Origin: a virus
Direction: 5' to 3' (one strand)
Length of the DNA: 64,000 nt
Virus record (IMG/VR): IMGVR_UViG_3300044726_000156
Part shown: positions 1 through 64,000 of the stretch, in pieces
Position numbering within the stretch: the stretch's first letter is position 1
How the letters are laid out: each line of letters starts with the position of its first letter
Notes under the pieces: model-generated
Told to the model about the DNA's origin: nothing
The model's input: only the letters and a program-made list of their open reading frames with translations
Databases searched by the model: none
Made by a program: the position numbers and the translations under genes

Positions 1-264
1 AACGACGGTCGTGGTCTGCTCGGGCCGCCTGGTCGGCGTCGGCGCGGTCTTTGGTGCCAGGCTGGTCTTCTTGACCGCGGCGACCGCAGGCTTGCCGCCA
101 CCGGCTGCGAGCGCGGTGCTATAGCTCTTGCCACCGAACTTGAAGGTCTTGGCACCTTTGGCACGCTGGCGTGCGAATTCCTTGTCGAACGCCTTGCCGC
201 CCTTGGAACGACTTTTCTTGCGTGACGCGGCCAATTCTGCCTCCGTGCCTATGAACAATCCCAC
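1..264 (-). CDS. Basic Lys/Ala-rich hypothetical protein, runs off the window edge
   Basis: Not in the ORF track. GTG at 262-264 follows the stop of 268..531. It reads MGLFIGTEAELAASRKKSRSKGGKAFDKEFARQRAKGAKTFKFGGKSYSTALAAGGGK... and stays open to base 1. Confidence 0.65.
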   Translation of the reverse strand, partial: MGLFIGTEAELAASRKKSRSKGGKAFDKEFARQRAKGAKTFKFGGKSYSTALAAGGGKPAVAAVKKTSLAPKTAPTPTRRPEQTTTVV

Positions 265-267
265 CGC

Positions 268-531
268 TCAATCCTTGAACCAATTCAGCCTGTCGGTGGC
301 GTGCTTAGCAGGGTCCAGGCCGCCCGACTTGGCGATCAATTTCTGGGTCTTGTTGCGTTCTCCGCGTCTGCGCAAACCCTCGTCCATCGTGTTGACGACC
401 TTCCGGCGATTCTCCTTGGTCAGGAAGTCGATGCGCGGGTTACCGGACGGCTTGCCAGCGATCTCCTCGGCCATGCGATTGGCTGCGCTCAGCTTACGCA
501 GCTGGTTCGGACGCCCGATTCCTTCCGGCAT
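268..531 (-). CDS. Small basic hypothetical protein (87 aa)
   Basis: Closely packed in the late minus-strand operon; K/R-rich. Confidence 0.7.
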   Translation of the reverse strand: MPEGIGRPNQLRKLSAANRMAEEIAGKPSGNPRIDFLTKENRRKVVNTMDEGLRRRGERNKTQKLIAKSGGLDPAKHATDRLNWFKD

Positions 532-540
532 CGTCGCCCC

Positions 541-1149
541 CTATTTGAAGAAGCCCTTCAGCGCGCTGAAATCGTGACGGGAATCACCGGCGGCTTTCAT
601 GCGCTGCTTCTTGGTCGGGTTCGGTTTGGTGCCGGGGTCGTAGCGCACCTGGCCGGGGACATCGCCACCACGCCAGCTCTGCACGCCGCGGAAGCTGCCC
701 TGCGGCTTCACATCGGCCTGCGCGGGACGAGGGGTCGGCGTGACCGTGGTCGTGGTGCGCTTGACCTTCTTCGTTCCCCCGCCGCCCGGACGCTTGATGC
801 CGGGCGCGGGAGCGTCCACCGGCGCGATCGGACGCCGTGCGCGGCCACCCGTGCTCTCGGCCGTGTAGGCAACGCCCTTGCCCATGTCGGTGACGATTTT
901 GCGCTGCCGCGTCTGCACCGGGTAGGTGGTGCGGCCCGTATTGGCGTCATAAACAGGTGCGTCGGGATCCTTGACGGAGGCGGTGGCCTTTTTGTTGGCG
1001 CCAGTCGTCGCGGCGGTCGCGGCTGGAGCGCGGGCGCGGCCACCTGTCGAGACAGTCGCACCACCAGATTTGGGCATGTTCGCGCGGCTAGGTCCCTCCT
1101 TCTTTTGGGGACCCAGGAAATCGTACCAGTGGCTCTCTTTGTCGGCCAT
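541..1149 (-). CDS. Basic low-complexity hypothetical protein (K/R/T/A/G-rich)
   Basis: ATG at 1147-1149 (MADKESHW) with an AGAGGAG RBS about 7 nt upstream. Confidence 0.75.
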   Translation of the reverse strand: MADKESHWYDFLGPQKKEGPSRANMPKSGGATVSTGGRARAPAATAATTGANKKATASVKDPDAPVYDANTGRTTYPVQTRQRKIVTDMGKGVAYTAESTGGRARRPIAPVDAPAPGIKRPGGGGTKKVKRTTTTVTPTPRPAQADVKPQGSFRGVQSWRGGDVPGQVRYDPGTKPNPTKKQRMKAAGDSRHDFSALKGFFK

Positions 1150-1258
1150 GCCCGTGCTCCTCTTCAAACTACCGGCGACCCGCTGGCCCGTGAGAGGAGG
1201 TTCAGACCTTCGGGTCGCCGGTTATAAGCCTGAGTACCTTGCCCGGTTTGCGCCGAAC

Positions 1259-1747
1259 TCAGGCAGCTGCGAGCCAGACGCTCAGCGTGACGGTCTGCAC
1301 CGTCGCCGCCGAAATCGCGCCGGCAGTAACGAGGCCGATCTCCTGCTCATAGTTCTTCGGAGCCACCGCAAAACCACCCGGCGCGGTCATGCGCGCAGCT
1401 GACGCTGCGGCGATGGACGCGGCGGCGAAGAACTCGGAGCCGACAGAACGTGCCGCGAGATCGGCGGCGCTGTTGGAGCCGGGCGGTGCAGGCGGGTTGC
1501 GGCTGTCGGTAATGACGCCGACATTCGCCGTGACACCGGCTCCAACCACGCTGCTTTCCAGCACCGCATCGACCACACGGCAACCCGGCGGGATGACGCC
1601 GATGCCGATGGTCGTGCCGATCGCAGCCGAGGGGCCGATGTTGGCAGTGAAGCGGTTGTGGACGACCTGGCCGGCCGAGCTGGGATAGTTGACAGCCTGG
1701 CTGCCCGCGACCGCCGGACCCCGCACATACGGAACAGTGATGGTCAT
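1259..1747 (-). CDS. Probable capsid decoration/cement protein (162 aa)
   Basis: Directly downstream of the major capsid gene; AAGGAG RBS before MTITVPY; small beta-rich A/G/V protein containing IGVIPPGCRVVD. Confidence 0.65.
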   Translation of the reverse strand: MTITVPYVRGPAVAGSQAVNYPSSAGQVVHNRFTANIGPSAAIGTTIGIGVIPPGCRVVDAVLESSVVGAGVTANVGVITDSRNPPAPPGSNSAADLAARSVGSEFFAAASIAAASAARMTAPGGFAVAPKNYEQEIGLVTAGAISAATVQTVTLSVWLAAA

Positions 1748-1757
1748 AAGTTTCTCC

Positions 1758-2858
1758 TTACGGGTTCGGGTCCTTGGCGGCGGTGTCGATCGACAGGATG
1801 CCGAAATCCTTGCCGTTGAACCGGGTCTTCTTGACACCCATGATGACGCCGGCCGCGACCTTCGGCTCGTTGCCGTGATCGGCCATCTCCTCGGTCCAGG
1901 TGAACCGCAGCCCGCCAGCCGAACCGTAAGCGCACACGCCAGCCTGGCGCCCCATGAACAGGGCGCGGGCGGCGAGCACGTTGGAACCAGCGCCGTAGTC
2001 GGAGAATCGGATGACGCTTTCGTGGCTGTGCAGCACGACATTGTCGATCATGCCGAGACCGCCCTTGAAGATCGGGTTGTTGCGACCCTCGGCCTGCGCG
2101 GCGGCCTTCTGGATGTCAAGCCAGCCACCGGCGTCGGAGATGCGAAGGTCATGTTCCTGGAACGGCGACATGACGCAGACGTAGTGCTGCTCGCCATCAA
2201 TCGAGATGGCGATCATATTGGCGGTCGATGGGTCCATCGCCCTCATCATCGTCGCCTTGACGGCGGCGCGCTCGATGACGGCACGGGTCATGGTGTCGCC
2301 GACGACCAGCGTGTTCTTGGCGTTGCCGGTGCCACCGTAGAGGATGTGGCCGGCGTCGGGAGCATCGATGGTGTTGCCGGCAAAGCCGGTCCAGGTGATG
2401 TCCTCGACGTAGTCCTGATTGATGCCGCGGGCACCGGACAGATAGATGAAATTGAGCTGATCGATGTACTGCGACCAATAATCCGAAAGGCGGTCGCGCG
2501 CGATCGAGCGGATGTTGTGTAGGGTGCGCTTGCGGCTCATCTTGCCGCCAGCGGAGACACCATGCCGCATTTGATCGATGTAGACCTGGTCGGTGAAGAA
2601 CCGGAGATTCTCCTCCTTGCCCTCCAGTCGATTGTCTCCCGTGGTGGGCTTATTGCGGAGCTGTACCGACAGATCGAAGCTGATCGTGTCGCCGGCGTCC
2701 GATTCAAGGTCCGTGAGACGCTGGATCACTCCATTGTCGGACTCCGATACGAACTTGCGGTCGAAGTAGCCCTTCGACAGGATGTCGAGGAACAGCTGAC
2801 CTGACCAACGCTTGACGGCCTTGGGATCGCCGAACGGGATTGTGGTGGGACCAGCCAT
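1758..2858 (-). CDS. Major capsid protein, N4-gp56 family
   Basis: 366 aa with family motifs GDPKAVKRWS, DLESDAGDTISFDL, LEGKEENL, IDQMRHGV, GGKMSRKRT and ARALFMGRQA; AGGAGG RBS. Confidence 0.93.
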   Translation of the reverse strand: MAGPTTIPFGDPKAVKRWSGQLFLDILSKGYFDRKFVSESDNGVIQRLTDLESDAGDTISFDLSVQLRNKPTTGDNRLEGKEENLRFFTDQVYIDQMRHGVSAGGKMSRKRTLHNIRSIARDRLSDYWSQYIDQLNFIYLSGARGINQDYVEDITWTGFAGNTIDAPDAGHILYGGTGNAKNTLVVGDTMTRAVIERAAVKATMMRAMDPSTANMIAISIDGEQHYVCVMSPFQEHDLRISDAGGWLDIQKAAAQAEGRNNPIFKGGLGMIDNVVLHSHESVIRFSDYGAGSNVLAARALFMGRQAGVCAYGSAGGLRFTWTEEMADHGNEPKVAAGVIMGVKKTRFNGKDFGILSIDTAAKDPNP

Positions 2859-2881
2859 TGGACGTGCCTCCTAGAGGGTCA

Positions 2882-2894
2882 GCACGTCCTGCGC
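2882..2894 (-). promoter_or_regulatory. Late-leader motif GCGCAGGACGTGC, copy 1 (major capsid leader)
   Basis: Exact 13-mer also at 54775-54787 and 58785-58797. Its GGACGUG pairs with CACGUCC lying between the SD and the AUG. Confidence 0.75.
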
Positions 2895-2943
2895 TTTTGC
2901 GAAGAAATACTTCGAAACGATCGCCGCGGCAAGCGGCATGCGT

Positions 2944-3303
2944 CTAAGTGAGGTTGACGCCGCCGTCGAGCACCGTCAGGAACAGCCGATCCTCGGTCTG
3001 CGGCACCGGCCACATCGACGACCCAGCCCTGTACTTGACGTAGCTGACGGCGATCGCCGACTGGCCGGTCAGTGAGATGGCGCGGCCGAGGCCGTTGCAC
3101 ACCAGCGCCACTTCCGAGCCGTCTGGGTTGAACAGATCGTCGAAGTGGACGCCGTCGACCGACACCTGAAAGGTGATGTCGCCGCCGTCCCAGCCCTTCG
3201 GCGTGACGATGCGGACCGGCCGTCCCTGCGTGAAGTTGGCGATCTCGGAAAGCGACTCGCCGGCCCGGATGATCGGACCGTCGACGATGACCAGATTTGG
3301 CAT
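2944..3303 (-). CDS. Conserved phage hypothetical protein (119 aa, beta-rich)
   Basis: AGGAGG RBS before MPNLVIVDGPIIRAGESLS; motif W-x-GG-x-ITFQVS-x-DG. Confidence 0.8.
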   Translation of the reverse strand: MPNLVIVDGPIIRAGESLSEIANFTQGRPVRIVTPKGWDGGDITFQVSVDGVHFDDLFNPDGSEVALVCNGLGRAISLTGQSAIAVSYVKYRAGSSMWPVPQTEDRLFLTVLDGGVNLT

Positions 3304-3313
3304 TGCCTGCCTC

Positions 3314-3526
3314 CTACGCCGCCGACTGGTTGTAATCCACGCGCTTTGGCACGCCGGTGATGCCATGCGTGTAGCGGGCCGGGACGATGCCGTAAGCGAG
3401 CATGCGCAGCGGCAGGTCGGTGAAGAAGGCGAGCTTCACCATCGACCCGGATTTCTGCTCGACCCGCACCGCAGCGACGTCGCCGATTTCCATTCCCTCG
3501 CCGACGCGGAGCGTTTTCGAGAACAT
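3314..3526 (-). CDS. CsrA/RsmA (carbon storage regulator)-like RNA-binding protein
   Basis: Aligns without gaps to E. coli CsrA as recalled: MFSKTLRVGEGMEIGDVAAVRVEQKSGSMVKL vs [32 protein letters not shown], 13 identities in the first 31 aa. AAGGAGG RBS. Confidence 0.68.
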   Translation of the reverse strand: MFSKTLRVGEGMEIGDVAAVRVEQKSGSMVKLAFFTDLPLRMLAYGIVPARYTHGITGVPKRVDYNQSAA

Positions 3527-3529
3527 TCG

Positions 3530-4477
3530 CTAGCCTCCTTGCAGGTAGAATTCGCGGTCCGCCGGTGACAGCCGCTTGAGCGCGTTCTCGAAGTCGACGC
3601 CCTTGAGCTTGTCGAGCCGCGCGAACTTGTTGATGGGTGCTGGGTTGTTGGCGTCGGCAGCCGGGATGTCGTTGAGGCTCGGCGGCATCTCGCGGTGCTT
3701 GCCGTTGCCATTGAGCTTCTTCTTCGCCTTGGGTTTTGGCTGCTCGACCACACCGAATTCCTTGGTGATCTTCTTGTGCGCCTCGGCGAGGATCTTCGGG
3801 TCGGTCGGATTGGTGCTCCCGGTTTGCAGCTTGCGCACCGTCAGGTCGAGTAGGTCATGCCGTACTGACCCTTCCTTGTATTCGGGGTGGGAGATCAGGA
3901 ACAACGGGATGGTGGTGTTGAACCAGGTGTTGATCGTCGTCTCGCTCGACATGCGGGCGACGGCGCGCTTCTCATGCAGCTGGTCGCGCTCGTCCTCGAG
4001 CTTCTCCTGCTGGTCGCGCATCTCGAGCGCGGTGATCTCGCCGTCGTCGAACTTGGTGGCGATCTCGCGCATCGCGGCCTTGATGTCGACGAGGCGCTTC
4101 TCCTCGTCGGCCGTCAGCTTGAGCGCCGGCGGCGGCGGTGGCGCCGCGTCGATCGTCTCGTCGTCGTCTTCTTCCTCGACCGGCGGATCTTCGGCGCCGG
4201 CGTCGTCGCCGGCGTCCGGCTCGTCGTTGTCGTCGGCCTCCGGCTCGTCCTCTTCCGGCTCTGGCTCCGGCTCCGGCTCCTCCTCCGGCTCGGGTTCCGG
4301 CTCCGGCTTGGGTTCCGGCTCCGGGTCGCCTTCCGGCTCGCCGGCGGCCGCGGAAGCGATCAGCGCGTCCTCGGCTGCCAGCTCGGCCTCGAGTTCGGCC
4401 TGATACTCCTTCAGCCCGACGCGCTCGTCTTCGGTGAGCAGGTCGAGATCCTCATCGGATATTTTCAATCGTGCCAT
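3530..4477 (-). CDS. Probable capsid scaffolding protein (acidic, PE-repeat linker)
   Basis: Lies between portal and capsid genes; very acidic, with a coiled coil and a basic C-terminus; start MARLKISD has an RBS. Confidence 0.7.
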   Translation of the reverse strand: MARLKISDEDLDLLTEDERVGLKEYQAELEAELAAEDALIASAAAGEPEGDPEPEPKPEPEPEPEEEPEPEPEPEEDEPEADDNDEPDAGDDAGAEDPPVEEEDDDETIDAAPPPPPALKLTADEEKRLVDIKAAMREIATKFDDGEITALEMRDQQEKLEDERDQLHEKRAVARMSSETTINTWFNTTIPLFLISHPEYKEGSVRHDLLDLTVRKLQTGSTNPTDPKILAEAHKKITKEFGVVEQPKPKAKKKLNGNGKHREMPPSLNDIPAADANNPAPINKFARLDKLKGVDFENALKRLSPADREFYLQGG

Positions 4478-4490
4478 GGTCGTGTCCTCT

Positions 4491-6884
4491 TCACGCGGGT
4501 GGCGGCGCTCCACCAATCCCTAGTTGCTCTTGTGGTCCCGCACCGGGCTGCGGGGGTTCTTGCTGCGACACGCCGGGCTGCTGCTGCTCGGCCTGCTGTT
4601 GCTGCTGCGCGGCGGCCTGTGCCTCCGCGGCCTGTGCCTGTTGCGCCTGCGCCGCCTGCATAGTGGCGAGCTGCGCGGCCTTCTTGTCGGAAGTCGACAT
4701 GAATCCACTTTCCGACAAAATGTAATCGGCCACCGGCGTGGCGGCCGGCACGGCGATCGCCACCTGGGCGGCGTCGAGTGCCTTCTGCTGTGCGTCGACA
4801 TTGTGGCCGGGGATCTTGGCGAGGGCCTCCTGCGCCAGCGCGGTGGTCTGCTCGGCCTTGGCCTGCGCCGTTCTGGCGTCGCCGATCGCCTTCTGCAGCT
4901 GCGCCTCGCCCATCGCCTGCTGCATCATTTGCTGCTTGGCCATCGCCTGCATGCGCTGCTGGTCTTCCGGCGAGGGGTTCTCCTTCTCGTCGGGGTCGAA
5001 CTGTCCGGTGACGCCGCGGATGCGCTTTACGATCTCCTCGCGGTTCGGCAGGTCCATGTTCTCGACGGCCAGGTCGAGCAGCAGGATCGAGATCTCCGGC
5101 GGCAACCGGGTCATCGCCTCCATCAGCTCGTCGGCCGCGGCCTGCCGGATGGTGGCGTGCCAGGCGGCCTCCGAGATGACGAAGTCCGCCTTGTTGCGGG
5201 TGATGTCGTTCTCGGGCAGGCCGTCGTTGACCTCGACATAGTCGGACTTGCCACGCATCGAGGTGATGCGGAACTGCTTCGGCTCGTCCATGAACTGCTC
5301 GATGTTGGCGAGCTGCTTCTCGCCGTGGACCTGCTGCGCGAACAACAAATTGTCGAACAATTTGGCGGTGGCCAGGCTGCCCTGATCCTGCCGGCGTTGT
5401 ATCGCCACGCCCGACGTGGCATTGGTCTTGCGACCCAGCAGCTCGTCGGTGACGCCGCTGGCCTGCTGGATCATGGCGATGTCGCGCGACATCAGTTCGA
5501 GGTGCCATTGGGCAAGGTCACGATCAGCGTTGAGAATGATCTCCTTGCCCGGCACCTTGCGAATAATGGCATCCGGTCGACTGACTTCCTCCTGGAATTC
5601 CTCGAAGGTCATGTCGTCAGGCAGGGCGTCGTAATCCATTATGATCTTCGACGTCGAGAGGATATGAAGCGCCTTGGAAGCGCGCTTGTTCACGTCGACC
5701 TGGATGTCTTTGAGCCGGCGAATGACCCCGTAAGGAGCGCCGTCCTTGCCGCGCCGGTAGCCCCAGATCGGGGTCAGCGGGAAGCGGTTGTGACGGTAGG
5801 GGCTGGGCGAGAACCACAGCATCCCGGCGTCGACGAATAGGCCGACATGCATGCGCATGATGGTCTTCTTGACGACCTCGGCGTCACCGGATTCGACCTG
5901 ATCGGTGTGGCCGGCCGACTGCGGGTCGAACAGCTCGCCCGAAAAGTCGCCGCCCTTCAATTTCCCCGCTGTTACCGGCCGCTTGTACCAGGCCTCGATG
6001 ATCCTGACGCGCATGCGCTGGAAGCCGGTGACGTCGCGCGCGGTGCCGGTGCCGTAGACCTGGTCGAGAGCGTTCTCCTGACTGTCCATCGGCTCGTCGC
6101 CGTACTCGTCGTGCTGCTGGAAGTCGTCGGCGCTGCTGGAAGATGATGTGAGGATCTCCGCGCGGTCGGGAAACAGGGCGATAGCGACGTCGAGGTCCAC
6201 CCATTTGGAGCGGAAGATGTACCTTCCGTCTTCAACGTCGAGGTTTGTGGCGGCCGTATCGTGAAGGACATTGCGCCAGCTTTCGTAGCGTGTGTAGAGC
6301 GGCTCGTCCTCGCCGTCGCCGTCATAGCCGTCCTCGATCCAGCCGATGCCGACCTTGATGGCGTCCTCGAAGGCGCGGGAGATGTGGAAGTGCTCGCGGT
6401 TGACGTCGCTGAGATACTTCATCAGCGCGGTCTTCTGGGAGGCCGGCTTGGCGTGCTGCTTCTTGCGCGGCAGCACCTTGAAGTCGGTGCGCGATCGCTT
6501 TTGTGAACCTGTTATCCAATCGATCGACGTCGAGATGACGTTGTAGACCAACGGCACCTGGCCGCGGTCCTCCAGCTGCGCAGCATCCGCCTCGGACCAC
6601 TGGATATTGTCATAAAAATCATCGTCTTCCGCCATCTCGGCGCGGTTTTCGGCCTGCCGGTCAAGCTCGTTGGAGTAGCAGGCCAGCATCTGGCTGTGCA
6701 GCTCCTGCATCGCCGGCGAATCCAGCTTGGCGCTGTCGCCGCCCGCGTTGGTGCGGTCCGGCATGGCCAGCGCCGTGGTCGCCTTCTGGCTGGCCGGCAT
6801 CGGATCGCCGTAGCCGCCGTTCTCCCTGTCTCGCTTCGCCCTCACCGATCCGTCGCGCGCCCGCAGGTCGAACATCTGTGCCAT
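4491..6884 (-). CDS. Portal protein (P22/Bcep22-like)
   Basis: 797 aa; motifs EDDDFYDNIQW, GQVPLVYNVI, RFPLTPIWGYRR, G-x-PYGVIR, QQASGV and SGVAIQRRQDQG; Q/A-rich C-terminal barrel. Confidence 0.92.
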   Translation of the reverse strand: MAQMFDLRARDGSVRAKRDRENGGYGDPMPASQKATTALAMPDRTNAGGDSAKLDSPAMQELHSQMLACYSNELDRQAENRAEMAEDDDFYDNIQWSEADAAQLEDRGQVPLVYNVISTSIDWITGSQKRSRTDFKVLPRKKQHAKPASQKTALMKYLSDVNREHFHISRAFEDAIKVGIGWIEDGYDGDGEDEPLYTRYESWRNVLHDTAATNLDVEDGRYIFRSKWVDLDVAIALFPDRAEILTSSSSSADDFQQHDEYGDEPMDSQENALDQVYGTGTARDVTGFQRMRVRIIEAWYKRPVTAGKLKGGDFSGELFDPQSAGHTDQVESGDAEVVKKTIMRMHVGLFVDAGMLWFSPSPYRHNRFPLTPIWGYRRGKDGAPYGVIRRLKDIQVDVNKRASKALHILSTSKIIMDYDALPDDMTFEEFQEEVSRPDAIIRKVPGKEIILNADRDLAQWHLELMSRDIAMIQQASGVTDELLGRKTNATSGVAIQRRQDQGSLATAKLFDNLLFAQQVHGEKQLANIEQFMDEPKQFRITSMRGKSDYVEVNDGLPENDITRNKADFVISEAAWHATIRQAAADELMEAMTRLPPEISILLLDLAVENMDLPNREEIVKRIRGVTGQFDPDEKENPSPEDQQRMQAMAKQQMMQQAMGEAQLQKAIGDARTAQAKAEQTTALAQEALAKIPGHNVDAQQKALDAAQVAIAVPAATPVADYILSESGFMSTSDKKAAQLATMQAAQAQQAQAAEAQAAAQQQQQAEQQQPGVSQQEPPQPGAGPQEQLGIGGAPPPA

Positions 6885-7291
6885 CAGACCGAGACCTCCG
6901 TCGTGCCGTTGAATTCGTCGCGCAGCGTCAGATCCGCGACAGGCTCAGCATGCTCTTCCGCGTCCGGTGGCCGCGGCGGCATGGCGATCAGGTCGGCCAT
7001 GCGATCGTTGACGAGGTTGATCAGCTTGAAAACATTACTGGGATTAAACGGGTCGATGCCGAGCTTGAGCAGCATCTTGGCGGCGGGTTCGGCCGGCGAG
7101 CCGATGGTGTCGGACCAGCGCCATGCGTCCTCGAGCGGGATGACACATGGGCGTGGAGCACCGCTGGCGCGCGTGATGGCCATGCACGGCCGCCAGCGCC
7201 CATCGATCTTGACCCAGGTCCCTGCAGCGACAAGGCCGTAGCGTGTCACCGCCCACAGTCGCTTGTCGAGGTCGAGGATGTGATCTTCCAA
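6884..7291 (-). CDS. Hypothetical protein coupled to the portal gene
   Basis: Stop overlaps the portal ATG (TGATG). Confidence 0.7.
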   Translation of the reverse strand: MEDHILDLDKRLWAVTRYGLVAAGTWVKIDGRWRPCMAITRASGAPRPCVIPLEDAWRWSDTIGSPAEPAAKMLLKLGIDPFNPSNVFKLINLVNDRMADLIAMPPRPPDAEEHAEPVADLTLRDEFNGTTEVSV

Positions 7292-7336
7292 AGCGCGTTG
7301 TCCGAACTTCCGGGCAAGGCCAGGCGCGCTTGTGCT

Positions 7337-7549
7337 CTATGTCGTCTTTTTTGGCGGCGCTGTAAATGTCGGCGTTCTGTAGGTGGCGCTGTAGCGCCCC
7401 GCGTAGTTGTGACCGTCGGCGACCAGCTTGTCGGCCTGGCCGCGCAACCAGTCGGCGATCAGGATGCGACCGGGACCCGTCATCAGGGCGGCGTCGTTGA
7501 GCACGACGCGGGCGTGCAGGACGTCGTCGTCTCTCACCAGATCAGCCAT
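7337..7549 (-). CDS. Hypothetical protein (70 aa)
   Basis: Packed in the minus-strand operon with typical codon usage. Confidence 0.65.
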   Translation of the reverse strand: MADLVRDDDVLHARVVLNDAALMTGPGRILIADWLRGQADKLVADGHNYAGRYSATYRTPTFTAPPKKTT

Positions 7550-7596
7550 AGCAGGACCAGCAACAGCACGACCGCGGCGACCACGAAGGTGCCCAT
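7534..7596 (-). CDS. Possible 20-aa hydrophobic peptide MGTFVVAAVVLLLVLLWLIW
   Basis: Fills the gap between 7601 and 7549 and forms a single TM segment; RBS is weak. Confidence 0.4.
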   Translation of the reverse strand: MGTFVVAAVVLLLVLLWLIW

Positions 7597-7600
7597 GCGT

Positions 7601-7897
7601 TCAGGCGACATCGTAAACGGTCTCCTTCTCCAGCGGCCACATGAACAGCGGCGTGTTCTCGCCGACCCACGCGCCCAGCGTGTTGAACTGGAAGAACTCC
7701 TCGGCCTCGTCCCACTCCATGCCGTCGCGCTCCATCAGAACCCGAATGCATTTGTCGCAGTCGTAGACGACCAGCGTCGGCTGGCCGCAGCGTTCGGCGA
7801 CGCCGATGATGGCGTCCTCGAAGCCGTCGGCGAACAGCGCCTCGGGATTGCTCTCTGCGACGCGCTCGCGCAGCGCGTCGATCTCTTCCGAGGTCAT
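7601..7897 (-). CDS. Conserved phage hypothetical protein (98 aa)
   Basis: Widespread phage motif ADGFEDAIIG...VVYD...C...LMERDGM...EA.EFF.FN..GAWVG..TP.F. Confidence 0.85.
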   Translation of the reverse strand: MTSEEIDALRERVAESNPEALFADGFEDAIIGVAERCGQPTLVVYDCDKCIRVLMERDGMEWDEAEEFFQFNTLGAWVGENTPLFMWPLEKETVYDVA

Positions 7898-8097
7898 TGA
7901 TCCTCCATCTCGTTGGCTACGTCTTCAAGGGCGATCGCGATGCCACGATAGCCCCGCTGGTTGTCGCGGGAGGAGGCGTTGCTGGCCAGGTTGCGGTAGA
8001 ACGCCGCGGTGTTGCGAACGATGGTGGCGCACCTGTCGCGCTCGGCGCGGCGGACGGCGCGCGTCAGGAAGTCGGCGTCGTGCTCCTTGACCGTCAT
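7894..8097 (-). CDS. Hypothetical protein (67 aa)
   Basis: ATGA overlaps on both sides. Confidence 0.7.
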   Translation of the reverse strand: MTVKEHDADFLTRAVRRAERDRCATIVRNTAAFYRNLASNASSRDNQRGYRGIAIALEDVANEMEDQ

Positions 8098-8276
8098 CGG
8101 TTGTGCCTGTGGTAAACACGGTTATAGCCGGCGAGCGGCGCATCCTGGTCGTTGCGGACCTCGTCGATCAAGCGTTGGAGAGCGACCGAATGCAACGGCA
8201 CGTCCACAGTTGGTGGCAGTGGGGTTGGTGGTTCCTGATCGGATTTCGGATCAGGCCGCGGTAAGTCATATCGCAA
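8094..8276 (-). CDS. YhhA-like cyclophane (triceptide) RiPP precursor peptide (60 aa)
   Basis: TTG start with GGAGG 6 nt upstream; leader S-x-ALQRLIDEVR and C-terminal core YNRVYHRHNR-stop. Confidence 0.72.
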   Translation of the reverse strand: MRYDLPRPDPKSDQEPPTPLPPTVDVPLHSVALQRLIDEVRNDQDAPLAGYNRVYHRHNR

Positions 8277-8294
8277 CGACGGCCTCCATCCAGA

Positions 8295-8381
8295 TCAAAT
8301 CATCCCTGCCCACAGCAGGAGCACCAGCAGCATGACGAAGACGATCAGCGCCTTGCCGATCAGCTCCTCGCGCGGACTCAC
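8295..8381 (-). CDS. 28-aa single-pass membrane peptide MSPREELIGKALIVFVMLLVLLLWAGMI
   Basis: GTG overlaps the previous stop (GTGA); the stop precedes the RBS of the next gene. Confidence 0.55.
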   Translation of the reverse strand: MSPREELIGKALIVFVMLLVLLLWAGMI

Positions 8382-9349
8382 GATCGCCGCACCGGCGCGG
8401 GCCGCGACACGGTGACGGGCACGACATCCTGGTCAGGCGTGTCGTCCTGCACCGCCGGGTAGACGATGAAATCGATCCAGCCGACCGTCGGCGAGACGAT
8501 CTGAACGGTCCATGTGGTGGCCCCGAGCGCGATGTTGTCGCCCTGGATGATCAGGTCCAGCACCGCGGACTGGTCGACCGCCGCATAGTCGACGCGCGAC
8601 ATGCGCAATGTGTCGACCGACAGGTTCGGATGCACGATCTGGCCGTTGGCCGGCTCCCATGGCGGCTCGCTGCCCGGCTTGTAGTATTGCCACTCGGCGG
8701 TGGTGGTCGGCAGCGGCGGCGGCGGCGTCGGCGGTTCGACCGGGATCTCCGCTGCTGGGGTGATGGAAACGACGACCAGCCCCTCGACGGCAGCCTGATC
8801 GGCTGGCGTGATGAGGAAGTCGAACCAGCGATCGCCCTCGACGAGACTGTGGTAGGCCGCAGCGTTGACCGTCCACAGCACCTCGTCGATCGCAATGAAA
8901 TCGCCGGGCTTGACCAGCTCGAGCGTGGCGGTCTGGTCGAGTTCGGCGGCGTCGATGCAGTTCACCGATATCTGCGACAACGTCAGATTGCCATGCACGA
9001 TCTCGCCGGGTGCGGGGATGCCGCCATCCGGCTTGGTGTAGTTCCACGGCGCCGCGGTCGCCTGCAGCCGCGGCGGCTCGGGCGTGATGACCGGCGGCGG
9101 CAACTCGTCGCCGGCGGTGCCGGTGATGATCTGCAGCACCGGCGGGTTGTTGACGATCAGCTCGTAGGCGTCGGCCAGCGGCGCGCTGATCAGCATGAGG
9201 TAGCTTTGCAGCGCCGGACGGTCGACGACGCCGGTGATCACAATCTCGGTCATCGACGGCGAATCGAGCGTGGTCATCGCCTCGATCGGCTCCGAGAATG
9301 GTGCGATCGGAGCGTCGTCAACGAGGATGGCGATGATCTTTATGGCCAT
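8378..9349 (-). CDS. Hypothetical protein with two ~100-aa tandem beta-rich modules resembling tail-fibre shaft domains
   Basis: Both modules carry W.Y.KP...P..G.IVH.NL....D.A..DQ.A.L.L...GD.IA....WTV and are joined by Pro-rich linkers. Confidence 0.7.
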   Translation of the reverse strand: MAIKIIAILVDDAPIAPFSEPIEAMTTLDSPSMTEIVITGVVDRPALQSYLMLISAPLADAYELIVNNPPVLQIITGTAGDELPPPVITPEPPRLQATAAPWNYTKPDGGIPAPGEIVHGNLTLSQISVNCIDAAELDQTATLELVKPGDFIAIDEVLWTVNAAAYHSLVEGDRWFDFLITPADQAAVEGLVVVSITPAAEIPVEPPTPPPPLPTTTAEWQYYKPGSEPPWEPANGQIVHPNLSVDTLRMSRVDYAAVDQSAVLDLIIQGDNIALGATTWTVQIVSPTVGWIDFIVYPAVQDDTPDQDVVPVTVSRPAPVRRS

Positions 9350-9399
9350 GTCACGTCCCTTGTGCGAAGCAATGTGCTCTCATGCACATGGAGGCGATA

Positions 9400-10137
9400 T
9401 TGACACTGACCGCGGCGCTTGGCGAGATCGCCGAAAAATTCCTGCCGTCCCGCCACACCATCACGTTCACATGCCCGCCGCATCTGCTCGGCGTCGTCAC
9501 GCCGCCGCGCCCGGCCGGCGACGTGCTGCCGGAATGGTACAGGAAGATGCCGGCGGTCGACCCGGAGATCGTGTCGATCGAAAGCACTGGCGTCACCCTC
9601 AAACGCTGCATGCCGTTCCTCGACGCGCTCAACGCCGGCTGGATCCTGTCGCTGCCCGCCGAGGTGCATTTCGAGATCAGCGACGACGGCCAGACCGTCC
9701 GTGACAAGCACAACATGCCGTTCAACCTGGTCGAGAGCCACGTCGGCTACCAGACCAAGGGATCGCACTGGGGCGAGACGCCGCCGCTGAAATTCATCAA
9801 CCCGTGGACCATCACGACGCCGGCGGGCTGGTCGACCTTGTTCGTGCCGCTGCTCAATCGCGAGCGCGAATATTTCGAAGTGGCGTCCGGCCTGGTCGAC
9901 ACCGACCGCTACCCGCACCCCGTCAACTTCCCGTTCTTCATGCTGCCCGCGGCGCGCGGCAAGCTGTTCGCGCTGAAGAAAGGCACGCCTCTGGTGCAGA
10001 TGATCCCGGTCAGGCGCGACAGCTTCCGCGCCGACATCCGCAGCGCGACGGCGGACGAGATGCTGGCGGCCGATCGGACGTCGCTGAAGATGAGCGCCGA
10101 GCCGTCCTGGTACAGGAAGCGCGTGCGGCAACGCTGA
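9400..10137 (+). CDS. dUTPase-fold-like (DUF6065-related) hypothetical protein, antisense to the late operon
   Basis: Motifs PEWYRKMP, T.KRCMPFLDAL..GW, KFINPWTITTP.GWS.LF, SGLVDTD.Y...VNFPF and KKGTPLVQMIP..R. TTG at 9400 has a GGAGG RBS; the ORF track starts at 9382. Confidence 0.75.
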   Translation: MTLTAALGEIAEKFLPSRHTITFTCPPHLLGVVTPPRPAGDVLPEWYRKMPAVDPEIVSIESTGVTLKRCMPFLDALNAGWILSLPAEVHFEISDDGQTVRDKHNMPFNLVESHVGYQTKGSHWGETPPLKFINPWTITTPAGWSTLFVPLLNREREYFEVASGLVDTDRYPHPVNFPFFMLPAARGKLFALKKGTPLVQMIPVRRDSFRADIRSATADEMLAADRTSLKMSAEPSWYRKRVRQR

Positions 10138-10139
10138 CA

Positions 10140-10379
10140 TCACTGCACGGTGCCGCCGTCGGCGGCGGCCAGCGTCTCGGCCTCGACGATCGACAGCATC
10201 AGGTTGAGGCCAAGCTCGGTGCTTTCCGAACACGACCAGCTCAGCTCGCCGGTCTTCGGCTCGGCGATGATGACGATGAAGGTGAGGCCGTCGAACTGCA
10301 CCGGATTGGCGGCGTTGGCCATGTCGATGCCACGCACCAGATGGTCCATGACGAGGTCGGTGCGGCCGTTGGGCATCAT
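10140..10379 (-). CDS. Hypothetical protein (79 aa)
   Basis: ATG overlaps the stop of the upstream gene; GAGG RBS. Confidence 0.65.
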   Translation of the reverse strand: MMPNGRTDLVMDHLVRGIDMANAANPVQFDGLTFIVIIAEPKTGELSWSCSESTELGLNLMLSIVEAETLAAADGGTVQ

Positions 10380-10570
10380 GTCGCCTCGCGGCCGCGCAGC
10401 AGATACACCAGCTCGACGGCGAGGGCGCCGCGGGTTCGGATCAGCTCGTCCTTGAGATCGGCGTCCCACGCCCCTGCAGCGTCGCTGCGGCGGACGCGGT
10501 CGCAGGCTTGCAGCCATTCCTCGGCGGCCATCAGCACGTTGAGGGCGTTGGCGAGGTCAGCCGGGATCAT
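10376..10570 (-). CDS. Hypothetical protein (64 aa)
   Basis: ATGA overlap with the terL stop. Confidence 0.65.
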   Translation of the reverse strand: MIPADLANALNVLMAAEEWLQACDRVRRSDAAGAWDADLKDELIRTRGALAVELVYLLRGREAT

Positions 10571-12126
10571 GCTGCCAGCCCCGACTTGTTCTTGCGCGGC
10601 GTCCAGCGGCCGGCGCCGGCGCCGAACCGGAGGTGGCGGATCTGCGCATGCTGGCGGATCGCATCAGCCGCGTGCTGGTGGCCGTTCTTGGCGACCAGCG
10701 GCATCCACACGCCCATCCGTTCGTTCCACTGCTTGGAGAACCCGTCGAGATGCCGGATCCCTAGCGCGCACTTCTCCTGGTCGATCCAATACGTTCCGAA
10801 CGCTTCGCGCAGTTGATCGATCGCATCAGGGACGTGAGGTGTTCGCTGGACCGTTTCGACGTTGGTGACACCCAGATCCCGTAGCAGGTCGACGTAAGTC
10901 TTGAGGTGCTCCGCACCAGGACGACGTTGATTGGCGTCGTGTGGAAGATAATGCCAGCCGTAGACATAGGGGCGCTCCCGCATTTCTCGCACATAATAGC
11001 TCGGCGGCTCCGACGCCGCCTCGGTGTAGTCGATGAAGTACTGGTTGGGTCCGAAATCCTGGTGGAACCAGATCGCCGTGTCGTCGCCGGTGCCGATGTC
11101 CCAAAACGTGTTGACCGGACGGCCCGGGTCGTAGGGAACCTTGGTGATGCGGCGCTCGACGCGGGCGCGCGCCAGCTGCGCGGAAAGCCACAGGCCGTCG
11201 GCCGAGACCGTGAACGCCTCCTCCAGCGTCGACGGATATTGCGAGAACATCTTCTCCTGGTCGTCGCCGAACAAATTGCGCCGCGTGAGCACGTACCAGG
11301 CGCGCTTGGCGGGGCTGATGTCGCGGCGGATCTCGCCTTCCAGCCGGTAGAAGTAGGCGATGTCGTTGCTGTCGAGGAAGGCGGCTTTGGGATCGGCTTC
11401 GTATTCCGGTGCGTCCCACCAGCTGGCGAAGTGCAGCTTCCACTCGAGCGTGCTCGGCGCCCTGTCCTCCTGCTGCGTCTTCTGGGCATTGCGCACCATG
11501 TCGGCGAAGATGCCGTAGGGCGTCTCCATGGTGCTCTCGATGCAGATCACGCCGTGCTGGTCGACCGACGGCAAAGATCCTGTCTGGATTTCAGTGGCGC
11601 GGTCCGGGTAGCGTTGGCAGATGCGGCCGTACTCGGAGACGTGCAGATACTGCAGCGTGGTGCCGCGGGTGCTGGTCGCGACGATCAGGGAGCTGTCGGT
11701 ATTGAAGGCCAGCTCGGTCTTGGTCAGGTACTTCAGCCCGACCATTTCCTTGACCAGCTTCGGAAGGTTGTCCCAGGCGAAGCGCACCTTCTGCTCAAAG
11801 ATCACCCGGGCGGTGTCCTCGTCCTGCGCGATGATCGCGGCCTGCGTGTTCGGCTGAAAAAGGCACGCATCCAGCATCATCAGCTGGATGACGGTGGAGA
11901 AGCCGCGCTGCCGCGCCTTCGGAATGAGGTTGCGATAGTGGATGGCGCGCAGGAACCGCTGCTGCTCCGGCCACGGCTTGAAGGTCACCACCTTGCCGCG
12001 CTTGTCGGTGATCTTGTAGAGGTTGCTCAGCCTCCACCCCGCGTCGCCGATCGCCGCCTGCATCTCGTCGGGCGTCAGCGCCTCGAACGGCTTGTTGTAA
12101 TAGCTGGGGATCTCCATGCGGCTCAT
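10567..12126 (-). CDS. terL: Terminase large subunit
   Basis: Walker A-type KARQRGFST, LHVSEYG (Walker B), ESTM coupling motif and nuclease FWDIGTGDDTAIW...H.ADA; start MSRMEIP. Confidence 0.95.
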   Translation of the reverse strand: MSRMEIPSYYNKPFEALTPDEMQAAIGDAGWRLSNLYKITDKRGKVVTFKPWPEQQRFLRAIHYRNLIPKARQRGFSTVIQLMMLDACLFQPNTQAAIIAQDEDTARVIFEQKVRFAWDNLPKLVKEMVGLKYLTKTELAFNTDSSLIVATSTRGTTLQYLHVSEYGRICQRYPDRATEIQTGSLPSVDQHGVICIESTMETPYGIFADMVRNAQKTQQEDRAPSTLEWKLHFASWWDAPEYEADPKAAFLDSNDIAYFYRLEGEIRRDISPAKRAWYVLTRRNLFGDDQEKMFSQYPSTLEEAFTVSADGLWLSAQLARARVERRITKVPYDPGRPVNTFWDIGTGDDTAIWFHQDFGPNQYFIDYTEAASEPPSYYVREMRERPYVYGWHYLPHDANQRRPGAEHLKTYVDLLRDLGVTNVETVQRTPHVPDAIDQLREAFGTYWIDQEKCALGIRHLDGFSKQWNERMGVWMPLVAKNGHQHAADAIRQHAQIRHLRFGAGAGRWTPRKNKSGLAA

Positions 12127-12323
12127 GGCAGGTCCCACATCTCGACGGCCAGCGCGGCGGCGACCTTCACCTTCAGATACGCATCGTGCTCGGCCTGCCA
12201 GTAATGGTCCGGCAATCCGGTCTTGGTGGCGGCCGCGTAGTTGACCGCGTCGATCATCCTGGCCTTCTCGGCGGCCCACTCGCCGCGCAAACGGTTGAGC
12301 ACGGCGTCGGCGGCGGCGCTCAT
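12123..12323 (-). CDS. Hypothetical protein (66 aa)
   Basis: ATGA overlaps on both sides. Confidence 0.65.
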   Translation of the reverse strand: MSAAADAVLNRLRGEWAAEKARMIDAVNYAAATKTGLPDHYWQAEHDAYLKVKVAAALAVEMWDLP

Positions 12324-12490
12324 GGCAGCACGCAGGCGACGACGGCGGAATAAGCGCGCCGATCGGCGGCCACGGCCTCGCGGATCCGCTTGGCGGCGAC
12401 GACGCAAACCGCCTCACTGCGGAACGTCGAGATGGTGTGGATGGCCGGCAGGTCGCCGCCGAGCACGATGATGACGAGGACCCAGCTCAA
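12320..12490 (-). CDS. Small secreted or membrane protein (56 aa, two Cys)
   Basis: TTG overlaps the upstream stop; reads MSWVLVIIVLGG...F.SE..C..A, a common phage small-protein pattern. Confidence 0.55.
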   Translation of the reverse strand: MSWVLVIIVLGGDLPAIHTISTFRSEAVCVVAAKRIREAVAADRRAYSAVVACVLP

Positions 12491-12624
12491 CCGAGCACCT
12501 GCGGGACGCCGGGCAGCATGATGTCGGTGACCTGGCGGGCGGCCCACCACGCCAGGCCCATCAACGCCACGACGACGGCGCCGACCGCCAGTCCGAACAA
12601 AAGATCGGCCTGCCGGCGGGTCAT
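12487..12624 (-). CDS. Single-pass membrane peptide (45 aa)
   Basis: MTRRQADLLFGLAVGAVVVALMGLAWW...; ATGA overlap. Confidence 0.6.
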   Translation of the reverse strand: MTRRQADLLFGLAVGAVVVALMGLAWWAARQVTDIMLPGVPQVLG

Positions 12625-12749
12625 CCGCACCTCTCGACGACCGCGGCGATGGTGTCGGCGATCGGCACGACGACGAGGAAAAACGCGCCGATGGTCATCG
12701 CCGCCGCGCCGATCCACACCATCACGTAGACCACCGTCAGCTGGCTCAT
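12621..12749 (-). CDS. Single-pass membrane peptide (42 aa)
   Basis: Not in the ORF track. MSQLTVVYVMVWIGAAAMTIGAFFLVVVPIADTIAAVVERCG, with ATGA overlaps on both sides. Confidence 0.6.
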   Translation of the reverse strand: MSQLTVVYVMVWIGAAAMTIGAFFLVVVPIADTIAAVVERCG

Positions 12750-13045
12750 TCGCGCGGCGGCTTGGTGACGGCCTTGACGCCGTGCATGGCGCCGGTCTCG
12801 AAGCAGGTCATGGCCTCGGCCTTCAGCCGGCGCACCTCACCTTCCGCCTTGTCATCGAAATCATTGATAAAATCGATCAGGTCCGCGGCGGCGCGCTTGA
12901 TCTTCTCGACGTTGGGGTCCTTGGAGGGGTTGAAACCGATGCCGACGCGATACTCTCCCAAAGTTGTCATTTTTCTCTCCCGATCGAAACTGTGGTCCAT
13001 GACATCGACGCCGTCGACCATGATGGCGTTGTAGTAGGTCTTCAC
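12746..13045 (-). CDS. Putative Acb2/Tad1-like helical-hairpin protein (candidate nucleotide-signal sponge)
   Basis: TLGEYRVGIGFNPS...V..IK..AA.LID...E..RL.A.A.T..E..AM..VKA.TKP. The probable start is ATG 12970 (GGAGAG RBS). Confidence 0.5.
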   Translation of the reverse strand: MKTYYNAIMVDGVDVMDHSFDRERKMTTLGEYRVGIGFNPSKDPNVEKIKRAAADLIDFINDFDDKAEGEVRRLKAEAMTCFETGAMHGVKAVTKPPRE

Positions 13046-13338
13046 AGCGGCTGCCAGCCGGTCAGCACGATGTCCTCGCAGACCCAGCGGACCTGCCGCG
13101 TGCGGCCCGGCCAGTCGTCGCCCGGGTCGTTATACTCGGGATGCACGTCGACGCTGGTCGCAACCGCCATGCTGTCGATCTCGGCCGCCATGTCCGGTGG
13201 GAAGACGGCATCGAATTCGATCTCGAGATGCATGCGCAAGGTGTCGCCGCGCTGGGCGGCATCGACGACGAGGTTCGGATTGCGGAGCGCAAAGTCGGCC
13301 CACGCGGTGCGGATCGTGTGCTCACGTTCAGTCGTCAT
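13042..13338 (-). CDS. Hypothetical protein (98 aa)
   Basis: ATGA overlap; GAGG RBS. Confidence 0.65.
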   Translation of the reverse strand: MTTEREHTIRTAWADFALRNPNLVVDAAQRGDTLRMHLEIEFDAVFPPDMAAEIDSMAVATSVDVHPEYNDPGDDWPGRTRQVRWVCEDIVLTGWQPL

Positions 13339-13493
13339 CCCCGTCGCCTCTCAACCGGCCCGTAATCGTGGACCTTGCCGCAGTCGTTGCAAGCATAGCC
13401 GATACACAGTGCCCCTCCCCGCCAGCCGCTGACGACGCGGCCGGGGCAGTGATGCAGGCGACAGCGCAGCCAACGCAGCAGGCGATGCAACAT
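13335..13493 (-). CDS. Small Cys/His (zinc-finger-like) protein (52 aa)
   Basis: GGAGAG RBS before MLHRLLRWLRCRLHHC...CIGYACNDCGKV. Confidence 0.55.
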   Translation of the reverse strand: MLHRLLRWLRCRLHHCPGRVVSGWRGGALCIGYACNDCGKVHDYGPVERRRG

Positions 13494-13605
13494 CCGATCT
13501 CTCCGCGTTGCGGGACGGCGATGCACGTCGAGGCATCACCGCCGTCCCGTCATCCCGGCTGGCATTGGAGGTGCGGTCACCGGGATGTGGCACTAGTAAC
13601 ATGAT

Positions 13606-13799
13606 GGGAGTCCCGTTCAATAGGGGTCCCGTTTGGTTTTTGGTGTTTTAAGCCTGGATGGGACCCATCGGATGGGACCCTTTTGCCAATAGGTCTTTTT
13701 TCCTGGCTGCTTTTTTCGGCTCAAACCACGTCTGTTCCCGACCGACTAAACAGAGGAATCCGTGCCGGGACTCCAAGTTCGCAGAAAGGGGCACCCCCC
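13606..13799. repeat. Cluster of GGG-N1-3-CCC palindromes with T-tracts (candidate packaging signal)
   Basis: GGGAGTCCC 13606, GGGGTCCC 13623, GATGGGACCCATC 13657, GGATGGGACCC x2 (13656, 13670), GGGACTCC 13767, GGGGCACCCCCC 13788; non-coding and downstream of terS. Confidence 0.6.
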
Positions 13800-13851
13800 G
13801 GCCGCCAGGCCGGGGCCGACGAACTAAGCGTGAGCGCAGCGAACACCGCGT

Positions 13852-13947
13852 GCGAGCGCAGCGAGCGCGAGCGCAGCGAGCCAGCGAGCGAAGCGAGCAA
13901 AGGAACATGCGAGCGAAGCGAGCATTCCGCACGCGAGCGCAGCGAGC
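13852..13947. repeat. Five copies of the 15-mer GCGAGCG(C/A)AGCGAGC
   Basis: Copies start at 13852, 13867, 13884, 13909 and 13933, followed by three GCTGCGCCCC units up to about 14000. Confidence 0.85.
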
Positions 13948-14011
13948 GCCTTACGATCTACAGGTGGGGCTGCGCCCCTCGGTTGCGCTGCGCCCCTGCG
14001 CTGCGCCCCCT

Positions 14012-14701
14012 CTAGGTTGCATCGGGGTCGGGATCCTCACCGGATTCGTCGCGATAGTGGTCGATAACCTTGGCGTCGGCGCCGTCGCGGGGCCGGATTA
14101 CGTTGCCTGCGATCTGCTTAAACAGTTCTTGAAGCGGGCTATCGAGGCCGATTGTAACCTTATCGCTGAACGCATTTACTTTAATGTGCTTGCCCAATAG
14201 TTCCAGGCGTCGGGCGCGGTCGACGAGCACGACGTCCACTTGCTCGCCTATCTCGGTGGCGCGGTTCTCGCCGCGACCGTAAAGCGTGGTCGTGCGGATG
14301 GTCGAGACTAGCCCGCGCCGCCATACCTCGGGCCAGGATCTCACCGGCAGCAGGCGCCCGGAAACCGGGTCGTAAAGATCCGCCGCGTCGGCGTTCACCT
14401 CCTCCAGCAGGCGCCGCAAAACGAAGTCGGAATCCACCTCGGTGCGGGCGCGGCGCTCGGCTTGCCGCTCTGCTACACGGGCCTGAACTCTAGAATCTGT
14501 GAGCAGGGCGGAACCCTGTCGGCTGGCATATGCTGGCGCATAGCCTGCCCTCCGGGCTGCGGCTCCGGCGTTCAAGTCGGTGAGATACTCGGACACAAAC
14601 CGCTCTTGCAGCGGGGTCAATGGTCGGGCGGGGTCGCTGGGGCGCCTAGCAGCCGCGCCAGCGCGCGTCGTGGCCTTGGGTGGGGGAATATGCCGGTTCA
14701 T
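14012..14701 (-). CDS. terS: Terminase small subunit
   Basis: LTPLQERFVSEYL.DLNA.AAARRAGY...A...GS.LL...RV (Terminase_2 HTH) and C-terminal R..LELLGKH...F; GGAGAG RBS. Confidence 0.92.
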   Translation of the reverse strand: MNRHIPPPKATTRAGAAARRPSDPARPLTPLQERFVSEYLTDLNAGAAARRAGYAPAYASRQGSALLTDSRVQARVAERQAERRARTEVDSDFVLRRLLEEVNADAADLYDPVSGRLLPVRSWPEVWRRGLVSTIRTTTLYGRGENRATEIGEQVDVVLVDRARRLELLGKHIKVNAFSDKVTIGLDSPLQELFKQIAGNVIRPRDGADAKVIDHYRDESGEDPDPDAT

Positions 14702-14800
14702 GCTCTCCGCGCGTCCTGGGGGCCTTCCTGCGATCGCAATAGCACAAACGAAAGCGCCCGGCACGATGGCCGGGCGCTGGGGGTCGGATGCGGGCTTAGG

Positions 14801-15034
14801 TCAGTCGCGGTTCCAAGTGTGCTCGCCGCTGGCGTCGGTGGCCGTGTAAGCCGGTCCACCAACCTCGGCGGCGGCGCCGTCCACCGTGTCGCCGCCTTCC
14901 GTCCAGGCTATCGCCGGGTCGTCGCTACGCACCATGTCCTCGGCCGCCTCTACGGCGTCCTCGACGCTGTCGGCCTCGACCTCGATGGTCGCCACCTGTT
15001 CCACGTATCGCTGAACGCTGACGGTGATCCTCAT
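14801..15034 (-). CDS. Small acidic early protein (77 aa)
   Basis: Pattern TIEVEADSVEDAVE.A; ATGA overlap. Confidence 0.7.
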   Translation of the reverse strand: MRITVSVQRYVEQVATIEVEADSVEDAVEAAEDMVRSDDPAIAWTEGGDTVDGAAAEVGGPAYTATDASGEHTWNRD

Positions 15035-15225
15035 AGCAGTCCTGCCTTCCTGAACTCGGCAAGCTCGGCCACAAGCCGGTTGTGCTCGCCGACGAGGCCG
15101 GCCGCTGCCTGCTGGGTCAGCTGCGGCGGACAAACCGTATAGCCTTCCGCCGTTACGATCGCCGCGCGTCGCCGGTCGGTGCTCCATGCCCACTGCCAGC
15201 GTGGGTCGTCCTGGTGGCTGCTCAT
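15031..15225 (-). CDS. Hypothetical early protein (64 aa)
   Basis: CAGGAG RBS; ATGA overlaps. Confidence 0.65.
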   Translation of the reverse strand: MSSHQDDPRWQWAWSTDRRRAAIVTAEGYTVCPPQLTQQAAAGLVGEHNRLVAELAEFRKAGLL

Positions 15226-16022
15226 GCTGCTAGCTCCTGCGGTTGAAAGTGCCCTGCGGTCGCGCCGTGGGCAATGATGACCATGGACACGCGGGCCTTG
15301 GCTGATAGCCCGCCGCATGCCCGACATGTTGCGCAATCGGTGCGCTTGCCTGCCTCGGCGGATGCCGGACAGATAGCCTCGCGCCGGGCGAGCACAGGCT
15401 CGGACGCATGCCGCACCCTGAAGGTGCGCCATCCCTTGGCGTGCGCCTCCTCCAGGTCGCCGATGCTGTCGGCGCTGGCCATGCACAGGTGTTTGAACGC
15501 CGCGAAGCGTCCAAGCCGCCATTGGTGGGTGTAGCCGTTGATCGCCGCTGCCTTCAGCGTCGCACGCCTCCACAGCTGATAAGGCGCCGCCACCGGATCG
15601 CCATACGTGCCCGCCCTGAACGCGAGGCCGGCGAACAGGTCCGGCAATATCGCCGGATCATAGTCGATGCCCGGGCGGGCATACCTGCCGCGCTTGTAAG
15701 CCTCGAACACGCTGCGCACGCTCCGGCCGACGTTGACGTAGCAGGTCCGCCGTCCGGTCTCGGGATCCGGCCTGTGCAGGCAATCGCCGCACACGCTGGC
15801 ATCGAGTCCAAGCTTCAGCGCCGCGATCGGATCGACATCACTGCGAATGATGAAGCTCTGCGTCATGGCGCCGGTTTTGGCGTTGGTGCTGGCCTTGGTG
15901 ATCTTGTTGACGATCGCCACCACAGGCGCCCCATCGAGCATGCTCGGGCCTTCGTACAGGATGACGCCGCACCATGTCCCCTTGCGCAAGGCTGCGCGCA
16001 TTGCTGCCGCTGTCCTGATCAT
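15222..16022 (-). CDS. Cys-rich putative Fe-S / atypical radical-SAM-like phage protein (266 aa)
   Basis: Motifs NAKTG.M.Q, CGDC-x12-CYV, R.G.YGDP, GYTHQW, CMASAD and C-terminal CPAS-x8-CxxCxxC. Confidence 0.6.
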   Translation of the reverse strand: MIRTAAAMRAALRKGTWCGVILYEGPSMLDGAPVVAIVNKITKASTNAKTGAMTQSFIIRSDVDPIAALKLGLDASVCGDCLHRPDPETGRRTCYVNVGRSVRSVFEAYKRGRYARPGIDYDPAILPDLFAGLAFRAGTYGDPVAAPYQLWRRATLKAAAINGYTHQWRLGRFAAFKHLCMASADSIGDLEEAHAKGWRTFRVRHASEPVLARREAICPASAEAGKRTDCATCRACGGLSAKARVSMVIIAHGATAGHFQPQELAA

Positions 16023-16396
16023 CGCGCACGCCCTCCCAGCTGGGTGATGGTCGTGGGCACGACACCATCTTGCAGGATCGACAGCACGCCGCCGACGAGG
16101 TCGTTGTAGTCGTCGCCGTTCGGGCTGATCTCCAGCCGGTCAAGCTCGCTGTTGAAGCGGCCCACCCATGCGATGGTCGCCTCGACACGGGCCGTGTCGC
16201 TGTCCATCAAGGGATCGGGCGCCGGCTCCGGCGCCGGGCTGTGCTCGGCGACATAGCGATCGGCAAGGTCGGCCATGCGGGTAAGCTCGGCCCATGCCGA
16301 CTGCCTGCCCTTCTCCGACGTGCCGTTGCCGGCAACTTCCACCATCAGGCGCAGAACGCCCTTCCAGGTCGGCGTAATATCAACCGTGCGGGTCAT
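16019..16396 (-). CDS. Hypothetical early protein (125 aa)
   Basis: Common phage motif VDITPTW...ELTRMA.LAD. Confidence 0.75.
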   Translation of the reverse strand: MTRTVDITPTWKGVLRLMVEVAGNGTSEKGRQSAWAELTRMADLADRYVAEHSPAPEPAPDPLMDSDTARVEATIAWVGRFNSELDRLEISPNGDDYNDLVGGVLSILQDGVVPTTITQLGGRAR

Positions 16397-16653
16397 TGTC
16401 CGGCCTCCACGTCAAACGAGAACACCGCGCAATCGCAGGCGAGCACATAGCGGTGTGCGTCGTGAAAGCGCATGAAACCGGGGTGCCGGTCCTCCTCTTC
16501 GCTGCTGACGTCCACGCAATGGGCGCCGTTCGGGAAGGTGGCTGCAAACCATTGATCCATGGCTGCCTCCTCCTCGTCGCAATAGCCGGTGCGATCGCCG
16601 TAAATCATGCCGCACGCCCAATGCGCCGGCAGGTTGAAAAGCTCGATTCTCAT
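16393..16653 (-). CDS. Hypothetical early protein (86 aa)
   Basis: Motif LPAHWA..MIYGD.TG..DEEE...F...HDA...CDC..F.F; RBS region is a triple CAGGA repeat. Confidence 0.8.
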   Translation of the reverse strand: MRIELFNLPAHWACGMIYGDRTGYCDEEEAAMDQWFAATFPNGAHCVDVSSEEEDRHPGFMRFHDAHRYVLACDCAVFSFDVEAGQ

Positions 16654-16655
16654 GG

Positions 16656-16674
16656 TCCTGTTTCCTGTTTCCTG
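16656..16674 (-). promoter_or_regulatory. Tandem CAGGA(AA) repeat x3 over an RBS
   Basis: mRNA AAACAGGAAACAGGAAACAGGACCAUG, 7-nt period. Confidence 0.7.
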
Positions 16675-16687
16675 TTTGCTGTTGGTG

Positions 16688-17140
16688 TCACGCCGCGCGG
16701 ATCGCGGCGAGCAACTCGAGGGCGCGCGTGTGCGCCTCCTCGAGCATTTCGTTGGCCTGCTCTCGCAGGTGTGCGTTCGGGTTGCTCTCCCCGTTCGGGA
16801 AGTTCAATTCCAAGCCCCACAGGCTGCCCACGTCACCAAGCCGGAAGTCGGCCAGCGGGGTGGTCACCCATGCGGTGATGACGATGCCGCAATAGTGCCA
16901 CTCGTCGCGGTCCCAGGCATCGAGGATGCGCCGGTTTTCCGCGACGGTGACGGCCACCGCTGCGCTGTGCTCGGCGTCGCCGGCGGTGTCGAACACCCAG
17001 CCGGGGGCGTCGAATTCGTGCGGATCGCTGTCGGCGTCGGGCTGCAGCGTCGCCACGAAATACAAGCCCTGCTCAGCCTGGGTGGTGATGCTGTCGCCCA
17101 TGCAGGCGAAGGCATCAAAGTTGCGCGCGAATATGGTCAC
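16688..17140 (-). CDS. Hypothetical early protein (150 aa)
   Basis: GTG overlaps the upstream stop; motif AW.RDEWHYCGIVI...SLWGLE. Confidence 0.75.
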   Translation of the reverse strand: MTIFARNFDAFACMGDSITTQAEQGLYFVATLQPDADSDPHEFDAPGWVFDTAGDAEHSAAVAVTVAENRRILDAWDRDEWHYCGIVITAWVTTPLADFRLGDVGSLWGLELNFPNGESNPNAHLREQANEMLEEAHTRALELLAAIRAA

Positions 17141-17313
17141 GAGCGAAAATCCCCCCTGTTGAAAAGCCGGTCGATTTCTTGGTCGGCGATAGCCTCGGCC
17201 AGTTCGGCCAGCGCCTCGCTGATCCGCGCCGCGTCCTGGTGGCTGAGCTGCAGGACATCCCGCAAAACAGCATCCAGCGCGTCGCTCTTCTCGCTGATGT
17301 GGCGATAGCTCAT
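17137..17313 (-). CDS. Hypothetical early protein (58 aa)
   Basis: GGAG RBS; ATGA overlap. Confidence 0.65.
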   Translation of the reverse strand: MSYRHISEKSDALDAVLRDVLQLSHQDAARISEALAELAEAIADQEIDRLFNRGDFRS

Positions 17314-17600
17314 GGCTGCGGCTCCCCGATGCATGCCACGCCATCGGCGAACGGCCGGAGCGTCTGCACGCTCCACGTCCCCATGGCGCAATCGTCCTCG
17401 GCGGCGGCGCCCCGGACGTGGCTGGCTGCGAGCATCGCAACGCATGCGATGAACGCGAGCACTAGCGCCATGGTCAGGGATCTCGTTTCGATATCTTTCA
17501 CGGGCGAATCCTTTCGCTGTTGGTGTTGGTTGTGGTCGGAGATAGCCGCCGCGATCGACAATCCGATCGCGGCCGCTGCAATTACGATTTCGTGGGTCAT
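17310..17600 (-). CDS. Hypothetical protein with two hydrophobic segments (96 aa)
   Basis: GGAGG RBS; ATGA overlap. Confidence 0.6.
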   Translation of the reverse strand: MTHEIVIAAAAIGLSIAAAISDHNQHQQRKDSPVKDIETRSLTMALVLAFIACVAMLAASHVRGAAAEDDCAMGTWSVQTLRPFADGVACIGEPQP

Positions 17601-18874
17601 GCCCGCGCCTCCCGCCAAGCCGCTTCCGCCCATGCCTGGGGCGTCGTGCCGCTCTCGTAAGCCTCGCGGGCCACGCCGAAACCCGGATGCGACATGCGCC
17701 GCAACGAAGCCTCGGCGTTGGCGAGGCGCCACCAAGCCATCAGTCCGGTGGTGCGCTTGGTGATCTCGGTGCCCTCACGCCGGAGCCGCGCGACCTCGAT
17801 GTCATCGGCGATGATCAGCGCCGCGACCTCGGGCGTGTCGCCGTCGGCGAACAGGTCGTGCGCGAAGTCGATCGAATAGCCGTCGGTGGCTTGGTCGCCG
17901 TCCAGGTCCTCGATGCCGACGAGGCGCTCGACGGCCTTGCACCATGCGAACCAAGCGCGATCGCTGGCGGTGTCGGCGCCGCTCTCGCGCTCGATGCTCT
18001 CGGGGCTGAACGGGTGGTCGGACAGATCGACCTCGGCGGCCTCAAGCGCCGGCAGCGCCGGCGCCGTAAGCTGCTGCACAAACTTGACGCCGGACGCGCA
18101 AGGCCCCGACTGCGGCTGCTGATGCGTGCCGATCGCCGGCAGCTCGCACAGGAAATCGTAAGCCTCGCCCCACGCCGCGAACGGCCCATAATAGCGGGTG
18201 TCGAGCACTAGCGTGTTGTGCGGCCGGTAGACCACCATGAACGCCGGCGCGACCGGCTCCATGATCTCGACCTCGGCGGCCTCAAGCGCCGGGGTCGGGT
18301 CGGTGATCATGGCCACAAGGTTGGCGTCGTTGATCGCCGCGTCGGCTGCGACCTCGGCATTGGCGAGCCAAGCCCGAAACAGCATGCGGACCGGGAGGCC
18401 CATCTTGTCTGCCCGCTCGACCGCCGCGCGAACCTGGGCGGCGCCGATGCCGGCGTCGGCGAGCACGCGGGCATAGGCGCCGGTGTCCGCCTCGATTTCG
18501 TGCAACTCGCCGGCTGCGACCGTGACGGCCAGCGGCCAAGCCCACGCAAGCCCGACAACCTCCAGGCTGGTCGGCTCGCTGAACTCGCGAATGCGGAAGC
18601 CGTCCTCGTCGCGGCCGGTGACGACACCGTAATAGGCGCGATCGCGAATGATCAGCGTGTCGCCGGTCTTGATGTCCTCGTCGCACTGGCAGGCGTCGTA
18701 TGCGTCGCCGGTGCTGTCGAACTCGTGGACGCCTTCCTCGCCGGCGTTGTCGTGAATGAACGCGAGCGCCTGGGCGATCGTGTCGAAGGCGGCGAGCCAC
18801 TCGTCGCGCTGGCTGTAAACCTCATAGGCGCCGGCGGTGGCATCGAAGCGAACGTTGGCATGCAGGGTATTCAT
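17597..18874 (-). CDS. Modular early protein (425 aa), first gene after the early promoter
   Basis: AGGAGG RBS; internal exact 26-bp direct repeat; several acidic modules. Confidence 0.8.
   Translation of the reverse strand: MNTLHANVRFDATAGAYEVYSQRDEWLAAFDTIAQALAFIHDNAGEEGVHEFDSTGDAYDACQCDEDIKTGDTLIIRDRAYYGVVTGRDEDGFRIREFSEPTSLEVVGLAWAWPLAVTVAAGELHEIEADTGAYARVLADAGIGAAQVRAAVERADKMGLPVRMLFRAWLANAEVAADAAINDANLVAMITDPTPALEAAEVEIMEPVAPAFMVVYRPHNTLVLDTRYYGPFAAWGEAYDFLCELPAIGTHQQPQSGPCASGVKFVQQLTAPALPALEAAEVDLSDHPFSPESIERESGADTASDRAWFAWCKAVERLVGIEDLDGDQATDGYSIDFAHDLFADGDTPEVAALIIADDIEVARLRREGTEITKRTTGLMAWWRLANAEASLRRMSHPGFGVAREAYESGTTPQAWAEAAWREARA
18027..18292. repeat. Exact 26-bp direct repeat TCGACCTCGGCGGCCTCAAGCGCCGG (18027-18052 and 18267-18292)
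   Basis: Both copies encode PALEAAEV and bracket an in-frame 240-bp unit. Confidence 0.9.
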
Positions 18875-18938
18875 GGTCGGGTGGCCTCCTCGGCCGGTCG
18901 GGGTTGGTCTGGCGGCGCCGCCCGGTCGGTGGCGCCTG

Positions 18939-18973
18939 ATGTGGTTCTAGTGCCACCGCTCCGACGCTGTCAA
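18939..18973 (-). promoter_or_regulatory. Sigma70-type promoter for the leftward early block
   Basis: TTGACA (18968-18973)-N17-CTAGAA, with A-tracts upstream. Confidence 0.7.
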
Positions 18974-19037
18974 CCCTATGTTTTCCGGGCTTTTTGGCGC
19001 CCTCGGCGCCCTCGTCGGCGGCGCCTGGGCGCACGCG

Positions 19038-19067
19038 CCCTCGCGCGCGCGAGCGCGCGCGCGAGGG
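19038..19067. other. 13-bp CG-alternating hairpin CCCTCGCGCGCGC-GAGC-GCGCGCGCGAGGG
   Basis: Perfect inverted repeat in an intergenic region. Confidence 0.8.
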
Positions 19068-19077
19068 CCGAGCCTCC

Positions 19078-19381
19078 AGCAAGTTTTGCGAGCCGAACCC
19101 TAAAGCAAGTTATGCGAGCCGAACGTCATTCTCGCTCGCCGGTCGGCACCATATGCACCACCTCGATCGAGTTGAGCCGGATCCAGTGCGATCCGCCGTT
19201 CTCTGCCCTGATCTTGAGCCAGCCGTCGTTGCTGGACAGGGCGACCACATCGGCATCGAATTCCCAACCGCTGTTGGTGCGCCCTTCAATGTGGGCGCCA
19301 CCGGCCTGCGTCAGGCTGTTCAGTTCTTCCCATGGCGTAGGCATTGGCGTGCTCCTTCATCCAGCAAGTTATGCGAGCCGA
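19078..19381. repeat. Three copies of AGCAAGTT(A/T)TGCGAGCCGA
   Basis: Copies at 19078, 19104 and 19363; the last two sit immediately 3' of the stops of the two Sm-like genes. Confidence 0.88.
19126..19344 (-). CDS. Sm/LSm/Hfq-fold-like small protein A (72 aa)
   Basis: N-terminal helix followed by beta strands: IEGRTNSG-WEFDADV...GWLKI...HWIRLNSIEVV; AAGGAG RBS. Confidence 0.6.
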   Translation of the reverse strand: MPTPWEELNSLTQAGGAHIEGRTNSGWEFDADVVALSSNDGWLKIRAENGGSHWIRLNSIEVVHMVPTGERE

Positions 19382-19594
19382 TCACTGACCGTCCGGCTCA
19401 AGCTCCCAGGTCACGATGGCGTCCATGTTCAGCCAGAACACGCTGATCCCCCGCTCGAGCTTGACCCATCCCTCGACCACATCGATCACGTTGCCGCGGG
19501 CCTCTTTCCCGTCGACGGTGGTGACGATCGCATCCACTCGTCTGCCCTTCGACAGCCGGTCTTTCACCTCACCCCATAGGTTCTTCGTAGCCAT
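19382..19594 (-). CDS. Sm/LSm/Hfq-fold-like small protein B (70 aa)
   Basis: AIVTTVDGKEARGNVIDV..GWVKL...FWLNMDAIVTW parallels Hfq [25 protein letters not shown]...MVYKHAISTV; GAGAGGA RBS. Confidence 0.62.
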   Translation of the reverse strand: MATKNLWGEVKDRLSKGRRVDAIVTTVDGKEARGNVIDVVEGWVKLERGISVFWLNMDAIVTWELEPDGQ

Positions 19595-19655
19595 GTTTAG
19601 TCCTCTCTGGTTGGCGCTCACACCGGGCGGCGACGTGGGCGGCGATTTCGCGATT

Positions 19656-19830
19656 TGGCCCTACGGCCCTCTCTCGCGTGCGCGCGTTACGCGAGAAACA
19701 TTTTTATGTATTTGTTACACTCTTAGGTACTTACACTAGGGCCACAGGGCCACCGCGCTTGCAAAGTCAATGATATCAATTGGTTACCTCTGGCCCTGTT
19801 TTTGGCCCTTGGCCCTTGTCTGCAGGGCCA
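19656..19830. other. Putative replication origin: eight TGGCCCT-type iterons around an AT-rich core
   Basis: Forward copies at 19656, 19664 (variant), 19791, 19803, 19810; reverse copies at 19738, 19746, 19824. TTACACT x2 (19715, 19731); AT-rich 19695-19737. Overlaps the 3' end of the primase-helicase gene. Confidence 0.6.
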
Positions 19831-22400
19831 CCTCGCTCCTTGCCTCCGTTGATGACCCTGAATTTGTCAGCTAAAGTCTCAATTTTGATTGCGGCTTCGC
19901 TTTTTGCGATCTCCGCGCCTATTGCGGCGGCCCTCCACCCCGCCAACAGGGCCACATTCCGCGCCTCCAGCGTGTACACTCTTTCGCGTTTTGGACTGGG
20001 TGACGAACCTGTTTTTGGCCTGAAACTGCGCACGTCCAAACCGCCATCGCGTTGTTCGCGCAGCACAGTGCAATAGTGCCTGAACGCGGCGTCGAACCTC
20101 TTGTCGAACGTCACGTCGTTGCCCATCGGCGTCGTCTCCATTCGGCTGACCGCATAGGCGCGGGCCTGCGACTTGGTGAACATCCGTCCGAACTCCCCCG
20201 CCATCTCGGCGAAGACCACGTCAAGCTCGGTTTCCGACAGCGCCTGCATGCGCGCCTTGGCCGCGAATATCGGCGGCGGTGCATATGGCATGAAGCGCGA
20301 CAGGTCGCGGCGTTCGCACCACCGCGCGAAGGCGGCCGCCGCGCCTGGCTGGTTGATCAGCGCATAGAAGCGCGTCGCCTCGTCCGGCGTCAGCGGCCGG
20401 CCGTTGGAGATCACACCGAACCGCCTGTCGCCCGGCGGCACCGCCACGGCGGCCTGATGGTTCGACGCGATGTCCATCGGCGCATAGTCGAACTCCTCGA
20501 ACGGCTTGCCGAACTTGACGTTGAAGGTGCGCCAGCGCGGCGTCGGGTCGACCATTGTCTTGAGCAGCTCATAGGTGGCGTTGCCGCCCTTCATGGTGGT
20601 CTGCTCCGGCGTCGTCTTGGCCTCGTCGATCGTGATCAGCCGCTTGAACGCTTTCCACGCCGTGAAGTCGCCCTGCTTGTTCTGGCCGACCACCACGCTG
20701 AAATCCTGATTGCGGACGTATTGCCGGCCCCACAGCGTCGCCATGAAGTCGAACCAGCCGGACCGTCCGGTGCCGTAATCCGAACCGATGGCGCTGACGG
20801 CGCCGTGCGCGACCATCACCACGCTCGGCCCCGGAATTGCTGGGTATATCCAGCGGTGCGCGGTGACGTCGAGATACCATTCTCGCTCGGCGCGGTCGGG
20901 GATGAAGATCGGAAAGAACGTGCCGATCAGCCACGATATGTCGGCGTCGCCGTGATGCACCGGCTGCTTCCAGGCGTTCTTGAAAAGCTCGCCGCGGTCT
21001 TCGTAGAGCGGGAATTCGCGGTCCGGCCGGAACCGCGTTCCGACCACGCTGATGCGCAGCGGATGCGTGCGCCAGACCTGCGACACCGGCGTCGGCTTGA
21101 CCGTCGGGCGCGGCGGCGGGAAGCGGTAGGCGGCGTAGCGGTGGTGGAAGGTCTCGAGATCGACATGCGCCGCCTCGATGTTGGTGGCCTCGAGCTTCAC
21201 CACCTTACCGGCGTGGTAGTCGAAGGCGTAGTGCATCAGCAGAAACTCGAGCGCCGTTTCCGGTGTCGCGTCAGGCGCGAGCTGCGGCGTCGCTGGCGGC
21301 TCTGGCTGCGGCGGCTGCAGCTTGCGTAGAGCCTCGCGCAGCTTGTCGGGGATCTCGAAGGCCGGCGCCGGCTCGTCGTCGGCCATATAGTGCCTGCGCC
21401 CGTTGGCCGCCCAGTTGAGCACCATCACATGGCCGGCGGTCGAGACGTAGAGCTTGCAGTTGGCCATCGATTGCGACTGTGCGACCGTCGACGGCAGGCA
21501 GCCGTAGAGGCCGTGCTCGGCGCCCCACTCGAGACCCCCTGCGAGTTCGGAAATGGCCCCCGGCTCGCCGTCCTTGGGATAGAACACCGTGTCCGGTGTC
21601 AGGTCGTAGGCGGTGTCGCCGCCGGCGTCGGTGGGCGCGTCCGGTATCAGCGTCAGGTGTTGAGCAAGGATAGCATCGGCGCGGTCGATCAGCAGCGCCG
21701 GATCCATCGGCAGCATGGGCAGATCGTCGACATGCGTGTTCCATGGCGCGCGATCGCCGCAATGATAGTCGCGGCCGGGTGAGTGCGGGCCTTCGTACTG
21801 GAAGAAGCGGCCTCGGCTGAGCGGCCCGTAGATCTCGACCTTCTGCGGGTCGAGCCGCTTGACCAGGTCGCGGATCAGCGCGAGCCGATCGGCATCGTCC
21901 TCGATGTTGTTGACCGGCATCGCATAGGCCGCGGCAAGCTCCGGCAGCAGCTCCGGGTGGGCCGTGTAGGAGCGCGTCTTGTATTGGGCGAACGGCGTTG
22001 CGGTCTGCCAGAAGATCGCTTCAGAGACCCGCCCAGAGCCGCGCACGATGGCCTTCTCGTAGGCGTCCTCGTCGAGGTGGTAGAGATCCTCGAGGATCAG
22101 GTCGGCGATCTCAGGGATCGTAATGTCGGCGTCGTAGACCGCCAGCTTGCCGACCACGCGCACCGCCGTGCCGGCATAATATTCCGATCTCCACTCCTTC
22201 AGCGCCTCGATGTCGGCGACGCCGCAGGCCAGCTTGGGCCACCCGAAACAGCCCTTCTTGTGCAGCGCCGGGCATTGCGACCAGCCGTTGGCTGCCGCTG
22301 CGGAACGGTGCTCCTTCAAGGGGTGGGTGTTGATACGTTTGATTTTTGGCTGTAAGGCAATAGCCACTGATGTGTCCTTTCTTAGCGGTTGGGCCGTCAT
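19776..22400 (-). CDS. Primase-polymerase / SF3 helicase (DUF5906-like) replication protein
   Basis: 874 aa; N-terminal prim-pol-like region (YDADI), Walker A GTGRS, Walker B LITIDE, sensor IASNH and DRRF. Confidence 0.8.
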   Translation of the reverse strand: MTAQPLRKDTSVAIALQPKIKRINTHPLKEHRSAAAANGWSQCPALHKKGCFGWPKLACGVADIEALKEWRSEYYAGTAVRVVGKLAVYDADITIPEIADLILEDLYHLDEDAYEKAIVRGSGRVSEAIFWQTATPFAQYKTRSYTAHPELLPELAAAYAMPVNNIEDDADRLALIRDLVKRLDPQKVEIYGPLSRGRFFQYEGPHSPGRDYHCGDRAPWNTHVDDLPMLPMDPALLIDRADAILAQHLTLIPDAPTDAGGDTAYDLTPDTVFYPKDGEPGAISELAGGLEWGAEHGLYGCLPSTVAQSQSMANCKLYVSTAGHVMVLNWAANGRRHYMADDEPAPAFEIPDKLREALRKLQPPQPEPPATPQLAPDATPETALEFLLMHYAFDYHAGKVVKLEATNIEAAHVDLETFHHRYAAYRFPPPRPTVKPTPVSQVWRTHPLRISVVGTRFRPDREFPLYEDRGELFKNAWKQPVHHGDADISWLIGTFFPIFIPDRAEREWYLDVTAHRWIYPAIPGPSVVMVAHGAVSAIGSDYGTGRSGWFDFMATLWGRQYVRNQDFSVVVGQNKQGDFTAWKAFKRLITIDEAKTTPEQTTMKGGNATYELLKTMVDPTPRWRTFNVKFGKPFEEFDYAPMDIASNHQAAVAVPPGDRRFGVISNGRPLTPDEATRFYALINQPGAAAAFARWCERRDLSRFMPYAPPPIFAAKARMQALSETELDVVFAEMAGEFGRMFTKSQARAYAVSRMETTPMGNDVTFDKRFDAAFRHYCTVLREQRDGGLDVRSFRPKTGSSPSPKRERVYTLEARNVALLAGWRAAAIGAEIAKSEAAIKIETLADKFRVINGGKERGGPADKGQGPKTGPEVTN

Positions 22401-22403
22401 ATT

Positions 22404-22435
22404 GGCCGGGCCGACGTTCTCACCGTCGCCCGGCC
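22404..22435 (-). promoter_or_regulatory. 12-bp hairpin occluding the primase-helicase RBS
   Basis: mRNA GGCCGGG-CGACG-GUGAGAA-CGUCG-G-CCCGGCC-AAU-AUG. Confidence 0.6.
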
Positions 22436-22450
22436 GCTCTGTTTCTTGGT

Positions 22451-22774
22451 CTAGGGTAACGTTGAAACGGATGTCTTGTGTACGCCTCCGGCGAGCACCC
22501 GGTCAACGTCGGCTAAGGTCTTCACCACCGCCACATTCGCCCCCAGCTCTCTATACGTTGTGTGCCGCGTTCGCTGGTGAGGCGAGATGCGCGATCGACG
22601 CGGCTTTTTACACTCCACAAAAATAATTCGGCCTCCCGGCAGCACGACCAGACGGTCGTAGAAGCCGCGCGAGCCGATCACCGTCACCTTCTCGGCGACG
22701 CCGCCCATCGCCTCGACCTGGCTGACGAGATAGTCCTCTACAACCGATTCTTTTACGCTTGACGTGTGTGTCAT
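22451..22774 (-). CDS. VRR-NUC domain nuclease (Holliday-junction resolvase-like)
   Basis: ESVVEDYL...GG...K...G..G.YDRLVVLPGG..IFVECK.P...Q; PD-(D/E)XK fold. Confidence 0.88.
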   Translation of the reverse strand: MTHTSSVKESVVEDYLVSQVEAMGGVAEKVTVIGSRGFYDRLVVLPGGRIIFVECKKPRRSRISPHQRTRHTTYRELGANVAVVKTLADVDRVLAGGVHKTSVSTLP

Positions 22775-22787
22775 AGTGCATCTATAT
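22758..22787 (+). promoter_or_regulatory. Sigma70 promoter for the rightward middle/replication block
   Basis: CTTGAC-N18-CTATAT, matching the rhizobial RpoD-type consensus as recalled. Confidence 0.8.
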
Positions 22788-22821
22788 CGGGTTTCGACAA
22801 AGAGCAAACAGGAATCAGGAA

Positions 22822-23157
22822 ATGATCGTCTACAACGTCGCAAGGCGCTGGTTCACCGAAAAGGTGCCCGCCGAAACCTATCGCAAGTCCCGCGGCCTCT
22901 CGCCTTCACACACGCTGAAGATCACGGTCGATAACCGCGTCGATCTGGCGGCACTGCTCAACGGCCTCTGCACGCCGGTCTACGAGGCCGAGTTGTCTTT
23001 CGTGGCGCCCGTCACGTCCGAATTGGTCGAGGCCGCCTATGTCGAGCCGAGCCACAACATCCCCGACTACATCCCGCTGTTCCTGATCGACAAGGATCAG
23101 CGCGACCTCGTCGCCTACGATCGCGAGCAGCGCGGCTGCACCGGATTGGAGGGCTGA
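22822..23157 (+). CDS. Hypothetical protein (111 aa)
   Basis: First gene after the promoter; RBS CAGGAAUCAGGAA. Confidence 0.75.
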   Translation: MIVYNVARRWFTEKVPAETYRKSRGLSPSHTLKITVDNRVDLAALLNGLCTPVYEAELSFVAPVTSELVEAAYVEPSHNIPDYIPLFLIDKDQRDLVAYDREQRGCTGLEG

Positions 23158-23158
23158 C

Positions 23159-23386
23159 ATGGTTTCGCACTGGCGCATCATCTGCCGCAACGATTTCCTC
23201 GACGAGATCCACGACCATGTGTTGTTCGACGGCACCCTGGTCGAGGCGCAGAACCGCGCCTCCGAGATCTGGAACGAACGCTACGGCCACATGGCCGATC
23301 GCGGCAACTCCATCCACGTCATCGACGCCGGCGGCGAGACCGTCTTCTCGATCTTCGATTACGCCGACGACGAGGTGCAGCCATGA
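23159..23386 (+). CDS. Hypothetical protein (75 aa)
   Basis: GGAGG RBS; packed in the operon. Confidence 0.7.
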   Translation: MVSHWRIICRNDFLDEIHDHVLFDGTLVEAQNRASEIWNERYGHMADRGNSIHVIDAGGETVFSIFDYADDEVQP

Positions 23387-23814
23387 CCAAAGACGAGATG
23401 AGCAAGGTCATTGGGCAGGCGCTGCGCTCCTACGATTGGGTCGAGTACCGGCAGGCAACGCTGCCGGACTACCTCGCCAACGCCATCGCCATCAGGGAGC
23501 AGGAGACGCACAAGAACGATCTGCGCAGCGAGCTGAAGGACAAGACGATCAAGCTGGACGTGGCCAACGCCGAGATCGACAAGCTGCGCATGCACGAGCG
23601 GACGCATATCGAAAACCTAGAAGTCCTGCGTCGCAAGCTGGAAGAAGCCCGCGCCGCCGCGCCGCACTTCTACCATCCCTCGACCATGCACATGGGCGAC
23701 TGCTCGATCTGCGGCGGCACGGCGGATGCGCCGCAACACGACGTCGCCCAGTGGGAGGTGCGCTGCAAATTCGCCGAGGCGACCATCGCCGCGATCAAGG
23801 AAGCGATCCAATGA
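23383..23814 (+). CDS. Hypothetical coiled-coil protein with an HxH/CxxC segment (143 aa)
   Basis: ATGA overlaps; MHMGDCSICG...H. Confidence 0.7.
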   Translation: MTKDEMSKVIGQALRSYDWVEYRQATLPDYLANAIAIREQETHKNDLRSELKDKTIKLDVANAEIDKLRMHERTHIENLEVLRRKLEEARAAAPHFYHPSTMHMGDCSICGGTADAPQHDVAQWEVRCKFAEATIAAIKEAIQ

Positions 23815-24056
23815 CCGACATCGCACGCGCCGAGAAGGACAAGGACGGCGTCTGGTGGATCGTCTGCCAGGCGTTCCCCAACTACGTCCACCAGTGCAAG
23901 TCGCACGGCGAGGCCGATCGGCTGAAGGACGCGCTCAACAACGCCTACGAGCTTGGCAAGGAAGCCAAGCGCAGCGAGATCGCCGAGGCGCAGGGCAGGC
24001 TCGACGACCTGCTGCGTGAGCCGCTGATCGACTATTACGCGGAGGAATCACAATGA
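23811..24056 (+). CDS. Hypothetical protein (81 aa)
   Basis: MTDIARAEKDKDGVWW...; ATGA overlaps. Confidence 0.7.
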   Translation: MTDIARAEKDKDGVWWIVCQAFPNYVHQCKSHGEADRLKDALNNAYELGKEAKRSEIAEAQGRLDDLLREPLIDYYAEESQ

Positions 24057-24283
24057 CCGGCCGGACGTTCGAGAAGCTGTCCATGCCAATGGACGAGACG
24101 ACATGGTGGACGGAGGCGCGTCGCGCCGCCAAGTGGTTCTGGAGCTACCCGGAGTTGGTCGACGACGCCCACGAGGATCTCGACCATCTGCGCGAGCAGG
24201 GCACCGACCCCTACGATGCCGTCAAGGGCGTCGGTGAGGAGCTGGGCCTGCACGAGTTCGGGCCGGCGTTCGGGAGTTGGTGA
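24053..24283 (+). CDS. Hypothetical protein (76 aa)
   Basis: GGAGG RBS; overlaps its neighbours. Confidence 0.7.
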   Translation: MTGRTFEKLSMPMDETTWWTEARRAAKWFWSYPELVDDAHEDLDHLREQGTDPYDAVKGVGEELGLHEFGPAFGSW

Positions 24284-24837
24284 TGACCACGTTCACCCAA
24301 CTGCTCGATACCTTCGAGAGCACCGTCCGGGCGCACGAGATGAAGGGCGCGCTCGTCAACCGTGCCGAGCGCGACGAGGTCGAGGCGGCCTACGCGCTGG
24401 CCAAGCGGCACATCAATGAATCGGCCCGAGCGCGGCGCGACGCGCAGAGGCAAGTCGGTGGGAGGTGTGGAGACGGTTTAGCGGCCGTCGGCGAAGCATC
24501 CCCACCGGCGGCGCTATACGTCGTCCGCCACGTCGCCACCGGCGCCGTCCTGCCGCCCATACTGGGCCGTCGCGGTCGCGGCGGCTCGTTCTGGGACCCG
24601 GCCAATAAAGACTATTTCAGCCTGGGCATCCCGCGGATCTTCCACAACCGTCATGCGGCGCAGTGCTTCATCGCCAGCTGGGCGCGCGGCGAGCACCACA
24701 CCTATCGATCGAAGGGCGACATGTACGCCGGCATCGACCCGGAAGAGGAAACCGTCATTCAGGACGTCGGCCGCAGCAAGGACATGCTCGTCGCCGTGCC
24801 GATCGAGATCACGTACCTGACAGAGGACCCGAAATGA
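24283..24837 (+). CDS. Hypothetical protein (184 aa)
   Basis: TGATG coupling; C-terminal YVVRH..TG..LP...R.G..F..P...PRIF...AA...W. Confidence 0.7.
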   Translation: MTTFTQLLDTFESTVRAHEMKGALVNRAERDEVEAAYALAKRHINESARARRDAQRQVGGRCGDGLAAVGEASPPAALYVVRHVATGAVLPPILGRRGRGGSFWDPANKDYFSLGIPRIFHNRHAAQCFIASWARGEHHTYRSKGDMYAGIDPEEETVIQDVGRSKDMLVAVPIEITYLTEDPK

Positions 24838-25022
24838 CCCCCACCCAGCTCAAGGACTATCAGAAGACGTTCAAATGGGGGGTGAAAACCACCGCCGAAA
24901 AGCTGGGGGTGACGCGGTACGCCGTAATGCACTGGCGCGCTGGGAGACGCGAAATCCCCAACCCTGTGGCTATCCTGCTCACAAAGTACCGGGACGAGCT
25001 GATTTGGTTCTTCCAGCGGTGA
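24834..25022 (+). CDS. Small HTH (Cro-like) protein (62 aa)
   Basis: AEKLGVTRYAVMHWRAGRREIP.PVAIL. Confidence 0.75.
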   Translation: MTPTQLKDYQKTFKWGVKTTAEKLGVTRYAVMHWRAGRREIPNPVAILLTKYRDELIWFFQR

Positions 25023-25252
25023 TGACGGAGATCGTGCAAATGACCACGCAGCAGGACGAGGCAGACAAGTTGCCCACGCACCCGGTGCTCGGCCGCTGGA
25101 TCGCCTGCTCGTGCGGCCACCCGGTCTGCAAGCGCGTCCATCCGAGCCGCATCGGCACCTTCCATGAGGGCACCGGATTCGAGCCGGACGAAGCGCGCGA
25201 GCTGGTCATCAACATGCTCAAGCCGCGTGGCGGCAAGGGAGTGAAGCGGTGA
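25022..25252 (+). CDS. Hypothetical protein with CxCxHxxC (76 aa)
   Basis: TGATG coupling; CSCGHPVCK...GTF..G.GF. Confidence 0.65.
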   Translation: MTEIVQMTTQQDEADKLPTHPVLGRWIACSCGHPVCKRVHPSRIGTFHEGTGFEPDEARELVINMLKPRGGKGVKR

Positions 25253-25644
25253 GACCGATCCCGCTCCTGACGCTCGCCGTCGCGGCCTCGCTGCTGTCGT
25301 GCGACGATGGCGCCCGTGGCGCCGGCGTCTGCACGATCGTCACCGACGGCATGCGCGACACGTTCGAGCACGAGCGCGCCCACTGCAATGGATGGACGCA
25401 CGCACCTTTCGAGGTGGCGTACCCACCCAAGAAGTACCTGCACGACTTCCCGGGCCGGCTCACGGTGATCCCGTGCGGCGGCCGGGCGCCCAAGGGCCTG
25501 CCCAAGGGCACGATCGTCGTGAAGGGCTGCAAATCGCCGCTGAAGCAGTGCCGCAAGATGTGGGCTGCGCGTGGCACCGATGTCAGCGACGGGATCTCGT
25601 CAGGCAATTGGGCCTACGTCGCCGGCTGTCAGTTTTTCGAGTGA
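25249..25644 (+). CDS. Cys-rich putative lipoprotein or secreted protein (131 aa)
   Basis: Signal peptide MRPIPLLTLAVAASLLS-C; seven Cys including the lipobox Cys. Confidence 0.6.
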   Translation: MRPIPLLTLAVAASLLSCDDGARGAGVCTIVTDGMRDTFEHERAHCNGWTHAPFEVAYPPKKYLHDFPGRLTVIPCGGRAPKGLPKGTIVVKGCKSPLKQCRKMWAARGTDVSDGISSGNWAYVAGCQFFE

Positions 25645-25656
25645 GAGGAAATAACG

Positions 25657-25878
25657 ATGGGCTACCGTTACGAAGTGCAGGTCGACAACAAGTGGTATCC
25701 GAACGAGGTCATCTTCGCGACCGAGCACGAGGCCAGCTGCGCCGGCAACAACAAGTTCTACAACTGGACGCTGTGCCAGAACTACCGCGTCGTCCCTGAC
25801 GAGCGCGAGGTCAACTACCGCTATGACGCCGCCACCGGCGCCGTCATCCACATCGCAACCGAGAAAACCGGAGCCTAG
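25657..25878 (+). CDS. Hypothetical protein (73 aa)
   Basis: GAGGA RBS; motif EV....KW..N...FAT..EA...VNYR. Confidence 0.75.
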   Translation: MGYRYEVQVDNKWYPNEVIFATEHEASCAGNNKFYNWTLCQNYRVVPDEREVNYRYDAATGAVIHIATEKTGA

Positions 25879-25881
25879 ACC

Positions 25882-26697
25882 ATGACCGCACGAACCGAAT
25901 TCTATTCGCCGCGACCGCTGACCGAGGACGAGCTGCGCCTGCGCTGCCCGTCGATCTTCGCCAACACGGCGCACCCCAGCCGATCGAACAAGTTCGCGCC
26001 GATCGCCACCATCGAGGCGGTGCGCGCGCTGCGGCAGGAAGGCTTCGAGCCGTTCGCCGCCAAGCAGTCGCTGGTCCGCACCGACGGCACCCGCGACGCC
26101 CGCTCGCCGTGGGCCAAGCATCTGATGCGCTTTCGTCACTCCGGCGCCCACATGGTTCGCGTCGGCGACAGCGTGCTCGAGATCGTATTGACCAACGCCA
26201 ACAACGGCCAGAGCGGCTATCACATCGACGCCGGCGTGTTCAAATTGGCCTGCCTCAACGGGCTGGTGGTCAAGTCGAAGGACTGGGGCGGCATCTCGAT
26301 CCGCCACACCGGCGACCCGCGCATGATGGTCGTCGAAGGCACCTACCAGGTCATCGCCAACGCCAAGAAGGCGATGGATGCACCGGCCAAGTGGTCGAAG
26401 ATGCTGCTCAGCGACGCACGCCGTCTGCTGTTCGCGCAGGAGGCGCACAAGCTGCGCTTTGGCGACGACCACCGCATCACGCCCGAGCAGCTGCTGATCC
26501 ACCGCCGTCCGGCCGACGAGGGCCGCGATCTCTGGTCGATCTTCAATGTGGTGCAGGAGAATTGCGTCACCGGCGGCCTGGTCGGCGTCCGCGAACCCGG
26601 CAAGCGCCGCCGCGGCACCACGCGCCCGCTCGGTGCGATCGACACCAACATGCGCCTCAACAAGGCGCTGTGGGAACTCGCGGAGGAATTCGCGTGA
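25882..26697 (+). CDS. DUF932-family protein
   Basis: LT..EL...CPSIF....HPSRS.KF..I.T, KHLMRFR, EIVL.N...G.S.Y....GVFKL.CLNGLVV, IRH and DLWS.FNVVQEN. Confidence 0.9.
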   Translation: MTARTEFYSPRPLTEDELRLRCPSIFANTAHPSRSNKFAPIATIEAVRALRQEGFEPFAAKQSLVRTDGTRDARSPWAKHLMRFRHSGAHMVRVGDSVLEIVLTNANNGQSGYHIDAGVFKLACLNGLVVKSKDWGGISIRHTGDPRMMVVEGTYQVIANAKKAMDAPAKWSKMLLSDARRLLFAQEAHKLRFGDDHRITPEQLLIHRRPADEGRDLWSIFNVVQENCVTGGLVGVREPGKRRRGTTRPLGAIDTNMRLNKALWELAEEFA

Positions 26698-26885
26698 AGA
26701 CCAAGCCGGTCAAGATGCCGAAAGGCGGCGAGTGGTGGGTGGTCCTCCTGAAGGGCCAGAAGGAGGTCGTCCAGCTGACGCTGAACGACGACCGCTGCCG
26801 CTTCTACCGTGCCGGCTACGCGGAGGGCGTGCGCGCCGATCTCGACGACCCCGATGTCGTCTGGATCAGGAAGGTGTTCCTGTGA
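26694..26885 (+). CDS. Hypothetical protein (63 aa)
   Basis: GTGA overlaps; GGAGG RBS. Confidence 0.6.
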   Translation: MKTKPVKMPKGGEWWVVLLKGQKEVVQLTLNDDRCRFYRAGYAEGVRADLDDPDVVWIRKVFL

Positions 26886-27178
26886 ACAAGGGAAACGACG
26901 ACCCGGAAGAACGCGCCCGCGTCTACAGCAAGATCGCACCGCTGATCATGGCGTTCTATCGCGCCAATTCCGGTCGCACGTTTCACGCCGAGGAGCTGCA
27001 ACGCTACGTGCTCGCCTATGCACCCGACACCGCGCCAGCCAGCCCCGACCGCATCCTTCGTCTACTGCGGGAGCAGGGCAAGCTCGACTATGTCGTGCTC
27101 GACCGGCGCGCTTCGCTTTACCTGTTCAAAGCCGTTCCGAATTGGCGAAAGGAGGACGAAGATGCGCGGATGGGTTGA
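26882..27178 (+). CDS. Probable winged-helix DNA-binding protein (98 aa)
   Basis: F...EL..YV......APASPDRILRLLR.QG.LDY.V..R..SLY. Confidence 0.65.
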   Translation: MNKGNDDPEERARVYSKIAPLIMAFYRANSGRTFHAEELQRYVLAYAPDTAPASPDRILRLLREQGKLDYVVLDRRASLYLFKAVPNWRKEDEDARMG

Positions 27179-27359
27179 GCCACGCACACGACCGTGCCCG
27201 TGCGGATCCGGCAAGGATTCGCACTGGCTGAAGGACGCACGCGGCATCGAGGTGGCGCGCGTCTGCGAGACCTGCGAGGCGGGCAAGAAGGCCGGCTATC
27301 GACCGGACATTTTCACTGACAGTCAGTATTGGGCTGACGAACCAATTGATGGGGACTGA
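27162..27359 (+). CDS. SEC-C-like zinc-binding small protein (65 aa)
   Basis: CPCGSGK...DARGI..ARVC..CE; AAGGAGG RBS. Confidence 0.7.
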   Translation: MRGWVEPRTRPCPCGSGKDSHWLKDARGIEVARVCETCEAGKKAGYRPDIFTDSQYWADEPIDGD

Positions 27360-27366
27360 AAACACT

Positions 27367-28560
27367 ATGACCGCACATTCATCCATTCTCGGCGGCTCCA
27401 ACGCGCAGCGTCTGATGGTCTGCCCCGCCTCCTACCAGGAGCTGCTGCGCAGCCCCAACGCCGATGTCTCGTCGAGCTATGCCGACGAAGGCTCGATGAT
27501 GCACGAGGTCGTGTCGGCCGAGGTCGGCGGCCTGCTGGTGCCGGAGCACCTCATCGCCAATCTGACGCAGGAGCAGCGCGAGACGATCGACAAGGCCAAG
27601 GCCATGCTCAAGACGTTTATGAAGGCGTGGGGCGGCGGCTTCCGCGTCGCGGCGATCGAGGAAACGATCCCGTTTCCGGGTGTGCCCGGCTCGTTCGGCA
27701 CCGTCGATCTGGTGCTCGCCAGCAAGACCCACGTCCTGGTCCCCGACTGGAAATTCGGCGCCGGCGTGCCGGTCACCGCGCTCTATGAGCTGCCCGACGG
27801 TTCGGACATGGTCAACCCGCAGCTGGCCTTCTATGCGATCTGCGCCAAGGCGCAGCGGCCTCGCTTGTTCAAGAACAAGAAGATCGTGCTGGCGATCATC
27901 CAGCCGCGGTTGGATTCGCTCAGCGAGGTGGTCACCGACGAGGAAGAGCTGGCCGACTACCAGAAGTCGATGACCGCCGCCTATGCCGAGGCGATCGGCC
28001 GCAATCCGCATCGCGAGCGCGGCGAGCACTGCCGCTTCGCGGCCTGCAAATCGACCTGCAAGCTGTGGACCGGGCCGCTGCTCGACATCAACAAGATGGA
28101 CCCGACGCTGGCCGCCCTGAAGGCGTCGCAGGCGCCGGCGCTGGTCGGCCAGTACGGTGAGTTCCTGTCGCGCGCCATGTCGATCGCCGAGATGGCCGAG
28201 ACGTGGTCCGAGGAGATCCGCCGGCAGGCGCACATCCACCTGTCCGACGGCGGCCTCGTGCCAGGCTGGAAGTTGGTTCCCAAGCGCGGCACCCGCAAGT
28301 GGGTCAAGTCCGAGGCCGAGACCGCCGAGGCGCTGATGGAGGCCGGTATCGACCACGCCGACATCTACACCGAGCCGGAGCTGAAGAGCGTCAAGCAGGT
28401 CGAAGACGCGATCAAATCCAACAAGAAGCTCACGATCCCCGAGGAGCTGCATAACATGGTCTCGACCGGGACGACGATCGCCCACGACGATGACGATCGG
28501 CCACGGGCGACACATGCAACAGCGATCGCCGACCTCCGGTCGGCGCTCAACAAATTGTAG
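27367..28560 (+). CDS. DUF2800-family Cas4-like PD-(D/E)XK exonuclease
   Basis: HS.LGGS.A.R...CP.S, A.EGS.MH, FGT.D, DWKFG.G.PV, QL..YA, IIQPR, G.HC.F..C...C and GWKLV..R..RKW. Confidence 0.88.
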   Translation: MTAHSSILGGSNAQRLMVCPASYQELLRSPNADVSSSYADEGSMMHEVVSAEVGGLLVPEHLIANLTQEQRETIDKAKAMLKTFMKAWGGGFRVAAIEETIPFPGVPGSFGTVDLVLASKTHVLVPDWKFGAGVPVTALYELPDGSDMVNPQLAFYAICAKAQRPRLFKNKKIVLAIIQPRLDSLSEVVTDEEELADYQKSMTAAYAEAIGRNPHRERGEHCRFAACKSTCKLWTGPLLDINKMDPTLAALKASQAPALVGQYGEFLSRAMSIAEMAETWSEEIRRQAHIHLSDGGLVPGWKLVPKRGTRKWVKSEAETAEALMEAGIDHADIYTEPELKSVKQVEDAIKSNKKLTIPEELHNMVSTGTTIAHDDDDRPRATHATAIADLRSALNKL

Positions 28561-28639
28561 TAAGCGATTTTAGGTTCCTTACTACGCAGGAACGGCGTTG
28601 GTGTCGGCCGTAGACAGACACAGGAAACAGGAAAGCAAA

Positions 28640-29521
28640 ATGGCAAACAACATCACTCCCTCCGGCAGCCGTTCGCTGTCGGCCGACATGGCCTCGCGCC
28701 TGCGCAGCGGCATTGCCGAATCGCGGGCGACCACCATCCTCCCCGGCGGCAAGCCGATCTTGCGTCTTCTGAAGTCCGGCAGCTGGGTGTTCGGACAGAA
28801 CGACGACGACGTCCAGATCGGCTCCGAGTGGGCGATCAATCCGATGCAGATCGGACATGGCTGGTGCTGCTGGTCCAACAACCCGGGCAACGCCAAGAAC
28901 ACGCTGCTCGGTGAGCAGATGGTCAACGTGCTCGACCACAAGCCGATGCTGCCGGACCAGGTCCCCGGCGGCGAATGGAAGGAACAGCGGGTCTGTGACC
29001 TGATGTGCCTCAACGGCGACGACGAGGGCACCGAGGTGGTCTACAAGACCAACTCGCTCGGCGGCCTGCGTGCCTTCGACGGCCTGCTGGCGGCGATCAC
29101 CGCTCAGATCGACAACAATCCCGACTACCTCGTCGCGATCGTTCAGTTGAAGGTCGACAGCTACGATCACCAGAAATACGGGCAGACCTTCATCCCGATT
29201 CTGGACGTCGTCGGCTGGGCCGACATGGAGGGCAATCGTGCGCCCAAGGCCGGCAAGCGGGCCGCTGTCGCGGCGCCTGCAGCAACGCCGCCTGCGGCCG
29301 CTGCAGCGCCTGCCAAGCCTGCCAAGCCCGTCGTGCCGGCCAAGCCCAAGAAGGCCCCTCTGACGGTCGCTGCGGCGGCGCCAGTGGCCACGCCTGCCGA
29401 GGCCGAGGACGACGTGCCGTTCGATGTCGAGACCGAGGAGACCGTCACGGAGCCGGTCGCAGCAGTGCCGCTGCGTCCGGGTGCCCCGCCGCGTCGTCAG
29501 CGTCCGCAGCCGCGCGCCTGA
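28640..29521 (+). CDS. Probable ssDNA-binding / annealing protein
   Basis: Lies between the exonuclease and the polymerase; LRL.K.G.WVFGQ, NP....HGW..W, YKT.S.GG, Y.H.KYG..F.P; A/P-rich tail with DDVPF. Confidence 0.65.
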   Translation: MANNITPSGSRSLSADMASRLRSGIAESRATTILPGGKPILRLLKSGSWVFGQNDDDVQIGSEWAINPMQIGHGWCCWSNNPGNAKNTLLGEQMVNVLDHKPMLPDQVPGGEWKEQRVCDLMCLNGDDEGTEVVYKTNSLGGLRAFDGLLAAITAQIDNNPDYLVAIVQLKVDSYDHQKYGQTFIPILDVVGWADMEGNRAPKAGKRAAVAAPAATPPAAAAAPAKPAKPVVPAKPKKAPLTVAAAAPVATPAEAEDDVPFDVETEETVTEPVAAVPLRPGAPPRRQRPQPRA

Positions 29522-29522
29522 C

Positions 29523-31718
29523 ATGCTCGACCGGGCCAACGAAAGAGATGCGGGGGCGACATTCGCCCTCGCAGACCTCTGCTTCATCGATTTCGAAACG
29601 CGCTCGAAGCTGCCGATCACCGTCGGCACCGACCGCTACACGCTCAATGCCGACGCCATCATGCTGGCGTGGGCGATCGGCGACGAGCCGATCGAGGTCG
29701 AGGCGGTCGACGATTTCTCCGGCCCGCTGCAGTGGAAGAACATGCCACGCAAGCTGCGCGATTTCTTCAGCCGCGTCACCGCCGGCGACGCCAAGTTCGT
29801 CGCTCACCACGCTAATTTCGATCGTAATGTGTGGACGGTTTCGACGCGCGGCTTCCCGCCGATGCGTCCGAACATGATCATCGACACGCGCGCCCAGGCG
29901 ACGGCGTCCGGCCTCCCGGCGGCGCTCGATGCGGCCGCCCGCTACGTCGGCGCGTCCGAACTCAAGGACAAGCGCGGCAAGGCGCTGATCGACCTGTTCT
30001 GCGCGCCCGGCGCGATCGGGACGCCGCAGAGCCATCCCGACGAGTGGGACGAGTTCATCGCCTACGCGAACCAGGACATCGCCGCGATGCGCGACCTGTT
30101 CAATCGCACCCGGCAGCTGCCGCTCGCCGAGTGGCGCGAATACTGGGCTGCCGAGAACATCAACGACGACGGCGTGTCGATCGACATGCCGCTGGTCAAG
30201 GCGGCCGCCAATATGGCGGCGATCGACCAGAAGCACATTTCGCGCGAGCTGACCGAGCTGACCGACAAGGTCGTCACGACGGTCAATCAGGTGCAGCGCA
30301 TCGTCGCCTGGCTGGATGACGCGCTGCCCGCCGAGGGCCGCGACATGCTGGTCAAGCGATACGAGGAGGTCGACGAGGAAGGCGTCGTCACGCGGCCCAA
30401 GAAGCTGTCGCTGACGCGCGATCGGGTGCTCCGGCTCATTGCCTACCTGCAGACGCAGGAAACGCTCACAAACCGGCTGGCGGTGGCGCTGCGCGTCCTC
30501 CAGATCCGCTTGTTCGGCGGCTCCAAGACACCGGCCAAGTTCGCCAAGATGCTGGAGCAGCAGGTCGACGGCATCATTCGCAATCAATATGTCTTCAACG
30601 GCGCCTCGCAGACCGGCCGCTTCAGCGCCCGCGGCGTCCAGGTCCACAACCTGATGCGCGATGCGTTGCCGAACGAGATCGACGCGATCGACGCGCTGGC
30701 CGGCGGCATAGCGTATGACGATTTCGCCGTGCTCGGCGACGACACGCCGGTGTCGCGCAAGCTGTCGATGCTGATCCGATCGAGCTTCGTCGCCTCGCCC
30801 GGCTACGCCTTTTGCTGGGGCGACTGGTCGAACATCGAGGCCCGCCTCGTGCCGTGGCTGGCCAAAGATCCCGAGGCCGAGGCGAGGCTCGACATTTTCC
30901 GGGCTGTCGACGACGGCACAGAGAAGTTCGACATCTACACGCGCACTGCAGCCAATCTGTTCAATCTTGAGCTACCGGCGGTCACCAAGGAGATCCGTCA
31001 GGGCGGCAAGGTGGTCGAATTGGCCGCCGGATTCGGCGGCGGCTACAATGCGCTGCTGTCGATGGCCGCCGGCTACGGCATCCACATCCCCGACGAGACC
31101 GCGAAGCGGTTCATCGAGAAGTGGCGCGACGACAACGGCTGGGCGGTGCGCTTCTGGGGCAAGCACAACGACCATCACTCGTTCGGCCTGTGGGGCGCGC
31201 TGAATTCGGCGATCGAGCATCCCGAGGTCGCCTACAGCGCCGGCCGCATCACCTACATGTATCTGCCCGATTACCTTGGTGGGTCGCTGATGTGCGAGCT
31301 GCCGAGCGGCCGCTTTCTTACATACCGTAAGATCCGCTGGGAGCGCATCGACGTGCTCGACGACGACGACCAGATCGTCGACGTCAAGACCGAGCTGATG
31401 TTCTCCCGCGACATGGGACGGGTGAAGCTGTGGCCCGGCCTCGCCTGCGAGAACGTGGTCCAGGCGACGGCGGCTGACATCCTTCGCGGAACGCTGGTCA
31501 AGCTCGACGACGCCAAGCTGTCGAGCTGGATGCCGGTGGCGCTGCACACCCACGACGAGGTCGTGGTCGAAACGCTCGAGGCCGACATCCCCGACGCCGC
31601 AGCATGGCTGCAACATACGATGGAGGAAGGCTTCGACTGGTCGGACGGCCTGCCGATCGCCTCCGACACCACGGTCGGTCGCTGGTACACCAAGGCTAAG
31701 GGGAGCGTCGGGCTGTGA
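29523..31718 (+). CDS. DNA polymerase, family A, with 3'-5' exonuclease
   Basis: Exo I FIDFETRS; motif A DWSNIEAR; motif B RQGGKVVELAAGFGG; motif C HTHDEVV. Confidence 0.95.
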   Translation: MLDRANERDAGATFALADLCFIDFETRSKLPITVGTDRYTLNADAIMLAWAIGDEPIEVEAVDDFSGPLQWKNMPRKLRDFFSRVTAGDAKFVAHHANFDRNVWTVSTRGFPPMRPNMIIDTRAQATASGLPAALDAAARYVGASELKDKRGKALIDLFCAPGAIGTPQSHPDEWDEFIAYANQDIAAMRDLFNRTRQLPLAEWREYWAAENINDDGVSIDMPLVKAAANMAAIDQKHISRELTELTDKVVTTVNQVQRIVAWLDDALPAEGRDMLVKRYEEVDEEGVVTRPKKLSLTRDRVLRLIAYLQTQETLTNRLAVALRVLQIRLFGGSKTPAKFAKMLEQQVDGIIRNQYVFNGASQTGRFSARGVQVHNLMRDALPNEIDAIDALAGGIAYDDFAVLGDDTPVSRKLSMLIRSSFVASPGYAFCWGDWSNIEARLVPWLAKDPEAEARLDIFRAVDDGTEKFDIYTRTAANLFNLELPAVTKEIRQGGKVVELAAGFGGGYNALLSMAAGYGIHIPDETAKRFIEKWRDDNGWAVRFWGKHNDHHSFGLWGALNSAIEHPEVAYSAGRITYMYLPDYLGGSLMCELPSGRFLTYRKIRWERIDVLDDDDQIVDVKTELMFSRDMGRVKLWPGLACENVVQATAADILRGTLVKLDDAKLSSWMPVALHTHDEVVVETLEADIPDAAAWLQHTMEEGFDWSDGLPIASDTTVGRWYTKAKGSVGL

Positions 31719-32710
31719 AGGTCAACCTCCCTGACGCGCTCGCCACCCAGCTGCTGATCGAGGCGCTCGACAGCCTCGCCACCCATCCGATCCAGTCGGC
31801 CGCGGCGTTCAGGAACCTCGTGCTGTCCGACATGGCCATCATGGCGATCAATCCGATGATCGACATCAACGACACGGCGATGGCGGTCGCGCAGGATATG
31901 TTCGACGGCATGCGGCGGGCGGTCAAGGACGGCCGGATGATCGACTTCGGGTTCGTTCCGAACGCCACCATCAAGGCGGAATCGTTGCGGGCCAGAGACG
32001 CCTTCGAGGGCGGCGACCTGGTCCACCCCTATGATGAGTGGGTCGGCGTGATGGCGTGGGAGGGCGGCTTCAACGCCTATTGCGTGTCGCAGCCACCCGA
32101 CAAGGACGGCGTGGTGTCGGTGATCGAGATGTACGGCGTCCGATTGCCGCCGGTCGACGTGCTGCTGCTCTACGATGTTTCGCGCATCGAGATCCGCGAC
32201 GGCCAGACCTATACCCAGCTGGCGCCGCTGAACTACCCCGACGAGCTGGACACCAAGGCGCTGCGTGACGGCTTCGATCTCGGCCGCGTCGCCAACACGC
32301 TGGATCCGTTGGTGACGATGTTGCGGTTGCTCGCCGACGCATCGATCCCGATCAGTCGCTTCACCGCACCGCCGGCGCTCAACAAGGCGCGCGCCCGTAA
32401 GGGCAAGCCGCCGATCCCCGATCACTCGATCGTCCACTGCCACGACTATGTCAGCCAATTGAAGGCGCACGGCAGCCGCACCCAGGGTGTCGGCGCCGGC
32501 CACCACGCCTCTCCGGTCGCCCATTGGCGCCGGTCTCACCTTCGCCACCTCTCCGACGAGCGCGTCGTCAAAGTCCGATCGTCGAGGGTCAACTGGCGCG
32601 AGCCAGCTGAACTGCATCGTCTGTTTTCAATCGTCCAACGCGGGGACACCCAACATGAAAAACGTCGTTCCACTACCAGCACCACGGTCACTGATCACGC
32701 TGACCGATAG
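31715..32710 (+). CDS. Hypothetical protein (331 aa)
   Basis: GTGA overlap; C-terminal HASP..HWRR.H.R motif common in phage proteins. Confidence 0.75.
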   Translation: MKVNLPDALATQLLIEALDSLATHPIQSAAAFRNLVLSDMAIMAINPMIDINDTAMAVAQDMFDGMRRAVKDGRMIDFGFVPNATIKAESLRARDAFEGGDLVHPYDEWVGVMAWEGGFNAYCVSQPPDKDGVVSVIEMYGVRLPPVDVLLLYDVSRIEIRDGQTYTQLAPLNYPDELDTKALRDGFDLGRVANTLDPLVTMLRLLADASIPISRFTAPPALNKARARKGKPPIPDHSIVHCHDYVSQLKAHGSRTQGVGAGHHASPVAHWRRSHLRHLSDERVVKVRSSRVNWREPAELHRLFSIVQRGDTQHEKRRSTTSTTVTDHADR

Positions 32711-32906
32711 CCACGCCGCCTGCCGCATCGTCCAGAACGAGGTGCTGCGCGCCAAGCGCACCTACACCGACATCGCCCGCGCCGCGGCGCTGTCGAATTC
32801 GACCGTCTCCAACATCGCCACCGGCACCACCAAGTGGCCGCGCATCGAGACAATCATCAGGATTTTGGCCGCTCTCGGCTGGATGATCACGGCGCAGCGA
32901 CGCTGA
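32655..32906 (+). CDS. XRE-family HTH regulator (83 aa)
   Basis: YTDIARAAALSNSTVSNIATG.TKWPRIETI..IL.ALG. Confidence 0.85.
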   Translation: MKNVVPLPAPRSLITLTDSHAACRIVQNEVLRAKRTYTDIARAAALSNSTVSNIATGTTKWPRIETIIRILAALGWMITAQRR

Positions 32907-32908
32907 TG

Positions 32909-32937
32909 TTGCACTAATGCACAGCCTGGGTTATATG
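32909..32937 (+). promoter_or_regulatory. Sigma70-type promoter
   Basis: TTGCAC-N17-TATATG. Confidence 0.6.
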
Positions 32938-33016
32938 ACTACTGGGCACTCGCCCAAACGACCGTGAAGCCAGCCCACCCGTGGCGCTGGTGCGGTTAGT
33001 TACGGAGGAACAGCCA

Positions 33017-34069
33017 ATGGCTGCTCACGACACGACTACGGCTGCCGAACCCTGGCAGCCGAAATTCCCAGCCGATATCGAAAACATGAAGGCGAAGCTC
33101 TTTGAGGACATCAAAGAGAAGTTCGACGAGTGGCTGAAAAGCGAGCCGGTCAACGACCCGCTTTCCATCGAGACCGGCTGGCACACCATCACGCCGCAGA
33201 TGGCTGAAGATCTGCTGCGGCGCAATCGTCCGGGCGCCAACCGTAAGGTGGGCTTTTCGGTGGTCCAATACTACGCCCGCCAGATGCGGAACGGGGATTG
33301 GCAGCCGACCGGGCAGGGGATGATCTTCGACGAGCACGGTGTGCTCATCGACGGTCAGCACCGCCTCTGGGCGGGGCTGTATTCCGGTGTGCCCTTCACG
33401 ACCTACGTCCTGACGGGGGTCAAGGCGATACCGCGGCTGTTCGCATACATCGACAACAGCAAGCCGCGCAACCCGGCGACTGCTCTGCAGACCGCCGGCT
33501 ACAACGGTGTGTCCCCGACGATTGCGGCGATCCTCAAGACCGCTGCAGACATCGAGGACGGCGTCTACTCCGCGTCGACGGCTCACCGCCGTCCCCGCAT
33601 GACGCCGATCGAGTACCTCCAGCTGATGGACAAGTACCCGAGCGCCAAGATGGCGGCGCGTCTCGCGTCCGCCGATTACGACGAAGCGGTGGCCGTTCTC
33701 GGCGGCTACAAGGACGTTGTCGGCTATGTGGCCATGGCGGTCATCGACCGTTTCGGCCAGGAGGAAGCCGACAACTTCTTCGGTGACCTGTCCGACGAGC
33801 ACAACGAGTTCGAGCCGGACAGCCCGATCACCGCAATGCGCAAGCTGATGGTGGCAGACGCCAAGGCCAAAGATCCGATGAAGCGCCATCAGGTGCTGGG
33901 CAATCTGATCAAAGCCTTCAACGCCTGGCACGCCGGCTCGCCGATCCCGCCGAAATCGCGGTGGGTGATGCTGACCACCGAGGTGTTCCCGTCGATCGCC
34001 GCGGCGCCCGACAACCTCGTCGATCCCGACGAGGCTGCCGAACAGCCGCCGGTGGATGTCGCCGCCTGA
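33017..34069 (+). CDS. ParB/Srx-superfamily (DGQHR) protein (350 aa)
   Basis: ITP.MA..LL..N...NR......YARQM..G.W..TG....FD..G.LIDGQHRL; GGAGG RBS. Confidence 0.85.
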   Translation: MAAHDTTTAAEPWQPKFPADIENMKAKLFEDIKEKFDEWLKSEPVNDPLSIETGWHTITPQMAEDLLRRNRPGANRKVGFSVVQYYARQMRNGDWQPTGQGMIFDEHGVLIDGQHRLWAGLYSGVPFTTYVLTGVKAIPRLFAYIDNSKPRNPATALQTAGYNGVSPTIAAILKTAADIEDGVYSASTAHRRPRMTPIEYLQLMDKYPSAKMAARLASADYDEAVAVLGGYKDVVGYVAMAVIDRFGQEEADNFFGDLSDEHNEFEPDSPITAMRKLMVADAKAKDPMKRHQVLGNLIKAFNAWHAGSPIPPKSRWVMLTTEVFPSIAAAPDNLVDPDEAAEQPPVDVAA

Positions 34070-34083
34070 CATCAGGGTCAACT

Positions 34084-34113
34084 GGGGGCGGCGCAAATGC
34101 CGCCCCCCTTTTT
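34084..34113 (+). terminator. Rho-independent terminator
   Basis: GGGGGCGGC-GCAAAT-GCCGCCCCC-TTTTTT. Confidence 0.92.
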
Positions 34114-34128
34114 TGTGTGGAGCACCCA

Positions 34129-35052
34129 ATGGATTACGATAACGAACCACCTGTGAAGGTGACCAGCACCCGCAACGGCCGGACCTACACGACGCTGACC
34201 GCCGAGGCGCGCGCCAAGCGCGATTCCGAGATCATCGACCGCCGCGATCGCGGCCAGCCGGTCCTCGACATTGCCCATGAAATGGATCTGCCGCGCGTGA
34301 CGGTTTACGATGTCATCAAGCGCATGGCCGGCCGATCGTACTCGCGCAAGGCCCGCGCCAAGCCGATCGTCCCGACCACCACGTCGCGGCGCGGCCTGAA
34401 CGCGGTTCCGGCGCTGACCCGCGAGCAGGTCGACCCGGAATTCAAGGGCACGCCGATAGAGTTCGTCGACAAGTACGGCCACGTCCAGATGCAGACGGCC
34501 GAGGCGCGCGCTACCAGCCGTTTCGGCGACTGGGCCATCGTGATCGGCTACCTCGCCAAGCAGTTCAAGAAGCAGCCCGCGCTGCCGGCCGTCGATCTCG
34601 ACTGGCTGCGCAGCCCGCGCAAAGCCGATGTCGAGCGGATGCGCAGCGCGGTGGCGCTGCTCAAGCCGGTGCTCGACCAGGCCGAGGTTCTGTTGAACCG
34701 GACAGGGTCGCGAGCAGAATCCGCTTTCGACATGCACGCGCATCTGGTGCGGCAGCGGGAGTGGTCCGAGAAGACGTTCGGGCCAGGTCCGCGCACCGGC
34801 GGCATCATCGATCACATCACCAAGGAGCTGATCGAGATCGAGGCCGACCCGGGCGACGTCAAGGAGTGGCTTGACGTCGTCGTGCTGGCGCTCGACGGCG
34901 CGTGGCGGGCCGGCGCCACGCCGGACCAGATCATCGACCTTTTGGTCGCCAAGCAGGACCGTAACGAGAAGCGGGTCTGGCCCGACTGGCGTACCATGTC
35001 GCCGGACAAGGCGATCGAACACGACAGGAGCCACGATGCGCAGCAAATCTGA
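34129..35052 (+). CDS. Fusion of an N-terminal HTH region and a C-terminal DUF550 (dATP/dGTP pyrophosphohydrolase, MazG-like) domain
   Basis: HTH: IAHEMDLPRVTVYDVIKR. DUF550: QREWSEKTFGPG.R..G..DHI.KEL.E...EW.DV..LALDGAWR...KQ..NE.R.WPDWR...AIEH. Confidence 0.85.
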   Translation: MDYDNEPPVKVTSTRNGRTYTTLTAEARAKRDSEIIDRRDRGQPVLDIAHEMDLPRVTVYDVIKRMAGRSYSRKARAKPIVPTTTSRRGLNAVPALTREQVDPEFKGTPIEFVDKYGHVQMQTAEARATSRFGDWAIVIGYLAKQFKKQPALPAVDLDWLRSPRKADVERMRSAVALLKPVLDQAEVLLNRTGSRAESAFDMHAHLVRQREWSEKTFGPGPRTGGIIDHITKELIEIEADPGDVKEWLDVVVLALDGAWRAGATPDQIIDLLVAKQDRNEKRVWPDWRTMSPDKAIEHDRSHDAQQI

Positions 35053-36439
35053 CCTGCGGTCCTACCAGCACCGCGTCGTCACCCACCTCTACGAGCACGA
35101 CGAGGCGCTTGCCGTGCTCAAGATGGGCGCGGGCAAGACGATCTCGACATTGACCGCGATCGAGGAGCTGATCCGCGACCACGTCATCCGGCACGGCCTG
35201 ATCATCGCCCCCAAGCGGGTGGCGACGTCGGTCTGGCCGGCCGAGATCGCCTCGTGGGAGCACACCAAGGGGCTGAAGTACGCCGTGCTCGACGGTGGCC
35301 CGCTGCAGCGCGAGAGGGCGCTGCAGGACGCCTCTGTACGTCAGCTGACCATCATCGGCATCGACAATGTGCAATGGCTTTGCGAGCTGCTGGACAGGAT
35401 GCAGGGCGATCACCCGATCTTCGACCTGCTGGTGATCGATGAGACGTCGAAATTGAAGGACCCGAAATCGAAGCGCGGCAAGGCGCTGGCCAAGCTCGCC
35501 GGCCGCTTCAGGATGCGCTGGGGGATGACCGGAACGCCGACGCCGAACTCGCTGCTCGACCTTTACACGCCGATGAAGATCCTGACCAACGGCCAGCTGT
35601 GGGGCAAATCGTTCTACAAGTGGCAGAAGACCCATTTCTATCCGACCGATCGAAATGGTTATCAATGGTCGGTGTTCCCAGACCACGCCGCGATCCTGCG
35701 CGCCGACGCCGCGTCGGTGTCGATCGCGCTCGGCGAGGGCGAGATGCCGGACCTTCCAGCGATCAGCGTCCTGGTCGACGAGATCACGCTGCCAGAGGCC
35801 GTGCGCAGGCACTACAGGGCCATGGAGGATCGGCTGTTCACCAAGATGGAGGGAGCCGACATCCTCGCTGTGACGCGCGCTGTGGCCACCGGAAAGCTCG
35901 CCCAGATGGCCAACGGATTCGTCTATGACGAGGACGGCGCCGGCGGCGCTCACCCCCTGCACAGCGAGAAGGAGCTATGGCTGTCGGAACTGGTCGAGAA
36001 TCTGGATGGTGAGCCGGTCATCCTCGTATACGAGTTTCAGGAAGACCTCGCCATGCTGCGCCGCCTTTTCGGCGATCTCCCCTATCTCGGCTCCGGGGTT
36101 GGCGACGCAAAGGCGAACCAGACTATCGAGGCTTGGAACCGCGGAGAACTTCCCCTTCTCGCGCTGCACCCGGCCTCCGGTGGCCATGGCCTGAATCTCC
36201 AATATGGCGGCTCGCGCATGGCGTGGGTCGCCCCGACGTGGTCGGCGGAACTTTGGGACCAGACGGTGGCGCGCATCCACCGCCCGGGCCAGGCCGCCCA
36301 CGTTATGATTCACGTCTGTGTCGCTCGTCATACGGTCGACGAACTCAAGCGATCGCGCGTGATCTCGAAGCTGTCTGCGCAACAGGCTTTCGAGGTTTAC
36401 CTGTCACAGTCGAGATCGGGGCGGCCAAAGGCTGCTTGA
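35036..36439 (+). CDS. SNF2-like (SF2) helicase
   Basis: LRSYQ, MGAGKT, VIDETS, MTGTP.PN...DL, LHPASGGHGLNLQ.GG and Q..ARIHRPGQ. Confidence 0.93.
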   Translation: MRSKSDLRSYQHRVVTHLYEHDEALAVLKMGAGKTISTLTAIEELIRDHVIRHGLIIAPKRVATSVWPAEIASWEHTKGLKYAVLDGGPLQRERALQDASVRQLTIIGIDNVQWLCELLDRMQGDHPIFDLLVIDETSKLKDPKSKRGKALAKLAGRFRMRWGMTGTPTPNSLLDLYTPMKILTNGQLWGKSFYKWQKTHFYPTDRNGYQWSVFPDHAAILRADAASVSIALGEGEMPDLPAISVLVDEITLPEAVRRHYRAMEDRLFTKMEGADILAVTRAVATGKLAQMANGFVYDEDGAGGAHPLHSEKELWLSELVENLDGEPVILVYEFQEDLAMLRRLFGDLPYLGSGVGDAKANQTIEAWNRGELPLLALHPASGGHGLNLQYGGSRMAWVAPTWSAELWDQTVARIHRPGQAAHVMIHVCVARHTVDELKRSRVISKLSAQQAFEVYLSQSRSGRPKAA

Positions 36440-36674
36440 TCGGCTTCTTGGTCGCCGACGTGACCGGCTTTCGGGTCGGTCGCTCGGCGATCGGCAGCAG
36501 CATCTCGAGATCGAATTCCTTCTTGGCGAATTTCCAGATCTTGACCGCCGTCGACAGCGTCGGGTTGACCCAGCCGTTGCCGATTTTGTTGATGTAGCCG
36601 CGGCTGACGCCAACGGATGCGGCGAGATGCTGATCGGTGACGTCGTTCTTCGCCATCCAGGTCTTGAGGTCCAT
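36345..36674 (-). CDS. XRE/Cro-like HTH regulator with a basic C-terminal tail
   Basis: LKTWM...VT...LAASVGVSRGYINKI.NG...PTL..A.KI; convergent, overlapping the helicase gene by 95 bp. Confidence 0.85.
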   Translation of the reverse strand: MDLKTWMAKNDVTDQHLAASVGVSRGYINKIGNGWVNPTLSTAVKIWKFAKKEFDLEMLLPIAERPTRKPVTSATKKPIKQPLAAPISTVTGKPRKPVAQTASRSRAIA

Positions 36675-36722
36675 GTCGTTCGTTTCCTGCGTTTCGATAA
36701 TGTTCTCTATGACACACTTAGC

Positions 36723-36738
36723 GTCTTGACATCAAGAC
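36723..36738. promoter_or_regulatory. Palindromic operator candidate GTCTTGA-CA-TCAAGAC over divergent -35 elements
   Basis: 7-bp perfect inverted repeat containing TTGACA, between the HTH gene and the MTase gene. Confidence 0.65.
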
Positions 36739-36780
36739 TCGCGGTAGTGTTCCTAGAACCACATATAGGAGATGAATCGA

Positions 36781-37338
36781 GTGGGTAAAAGAAGCTGGTT
36801 CCCTCGTCGCAAGGGCGACGTCTACGATACTCCCGCCAGCGCGGTCGTGCCGCTGCTGCCGTATCTCGCGCGGAGTGTTTGCTTCGCCGAGCCGTGCGCC
36901 GGTTCCGGTGAGTTGATCAAGCACCTTATGAAGCACGGCCATACCTGCCGTCTGGCCAGCGACATCGCGCCGCGTGCCGAGAACATCTACCAGCAGGCGC
37001 TGGGGACGCTGGCCCGCCACGACTTCGATGGCATCGACATGGTCATCACCAATCCACCGTGGAGCCGTGCCGAGCTGCATGAAATCATCCTGCATCTGCG
37101 TCGCCTCGATGTGACGGCGTGGCTGCTGCTCGACGCCAACTGGATGTTCACCGAGCAGGCGATCCCGCATCTGCGCTACTGCGCGCACATCGTGACGATC
37201 GGCCGCGTCAGGTGGATACCGGGCACCACGATGAGCGGCAAGGACGACGCCGCCTGGTTCCTGTTCTATCCCGATGTGGTGGACGGGACGATGTTTCACG
37301 GGAAGCAACCAAGACAACAAAAAGGGAAGCAAAAATGA
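36781..37338 (+). CDS. Orphan amino (N6-A/N4-C) DNA methyltransferase
   Basis: D.Y.TP, motif I EPCAGSG, motif IV ITNPPW. GTG at 36781 has an AGGAGA RBS; the ORF track starts at 36772. Confidence 0.85.
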   Translation: MGKRSWFPRRKGDVYDTPASAVVPLLPYLARSVCFAEPCAGSGELIKHLMKHGHTCRLASDIAPRAENIYQQALGTLARHDFDGIDMVITNPPWSRAELHEIILHLRRLDVTAWLLLDANWMFTEQAIPHLRYCAHIVTIGRVRWIPGTTMSGKDDAAWFLFYPDVVDGTMFHGKQPRQQKGKQK

Positions 37339-37733
37339 CTGATATGGAAAGAGCACTGGAGGCCGCCGTCGCGGCCGAGGTCGAGGTCCGCCGGCCACCC
37401 GAGACCGACGCCGGCGGCATGCGCGGATCTCTGCAGGCGCAGCCACAGCCGCGCCTCGAGCCGGTCAAGAGCCGGCCGCCGACGCTGGTCGAGCAGATGT
37501 CCAAGCTCGAGGCCATCGAGCGCGAGCTGGCGACCCGGCTGCGCAAGGAAGGCGTCGAGGCGCAGATCCAGGTCGAGATGCGCGTCGGCGAGGCCAACAT
37601 CCGCTTCACCCGGCAGCTGTCGGAAATGACAGCAGAGCTGACCCGAAAGCGGGATGACGAGATCCGCGCGGCGACCGAGGAGTATCATGCCAAGGTCGAC
37701 GAGCTGACTGGGCTGCTGCGCCGCCGCCCGTGA
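37335..37733 (+). CDS. Coiled-coil hypothetical protein (132 aa)
   Basis: ATGA overlap. Confidence 0.7.
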   Translation: MTDMERALEAAVAAEVEVRRPPETDAGGMRGSLQAQPQPRLEPVKSRPPTLVEQMSKLEAIERELATRLRKEGVEAQIQVEMRVGEANIRFTRQLSEMTAELTRKRDDEIRAATEEYHAKVDELTGLLRRRP

Positions 37734-37960
37734 CGACGACGCAAGAGAAGGCCGAGCGAAAGGCCGCCCTGCTTGCCCTGCTGGCGAACCGTGGGGACAC
37801 CGCAGAGCGGCTCGGCAATGCGATCGGTGTTTCCTACCGCTCGGTCTACCGATACGTGCAGGAGCTGCGCTGTGAGGGCGTGCGCATAGACGGCGGCACC
37901 GGCCGCGGCGGCGGCATGTTGCTGCGCCAAAGAAGGGGAGAACGATCGAATGATGGATGA
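37730..37960 (+). CDS. Winged-HTH protein (BirA/HTH_11-like, 76 aa)
   Basis: TAERLGNAIGVSYRSVYRYVQELRCEGVRIDG..G.GGG. Confidence 0.8.
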   Translation: MTTTQEKAERKAALLALLANRGDTAERLGNAIGVSYRSVYRYVQELRCEGVRIDGGTGRGGGMLLRQRRGERSNDG

Positions 37961-38123
37961 GATCGAAGAGCTGTGGGCGCTCGCCGAGGAGTGCCGGGGG
38001 TGGGAGGTCCAGATGCGCCGGAGGTCACAGGCTGCGGATGAGCAGGCGGCCAATCAATTCCGCCGCCTCTTCGTCAAGCTCGACGAGATCGCCAGACGCC
38101 TCGCAGCGAGGTTGCCGACATGA
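37950..38123 (+). CDS. Hypothetical protein (57 aa)
   Basis: Not in the ORF track. MMDEIEELWALAEEC...; GGGGAG RBS; ATGA overlap with the next gene. Confidence 0.6.
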   Translation: MMDEIEELWALAEECRGWEVQMRRRSQAADEQAANQFRRLFVKLDEIARRLAARLPT

Positions 38124-38332
38124 GCAAGAAGATGGAACGGGTCTACGCGATCCGGCAGCAGATGGCGGCGGCGGCCGGACGCACACGGCGGCACGAGATC
38201 GCCCAGGAGGCGATCGCCACCGTGGCCGGCACGACGGCGTCGATCAAGATCGACAGGAGCCGCATCACGCTCGCCAAGCTGCGCTTCATGGGCGAGGAAC
38301 CGGATCCGGTGCGCGAGGAACCAACCGAATGA
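38120..38332 (+). CDS. Hypothetical protein (70 aa)
   Basis: ATGA overlaps. Confidence 0.65.
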   Translation: MSKKMERVYAIRQQMAAAAGRTRRHEIAQEAIATVAGTTASIKIDRSRITLAKLRFMGEEPDPVREEPTE

Positions 38333-38547
38333 GCAGGCCACCATCACAGGACGAGAAACACATCCCGTCGCCGCCAAAGCGCAGCCTGGCGCAATATGAG
38401 GCGGACCAGGCGGCGGGGATCAACCCGTATGGCCGGACCTATGACGCTCGCACGATCAAGGAGTTCCAGGCGCGCTGCGCGGCGCTGGGGGTCGATTGGA
38501 ACGACACGACGGAGGACGAACTACGGGCGTTGGAGGGGAGGAAATGA
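38329..38547 (+). CDS. Hypothetical protein (72 aa)
   Basis: GAGGA RBS; ATGA overlaps. Confidence 0.65.
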   Translation: MSRPPSQDEKHIPSPPKRSLAQYEADQAAGINPYGRTYDARTIKEFQARCAALGVDWNDTTEDELRALEGRK

Positions 38548-38810
38548 CCGACGCGCTGCAGCAGCACCTGAACGAACGCACCGATCCGATCGAGCGGCTG
38601 CGCGCCCACCTCGAGAAGCACAAGCATCACCAGCAGGCGTTCTTCTCCACCGCCGGGCTGAGCGCGCTGCTCGAACGGCTGAAAACCACCGAGACCAAGG
38701 TCGACGCGCTGCAGGCGCAGGTCGAGCGGCTGCTCGGCAAAGAGGGGAAGCGGATCGGCGAGGCACTGGTCCACAACCACGAACTGAGGCGGGAGCAGGG
38801 AGGCGACTGA
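38544..38810 (+). CDS. Coiled-coil hypothetical protein (88 aa)
   Basis: GGAGG RBS. Confidence 0.65.
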   Translation: MTDALQQHLNERTDPIERLRAHLEKHKHHQQAFFSTAGLSALLERLKTTETKVDALQAQVERLLGKEGKRIGEALVHNHELRREQGGD

Positions 38811-38884
38811 TGCAATATCCGGGGATTCTGTTCCTGCTGATCCTGTTGCTCAGCGGGTTGCGGGGACGGCGGCGCAGGGGGTAG
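38810..38884 (+). CDS. Possible 24-aa membrane peptide MQYPGILFLLILLLSGLRGRRRRG
   Basis: TGATG coupling with a GGAGG RBS; TM segment followed by an Arg tail. Confidence 0.5.
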   Translation: MQYPGILFLLILLLSGLRGRRRRG

Positions 38885-39105
38885 AGTGGGCGCCGTAGAA
38901 ACCTCTTTTTTGTGGAGGGAGGCGTTTAGTGAGGGTGAGCGGCCAGCCCGACAACGGATAGTCACCTCCCAGCCTCCCCCCGGTCTCAACAGCGCCGGGA
39001 TTCATACGGGTCAAGGTGACACGGCTAGGAAAGTGCAGTCAGGAATTGGGGTTTTTCGTGTTGAGGAACGAGAGGCGGCGAGGGTCGTGCCCCCGCCGCT
39101 TTTTT
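38885..39105 (+). ncRNA. Candidate structured GGA-rich small RNA or 3' UTR
   Basis: No credible ORF; nested stems GGGAGGC/GCCTCCC and GAGGGTGA/TCACCTC; seven GGA trinucleotides; ends in a terminator. Confidence 0.35.
39075..39105 (+). terminator. Rho-independent terminator (possibly bidirectional)
   Basis: GCGGCG-A-GGG-TCGTG-CCC-C-CGCCGC-TTTTTT between convergent operons. Confidence 0.75.
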
Positions 39106-39314
39106 CATCTGATCGCCGGTAGGGTGAAGCCGCCGCCGGCCAGCGCCCGCCACAACAGCAGGATCACGATCAGCGCGAAAATGACCCACAGGATCTGGAT
39201 GACCTTGGGCGGGATCGGTATCCCGACGACGTTGGTGAGCACCCAGACGACGAGATAGAACACCAGCGCAATGACGCAGATGTAGATCAGCAGTGTGATG
39301 ACGGTCTCGATCAT
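39105..39314 (-). CDS. Two-TM membrane protein (holin candidate, 69 aa)
   Basis: Two hydrophobic helices around GIPIPPK; directly downstream of the endolysin; AAGGAG RBS. Confidence 0.65.
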   Translation of the reverse strand: MIETVITLLIYICVIALVFYLVVWVLTNVVGIPIPPKVIQILWVIFALIVILLLWRALAGGGFTLPAIR

Positions 39315-40015
39315 GTGCTTGCTCCTTGTAGGGCCGCCTTGACGTCGGCGCGCAGCCGCTCGCCACAGGCATGCGCCCCGCTCAGCTCGGGCGCCCAGCT
39401 CAGCCGGGTGAAGTCCCACTTGCCGCTCTGGTCGATGCCCAGCGTGTCTTCGACCTCGGCGTGGCTCAGCACCGTGTCGCCGGTCACCGCGATGTCGTAG
39501 AAGGCGCACAGCTGGGCGATGCCCAGGCACATGTGCTCCCACTGGATCTTGGTCATCGGGTAGATGCCGCTGTAGAACGGGCTTTCGGTGGCGCCCGACA
39601 TGCAGGCGACGCTGACGCCGATCGAGCCGGAGTTGCAGTTCTTACAGTGCGCCGCGTAGCCGTCGTTGTCGGACGTGCTTTCATTGGCGTCCACCGGATT
39701 GTCGCCCCTGACCACGTCGCCGTCGCCGGACCAGATGAAGTGGTAGTGTTCGCGGTCGACGCTGCTGACGTTATGTGAACCGGCAGTCCAGTGAGCGATG
39801 ACCCTGACCATTTTGGTGGATGGTGGTAGCCACTCGGCTGGCAGCTCGTGCAGGTCGGAGGGCGGCGGCTGCGTGCCGGGCACAGCCGGCACGTCGGCCA
39901 GCGATTCGAGGCTGGCGGCCAACGAGTTCGGCCCGAAATCGCCGTCGACCGTGCCGGGGTTGAAGCCTGCCGCCTTCAGCGCGTTCTGCCATTCCTTAAC
40001 GTCGGTCTTGCTCAT
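39311..40015 (-). CDS. Endolysin: PG-binding domain plus N-acetylmuramoyl-L-alanine amidase (Amidase_2)
   Basis: WQ.AL..AGF.PG.VDG.FGP.S; RVIAHWTAG, YHF, AHC..CN.GSIGV, HAEV and GKWD. Confidence 0.92.
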   Translation of the reverse strand: MSKTDVKEWQNALKAAGFNPGTVDGDFGPNSLAASLESLADVPAVPGTQPPPSDLHELPAEWLPPSTKMVRVIAHWTAGSHNVSSVDREHYHFIWSGDGDVVRGDNPVDANESTSDNDGYAAHCKNCNSGSIGVSVACMSGATESPFYSGIYPMTKIQWEHMCLGIAQLCAFYDIAVTGDTVLSHAEVEDTLGIDQSGKWDFTRLSWAPELSGAHACGERLRADVKAALQGAST

Positions 40016-40025
40016 GGCTGCATCC

Positions 40026-40313
40026 CTAACCTGGGTTGATGTTCAGCTTCTTCGTCATCACGTCGATGATGCGTTCCAGGCGCTGCGTGTTGGCTTCCGT
40101 CTGCTGCTGCAGGATCGTGATCTTGTCGTCGATCTTGGCCAGCCGCTCGACCGTGTAGGCCGCGCCGCGCGTCTCCATGATCGACACCCGGGTCTCCAGC
40201 TTGACCATGTAGGCCAGCACGCTGGCGCCACCGGCGCCGATCGCGATGGCCTGCGCGATCAGGAAGTACACCAGCGTCGAGTTGTCTCGGACCCATGTTT
40301 TCAGTTCGGTCAT
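40026..40313 (-). CDS. N-terminal TM plus coiled-coil protein (lysis accessory / holin-like)
   Basis: [24 protein letters not shown] followed by a coiled coil; upstream of the endolysin. Confidence 0.55.
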
Positions 40314-40471
40314 CGCCTGCCGCGGTCTTTCTTGTTCACCTTCTGGGGCAGCTTGCCGCCCTTGTCGGACTTGGCGAACTCCTTGCCGACCTTCTTCGGA
40401 ATCCCAATCGTCGACTTGCCTCTTGCGGCCGCAAACATGGCCCTGCGCTGCGCTTCCGATTTGGGTGGCAT
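40310..40471 (-). CDS. Small basic conserved phage protein (53 aa)
   Basis: Not in the ORF track. [36 protein letters not shown]...; GAGGAG RBS. Confidence 0.75.
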
Positions 40472-40481
40472 GGTTCTCTCC

Positions 40482-43400
40482 TCAGTCGACGGGTTCGGCC
40501 TGCAGTGCCCTCCGCAGCGCCTCGTTCTGGATCAGGATGCCGTCGCCGCGCTCGCGCTTGCCGGCCGCCACTGCGCTGTGACGCAGCGACGAGGCGATCG
40601 ACGTCGACCTGATCGGCATGGTGCGGCCGTAGGTCGACTTGTTCCACTCGCGGATCTTGGCGATCGCGTCGCGGCGCCCGGCGTCGTCACCGAGCTTCAC
40701 CGCCATGGCATAGCCGTTGATGTAGGCTTGCCGGGTCACCTTGATGCGCTGCTCGGCGCCCTTCAGGCGCGAGGTCTCGTCCCACTTTTCGGCGATGTGG
40801 GCCGGAGTGAATCCGGTCGCCTGCGCGATCACCGACCACCAGCCGGTGTCGTCCTGCGAAATGATCGTCTCGCCCGTCTTGGTGGTGACGCCCTCGGTCA
40901 GGTAGCGATAGCTCTTCAGCACGTCCTTGGCCGCCTTGGGCAGGATGGTTTCGGTGCCGCGCCACGCATTGCCTTCGGCGAACAGATCGTAGCCGCGCAT
41001 GACCTGGTCGATGATGCCGGCCGGGGCGCCGACCCACTGCGACAGCATGTAGCTGTACATGTCCTTGCCGGTCTCGATGTCCTGGTTGGGCGAGCGGAAC
41101 CACAGGTCCGGCATGCCGACGCGGGATGTCAGGTCGACGCCGGTCAGCGTTCCGATCGGGCCGTGCAGCAGGACGTTGGACAGCACCGGGCCGAATATAT
41201 CTTTGATCGCCGCCTCGAAGTTTTCCTGCGCCGTGAAAGGGTCGTCGCCCTCGTCGCCGCCGCCAAAGATCGTCGCCATGATCGTCGAGGCGATGCCGTA
41301 CAGGAAGAACGCCGTGTTGTAGCCGGCCACCGCGGTGCCGCCGGCGACCAGCGCCTGCATGCCGAGGATGCCGGCGAGCTGGTAGCGGGCCTCGCGGCGC
41401 AGCTGCTTGGCCTCGACCAGGTCGGCCCCGGTCAGCCCCTTGATCGGCTTGAGGAACGACACATAGAGGTCGCGGCCGAGCCGGTAGAGCATGTTGATCT
41501 GGTAGGAGCGCATCGCCATGATCGTCTTCATGCCGGGCGTCGTCAGGTGCCGCGGCCGCGACGAGTTCGCGTAGTCGAAGTGGGTCTTCCAGACGATGTT
41601 GCTGGCGGTCTTGACGGCCGTGGCGTGGTTTTCACCGGCCTCGATGGCCAGCCGGTAGGCGGCCAGTCCGGTGACCCTGCGATTGATCACCTCGGCCTTG
41701 TGAAACATGATCGTCAGCGCGCCCATGACGCGCGTCCTGATCGGATTGTAGCCCGCGCCCTGCTCGCCGACGCCTTGGATGTCGTAGCTCTGCGTGTTGT
41801 CGATGACGCCGGCGTCGACCATGTCGTTCAGCGCCCGCTCTTCGGTCGCCGACATGCCGCGATTGGAGATCGCGTTGCGCGAGGCGCGCGCCACCGCCGA
41901 CGCAGCCTTCGACATGCTGCCGAACCGGCCAGCCATGATCGGAATGCCGACCATCGGTGTCTGCGCCAGATTGACCGCCGCGGCCGCCGGAGAGGCACCG
42001 AGATAGTATCCGAACGCGGAGGTCGCGGCCCACTGCGCCCACGCCTTGCCGGTCGGGTTCATCACCCAATTGTTGCGCTGCACCATCTCGTCGAAGATGT
42101 TGGTCGCCTGGATCTGCTCGGCCTCCGGCGCGTCCTTGGCGGCCAGGCCCATCTCGTCGATGGTGTCCTGCATATCAGGGGCGTGCTTGAGCTTGGCCAT
42201 CTGGTGGGCGGCGTGGAACATGTGGTTGGCGAAGACGCGCAGCGCGTCGTCGCTGTGCCCCGCGACCATGCTGCGGTGGATGGCGCGGCTCCTGACCGAC
42301 AGGTCCGGCATCGACTGCAGATGGCGCTGCCAGATCTGGTCGAGGATGTTGTCGCGGATCGCCCGCATTCCGGGGTCGTTGGCGTTGGGGATGCCGTCCA
42401 GCATCGCCTCGATCTCGGCGATGAAGGTCGGCTTGATGACCTCCGTCATGTGGTTCAGCTTCGACGGCATCTTGCCCGACTTGATGGTGTCGCCGGCCTG
42501 CAAGTGCGTCCGCGCCGCGGCCTTCATCTGCTTGGCCTGGAAGGCGCTCTCAGCCATCCCGAAATACACCAGCTTGCCGGTGTCGTCGCGGATCGCGACA
42601 TAATAGCTGCCGAACCGGCCGAGCGGGAAATACGGCGCCTTGACCTTGCGGGTCTCGAGCATCGAGCGCAGCCGGTTGACGCGGAAGCGCGCCGACCAGT
42701 GACCGCGCGCCTCGGCGGCGGCCGCAGCGGCGTTGAGCCGGGTGATCTCGGCCGTCTTCTCAGCGGCGGTCTTGCGCGGGTCGGCCTGGATCTCGGCCTC
42801 CTTGCGGGCGCGCTCGCGCTCGGCGGCACGGCGGGCGATCTCCTGCGCCTTGGTGACGTTGTCGAGCAGCAGCTGGTCCATCGCCTGTGACTGCTCCTTG
42901 TAGGCGTCGCGGACCTTGCGGTAGAGGTCGCGCCCGGCGTCCGGCATCGCGTCGAAGCGCGTCTTCAGCGCCGCATAGTCCGGCTCGAGCATGTCGTTGA
43001 GATCGTCAGGATCGACGCCGGCCTTGGTGGCGTCGTGCATCAGCGACGCCAGCGCCTGCATCTTGTCCTTGCCGGCTCGCCCGTACCTGCGCCAGTCCTG
43101 CACGATGTTGTCGGCGGCGTGGTGGAGGACGTTGCGCATGGTGTCCATCGCGCGCTTCTGGTCGATGTAGCGTTCGACGAACGCCTTCACCGATTTCGGC
43201 GACAGGTCCGGCATGTAGTTGAGGTAGACCGCGCCAAGCATGGCCGGCGTGGCGCCGGTCCACAGGCTCCTGATGCGGTCCTTGAGCTGCCACTTGCCGG
43301 GCTGGCGCAGCGTCGAGGCGGCGCCGCCGACGGCGCCGCGGACGTCGGCCAGCAGCTCGTTGATGACGCTGGCCTCGAGGACGTGCTCGCTGTCGGGGTC

Positions 43401-46400
43401 GAAGGTGCCGCGGTTGGCGGTCGACTTGATCTGGTTCGGACGGAACGCCACCCAGGCGTCGGCTTCGTACTCATCCGCGCCGTAGCGTTCGGACAAAAGC
43501 TTGTCGCCGACGATGTGGACGCCATCGTAGCCCTGCTTGATGTAGCGTTGCTGGATGCGCTCCATCTCCTCGGCGCGGCCGTCGGCGTCATAGTCCTGCA
43601 GATAGGCCCAGTCGCCGAGGCCGTTGACCATGTCGATGAACTCGACCGCCGACATCACGTAGGGGTTCTTGATCTTCAGGTAGACCGGCATGAGGTTGGC
43701 GCCGGCCTTATGGGTGAATTTGCGCGGCCAGGTCGTCTCGTCGGGGATCTCGCCGGCGAACATGTTGGCGATGCCGGTGTCGGCCGAGAACCAGAACCCG
43801 AGGTTCGCCGTGGAGTGGCCGGTGTTGGTGCCGCTCTCGTTGGGGTCGAAGCGCGAGAAGTCGGCGGTGGTGCCGTGATAGACGCGCAGCGGGTTGCCGT
43901 CGGCGTCGACCACCTTGCTGCCCTTGAACCACCGCTCGAATTGCGGCGTGCGCAGCCGATCGGAAACGTCGGCCGCTTCTAGTTCTGGAACATCTCCGGC
44001 AGCTCCGCTTCCAGCTCCGCGCTCCAATTGGCGGGCAGGTCCAGACCGTATGCCGACTCCAGATATTGTTCTCTCGTAAGTGGAAGGTTCAGCTCCACCA
44101 TCATCCCGAGCACCGGGTCGATACCAGCTTGGAGATTCAATTCCTCCGGCGAGACGGAGGATCTCAGATCTCGCGGCTTCTGCGGTGATTTCGCCATTTC
44201 GCACCCGCCTCCACACGGCGTCGATCATCTCGACATTGGCAGCCTGCGCCTTGAATGTGGCAGTGAACAGGCCGCGTACTGCCTCCCACGTAATAGACTG
44301 CAGCTCGCGCGGCAAGATACCAAGTTCAGCCGCAAGTTCACGATGAGCATCGGCGATCAGGCCGTAAGATCCACTGGTGCCTGAGATGCCGACATTCTTC
44401 ATCGACCGCCAGTTGCGGTCCTGGTCCTCGAGCGGCGGCGAGGTTCCGAAATTGTGGTTGACCTCATAGGAGCCGCCCGACAGCGCGCGCAGCAACGCCG
44501 CCGCGACGGCGTGGGTGTCGATCGTAACGTCGCCCTTCTTGGCCTTGGGCGCGAGGATGTTGTTGAAGAAGTTGCGGACCTTGTGCTTCTTGCCCATCCG
44601 CTTGGAGACGTTCTCATAGGACGGGTCGCGGATCACCGCGACCGCCTTGCCGATCTCCGACAGCGATCCCCATGCGACGTTGTCGACCAGGTCGCCGACG
44701 AAGTTACCCTCCGAGCTGACCTGCCGGTGACGCGGGTCGTGGTAGGTCTGGTCGTAGATCCTGACCCACATCGCCTGCATGGCGTAGACGTGCTTGGTGC
44801 CCTTGTACTGCTCGTCGATCTGGTCGAGCGTCTTGCCGCGGATCAGGTCGAGCATGGCGACCTTGTCGGGCTTGGTGCCGAACAGCACGTAGCCGTTCTC
44901 GCCCATCATGTTGGTCCACGGCGCCTTCGAGCGGAACGTCATAATGTCGAGCACGCGCTCGGCCAGGCTGACGTTCTGATACCAGTCCTTCTGCGGCGAC
45001 AGCGCCGCCAGCGCCCCGGCGATGACATGGTCGGGCAGCTTGTAGCGGACCATCCAGTCGTCGGTGATCTTGCGTGCGCCGTCGTACCAGAGCTTGGTGC
45101 GGTTGCGCTGCGCCGGCGGGATCTGATCGTACAGCCAGCGCAGATTGGCCTTGACCATGTCCTTGAACACGCGGGCGATGTGGTCGGAATTCCGGGTGGC
45201 GATGCCGCGCGGCATGTTCACGTACTGGGCGACCACCCGCATGTTGTGCTGGAAGGCGCCCTTGTTCGGCTCGGCCTTCATCGAGGCGGTGTCGACGGTG
45301 AGCCGCTCGACGAGCGGGTCCTCGGTCTTCGACACCAGATCGGGGAAGCGCGTCGAGATCCGAACCGGGCTGTCGCCGTCCTTCTGAACAGACGAGGTCG
45401 GAACCTCGCGGTCCTTGAACGGCGGCATGCTGGCCTCGAGCGACGGCCCCTGCTCCATCTCGGCGACGGCGGCCGGCGACCACGGGCCGTCGACCATCTC
45501 GCCGCCGTTCTTCCAGTTGACCCACGCCTTGACCCGCTCGATGCCGACCGCCTTGGCGACGCGGATGCGGGTGTTGCCCTCGTTCATAAATGCCTGGCCC
45601 TTGTGATTGACCATCACGAAGACCGGGTTCTCGTTGGTGTAGCCGCTCTCCTTCACCTTCTTCAGCAGGTTGTCGTACTGGAACTCACCCTCGGCGCGCT
45701 TGCCGTGCTCGTCCATGATGCCGGGCAGCTTCAGCAGCTCGTCGACCGGCAGGTAGAGATCGGATTTCTGGCCGGCGGTGGCGGTGGTGGCGCCGTAGGT
45801 GCCGCTCTTCGCCGGGCCAGGACGAGTGGCGTTGGCCATGTCCTCCTCGGCGTTGGCCTGCTTGCGGGCCAGCCATTCCTCGCCGCCCGAGTAGCCCTTC
45901 ACCGCCGGATTGTCCTGCGTGAAGCTCACCGGACGCGCCTCGACCGCCGGTGCGGCGCGCTGCACCGGACCCTTGAGCAGCTCCTTCTCGGTCGGGATCG
46001 AGCCATGCACGCGCTTGCGCGTGTCGTGGGGGTCGTCGACCCACTGGTCGCCCTTCTTGATGGTGTGCTGCACCACCACGGCCCAGCGGCCGTGCTCGTC
46101 AGGCTCGAAGGCGATCACCCTGTCGTGGGTGCCGCCATAGCTCTTCACGATATTTCCCGGCGTGTAATATTCGGAGACCCGCGCCATGAATTCGGCGCGC
46201 TCACGCTCGGCCTTGGTCGGCTTCTTCGGCTTTACTGCCGCTTCGCCGCCAGCTTTTTGTCCAGGTTTAGCCGGTCCCGCAGCCGGCTTTGCGCCGACGC
46301 CAGCATCTCGTTTCGCTGACGGCCGGGTGGTAGCGCCGCCATCTCGTCCCTGAAGGACCGCAAGATCTGCGGTGTGGCGAACGGGTCCGGCTGGTCGATC

Positions 46401-49400
46401 AGCATCGGCGGTTCCGCCGAGGGCTTTGCGGTGTTTGGCGACGACTTTGTCATAGGCTTCCTTGATACCAGGGATCGCCAACATAGGCGAGCCGGCAATG
46501 CGGCCGACGACGTCATAGTCGACAATGCCTGCCTCCTGCAGGGCCAGGTTGGAGAGGTGGTGGAATTCGGGGCTGGCGTCCTCGACCGTGGTCACGCCGT
46601 CCATGATCGCCTGCTGCATGGCGCGGATGATCGGCTTGGTGGCGTCGTCCAGATACCGCTTCACGCGCGATGTGTGGTCGGTTTCGTGGTAGCCGAGCTT
46701 GGCGCCCTTGATCAGGAAGGCGCGACCGGCCGCCGTCGCCGCCATGCGGAACGAGGTCGCGCCGTTGTGTAGGTGCGCGTAGATCGCCGTAACGCCGGGC
46801 AACGCGGCGACGGAAACGTCGGCCTCGCTCAGCGACACGCCGATCGGATGGTTGTGGTGGATGACCACCTGTTCCGTAGCATTGGTCAGGATCCGCCAGA
46901 TCCGCGGCGACAGGCTGACCGAGCTTTTCTTGCCTTCGCCGTTGCCGACGACATCGCCGTTGGCGTCGACGATGACCATGTTCTCGTTCTTGTTGGCCTT
47001 GCCGCGGGTGATCACCAAATCCTTGGCGGTGTCGCCCTTCTGGCCGTCGAGCGTGATGTCGATGCCGTGGTCGACATAGCGGTTCGGAATGCTGTCCGGC
47101 CCGTTGTTGCGCGCGATCGTGCGCGTGAAGCCTGCCGCGACCGGCGGCTTCGTCTGCACGGTCGCCGCCGCACGGTCCTGGTTCTCGGACATCGACGCAC
47201 GCGCAGTCGGGTCCTGCGCCATGAAGAAGGCGTAGGCGAATCCCTCCGGCGTCAGCGACCGCTCGGCCTTGTCGTAAGGATTGTCGCCGCGCAGCTTGGA
47301 CTGCATCTTGGAGCCTTGCACAGGCTCGACCGGGGCGATCGGCAGGTCGGTGGAGAACGACCCCCACAGCCGCGTCTCCTTGGTGTAGCTGTCACCGAAA
47401 TCGGTCGGATCGAACACCATCAGCGGCTTCGGCAATCCGGTCATTTCCGAGATGCGGCCGCGCGGGTTTTCGAGGACGTGGAACTGCGGCTTGAACAGGT
47501 CCACGTAGGCGCCCGTCATGTGGACCATCCAGGCATTGGCGGCGAGCGGTGTGTCGAAGTGCATCGCCGCCTTTGGTCCGAACCGCTTCAGCACCTCGAC
47601 CGGATTCGGCTTGTCGTGCAGGGTTGGCCAGTGCTGCGCGCCGGACCCGGCGAAGGTGGTGCAGGGGCAGGCGCTGAGCACCCCCACGACGGTGTAATCC
47701 TTGCCAAGCGCCTCCTCGATGTCGCTCTGAATGACGGCCGGCGATTCCTCGAAGATGTCGATGCCGTGGTCGATGTCGATCTGAACGACGTGGTAGCCGG
47801 CGTCGCGGAACGGCTTCGACCAGGACCCCGAGGAATCGAACAGCGAGATGATCACCCGCTTCGAATTGTCGACCTTCGCGCCGATCGCCTTGGCGGTCGC
47901 CTTCCAATCGTCGACGCGGGCGCGCGCCTCGTCCTCGCCGATCGTCGCGTGGCCCTTGGCCGGGTCGATGGTCTTTTTCGGCGTCGGAAAAACCCAGTCG
48001 CCCTCTTTCGTACCGTAGTGAAAATTGTCCTTTTCCGGGTCGTAGCTGATCAGCCCCCCTTCGACGCGGCCCTTCATCAGGATGTCGGCGATCTCGTTGC
48101 CGGCCGCCTCCTCCTCCTCTGGTGTAGAGGCGAAGATCTCCAGCAGCTTGTCCGACAGCTGCTCCTCTGGGGTCCGGGCGCGCTTCTTGCGGAGCTTGGC
48201 CGGCGGGCCGGGGATCTCGGTCGTCTCGGTCGCCGGTGCCTTTCCACGCGGCAGGCTGTCGATGAACGCGCCGATCTTCTTGGCCGCGGTGCCGTCGTTG
48301 TCGGCGTTGGGCAGATGCGCGAACAGCGGCCCGGTGTCGATCACCAGCTGGCCGGGGAAAGCCTTCGCCATCTTGTCGCCAAAACGGGCCAGGTCGGAGC
48401 CGGGAGGCGCCTCTTTGATGCGCCCTCGGATGTCGCCCCACTGCTTGTCGAGCTTCTGAGCCGCGTCGCGCAGCAGCGGGTGGTTGTAATAGTCGACGAT
48501 CTGGTCCTGTGCGCCCTTGTTGAACCAGCCGTCGTCCTTGCCGACGCCAAAGAACGGATACCACTTGCCGGTCGCTACCTTCTCTTTGCCGCCGGCCCCG
48601 GTCGAAATGTAGAACGGCACCTGGACGCCGCCGATATCGACCATCGTGATGATGCGGCCGCCGCGCCGGAAGAACGGGAACTTGGGATCGATAGTGCCAA
48701 CCACCAGCGGCTGGCCCTTGGCCTGCGGCTTGTCCGACAGGATGACCGCAGCCATCTGCTTCTCTTCGTCCGTCCACTGGCCGTAGAACAGCTCGGTCGC
48801 GCCGACCTGCTTCCTGAGTTCCTCGAAGCTGATGCCCTTCTTTTCGGACGCCTCGCGCACCTGTTTGGCGGTCAGCGGAGTGACTGGCTCCGACGCCGCC
48901 GCCGGCGCCTTTGGCGGTACGCCGGCGGCGGGCTTCGCCGCAGCGGAAGGAACTGACGCCGCGGGTTCTCCGGTTTGCTTAGCCGGCTTGGCCTTCTCCT
49001 TGGCGTGCTCGGCCTGCATGCGCTTGACCACGTCCGGCCGCACCCGATGCACGACCTTGCCGAGATCGGCCGCCTGCCTGGCGCGCGAGAAATAGTCGTC
49101 GACCAACGCGCCGGCGCTCTCGAAGGAGATGTTCATCTTGTCGGCGATCGCCTGCTGCGTGACGCGATCGACTTCGCCACGCTGCTTGGGAGCCACCGAC
49201 GAGCGCGCCGCACCGAGATCGTACAGCGTGGCGTGGCCGGCGTCGGGGAACGTGGTCGGCTTCAGCTCGCCGTCGCGAACCGGAACGTCGCGCTGCAAGG
49301 AAGTCGTCGACTTTTTTGCAGGGGGCGCAGCCGGGGCCGCAGTGGGCGCGGCCGCCGGCTTTGCCCCAGTCGTCACGGGTGACGCCGGACGTGCCTGAGA

Positions 49401-52268
49401 CCCTGCGACGGTACGCTGGCGGGCCAGCTTCTGCAACGTCGCGGCAGCTTCCGCGTCGGACATCGCGTCGAAATCGTCGCGATTGACGCCGCCCCATTTC
49501 AGGAGATCGACGACCTCCTGCTGCTCCGGCGTCAGTTGCTCGGCCGCACCGACCTCGGTCGGTGCGGCCTCGCCACCCGCGGTTGGCGACGCGGTCGCGC
49601 CTGCGGGCATCCCTGTCACGTCCGCCCCGGCCGTCGGGGGTGTTTCTTCAGCCGGGGCGGCGAGCGGCGAGACCTGCGCGATCGGCACGGTGCCGACCTC
49701 GCCGTCATCAAACTTGACGTTCGGATCGCCGTTTGGATCGTAGCTCTCGATGACGCCGGTAGTCATCCCCTCCGGCCCGTCGACGCCGGGGATCTGGATC
49801 GTCACCCTTGTTCCGGGCGGCGCCGCTCCGTTGGCGACCGCCTGTTGAGTTACCTGGCGCTGGGCTTCCGTCTCACCGTGGTCAAGGGCGCTCTCCAAAG
49901 CCCCTTTTGGACGGGTCGGGAGATTGGCGCCGGCGACCATGCCGGCGCGCTCTGCAGGCGATGTGACCACGCCGCCCGGGGGTCCACCGGCAGGGGGTGT
50001 TTGCGCGCCAGCCGCCGGTGGTGGTTCTGCTGTCTCGTCAGCGGGAGGCGTGGGTGCCGCGGCTTCGTCCGAACTCACCGCACCGGCCGCGCCGCCGATA
50101 CCGCCGCCCATGATGCCGCCGGTCACCGCGCCGCCGAGCGCGGCGTTGGCGACGCCCTCCGTCAGCTCGCGGTTCGGATCGACATTGCCGACGCCGATAT
50201 TGGTGGCGACCTGCTCGGAGCCACTCTGAACGGTCTCCTCGAGCGCCTCGCCGACGGCTTCCTTGGCCGCGCCCTTGAGGATGCGCTTCTTGACGCCGCC
50301 GCTGAGACCTTTGGACAGGATGTCGGTCAGGATCTTGTCGCCGCGGCCGCCGACCATGCCGGTGGTGACGCCGGCGATCAGTCCGGCCTGCGCCGCCGAA
50401 TCATTGGTGATCGTCGCCTTGGCGTCTTCTGGCGTCATGCCCTCGGCGATCAGTGCCTTGTAGCTGTCGCTCTGTTCCCAGACCTCCTGTGGCAGCGCCG
50501 CCATTTCGGCGCGCACGGCCTCGGACGTCGAGCCGCCGGCCAGCAGACCCTCGCCGACGCCACCGGCCAGCAGCGCCGTCTTGGCTGCCTGCTTCGACGC
50601 CACTTGCTTGGTCAGGCCGGCGGCGACCGCGGCCTTGAACGTGCCGCGTGCCAGCAGCTGCGCCGGACCCATGGTCAGAACGGACGACGGCAGCGATTCG
50701 ACAATGCCCGACAGATACGCGCGCGGGTCGGACCAGGCGTCTCCGAGCTGGCCGTTTTCCGAATCCCACCAATCCTTTTCGCGCGCCGCCTGCGTCTTCT
50801 TCGACAGCGCGTCGGTGTAGGCTTTGGTCTCCTCGGCGAACAGCTGCTCGGTCGGCTTGCCGGTGATGACCTCGTCGATCTTGCTCATCCCGGCTTCGAT
50901 GTAGTCGCCGCCTGGCAGGGCGCGCACGATCTCACGCAGCGCATGGCCCGGCATCTGCGCGCCGAGCACCAGAAGGTTGCCGATGTCGCTCATCAGGCCG
51001 GGCTGCTCGGCGTCCCACTTCTCCTTCCACTTTTCGTAGCCAGCGGCGGGGATCTGGATGAGCGGCTTCTTGCCGTCGGCGATGCGCTGGGCGTTGACGG
51101 CGGCGAGCGGGTCGTCCGGCTTGACCGTCGCCGTCGCCCCCGCCGTCCCGCCGACCGTCCCGCCCACCGTCGGCGGCGCCGCTGCCTGCTTGAAGCTGGC
51201 CATCGGGTCGAACGATTTGATGCCGAACGTGTCGGGCATGTTGTCGGGCGCGATCTCGGCGTCCTTGTTGACGACGATGCGCGCCATGCCGCTCGGTGAC
51301 TGCGCGACAGATCCGGTGGTGCCGTAGTCGATCGAGTTGTCGCCGACCGCGCCGGCGTACTCGAAGTGCATCGGATCTTTTCTGCCCTTGAAGTCGCCGC
51401 CCCAGACCAGGCCGTGCTTGGCGGCCAGCTCGCGGATGTTGCTGGGGAGATCGGATTTGCCACCGCCGAGCGGGTTGGTGACGGCGTTCAAGTCGATCGC
51501 CGTGCCGAACGCATGCTGCGACAGCTTGTTGCCGCCGCGGATCTTGCGGTAGTTGAAGCCGCCGGACGATTTGACGTTGTAGCCTTGAGCGGCGAGGTCC
51601 GAGATCAGGCCGTTGAAGGCCGCGGCCGCCGGCTTGTAGACCGTCCACTTCTGACCCTTGACCGGCTCGATCGTGGTCAGGTTGTCGCGCTGCCACGCTG
51701 GATCCTTGGGATCGCCGATGGTAGCGGTATTGGCCCAGTTGGCTTTGCCGCTGCCGGCGCCGCCGGTGCGGCGCGGCTTGCCCTCGGCCTTGGCGCCGCC
51801 GCTCGTATAGAACTCGTGCTGGCCGATCTTGGCGGTCTTCTTGAGGCCACCGGCCCAGCCGGGCTTGACGTAGTCGGCGTGGTAGTGGTCGGCCCCTCCC
51901 GTGATATCCGGCAGCGCGCCGGTCATCACGCCGTCGACGATGCGCTCGGCCTCGGCGCGGATCGCCGGATCGCGCTGCGCCTTGCGCGCGCCAGCGCCTG
52001 GATGCTCGTAGCCGGTGAACTGCTTGCGCTCCTTGACGACGGCGTCCGGGTCCAGCCCGCGCTTCTCGGCGCGGTTCTTGATGACGCCGGCGACCGCCTG
52101 CATGCCCTTGGAGCCTTCACCAGCGGCTTCGGCGATGACGGTGTCGACAACTGCGCTGCGGTTGCGAGAATGCGCTGGCGGGGCTGCCTTGGCCGCAGGC
52201 GCGGGCGTTGCAGCCGGCTGCTGCGCCGTCGGCTCGAACGAGAACCCCTTGACGACGATTCGTTCCAC
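40482..52268 (-). CDS. Giant internal virion / ejection polyvalent protein (~3,928 aa, PLxRFG type)
   Basis: GTG overlaps the upstream TAG. Domains seen: SleB-type hydrolase, M15 peptidase, C5-MTase, JAB-like, ParB-like, glycosylase-like, ART-like, and C-terminal PYFPLGRFG. Confidence 0.9.
43979..44197 (-). CDS. Nested overprinted gene (72 aa) inside the giant gene, alternate frame
   Basis: GGAGG 10 nt before the ATG; better GC3 than the host frame; GIDPVL..M....[10 protein letters not shown]...W.AE.EAELP. Confidence 0.7.
   Translation of the reverse strand: MAKSPQKPRDLRSSVSPEELNLQAGIDPVLGMMVELNLPLTREQYLESAYGLDLPANWSAELEAELPEMFQN
46232..46405 (-). CDS. Nested overprinted gene (57 aa) inside the giant gene, alternate frame
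   Basis: [26 protein letters not shown]...; 8/57 codons end in A/T versus 33/58 in the host frame (hand count). Confidence 0.68.
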   Translation of the reverse strand: MLIDQPDPFATPQILRSFRDEMAALPPGRQRNEMLASAQSRLRDRLNLDKKLAAKRQ

Positions 52269-53491
52269 TACCGCGACACTCCGAGCTGGCCGACCTGCGC
52301 GGCGCGCATGATGTCCTGCGGCCACTGCTCCGGCGGGATGCCGGCCTGAACCAGCGCCTGGCCGACCTGCTGTGGATTGGCGCCCTGCTTGAGCGCCTGC
52401 GACGCCTGCGCCAGGTATTGCTGCTTCTGACCGTCCTGCACCTCGCTGGTCGCCGCCACCGGCGACGGTGCCTGGCCGCCGACCGGCTCAGCAGGCGCGG
52501 CCGGTGCCTGCGACACCTCGTCGAGCGGCGCCTGAACGCCGAGCTGCTCGTCGGTTTCGTCGGCCGCCGGCGGCGCCGCCGAATCGGTGGCGGGGGTTTC
52601 GATCGGAACCTGCTCGCCGGTTTCCGGGTCGACGGTGACCTGTGGCGCGGCTGGGGCGGTCGACGTCTTTCCGAACCGCTCGTCGACGATCTTGCGGGCC
52701 AGCGCCTCCTTCTCCTCGCCGGTCAGATCGGACAGCTCGGGGTCGGTCAGCGAGTTGGTCTCGATGTTCTTGCGCTCTTCCTGGATGGCGTTCTGGTACT
52801 GCGCCTGCGTCAGCGCGCCGGAACCGACGCCCAGCTCGGCCTCGGCCTGCTTCTTGCGGACGTGCGTCCTGACTTCCAGATCGGCCTTCGACTCGGCCGC
52901 CTTGGCCGCCTGCTCCATCTCGAAGGCCGCCTTCGGGTTGACCAGATTGGCGAAGAACTGCGGCAGGTCGCCGGTGGCGACATTCTTGGTGTGCTCCTTG
53001 CCGTCCTTGGTGGTGAACGACAGGCGATAACCCGTCACCTGGCCCGCCGCCTCGTCGAAATACTCAGCCACCGAGACCTTGCCATCGATGCCGTAGCCCT
53101 GCGTGTTGGCGGCCTTCTGCATGTCGAGCACGGCGCCCTCGATGTCGCCGTTCTGGAACTTGGCCAGCCCGCTCATAAACTTCTTCGAGCCAGCCTTGGC
53201 GGCCGAGGACTCGGCCCAGTCGGCCCACGCCTGCGCCTTGGCCGGATCGCCGTCGAGCAGGTATTCGTTGGCCACCTTGGGCACGACATGCTGGGCATAA
53301 AAGCTCATGTAATCGTCCGGCTCGGCCTCGCCGGACTGGACGGCGGCGTCGAACTCGGCCTTGCCCTCGGCACCGGCCTGCTCGACCGCACCCTCGAGCT
53401 TGCGCTGCTTGCGGATGCCGCGAATCCGATCGCCCAGGTCTATGCCTTGGCTGAACCCCTGCGCGAATGCTCCCAGCGCGATGCCCAGCAT
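52268..53491 (-). CDS. Internal virion / ejection protein (407 aa)
   Basis: N-terminal LGAFAQGFSQG; lies between two ejection genes; AGGAGG RBS. Confidence 0.75.
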   Translation of the reverse strand: MLGIALGAFAQGFSQGIDLGDRIRGIRKQRKLEGAVEQAGAEGKAEFDAAVQSGEAEPDDYMSFYAQHVVPKVANEYLLDGDPAKAQAWADWAESSAAKAGSKKFMSGLAKFQNGDIEGAVLDMQKAANTQGYGIDGKVSVAEYFDEAAGQVTGYRLSFTTKDGKEHTKNVATGDLPQFFANLVNPKAAFEMEQAAKAAESKADLEVRTHVRKKQAEAELGVGSGALTQAQYQNAIQEERKNIETNSLTDPELSDLTGEEKEALARKIVDERFGKTSTAPAAPQVTVDPETGEQVPIETPATDSAAPPAADETDEQLGVQAPLDEVSQAPAAPAEPVGGQAPSPVAATSEVQDGQKQQYLAQASQALKQGANPQQVGQALVQAGIPPEQWPQDIMRAAQVGQLGVSR

Positions 53492-53492
53492 G

Positions 53493-54752
53493 TCATGCCC
53501 TCCTGATGCCGAACGCTTGCGCCTTCACACCGGGCCTGGCGGTGGTCAGCTTGACGGCGCTCGAGCGCGCCTTGGCCGGCGACTGCGAGCTGCGCCGCGG
53601 TGCCGGTGTCGGCTTCTTGGCCTTGACCTTGGCCGGTCCCTTCTTGCCACCCAGCGCCTTGTCCATCTTGCTCACCTTGTGGTCCAGATCCTGCACCGCC
53701 TTCATGGTGATGCCGATGGCGTCCTGCAGGTCGATCGTCCCGGTGTCTTTCTGGCCGGTCGCCTTGGCGTATCTGTCGGCCATCGTGCCGATATGCTGCT
53801 TGGCGCCGCCGTCGGCGCCCGGGCGGTTGTCCTTGTAGCGGTAGGTCGAGACCGGCATTTTCTTGACCGCCTTGAGGCCGTCGCCGGTCTTGACCTTCTT
53901 GATGTTTTTCTTGGCCTTGCGATCGGACAATCCGATCGCCGCGCCGCCGATCGTGCCGATGGCGCTCCACAGGCCCTGCGCGTTGGCTGATTTCAGCTCC
54001 TGTTCCTTGCCCCATGCATCCAGTTGGAGACCGTACTGGTTGAGCAGCGTCGACGCCTGGCCGGCGTAGCCCTGCATGGCGCCGCCGAACCCCTGCCCCA
54101 TGATGGCCGAGTTGGAATTGGAGATCTGCTGGTTGGCCTGGTTCATGCCGACCGCGCTGCTGCCCGCGCCCAGCGCCTGGCTGACGCCCTGGGCGGCCTG
54201 CGCCGGCAGGCCGGCATACATGTTGGCGACATCCGCCTTCAGAGCCAGACCCTTGTCGCGCATGGCGGTCCTGGCCGCGTTGCCGGCACCCGCCGTGGCG
54301 GTGGCGGTGGCCAGCTCGCCGGCCCGCTCGATGCCTTTGTAGCGACCGGATCCCGGCTTGACGCCGAGTGCGGCGCTCTCGCGCTGCGCCTGCGCGCGAG
54401 CGGCGGCTGCTTCCGTCTGGACGCCGGTGCGCGCCTCGGCGGCGGCCTGCGCCTGCCGCTCCGGCGACGAATAGGACAGCGCATCCTTGGCGAAGGCATC
54501 CTGCGCTCCCCAGCCCTTGCTCTCGTAGCGGGCGCGGTCCTTCTTGGCGTTGGCCAGCGACATGTCGCCGATGCCGAGCTGCTGCTCGGTGACGCGCTTG
54601 GTCAGCGCGTCGAGACCCTTCTGCCGATCGGTGGATACCTTGAAGGCGTCCCTCGCGAAGGACAGCCACTGCTCGCCGGTCGTCGCCTGCTTGAGAGCCG
54701 CTGCGCCGATCTGGGGATCTGGGGATGGTGCGTCGCCGCCGCCTTTAGCCAT
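53493..54752 (-). CDS. Internal virion (pilot-like) protein with a C-terminal peptidase S74 chaperone domain
   Basis: MAKGGGDAPSPDP, A/Q/G-rich helices, then LSDRKAKKNI...YRYK...HIGTMA...ID..DAIG....AVQ.L. Confidence 0.85.
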   Translation of the reverse strand: MAKGGGDAPSPDPQIGAAALKQATTGEQWLSFARDAFKVSTDRQKGLDALTKRVTEQQLGIGDMSLANAKKDRARYESKGWGAQDAFAKDALSYSSPERQAQAAAEARTGVQTEAAAARAQAQRESAALGVKPGSGRYKGIERAGELATATATAGAGNAARTAMRDKGLALKADVANMYAGLPAQAAQGVSQALGAGSSAVGMNQANQQISNSNSAIMGQGFGGAMQGYAGQASTLLNQYGLQLDAWGKEQELKSANAQGLWSAIGTIGGAAIGLSDRKAKKNIKKVKTGDGLKAVKKMPVSTYRYKDNRPGADGGAKQHIGTMADRYAKATGQKDTGTIDLQDAIGITMKAVQDLDHKVSKMDKALGGKKGPAKVKAKKPTPAPRRSSQSPAKARSSAVKLTTARPGVKAQAFGIRRA

Positions 54753-54774
54753 CGCAGGACTCCGTGGGAAGCCG

Positions 54775-54787
54775 GCACGTCCTGCGC
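54775..54787 (-). promoter_or_regulatory. Late-leader motif GCGCAGGACGTGC, copy 2
   Basis: CGCAGGAC pairs with GUCCUGCG immediately before the AUG; TATAAC lies 14 nt upstream. Confidence 0.75.
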
Positions 54788-54802
54788 TGGTTAGTTTGGC
54801 CG

Positions 54803-55249
54803 TTATACAGCGATCGGTCGCACCGGCATAGACACCCACCGGCAGTCGCGCGCCAGCATGCCATAGAGCAGCAGATCCTCGCGATCGAGACCGGCCTCGC
54901 GCATGACGCCCTCGAGCTTCCAGCCGCCAAACCTGTTGGTGAAGCGGATCGACGCCTTGTTGTTCCTCGAGATCAGACAGGTGATGCGCGGGAACATCAG
55001 CTGCACGAAGGGGTACGCCATGACGCGAATGATGAACTCGCGCGTCATCCAGTGCTTGCTGGAATCCGAGACGACGGTCATCAGGCAGTCGTTGACGCCA
55101 AAGGTGTCGAACACGACGACGCCGCGGATCTTGCCGTCCTTCTCCATGGCGATCGCCTTGGCGTCATTGCGGAAGCGATGACCGTGCCCGAGGATCTCGG
55201 TGGCCCAGGCGACCAGACGCTCGTCCTGGTCGTAGATGTACTCGATCAC
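54803..55249 (-). CDS. GNAT-fold virion protein (T7 gp13-like position)
   Basis: G.I.GVVVF, W.TREF....AYPF.QL...RIT.LI...N.ASIR....G.K.EG..R.....D..LYGML..DCRW. Confidence 0.82.
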   Translation of the reverse strand: MIEYIYDQDERLVAWATEILGHGHRFRNDAKAIAMEKDGKIRGVVVFDTFGVNDCLMTVVSDSSKHWMTREFIIRVMAYPFVQLMFPRITCLISRNNKASIRFTNRFGGWKLEGVMREAGLDREDLLLYGMLARDCRWVSMPVRPIAV

Positions 55250-55650
55250 CGGCTGTTTTCGCCGCGCATGCGCCTGGACAGCGCCGTCGACGCCACCGCC
55301 AGCATCCGGTGGATGCGGTTGACGGCGGTGAGCAGGGTCATGTGGCGGTCGATCAGCGTGTTGTAGTTGTTGACCACCGTATTGAACTCAGCCTCGGTCG
55401 GCGGCTCGCCGCCGGTAATCGGCGTCAACTTCGCCGCCTGGCCCAGCTTCTCGGTCGGGATATACTGCGGCATCTGCACGATGCCGATCAGGTCGGCAAT
55501 GCGAACGGCGGCCTGCGTGCGATCGGCGACACGCCGTCCGGCGAGCATGTTGAGCGTCTGCTGGTCGAGCCGCTCCTGCTCGGTGAAGGCGTTGCGGGTT
55601 TGCTTCGTCCGATCGAGCGCCGGTCGGTTGTCGGGCTGCGTGCCGGGCAT
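55246..55650 (-). CDS. Hypothetical tail-region protein (134 aa)
   Basis: Coupled to both neighbours; PT.AEFN motif. Confidence 0.7.
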   Translation of the reverse strand: MPGTQPDNRPALDRTKQTRNAFTEQERLDQQTLNMLAGRRVADRTQAAVRIADLIGIVQMPQYIPTEKLGQAAKLTPITGGEPPTEAEFNTVVNNYNTLIDRHMTLLTAVNRIHRMLAVASTALSRRMRGENSR

Positions 55651-57536
55651 CAGGGCTGTCTCTTCAGGTCATCCATCGTCTTGGCCATCGTCATGCGGAA
55701 GATGCGACCGTTCGTATGCACGTCGATTTCCCATGTGCGCGCCTTGAAGCCGGATGGCAAGCGCACCGGCTTGTTGACCTCGGTGATGAAGATCGGCAGC
55801 TGCTTCTTGTCGGCATAGATGCCGACCGAGACGGTGGTCTTGCCGGCGGTGGCCGTCGAATCGCCGTTCGCGCCGACCACCACGGCGCCGCGCGGCAGCC
55901 TGACCAGCCAGTCGCCGTCGACCGGGACGCAGTTCTCGCCGCCCATCCTCTCGTTGTTGGCGACGAGGGTCTCGTCGAAAGTGCCGTTGAGATCGCCGCC
56001 GATGCTCATCAGCTGGCCGTTCGGATAGCGCGTCGTCATCGCGATGTTGTTGGCGTCGATGGCCGCGGCGATCTGGTTGGCGACGATGTCCGGGCTGGTG
56101 GTTTCCGGGTTGACGATGCCGTCGATCAGGACGACGCCGTAGCTCTCCGGGTAGGGCAGCACGAACTCCTTGGACTTCCAGTAGAGGTACTTCGACAGCG
56201 CGCCCGGTGCATCGAGCTGGCGGATCTCAGCCTTGCCGATCGGCACGTAGAACAGCGCCGATTCGGTGACGTCGAACAGCGCCGCCTGGGCGGTGGTTCC
56301 GGCGCGCAGCAGGAAGCTCTGGCCCGACAAGTCGATCAGCAGCGCGCCACGGTCGAGCGTTCCGTCGGCGCGGGGGGCGTCATAGAAGGCGCAGTAGCGG
56401 CCGTTGTACTGTGCGCCGATCATGGTCTCGGGGATCATCGCCGCCCAGTCGTGGCGCGAGAAGATGTTGGACGTGGCGACGCCGACGGATCCATCCGCGC
56501 GGGCGACAACGATGCCCTCGTTGGAGGCGTAGGCGACGGCGTAGCCGAGATCGACCATCGTGCGCTTGCCGATGCACGGCAGGTTCTGCTCCAGCTTCTG
56601 CGACGCCATGCTGTCCGGCTGCGTGCCGGCCACGACGTAGGGCTGGCCCTTGGTGGCGACCAGCAAGGTCATGCCCATCGCGCCGAGCGCAACGATCTCG
56701 TAATCGACGGTGATGATGTATTTCTCGGGCCAGGCGTGCGGCTTGTAAGGCTCGGAGAAGTACAGCTTCTTGCCGTCGAACGCCGCCATCATGCCGTTGG
56801 GCAGCGCGGTCAGGCCGAGCAGCGTTTCGGGCGGTGCGTTGTAGGCGATCGACGGACACGGCTCGGCGGTGGCGTCGACGGCGATGTTGTCGACATAGTC
56901 GGCAGCGGTGACGCCGCGCTCGTGGATCAGGTAGAAATAGGTGCCCGCCGATCCGGTCTGCAGCCGGTAGATGCGCTGCTTGGTGATGCCGCGCGCCGGG
57001 CCAGGCGGCAGCGCGAAACCGCTCAGCGTGACGGTCAGGCCGGTGGGCTGCCAGTCGATCAGGTTGGACACCGGCGACGGCTCGCTCTCCTCCTGAATGC
57101 CGTTCACCGCCGGGATCTCGGTGACATAGGTGTAGATGTACTGGCGGCTCTGGATATCGCCGCTGCCGGTGCCGGTTTTGGTAGCGGTCAGCTTGGTCAG
57201 CGGCCGCGGCACTTCGAGGTCGTAGATCGAGGTGCCGATGCGCATCTTGGGCTTGCCGTCGCCGGTATAGTAGATGCGCTCCTCGTCGACCGGCGCGGGT
57301 ACGGCGTCGACGTCGCTGCTCCAGCCGATCCATGTGTCGAGGTATTTGTAGATGGTCTTCCACGTCGTCGTGGCGGCGGGCGAGCGGTAGACCGATTCCC
57401 TGAAGGGTGTGAGACCGCCGTCGTCGAGGCGGACGTCGAAGGCGCTCTGCGCCGACGTCTCCGGCATCAGCCGCGGGATGATGTGCGGCTGCTCGCCTTG
57501 AAATCCGGTGAGGACGATGACCGGCGCGGAGGGCAT
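55650..57536 (-). CDS. Tail tubular / nozzle protein (beta-propeller)
   Basis: F.GE.P.I.PRL.P..AQ.A, YIYTYVT...EES.PSP, RIYR, L.GL..LPNG.MAAF.G..L.FSEPY.PHAWP..Y and IGKRTMV..G..V.YAS..G. Confidence 0.8.
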   Translation of the reverse strand: MPSAPVIVLTGFQGEQPHIIPRLMPETSAQSAFDVRLDDGGLTPFRESVYRSPAATTTWKTIYKYLDTWIGWSSDVDAVPAPVDEERIYYTGDGKPKMRIGTSIYDLEVPRPLTKLTATKTGTGSGDIQSRQYIYTYVTEIPAVNGIQEESEPSPVSNLIDWQPTGLTVTLSGFALPPGPARGITKQRIYRLQTGSAGTYFYLIHERGVTAADYVDNIAVDATAEPCPSIAYNAPPETLLGLTALPNGMMAAFDGKKLYFSEPYKPHAWPEKYIITVDYEIVALGAMGMTLLVATKGQPYVVAGTQPDSMASQKLEQNLPCIGKRTMVDLGYAVAYASNEGIVVARADGSVGVATSNIFSRHDWAAMIPETMIGAQYNGRYCAFYDAPRADGTLDRGALLIDLSGQSFLLRAGTTAQAALFDVTESALFYVPIGKAEIRQLDAPGALSKYLYWKSKEFVLPYPESYGVVLIDGIVNPETTSPDIVANQIAAAIDANNIAMTTRYPNGQLMSIGGDLNGTFDETLVANNERMGGENCVPVDGDWLVRLPRGAVVVGANGDSTATAGKTTVSVGIYADKKQLPIFITEVNKPVRLPSGFKARTWEIDVHTNGRIFRMTMAKTMDDLKRQP

Positions 57537-58762
57537 CAGATGTACCTGATCATCTTGTTGACGATGAGCGTCGGCTGGACGTTGTTGTGCGGCACGTCGG
57601 AGCCGACGCTGGCGGTGCTGCCCTCCAGCGTGTGAACGTGGTCACCCTGCGAGGCGGGGGTGGTGAGCGTCCCCAGTGCGTTGCCGCTGCCCCACGCATA
57701 GACGCCGACGGCGTTGCTGATGCTCGAATAGTTGTGGGTGTGGTCGCCGCTGCCCGCCTTGGTCTTGGCGGTGGCAGAGACCAGACTGTGAACGTGCGCG
57801 GAAATTTGTGAGTCCAGCAGCGTGTGCGTCTCGAAGCCGCCAGTGCCACCGAGCACATCGCCGTTGATGCCGCCGACGGTGCTGCCGGTCGGATTGGTCA
57901 GGCGGTTGGCCGAGGTGCCGCCCATGTTGTCCTTGCCGGCGGCGACACGGCCGCGGAAGTCGGGCAGGCGAAACTGGGTGGCCGTCAGCCCGACCTCGGT
58001 GAAGTTGCGGCCGATCACCGAGTAGAGCGCGTAATAGGTGCTGCCGGCGGCGCCGAACGTCAGCGCGCGGCCGTCGCACAGCAGCCATCCGGTCGGCACC
58101 TTGGCGTCGGGTCCGGCGAATTCGAAAATGGTGCCGATCGGAATGTCTTCAGGTGCGACGTTCCACACCCGCGACCAGGCACCCCAGACGCTGTTGACCT
58201 TCTGACGCCGCCACCGCTCGTCGCTGTTGTAGCGTTGCCATTCCTGCAGCTGGATCGCCGACGAGGCGACGTCGCAGCGCACCCATGCGTAGGTGTCGAC
58301 CGGCGCGTGCAGCACGCCTGTCGGTGACCAGTAGGTGCCGGATTCGGTGACCAGATCGAGGTCACCATCGGCACCAAGGCTCATCTCGGTGGCGCGCAGG
58401 CGCGGCGGCAAACGGGCGTCGGGGACGATGCCCTTGGTCAGCGCCGCGGCGTCCGACGTCGCTTCGAGCAGCGCGCCGGCGGTGAGACGAACCTCGACAC
58501 GCGAGTTGAGCGGGAAGCCGCGCTTGGCTGTCAGCTCCTGGCCGCGCACCACCGTCAGCGTGACGCCGGTGCGTGAGGTGCAGCGCATGATCTCGCGGTT
58601 GCCGACATTGTCGGTGACGGTGACCGGGAACCAGTGATCGGTGGCGACTGCGGCGACGGGGAACCGCGCCTCGTCGCCCGACGTGATTTTGATCGTCGTG
58701 ATCGTCGCGTCGATCGGCTGGGCGAGCAGCGAAATCGCATTGTTGGTCAGCTGCATGGTCAT
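57536..58762 (-). CDS. Tail fibre protein 2 (anchor, knob-like domain, tail collar)
   Basis: N-terminal anchor shared with 59521..61326; DLDLVTESGTYW knob-like segment; PIGTI.EFAG...P.GWLLCDG...F.LPD.RGR; HNNVQPTL.VNKMIR. Confidence 0.85.
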   Translation of the reverse strand: MTMQLTNNAISLLAQPIDATITTIKITSGDEARFPVAAVATDHWFPVTVTDNVGNREIMRCTSRTGVTLTVVRGQELTAKRGFPLNSRVEVRLTAGALLEATSDAAALTKGIVPDARLPPRLRATEMSLGADGDLDLVTESGTYWSPTGVLHAPVDTYAWVRCDVASSAIQLQEWQRYNSDERWRRQKVNSVWGAWSRVWNVAPEDIPIGTIFEFAGPDAKVPTGWLLCDGRALTFGAAGSTYYALYSVIGRNFTEVGLTATQFRLPDFRGRVAAGKDNMGGTSANRLTNPTGSTVGGINGDVLGGTGGFETHTLLDSQISAHVHSLVSATAKTKAGSGDHTHNYSSISNAVGVYAWGSGNALGTLTTPASQGDHVHTLEGSTASVGSDVPHNNVQPTLIVNKMIRYI

Positions 58763-58784
58763 GGCGGCACCCGTTCGTAGGGCC

Positions 58785-58797
58785 GCACGTCCTGCGC
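58785..58797 (-). promoter_or_regulatory. Late-leader motif GCGCAGGACGTGC, copy 3
   Basis: Shares 16 bp (CCAGCGCAGGACGTGC) with copy 2; TATAGT lies 12 nt upstream; hairpin GCGGC.../...GCCGC runs up to the AUG region. Confidence 0.75.
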
Positions 58798-58836
58798 TGG
58801 CTGTGTCCGACTATAGCAGCCCGTGCCGCCGCGTTG

Positions 58837-59205
58837 CTATCCCGGCTTCTTGACGGGCGGTGGGGTCGGGTCGGGGGTGGTGAAGTCCCACATGCCTGGC
58901 GCGAAATAGGCGTTGGCACGGGCGTTCCACAACGTCAGCAGGGAGCGTTCGATGTCGACGTCCAGCGGCCTCTCCGCGCCACCATCCTCCAACGCCTTGC
59001 CGACGACTGCGTCGGTGGCGACGTGCTGAGCGAGCAGGATGGCGTTGTCGTTACCCGTCAATATGCGGTTGGCGTAGCCGACACGGTTCTTGCTGTTGGG
59101 ACCGCTCGGTTCGGACACGATCTTTTGCGCGATCTTGAGAGCGGCGAAGCTGACCCGCATGTAGAACGACGGGTCGCTGGCTGCAGTAACGATAGATAGG
59201 CTCAT
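58837..59205 (-). CDS. Hypothetical tail-associated protein (122 aa)
   Basis: TGATG coupling with a GGAGG RBS; F..RV..A....A..I..E motif. Confidence 0.7.
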   Translation of the reverse strand: MSLSIVTAASDPSFYMRVSFAALKIAQKIVSEPSGPNSKNRVGYANRILTGNDNAILLAQHVATDAVVGKALEDGGAERPLDVDIERSLLTLWNARANAYFAPGMWDFTTPDPTPPPVKKPG

Positions 59206-59510
59206 CAAACACCTCCCGCCTTGAGCGCGTCCTTGATCGACACGCTCTTGTACAGCTGATTGTCCGGCGCCTCGCTGAGATTCTTCTCGACGATCGGCGA
59301 CGACGACTTCATCTCGATCACCCATTTGTCCTCGCGCCACACCGCGGTCTGGCGTTTCGCGTCCGGCAGGAAGGGCGGCACGTCGAGCGTCGAGTGGGCG
59401 GGGATCAGGTATCGCCCCGGCTCCATCGGATCGGGATCGGCCATCGACGTGGTGTTGGTATAGGCGAAGGTCTCCGGGTCGTAATTGTAAGCCACAAGCG
59501 GCATTGCCAT
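59205..59510 (-). CDS. Tail fibre assembly chaperone
   Basis: YNYDPET..Y.....AD.DP.E.G..LIPAHST...PP...VW....W, directly after the fibre gene. Confidence 0.85.
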   Translation of the reverse strand: MAMPLVAYNYDPETFAYTNTTSMADPDPMEPGRYLIPAHSTLDVPPFLPDAKRQTAVWREDKWVIEMKSSSPIVEKNLSEAPDNQLYKSVSIKDALKAGGV

Positions 59511-59520
59511 AGCGGTCTCC

Positions 59521-61326
59521 TCAGAACTTGATGCAGGCCAGCAGCGCGATATTGCGCGGGCGTGTCTCGGTCAGGCCGCCCGCCTGCACGGCATTTGTAC
59601 CAGCAACCGTGTGCGTATGGCCAACCGACTGCCCGGCGGTGGCGCCGCTCATCGCGTGGGTGTGCCCGGCCGATCGGCCGCCGGTCGCCGAGCTGTTGTC
59701 GGCGAAGGTGTGCGTGTGACCGACCGAGTTGCCTCCGGTGGTGCCGGAAGCGGCGACGGTGTGCGTATGCGCCGCGCCGCTGGCGCCGGTCGTCTGCTGC
59801 GTGAAAGGGTTTTGGGCGCCGCCCGCGCAGCCGGCGCCCGACCCCTGATAGGTGCCATACGAGTGCGTGTGGTTGGCGCTGCCGGTGCCGGTCGTCGAGG
59901 CATTGTCGGCGAAGGTGTGCGTATGGTTGGCGCTGACGCCGGCGGTGGTGCCGGCGACGGCGACCGTGTGCGAGTGGTCGACGCTTTCGGCGCCCATCGT
60001 CAGGCCGGTGGCGGCGTGGGTGTGGTCGACCGAGTTGGCGCCGATCGTGCCGGCCGTCCAGGTGTGCGTGTGGCTGAGAACGCCGTCGAGCTGCAGCGTG
60101 CCGAACGCACGGCCGCTGTCGGTGGTGTGGCCGTCGCTCCAGGAGCGGATGAAATCGCCGCGCAGGTCCGGCAGCGCAAAGGTGGTCGAGCCGTCGCCGG
60201 CGCCCCATACCGCGCCGATGTTGGCGAACAGCGCGGCGTAAGCTGTGCGACTGACTAGAGCGCCGTTGGCTTTCAACCAGCCCTGCGGCGCCGCCGACAT
60301 TGCGAAATAGCCGATCTGGCCCGGCGGGATCTCGCCCTGCCACGGCGACCATGTGCCGTTCGTGCAGACCCGGTGCATGAGGCCGAGTTGGTATTGGGTG
60401 GAGTAAGGGTAGGCGTACTGGGTGACATAGGCGGCGCCCGCGTACACCAGCGTCTGGATGTACCAATAGGTGCCCGACAACGGGATGTTGGGGTTGGTCG
60501 GGCCGACCATCTTGCGATACCAGCCGGCCGCCGTGATGGTGTTCAGGTCGGTCGCGGAATCCGCCCCGGTGTTGGGAGGGCCGGGGTAGTCGGGGGCCGG
60601 GAGCGCCGGCGTCGACGTCGGGATGGGCACGTTGTTGATGTCGACGGTGACACGCCCCGCCGTCAGATCGGCGCCGGCCGTCTTGATCGCTACCGGGATG
60701 CTGTGCCAGCTGCTGTTGTCGGTAGGCACGCCAGTGGTCTTGAACTGCTTCCATTTGGTGGTCGGGCTGGCCTTGTCCTGCAACAGGATCAGCGAGCCGA
60801 CTTCGAGCTGGTTCAGCGCGTTGGAGAGATCGGCGTTACCCGCGTTGACGTCCATGATGTAGAGCGCGGTGGTACTGTTCTGCCCCGTATTGTTGAACAT
60901 CACCTCCTTGGCGGCGATGTTGGAAGTGGCGGGGTTGAACGTCCACTCGCCGCCGACACCGCCGCTGCCGGCCTCTACCCAGGCACCGTTGTTGCGGCCG
61001 AACGTGGTCCCCGTGCTCGGCGCGTCGGGCAGGATCAGCGCAGCGGTCAGCCGGCACTCGGCCGGCGAGCTGATCGGAAAAGCCTTCGCCGTGGTGCCTT
61101 CCTGCGCCCGCGTCACCGTCAGCACGGCGCCGGTGCGAGCCGTGCAATACATGATCTCGAACAGTGTGCTGGTGTTCGGATCAACGACCGTCAATGGGAA
61201 GAAATCACCGGCCGCCAGCACCGGAAACTCGGCCGCGTCGATCGACTGGACGGTGATCGTCGTCTGCGCATTGGTGATCGCAGCGGCGAGCGTCGACGAG
61301 GCGTTGTTGGAGAATTTAACGGTCAT
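59521..61326 (-). CDS. Tail fibre protein 1 (anchor, beta module, knob, collar, HxH-repeat tip)
   Basis: NNASSTLAA anchor; DLNTITAAGWY; P.G.I.YFA...P.GWL.ANG...F.LPDLRG.FIR; nine HxH motifs; ETRPRNIALL.CIK. Confidence 0.9.
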   Translation of the reverse strand: MTVKFSNNASSTLAAAITNAQTTITVQSIDAAEFPVLAAGDFFPLTVVDPNTSTLFEIMYCTARTGAVLTVTRAQEGTTAKAFPISSPAECRLTAALILPDAPSTGTTFGRNNGAWVEAGSGGVGGEWTFNPATSNIAAKEVMFNNTGQNSTTALYIMDVNAGNADLSNALNQLEVGSLILLQDKASPTTKWKQFKTTGVPTDNSSWHSIPVAIKTAGADLTAGRVTVDINNVPIPTSTPALPAPDYPGPPNTGADSATDLNTITAAGWYRKMVGPTNPNIPLSGTYWYIQTLVYAGAAYVTQYAYPYSTQYQLGLMHRVCTNGTWSPWQGEIPPGQIGYFAMSAAPQGWLKANGALVSRTAYAALFANIGAVWGAGDGSTTFALPDLRGDFIRSWSDGHTTDSGRAFGTLQLDGVLSHTHTWTAGTIGANSVDHTHAATGLTMGAESVDHSHTVAVAGTTAGVSANHTHTFADNASTTGTGSANHTHSYGTYQGSGAGCAGGAQNPFTQQTTGASGAAHTHTVAASGTTGGNSVGHTHTFADNSSATGGRSAGHTHAMSGATAGQSVGHTHTVAGTNAVQAGGLTETRPRNIALLACIKF

Positions 61327-61329
61327 CGG

Positions 61330-61623
61330 CTAGTCGTCCTTGATCTGCAGGACGAAACGGGCCTCCTTGATGCGCCCGGCCATCGTCGTGGCGAACACGG
61401 CGACCTCGCTGACCTCTCCGTTGACGCCGCCGGCTATCCAGATGCGGACGACCTGGGCGCTGACCTCGATGACGTCGATGATGAAGGTCACCGGCGTCGT
61501 CAACGACGCCGTGGCGCTGGAAATGACGTCCTCGTCGGTCAGCCACTTGCCGTAGTCGATGTCGTAATCGAGCCGATCGGCGGCCGTCTTCTCAAGGTGG
61601 GCCAGGGCGGCTGCGGTTGTCAC
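61330..61623 (-). CDS. Putative fibre-to-tail adaptor (97 aa)
   Basis: K...DRLDYDIDY..WL...D.I.SA...VRIWI.GG...V...T..GR..E..F.L.I. Confidence 0.7.
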   Translation of the reverse strand: MTTAAALAHLEKTAADRLDYDIDYGKWLTDEDVISSATASLTTPVTFIIDVIEVSAQVVRIWIAGGVNGEVSEVAVFATTMAGRIKEARFVLQIKDD

Positions 61624-62213
61624 TTGATCACATCCTCTTTCTGCCGCGCGAGCGTGGCCAAGTCGTCAGCCAGGACGATCCTGCGGTGTTCGAACCGCAG
61701 CGACAACCGACGGCCCGCTCCGAACGGAACGGTGATGCGCCTGACGATCTTCCAGCGACTGAAGAAGGTGCGTTCGAACGTCCCGTTGAGTTCGAAGCCG
61801 ATGCCCATCGTTCCGATGAACGAGATGTAGCTGTTGACCTCGCCCAGTCCGAGGAACGCTGATTCGGAAAGGCCCCCCAGCGTATAAGCCAGTGTCGCCT
61901 CGAGTTCACCTTCGACGCCGACCTCGCTGTGGCCGCCCATCGTGAACACGTAATTGACGAAAACATGGGTCGGCAGCTGGACGGCGGAAGCGCCCTTGAT
62001 CGAGTGGACGTAAGTGAGCTTGGTGATATGCGACGGCAGCGTGATGTCTGAGCGCATGAACCCCAGATTGCGAACCTGGGTGGCCTTGAGAAGACCGGAA
62101 AAAGAGACGCCAGCCGTGCCGCTGATCTCCGTGGAGAACTGGTCAGCGCCGTCGACCGGATAGTAGTTGATCTCGCGGTCATTGATCGATCCTCGGATCG
62201 GCGCCAGCGCCAC
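61620..62213 (-). CDS. Hypothetical virion protein (197 aa)
   Basis: Packed in the tail operon; begins ALAPI.G.IN...IN. Confidence 0.65.
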   Translation of the reverse strand: MALAPIRGSINDREINYYPVDGADQFSTEISGTAGVSFSGLLKATQVRNLGFMRSDITLPSHITKLTYVHSIKGASAVQLPTHVFVNYVFTMGGHSEVGVEGELEATLAYTLGGLSESAFLGLGEVNSYISFIGTMGIGFELNGTFERTFFSRWKIVRRITVPFGAGRRLSLRFEHRRIVLADDLATLARQKEDVIK

Positions 62214-62630
62214 TTAAATCACCGTGGCCTGCAGCCTGCTCGGGTTGATGACGCATTCGTCGGACGGCGCCAGCGTCTTCGACACATCGAGCGTGCCGTA
62301 GATGTACATCTGCCCGCCGATCAACGCATTCCACAGCGCGAAGTGGGTGATGACCAGCGGTGTCGGCCCGTCCATGATGCCGTATTCCATGCGCAGAGCG
62401 TTGGCGACGAGCTTGTTGGCCGACGGCGTGAAGGCGGTGTCCATGGTGCCACCGGCCGACGGATCGCGCCTGATGTAGCTCGGCCACGCCGACAGCAACA
62501 CCTCGTTGGCGCCGGTGACGGTCGGGTCCGCGGTGTGCAGCGCCACCCACAGGCGGGCGGGTGGCACCGGCACGATGCCGCGCAGATAGCAGTTGAGGAT
62601 CGAGTCGCCGATTGCGGTTGAAGCTGGCAT
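62214..62630 (-). CDS. Conserved tail-associated protein (138 aa)
   Basis: LN..LRG......WVALHTADP...GANEV....Y.R...ITHFALW.A...G.....G.L...K...... Confidence 0.75.
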   Translation of the reverse strand: MPASTAIGDSILNCYLRGIVPVPPARLWVALHTADPTVTGANEVLLSAWPSYIRRDPSAGGTMDTAFTPSANKLVANALRMEYGIMDGPTPLVITHFALWNALIGGQMYIYGTLDVSKTLAPSDECVINPSRLQATVI

Positions 62631-63250
62631 CAGAAGTACGCTCCCGTGGTGCGCAGCCGTGCGCCCGGCTGGCCTTTGGTGTGCTCGACCTTCAGCGATG
62701 CGAGCTTGGATCTGAACTCGGAGTACAGCGCGGCTCCGAGGTTCGGATTGGCGAATGTGCTTGGCAGCATCAGCATCATGCCAGCGGCGCCGCGGCCAAC
62801 CGTGGTGGCGTGCAGGCCGACCAGGACGTCAGGCAGCGTCAGCGCGTTGAGCGACGGCTGCAGCACAAGGCGGATCTGCGCCGTGCCTTTCTCGCGCGGC
62901 CAGAACGACATCAGCCGGGGGTTGGTCTGGGTGATGAAGCGCGACGAGCCGGTGACCGGGTCGCGGTCCCAGCCTGGGTGGCTCTGATCGAGCCAGCCGA
63001 CGGTGACCGGCAGCAGATCGTGGCCGTTGAGCCGGGCGGTCTGGATCTCGACGATCTCGGCGTCGGGCACGGTGACGATCGGTTGCGCGTCGGGGACCAC
63101 CACCTGGACGTCGTGCCAGACGCGCCACAGGCGTGCGCTGTGGCACAGCTCGCGGCACGCCTCGATGATGTAGCGCAACGCCACCGGCTCCGGCGCGCTC
63201 GGCGCGAAGGGCAGGACTTGCGACAGCAGCTCGTCGGTCGCGCGCGGCAT
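62630..63250 (-). CDS. Head-tail adaptor / tail tubular A-like protein
   Basis: V.PFAP..PEP.A...I..A..E.C....LWR...L.L.P......LPD...G....L..P...F.NP.L. Confidence 0.75.
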   Translation of the reverse strand: MPRATDELLSQVLPFAPSAPEPVALRYIIEACRELCHSARLWRVWHDVQVVVPDAQPIVTVPDAEIVEIQTARLNGHDLLPVTVGWLDQSHPGWDRDPVTGSSRFITQTNPRLMSFWPREKGTAQIRLVLQPSLNALTLPDVLVGLHATTVGRGAAGMMLMLPSTFANPNLGAALYSEFRSKLASLKVEHTKGQPGARLRTTGAYF

Positions 63251-64000
63251 CAGCGTTTCGCATTCGGGCTATGCGCCTGCTCGACCTGCACTTTTATGCC
63301 GATCGCAGACGCAAATTGCTGGTAGTGGATGGCCGAACGGCCGGCGGCGCCGTCGATGTCGTCCTTCATCTGGCAGCGGTAGAGAACGTAATCCAAGATC
63401 GGCACCGAATACGGTTCGGGCAGGCCGATCTGCTGGTTGAACGACTGTGGTTGCGTCAGCGTGTAGCCCTGCGGGTTGGGCACCGGCAGCCTGGCCACGA
63501 TCGGCTGCGGCAGCACGCCGACTTCCGCTTCGACATAACCAGTGCCGTCGTTGCCGGGGTAGACATAGTATTCGTAGGGCACCGTCTCGTTGAAGGTGAA
63601 ATTACGGACCTCACGCTTCTGCTGCAGGATCGACTTGTTGTGCCAATTCGGCTCCTGCGCGTCGAGCAGCGCGCGATCGACCGGCTTGATCATGCGACCA
63701 CCGGACGTCACCTGGAGGACGCCGTTGGCGTCCAGCGCGACGGTGACATTGCGCAGCACGTTGAGCAGCGTCAGCGGGTAGGCGCCGGCGGTGAAGGTGC
63801 CGGTCGACGGCGGGTTCAAGCCGTAGGGATTGATGGTCTGACGAGTGCCGGCGGCCAGCTTGAAGATCAGCGTCTTCGAGCTGGACGACGGCTTGGCCAA
63901 CACGATGGCGCGTGTCGCCTCGTTGATCCAGTCACATAGCTCTGCACACGGCCAGCGGGTGAAGCTGGTGTCACTGAGCAGCGTCGCTGCTCGAAGCATG
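63250..64000 (-). CDS. Head-tail adaptor / neck protein (DUF6682-like), probably 5'-truncated by the window edge
   Basis: RA..LL.D....RW...EL..WINEA.RAIVL.KP, LD...P.WH, YYVYP and DY.LYR...KD. Confidence 0.78.
   Translation of the reverse strand, partial: MLRAATLLSDTSFTRWPCAELCDWINEATRAIVLAKPSSSSKTLIFKLAAGTRQTINPYGLNPPSTGTFTAGAYPLTLLNVLRNVTVALDANGVLQVTSGGRMIKPVDRALLDAQEPNWHNKSILQQKREVRNFTFNETVPYEYYVYPGNDGTGYVEAEVGVLPQPIVARLPVPNPQGYTLTQPQSFNQQIGLPEPYSVPILDYVLYRCQMKDDIDGAAGRSAIHYQQFASAIGIKVQVEQAHSPNAKR

What the first reader, a model, noticed from the sequence alone, without database searches (positions are those of the whole stretch)
43979..44197. Overprinted gene nested in the giant virion gene, directly behind the glycosylase-like domain
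A 72-aa ORF on the same strand in another frame has its own GGAGG SD, supplied by the host-frame Trp-Arg codons, 10 nt upstream of the ATG. By hand count, 46/73 host-frame codons end in A/T here (a G/R/A-rich linker atypical for this genome) versus 21/72 in the nested frame. The product looks globular ([43 protein letters not shown]). Inference: an effector-domain plus immunity/partner cassette was absorbed into the polyvalent protein, and the partner's other frame became the linker. The partner could protect the phage or producing cell from the domain's activity.
Basis: partly seen in the sequence, partly recalled or inferred. Interest (0 to 1): 0.85.

Follow-up and report, generated by a model that had tools for sequence, protein, structure and literature searches.

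The report
Partner gene nested in giant phage gene
A real 72-codon gene is written in a second reading frame inside a giant phage virion gene; its small acidic protein is predicted to clamp onto the DNA-glycosylase-like domain encoded just upstream, a pairing repeated in many related phages and not annotated.

Summary
The ORF is window 44197 to 43979 on the minus strand. It has ATG, a GGAGG 10 nt upstream and a TAG stop. A/T-ending codons are 21/72 (nested) against 46/73 (host); the gene average is 13%.

ORF length alone means nothing: 22 other +1-frame runs of 70 codons or more exist.

- The product belongs to a large unnamed small-protein family: 2,086 clusters at E<=1e-3.
- Its gene is tied to the DUF7178 domain. 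It lies separate just downstream, overlaps the domain gene's 3' end, or is fully nested, always in the host +1 frame when nested.
- 6 of 7 giant relatives read carry it nested.
- In one close pair of relatives, substitutions fall 4/5/18 on nested codon positions, against about 8/5/47 on host positions upstream. Selection therefore reads the nested frame, and the host frame there is a drifting linker.
- DUF7178 folds like HhH-GPD DNA glycosylases.
- A complex model places the small protein on that domain's conserved hairpin/Asp face: score 0.91, best of 3 controls 0.00; this mark was reached by 58 of 80 solved complexes and 2 of 110 mismatched pairs.

Most likely it is an inhibitor or antidote of that domain in the producing cell. 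This role is inferred, not shown.

The scan earlier found an analogous case on other DNA: tnpV nested in conjugative polyvalent genes.

The parts
43979..44197 (-). Nested gene: 72 codons plus TAG, in the +1 frame of the giant gene. Its product (P0001) is small and acidic (net charge -7) and is modelled as four short helices.
   Evidence: ORF and frame; family; conservation and selection; fold, pLDDT 73.5; charge.
44208..44212 (-). Shine-Dalgarno-like GGAGG, 10 nt upstream of the nested ATG. It is formed by the host codons TGG-AGG.
   Evidence: An ATG with an SD-like motif 5-11 nt upstream is seen in nearly all relatives.
44121..44198 (-). Zone where the conserved C-terminal segment of the DUF7178 domain (host residues 2710-2735, ending in the G-G-I-x-x-P-x-W motif) overlaps the variable, low-confidence N-terminal 25 codons of the nested gene.
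   Evidence: host conservation; nested N-terminus is variable, pLDDT 52-59.
43977..44120 (-). Host-frame linker (residues about 2736-2783, rich in G/R/A/S). It is the -1 reading of the conserved core of the nested protein.
   Evidence: host A/T3 peak; the host motif S-S-Y-E-G-E-L of relatives is the shifted reading of the nested motif P-L-T-R-E-N-Y; host peptide less conserved than nested peptide.
44106..45428 (-). DUF7178 domain (host residues 2300-2740). Its predicted fold resembles HhH-GPD DNA glycosylases. It is the predicted binding target of the nested protein.
   Evidence: Pfam PF23802; invariant residues; model pLDDT 94.9; fold matches; complex model.
43404..43907 (-). ART-PolyVal (ADP-ribosyltransferase) domain that follows the linker. 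The module junction lies at the end of the nested gene.
   Evidence: The closest relative diverges right after the nested stop and continues into LPD39 instead.
40482..52325 (-). Giant polyvalent protein gene in the late structural block. The true start is perhaps the GTG at 52268, as called in the relative.
   Evidence: Its neighbours are tail fibres, internal virion proteins and an endolysin.

Best explanation
Window 44197-43979 (minus strand) is a genuine gene translated from its own SD and ATG, inside and out of frame with the giant virion polyvalent gene. Its 72-residue acidic product is the dedicated partner of the DUF7178 domain encoded just upstream, which looks like an HhH-GPD DNA glycosylase. 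The pair began as two adjacent genes. When DUF7178 became an internal module of polyvalent proteins, the host frame read on through the partner gene, and that reading became a low-complexity linker. The conserved core of the small protein (residues about 22-72) is predicted to cover the domain's helix-hairpin-helix, Gly/Pro-loop and invariant-Asp face. I therefore propose that it masks the DNA-binding or catalytic cleft, acting as a DNA-mimic-like antidote in the cell that builds virions. The giant protein would then act without it after ejection into the next host. Shown here: the ORF, the family, the synteny, selection on the nested frame and the fold likeness. Inferred: translation, binding and inhibition. 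My odds: real gene about 0.9, binds DUF7178 about 0.7, inhibitory role about 0.45.
For: Family: a profile search gave 14 called small proteins at E 1e-31 to 5e-4, then 2,086 clusters at E<=1e-3 and 672 at E<=1e-10. None has a Pfam or PHROG name. Synteny: tblastn with the DUF7178 region hits directly upstream of the small ORF in 22 loci and again in L037 and L039. Architecture: there is a graded series, and every fully nested case uses the host +1 frame. Nested copies were found in 6 of 7 giant relatives read. Selection: in L009 against L024 the differences by nested codon position are 4/5/18, against about 8/5/47 by host position upstream; nested identity is 60/67 and host identity 45/67. In the window against L001, host third-position changes are 12/72 in the overlap against 76/200 upstream, Fisher P 7e-4. 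An SD plus ATG occurs in nearly all loci. The host A/T3 peak is described. Fold: the top 20 of 48,161 chains are all HhH-GPD-type glycosylases or the queuine salvage enzyme, Z 9.1-5.5. Complex: score 0.91, best of 3 controls 0.00; the mark was reached by 58 of 80 solved complexes and 2 of 110 mismatched pairs, and these counts hold only roughly because my own alignments were used. The interface includes the invariant residues 145-146, 279-284 and 304-305. Family members have a mean net charge of -5.7.
Against: There is no translation or binding data. The complex is a model built on unpaired alignments of my own. The fold Z-scores lie in the range the tool calls middling for helical proteins, and neither Pfam nor PDB sequence searches link DUF7178 to glycosylases. 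Foldseek found nothing. One DUF7178 lineage (L042) has no small gene, so the partner is not obligatory. Some family members sit in bacterial contigs with no DUF7178 within reach (L003, L018, L040). The window against L001 substitution pattern (8/12/16) is weaker than that of the L009/L024 pair. Nested GC3 (0.70) is below the genome norm.
Confidence: 0.55

Rival explanations
1. The gene is real and its product binds DUF7178, but it is not an inhibitor. Instead it is a required subunit, a folding or packaging chaperone, or a co-ejected cofactor that completes or targets the domain.
For: The same synteny and complex model apply. The interface is large (about 125 contacts) and lies on invariant residues, as expected for an obligate subunit too. 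Tandem and fused versions of the small domain exist (P0140, P0147, P0273).
Against: The strong acidity and its position over the putative DNA-binding hairpin and Asp face suit occlusion better than completion. Orphan copies in bacterial contigs without DUF7178 fit a protective role better. L042 does without the small gene.
Confidence: 0.25
2. There is no independent gene. A programmed +1 ribosomal frameshift near the P-x-W codons appends the 47-residue tail to DUF7178. In this phage that would give a truncated product of about 2,780 residues alongside the full-length protein.
For: Conservation passes from the host frame to the +1 frame exactly at P-x-W. Every overlapping or nested case with a continuing frame uses +1.
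Against: L006, L014 and L031 have the small gene after the host stop, with ATGA or TAATG junctions and a different relative frame. Free-standing copies lack any DUF7178. An SD plus ATG is present in nearly all loci. I saw no shared slippery motif. Fully nested cases have no zero-frame stop at the site.
Confidence: 0.05
3. The gene is real, but its target is something other than DUF7178, for example a host defence or repair protein. The linkage to DUF7178 would then be only genomic hitch-hiking.
For: Binding rests on a model only. Family members occur next to restriction-modification genes and LuxR-type regulators without DUF7178.
Against: Tight physical linkage holds across very divergent phages in three architectures. 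The complex score is 0.91 with 0.00 for all three controls, including the control in which DUF7178 was swapped for an unrelated protein.
Confidence: 0.1
4. The ORF is a chance open frame. The conserved element is the host-frame peptide (the S-S-Y-E-G-E-L-type motif), and the +1 frame is its by-product.
For: The ORF length is ordinary for this gene, and synonymous shuffles keep it open 88% of the time. The host motif recurs in many giant relatives.
Against: Homologues exist where the host frame is closed by up to six stops or is absent. Substitutions follow the nested frame's codon phase. The nested peptide is more conserved than the host peptide. Host codon usage collapses here.
Confidence: 0.03

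Closest known systems
Rz/Rz1 two-component spanin genes of phage lambda and relatives (Kongari et al. 2018, PMC6139136)
   Same: A small gene lies wholly inside another in the +1 frame. The same gene pair also occurs in embedded, overlapped and separated architectures across phages. The two products are thought to bind each other.
   Different: The proteins, function and location are unrelated: spanins are membrane lysis proteins. Here the outer gene is a giant multi-domain virion protein, and the nested gene covers a domain end plus an inter-domain linker.
Effector-immunity cassettes of polymorphic toxin systems (CdiA-CT/CdiI, Rhs and T6SS effectors with a downstream immunity gene); from my own knowledge and the references in PMC5512222
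   Same: A small cognate gene lies immediately downstream of an enzymatic, nucleic-acid-directed domain at the end of a large protein. Orphan copies of the small gene occur elsewhere in bacterial genomes. The small protein is predicted to bind the domain's conserved face.
   Different: Neither toxicity nor neutralisation has been shown. Here the cassette is internal to a phage virion protein, and the immunity-like gene is kept by overprinting rather than as a separate downstream ORF.
DNA-mimic inhibitors of uracil-DNA glycosylase (Ugi of PBS1/PBS2, p56 of phi29, SAUGI); from my own knowledge
   Same: It is a small, strongly acidic, phage-associated protein proposed to occupy the DNA-binding cleft of a DNA glycosylase.
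   Different: The target fold differs: HhH-GPD-like rather than family-1 UDG. No sequence or fold relation was found. The target is the phage's own domain, not a host enzyme. Mimicry is only inferred.
tnpV genes nested in linkers of conjugative-element polyvalent proteins
   Same: A complete small gene sits in the +1 frame inside the linker of a giant polyvalent ORF, conserved in many elements.
   Different: The nested family, the host proteins (methylase-helicase of conjugative elements) and the organisms all differ. No domain-partner relation was proposed there.
HhH-GPD DNA glycosylases (AGOG, endonuclease III, MutY, OGG1, AlkA) and the queuine salvage enzyme DUF2419, as relatives of the DUF7178 domain
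   Same: The overall helical two-lobe fold is shared: Z 9.1, rmsd 4.2 A over 191 residues for 3n0u, and Z 8.8 over 228 residues for 7ugk. A helix-hairpin-helix is followed by a Gly/Pro-containing loop and an invariant Asp (I-D-T-H motif).
   Different: No sequence-level match was found to Pfam HhH-GPD or to any PDB chain. The domain is about twice the size of a typical family member. Activity and substrate are unknown.

Membership tests
Embedded same-strand gene pair (Rz/Rz1-type architecture) | A complete ORF with its own start signal and stop lies inside another gene in a different frame | tested here: met
   ATG at 44197, GGAGG 10 nt upstream, TAG at 43979-43981, +1 frame of the gene at 40482..52325.
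Embedded same-strand gene pair (Rz/Rz1-type architecture) | Purifying selection acts on the inner frame | tested here: met
   differences of 4/5/18 by nested codon position in L009 against L024; nested identity 90% against host identity 67%. Searches point the same way.
Embedded same-strand gene pair (Rz/Rz1-type architecture) | The same pair exists in separated and overlapped forms in relatives | tested here: met
   Separated: L006, L014, L031. Overlapped: L005, L013, L015-L017, L025, L028, L039. Nested: window, L001, L007, L009, L012, L024, L033-L036, L041.
Embedded same-strand gene pair (Rz/Rz1-type architecture) | Both proteins are made | not testable with these tools
   This needs ribosome profiling or proteomics.
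Effector-immunity cassette | The small gene lies immediately downstream of the effector domain | tested here: met
Effector-immunity cassette | The small protein binds the effector domain | tested here: inconclusive
   score 0.91, best of 3 controls 0.00. The mark was reached by 58 of 80 solved complexes and 2 of 110 mismatched pairs. This is a model only, and my own alignments were used.
Effector-immunity cassette | The domain is harmful to the producer and is neutralised by the small protein | not testable with these tools
   This needs expression and rescue tests in a laboratory strain. L042 lacks the small gene, which argues against strict necessity.
DNA-mimic glycosylase inhibitors (Ugi, p56, SAUGI) | A small, strongly acidic protein | tested here: met
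   P0001 has net charge -7 (core -8). The family mean is -5.7, and 86% of members are negative.
DNA-mimic glycosylase inhibitors (Ugi, p56, SAUGI) | The target is a family-1 uracil-DNA glycosylase | tested here: not met
   the predicted target has an HhH-GPD-like fold, not a UDG fold. It is therefore not a member of this family, though it may work in a similar way.
DNA-mimic glycosylase inhibitors (Ugi, p56, SAUGI) | Sequence or fold relation to known inhibitors | tested here: not met
   no named family or cluster matches the small protein.
HhH-GPD glycosylase superfamily (for the DUF7178 domain) | The shared fold | tested here: inconclusive
   the top 20 matches all belong to this superfamily, but Z is only 5.5-9.1, a range the tool rates as middling for helical models. 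Foldseek found nothing.
HhH-GPD glycosylase superfamily (for the DUF7178 domain) | Helix-hairpin-helix, then a Gly/Pro loop, then a catalytic Asp | tested here: inconclusive
   helices 271-277 and 282-292 flank the invariant G279. P294 and D304 (I-D-T-H motif) are invariant. Equivalence to the endonuclease III motif V-D-T-H is from my memory and is not an alignment.
HhH-GPD glycosylase superfamily (for the DUF7178 domain) | Sequence match to the family model | tested here: not met
   no Pfam HhH-GPD hit and no PDB sequence hit.
Programmed +1 frameshift (prfB-like) | No independent initiation site, with a conserved shift site | tested here: not met
   an SD plus ATG is present almost everywhere; separated forms use another relative frame; no common slippery motif was seen.

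The most novel reading that the evidence does not exclude
Phage polyvalent virion proteins carry, hidden in the alternative frame of their linkers, antidote genes for their own dangerous modules. Here the small protein would be a DNA-mimic-like inhibitor of a previously unrecognised HhH-GPD-type glycosylase effector. It would be made only in the producing cell and left behind at ejection. Bacteria would have captured orphan copies as immunity against such incoming effectors. A second candidate nested gene behind the JAB-like domain of the same protein suggests this could be a general design rule.
Probability: 0.3. Interest if true: 0.9.

Novelty: new variant of a known kind. Interest (0 to 1): 0.8.

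Why it matters
- **A missed gene.** It adds a widespread, unannotated protein-coding gene (thousands of sequence clusters) that gene callers miss whenever it is nested.
- **Linker origin.** It shows how inter-domain linkers of giant polyvalent proteins can arise as the shadow frame of an absorbed gene.
- **A testable pair.** It pairs two proteins of unknown function, DUF7178 and the small acidic protein, into a clear hypothesis: a glycosylase-like virion effector and its cognate binder.
- **If inhibition holds.** It would be the first natural protein inhibitor aimed at an HhH-GPD-type fold. It would also show how phages can keep an ejected DNA-modifying weapon harmless during assembly.
- **Annotation.** Low host-frame GC3 inside a high-GC giant gene is a cheap detector of such nested genes. 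The two strongest dips in this gene are exactly the two candidates.

Tried and rejected
- **Phage collection.** blastn and tblastn against the deposited phage collection gave no useful relatives.
- **Whole genome.** No whole genome is held for this window.
- **ORF length as evidence.** Rejected.
- **Names for the small protein.** Pfam, PHROGs and the ESM Atlas give none.
- **DUF7178 by sequence.** PDB searches with the sequence and with a profile found nothing meaningful, and Foldseek against PDB found nothing. Only the exhaustive structural aligner showed the glycosylase-like fold.
- **Literature.** No paper holds 'DUF7178'. The polyvalent-protein survey (PMC5512222) mentions no glycosylase and no overlapping or frameshifted genes. 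No paper holds HhH-GPD together with bacteriophage and inhibitor protein.
- **Internal promoter.** No sigma-70-like internal promoter lies upstream of the nested gene.
- **Rival readings.** Programmed frameshift and chance-ORF readings were considered and ranked low; the reasons are under the rivals.
- **Host motif scan.** A strict host-peptide regular expression for the shadow of the A-E-L-E-A-E-L-P-E motif found only 8 of 120 relatives. It was dropped in favour of reading the DNA directly.
- **Second nested ORF.** A search for relatives returned only itself.
Full report
**1. The observation**

The giant gene runs from 52325 to 40482 on the minus strand and has 3947 codons. Its true start is perhaps the GTG at 52268, as called in the closest relative. 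Pfam finds these domains, in order: Hydrolase_2, Peptidase_M15_4, DUF7178, ART-PolyVal (residues 2807-2974) and LPD39.

The gene sits between tail-fibre, internal-virion and structural genes on one side and an endolysin on the other. It is therefore in the place of an ejected internal virion protein of a podovirus-like phage.

The reported ORF is exact. It is 44197..43979 on the minus strand, with 72 codons plus TAG, in the +1 frame. GGAGG (44212-44208) is formed by the host TGG-AGG codons and lies 10 nt before the ATG.

21 of 72 nested codons and 46 of 73 host codons end in A/T. The figure for the whole gene is 13.1%. The binomial P is 5e-23, and this is the strongest such peak in the gene. 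Host GC3 falls from about 0.95 to 0.37-0.53 here. The nested frame shows a normal coding profile of GC1/2/3 near 0.62/0.45/0.70.

The open frame itself is not evidence. The +1 frame of this gene holds 22 runs of 70 codons or more. Synonymous reshuffling of the host peptide keeps the 72 codons open in 88% of trials.

**2. It is a member of a real protein family**

The nested peptide has no match in the annotated frames of 120 giant homologues, whereas the host peptide does.

The closest relative is 82% identical in this part and comes from a 65.5-kb viral contig (L001). It keeps a 74-codon version of the ORF. The DNA there shows long runs of perfect identity, while the upstream part has a synonymous change every few codons.

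A profile of the nested proteins found 14 separately called small proteins among 5.8 billion, at E 1e-31 to 5e-4. They share the motif D-x-x-L-x-x-M-x-x-x-G-I-P-L-T-R-E-N-Y-L ... [12 protein letters not shown].

An exhaustive profile search of 1.84 billion cluster representatives gave 2,086 hits at E<=1e-3 and 672 at E<=1e-10. Nearly all are 55-100 residues long. None has a Pfam, PHROG or Atlas name.

**3. The gene is tied to DUF7178, in three architectures**

I fetched about 30 loci that encode the small protein. tblastn with the DUF7178 region of the giant protein hits directly upstream of the small ORF in 22 of them. It does so again in L037 and L039.

Reading the junctions gives a graded series.

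- **Separate.** The small gene starts at the stop of the DUF7178 gene, with ATGA or TAATG overlaps, and in a different relative frame (L006, L014, L031).
- **Overlapped.** The DUF7178 ORF ends one or a few codons after its conserved P-x-W motif. The first 10-25 codons of the small gene overlap it (L005, L013, L015-L017, L025, L028, L039).
- **Nested.** The host frame continues, and the small gene is always in the host +1 frame (window, L001, L007, L009, L012, L024).

I then read the DNA of six further distant giant homologues, chosen without knowledge of their alternative frames. Five carry the nested gene, with hmmsearch E from 4e-15 to 2e-6 (L033-L036, L041). One, L042, does not.

The host motif S-S-Y-E-G-E-L appears behind P-x-W in most of the 120 giant homologues. 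It is exactly the shifted reading of the nested motif P-L-T-R-E-N-Y.

A minority of family members sit in bacterial-looking contigs with no DUF7178 nearby. Their neighbours are restriction-modification genes (L003) or LuxR-type regulators (L018, L040).

**4. Which frame is under selection**

The clearest case is the pair L009 and L024. Differences by host codon position upstream are about 8/5/47 per 300 nt. Inside the nested gene they are 18/4/5 by host position, which is 4/5/18 by nested position. Nested identity is 60/67 and host identity 45/67. The codon phase of substitution thus jumps from the host frame to the nested frame.

In the window against L001, host third-position changes drop from 76/200 upstream to 12/72 in the overlap (Fisher P 7e-4). 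Nested identity is 57/72 against host identity 52/72.

Among distant nested pairs, the nested core is 36% identical and the host shadow 21%.

An ATG with an SD-like motif 5-11 nt upstream occurs in almost every locus.

The overlap is reciprocal. The first 25 nested codons are variable and have low model confidence, and they lie over the conserved last segment of DUF7178. The conserved nested core lies over the host's low-complexity linker.

**5. What the two proteins look like**

The small protein is modelled as four short helices, with pLDDT 73.5 overall and about 85 in the core. It is very acidic: net charge -7, against a family mean of -5.7.

DUF7178 (residues 2300-2740) models with pLDDT 94.9. 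It has no sequence or Foldseek match in the PDB. An exhaustive structural alignment, however, puts only HhH-GPD-type enzymes in the top 20 of 48,161 chains. These include:

- Tm1821 8-oxoguanine glycosylase (Z 9.1, rmsd 4.2 A, 191 residues aligned);
- the queuine salvage enzyme DUF2419 (Z 8.8 and 8.1);
- Pa-AGOG, endonuclease III, Mag1, MagIII, ROS1, OGG1, MutY and NTHL1.

The tool warns that such Z values are middling for helical models, so this is a fold likeness and not proof.

The alignment of 49 domains supports the likeness. Two helices flank the invariant Gly 279, followed by the invariant Pro 294 and the motif I-D-T-H with invariant Asp 304. As I recall, endonuclease III has V-D-T-H with its catalytic Asp in the corresponding place. 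That is a lead from memory, not a test.

**6. Do they bind?**

The complex model of the domain plus the small protein scored 0.91, with 0.00 as the best of 3 controls. The mark was reached by 58 of 80 solved complexes and by 2 of 110 mismatched pairs. These counts hold only roughly, because my own alignments were used.

The model supports binding but does not show it. The interface uses nested residues 22-72. On the domain it uses 145-146, 182-192, 211-219, 252-264, 276-284, 304-305 and 317-333. That covers the hairpin, the invariant Asp and other invariant positions.

**7. Reading**

A domain-plus-partner cassette was absorbed into the polyvalent protein. The partner gene survives in the +1 frame, and the host's reading of it serves as the linker to the next module.

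The junction with the next module coincides with the nested stop. The closest relative diverges exactly there and continues into LPD39, whereas the window has ART-PolyVal.

For function, I favour an antidote that masks the DNA-facing cleft while virions are built. This rests on three things: the acidic character, the predicted coverage of the hairpin/Asp face, and orphan copies in bacteria. The step is inferred.

A non-inhibitory subunit or chaperone role is the main rival. A programmed +1 frameshift is unlikely, because separated forms use another relative frame and have their own starts. The chance-ORF reading is contradicted by the codon-phase data. L042 shows that the partner is not indispensable to every DUF7178 lineage.

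**8. Comparison and novelty**

In architecture, the closest parallel is Rz/Rz1, which also occurs in embedded, overlapped and separated forms (PMC6139136). In logic, it resembles effector-immunity cassettes and, more loosely, the acidic glycosylase inhibitors Ugi and p56 (my own knowledge). It fails membership of the latter group on target and fold.

The polyvalent-protein survey (PMC5512222) describes neither a glycosylase-like module nor nested genes. No paper in the library mentions DUF7178.

This scan earlier reported tnpV genes nested in the linkers of conjugative-element polyvalent genes. I have not checked those reports. The present case is a different family, in phages, and it carries a domain-partner relation. 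I rate it a new variant of a known kind.

Noticed in passing
It is kept in L001, and differences fall 11/8/19 by nested codon position. It coincides with the second-highest peak of A/T-ending host codons (32 of 57). A search of 5.8 billion proteins found only itself, so no independent family is known.
   Followed up: partly
window 44229-44399 (minus strand): This host-frame stretch lies just upstream of the nested gene and also has many A/T-ending codons (23 of 57), but no other frame is open there. L001 uses G/C-ending codons at the same residues. No sigma-70-like promoter was found. It is unexplained; it may be a recombination tract or a signal for the nested gene.
   Followed up: partly
window about 43960-43990; L001 about 10970-11000: The module junction of the giant protein coincides with the stop of the nested gene. 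The window continues into ART-PolyVal, while the 82%-identical relative continues into LPD39 and carries its ART domain elsewhere. The nested gene's end may mark a recombination breakpoint.
   Followed up: partly
L003:1107-1316, L018:2424-2615, L040:6001-6198: Free-standing members of the small-protein family occur in bacterial-looking contigs with no DUF7178 within reach. One is next to a DNA methylase and restriction-like genes (an Acidobacteriaceae MAG). Two follow a LuxR-type response regulator among other tiny ORFs. These may be orphan protective copies.
   Followed up: partly
proteins P0140, P0147, P0273: Some family members carry two tandem copies of the small domain (149 and 189 aa). 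One 596-aa protein carries the small domain at its N-terminus, fused to a long region with no Pfam hit.
   Followed up: no
L042 (gene 201-11717): This is a giant DUF7178 protein whose host frame runs from the P-x-W motif straight into another structured region. There is no small-protein homologue anywhere in the 11.9-kb locus. It is a natural DUF7178-without-partner control.
   Followed up: partly
L041 (Piscinibacter gummiphilus chromosome, gene 201-13382): A 4393-residue polyvalent protein in a cultivated bacterium's genome also carries the nested small gene (E 6e-13). It offers a tractable organism for experiments.
   Followed up: no
window 52268-52325: The longest ORF of the giant gene starts at the GTG at 52325. 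The relative's called start corresponds to the GTG at 52268 (V-E-R-I-V-V-K-G-F). The first 19 codons may not be translated.
   Followed up: no
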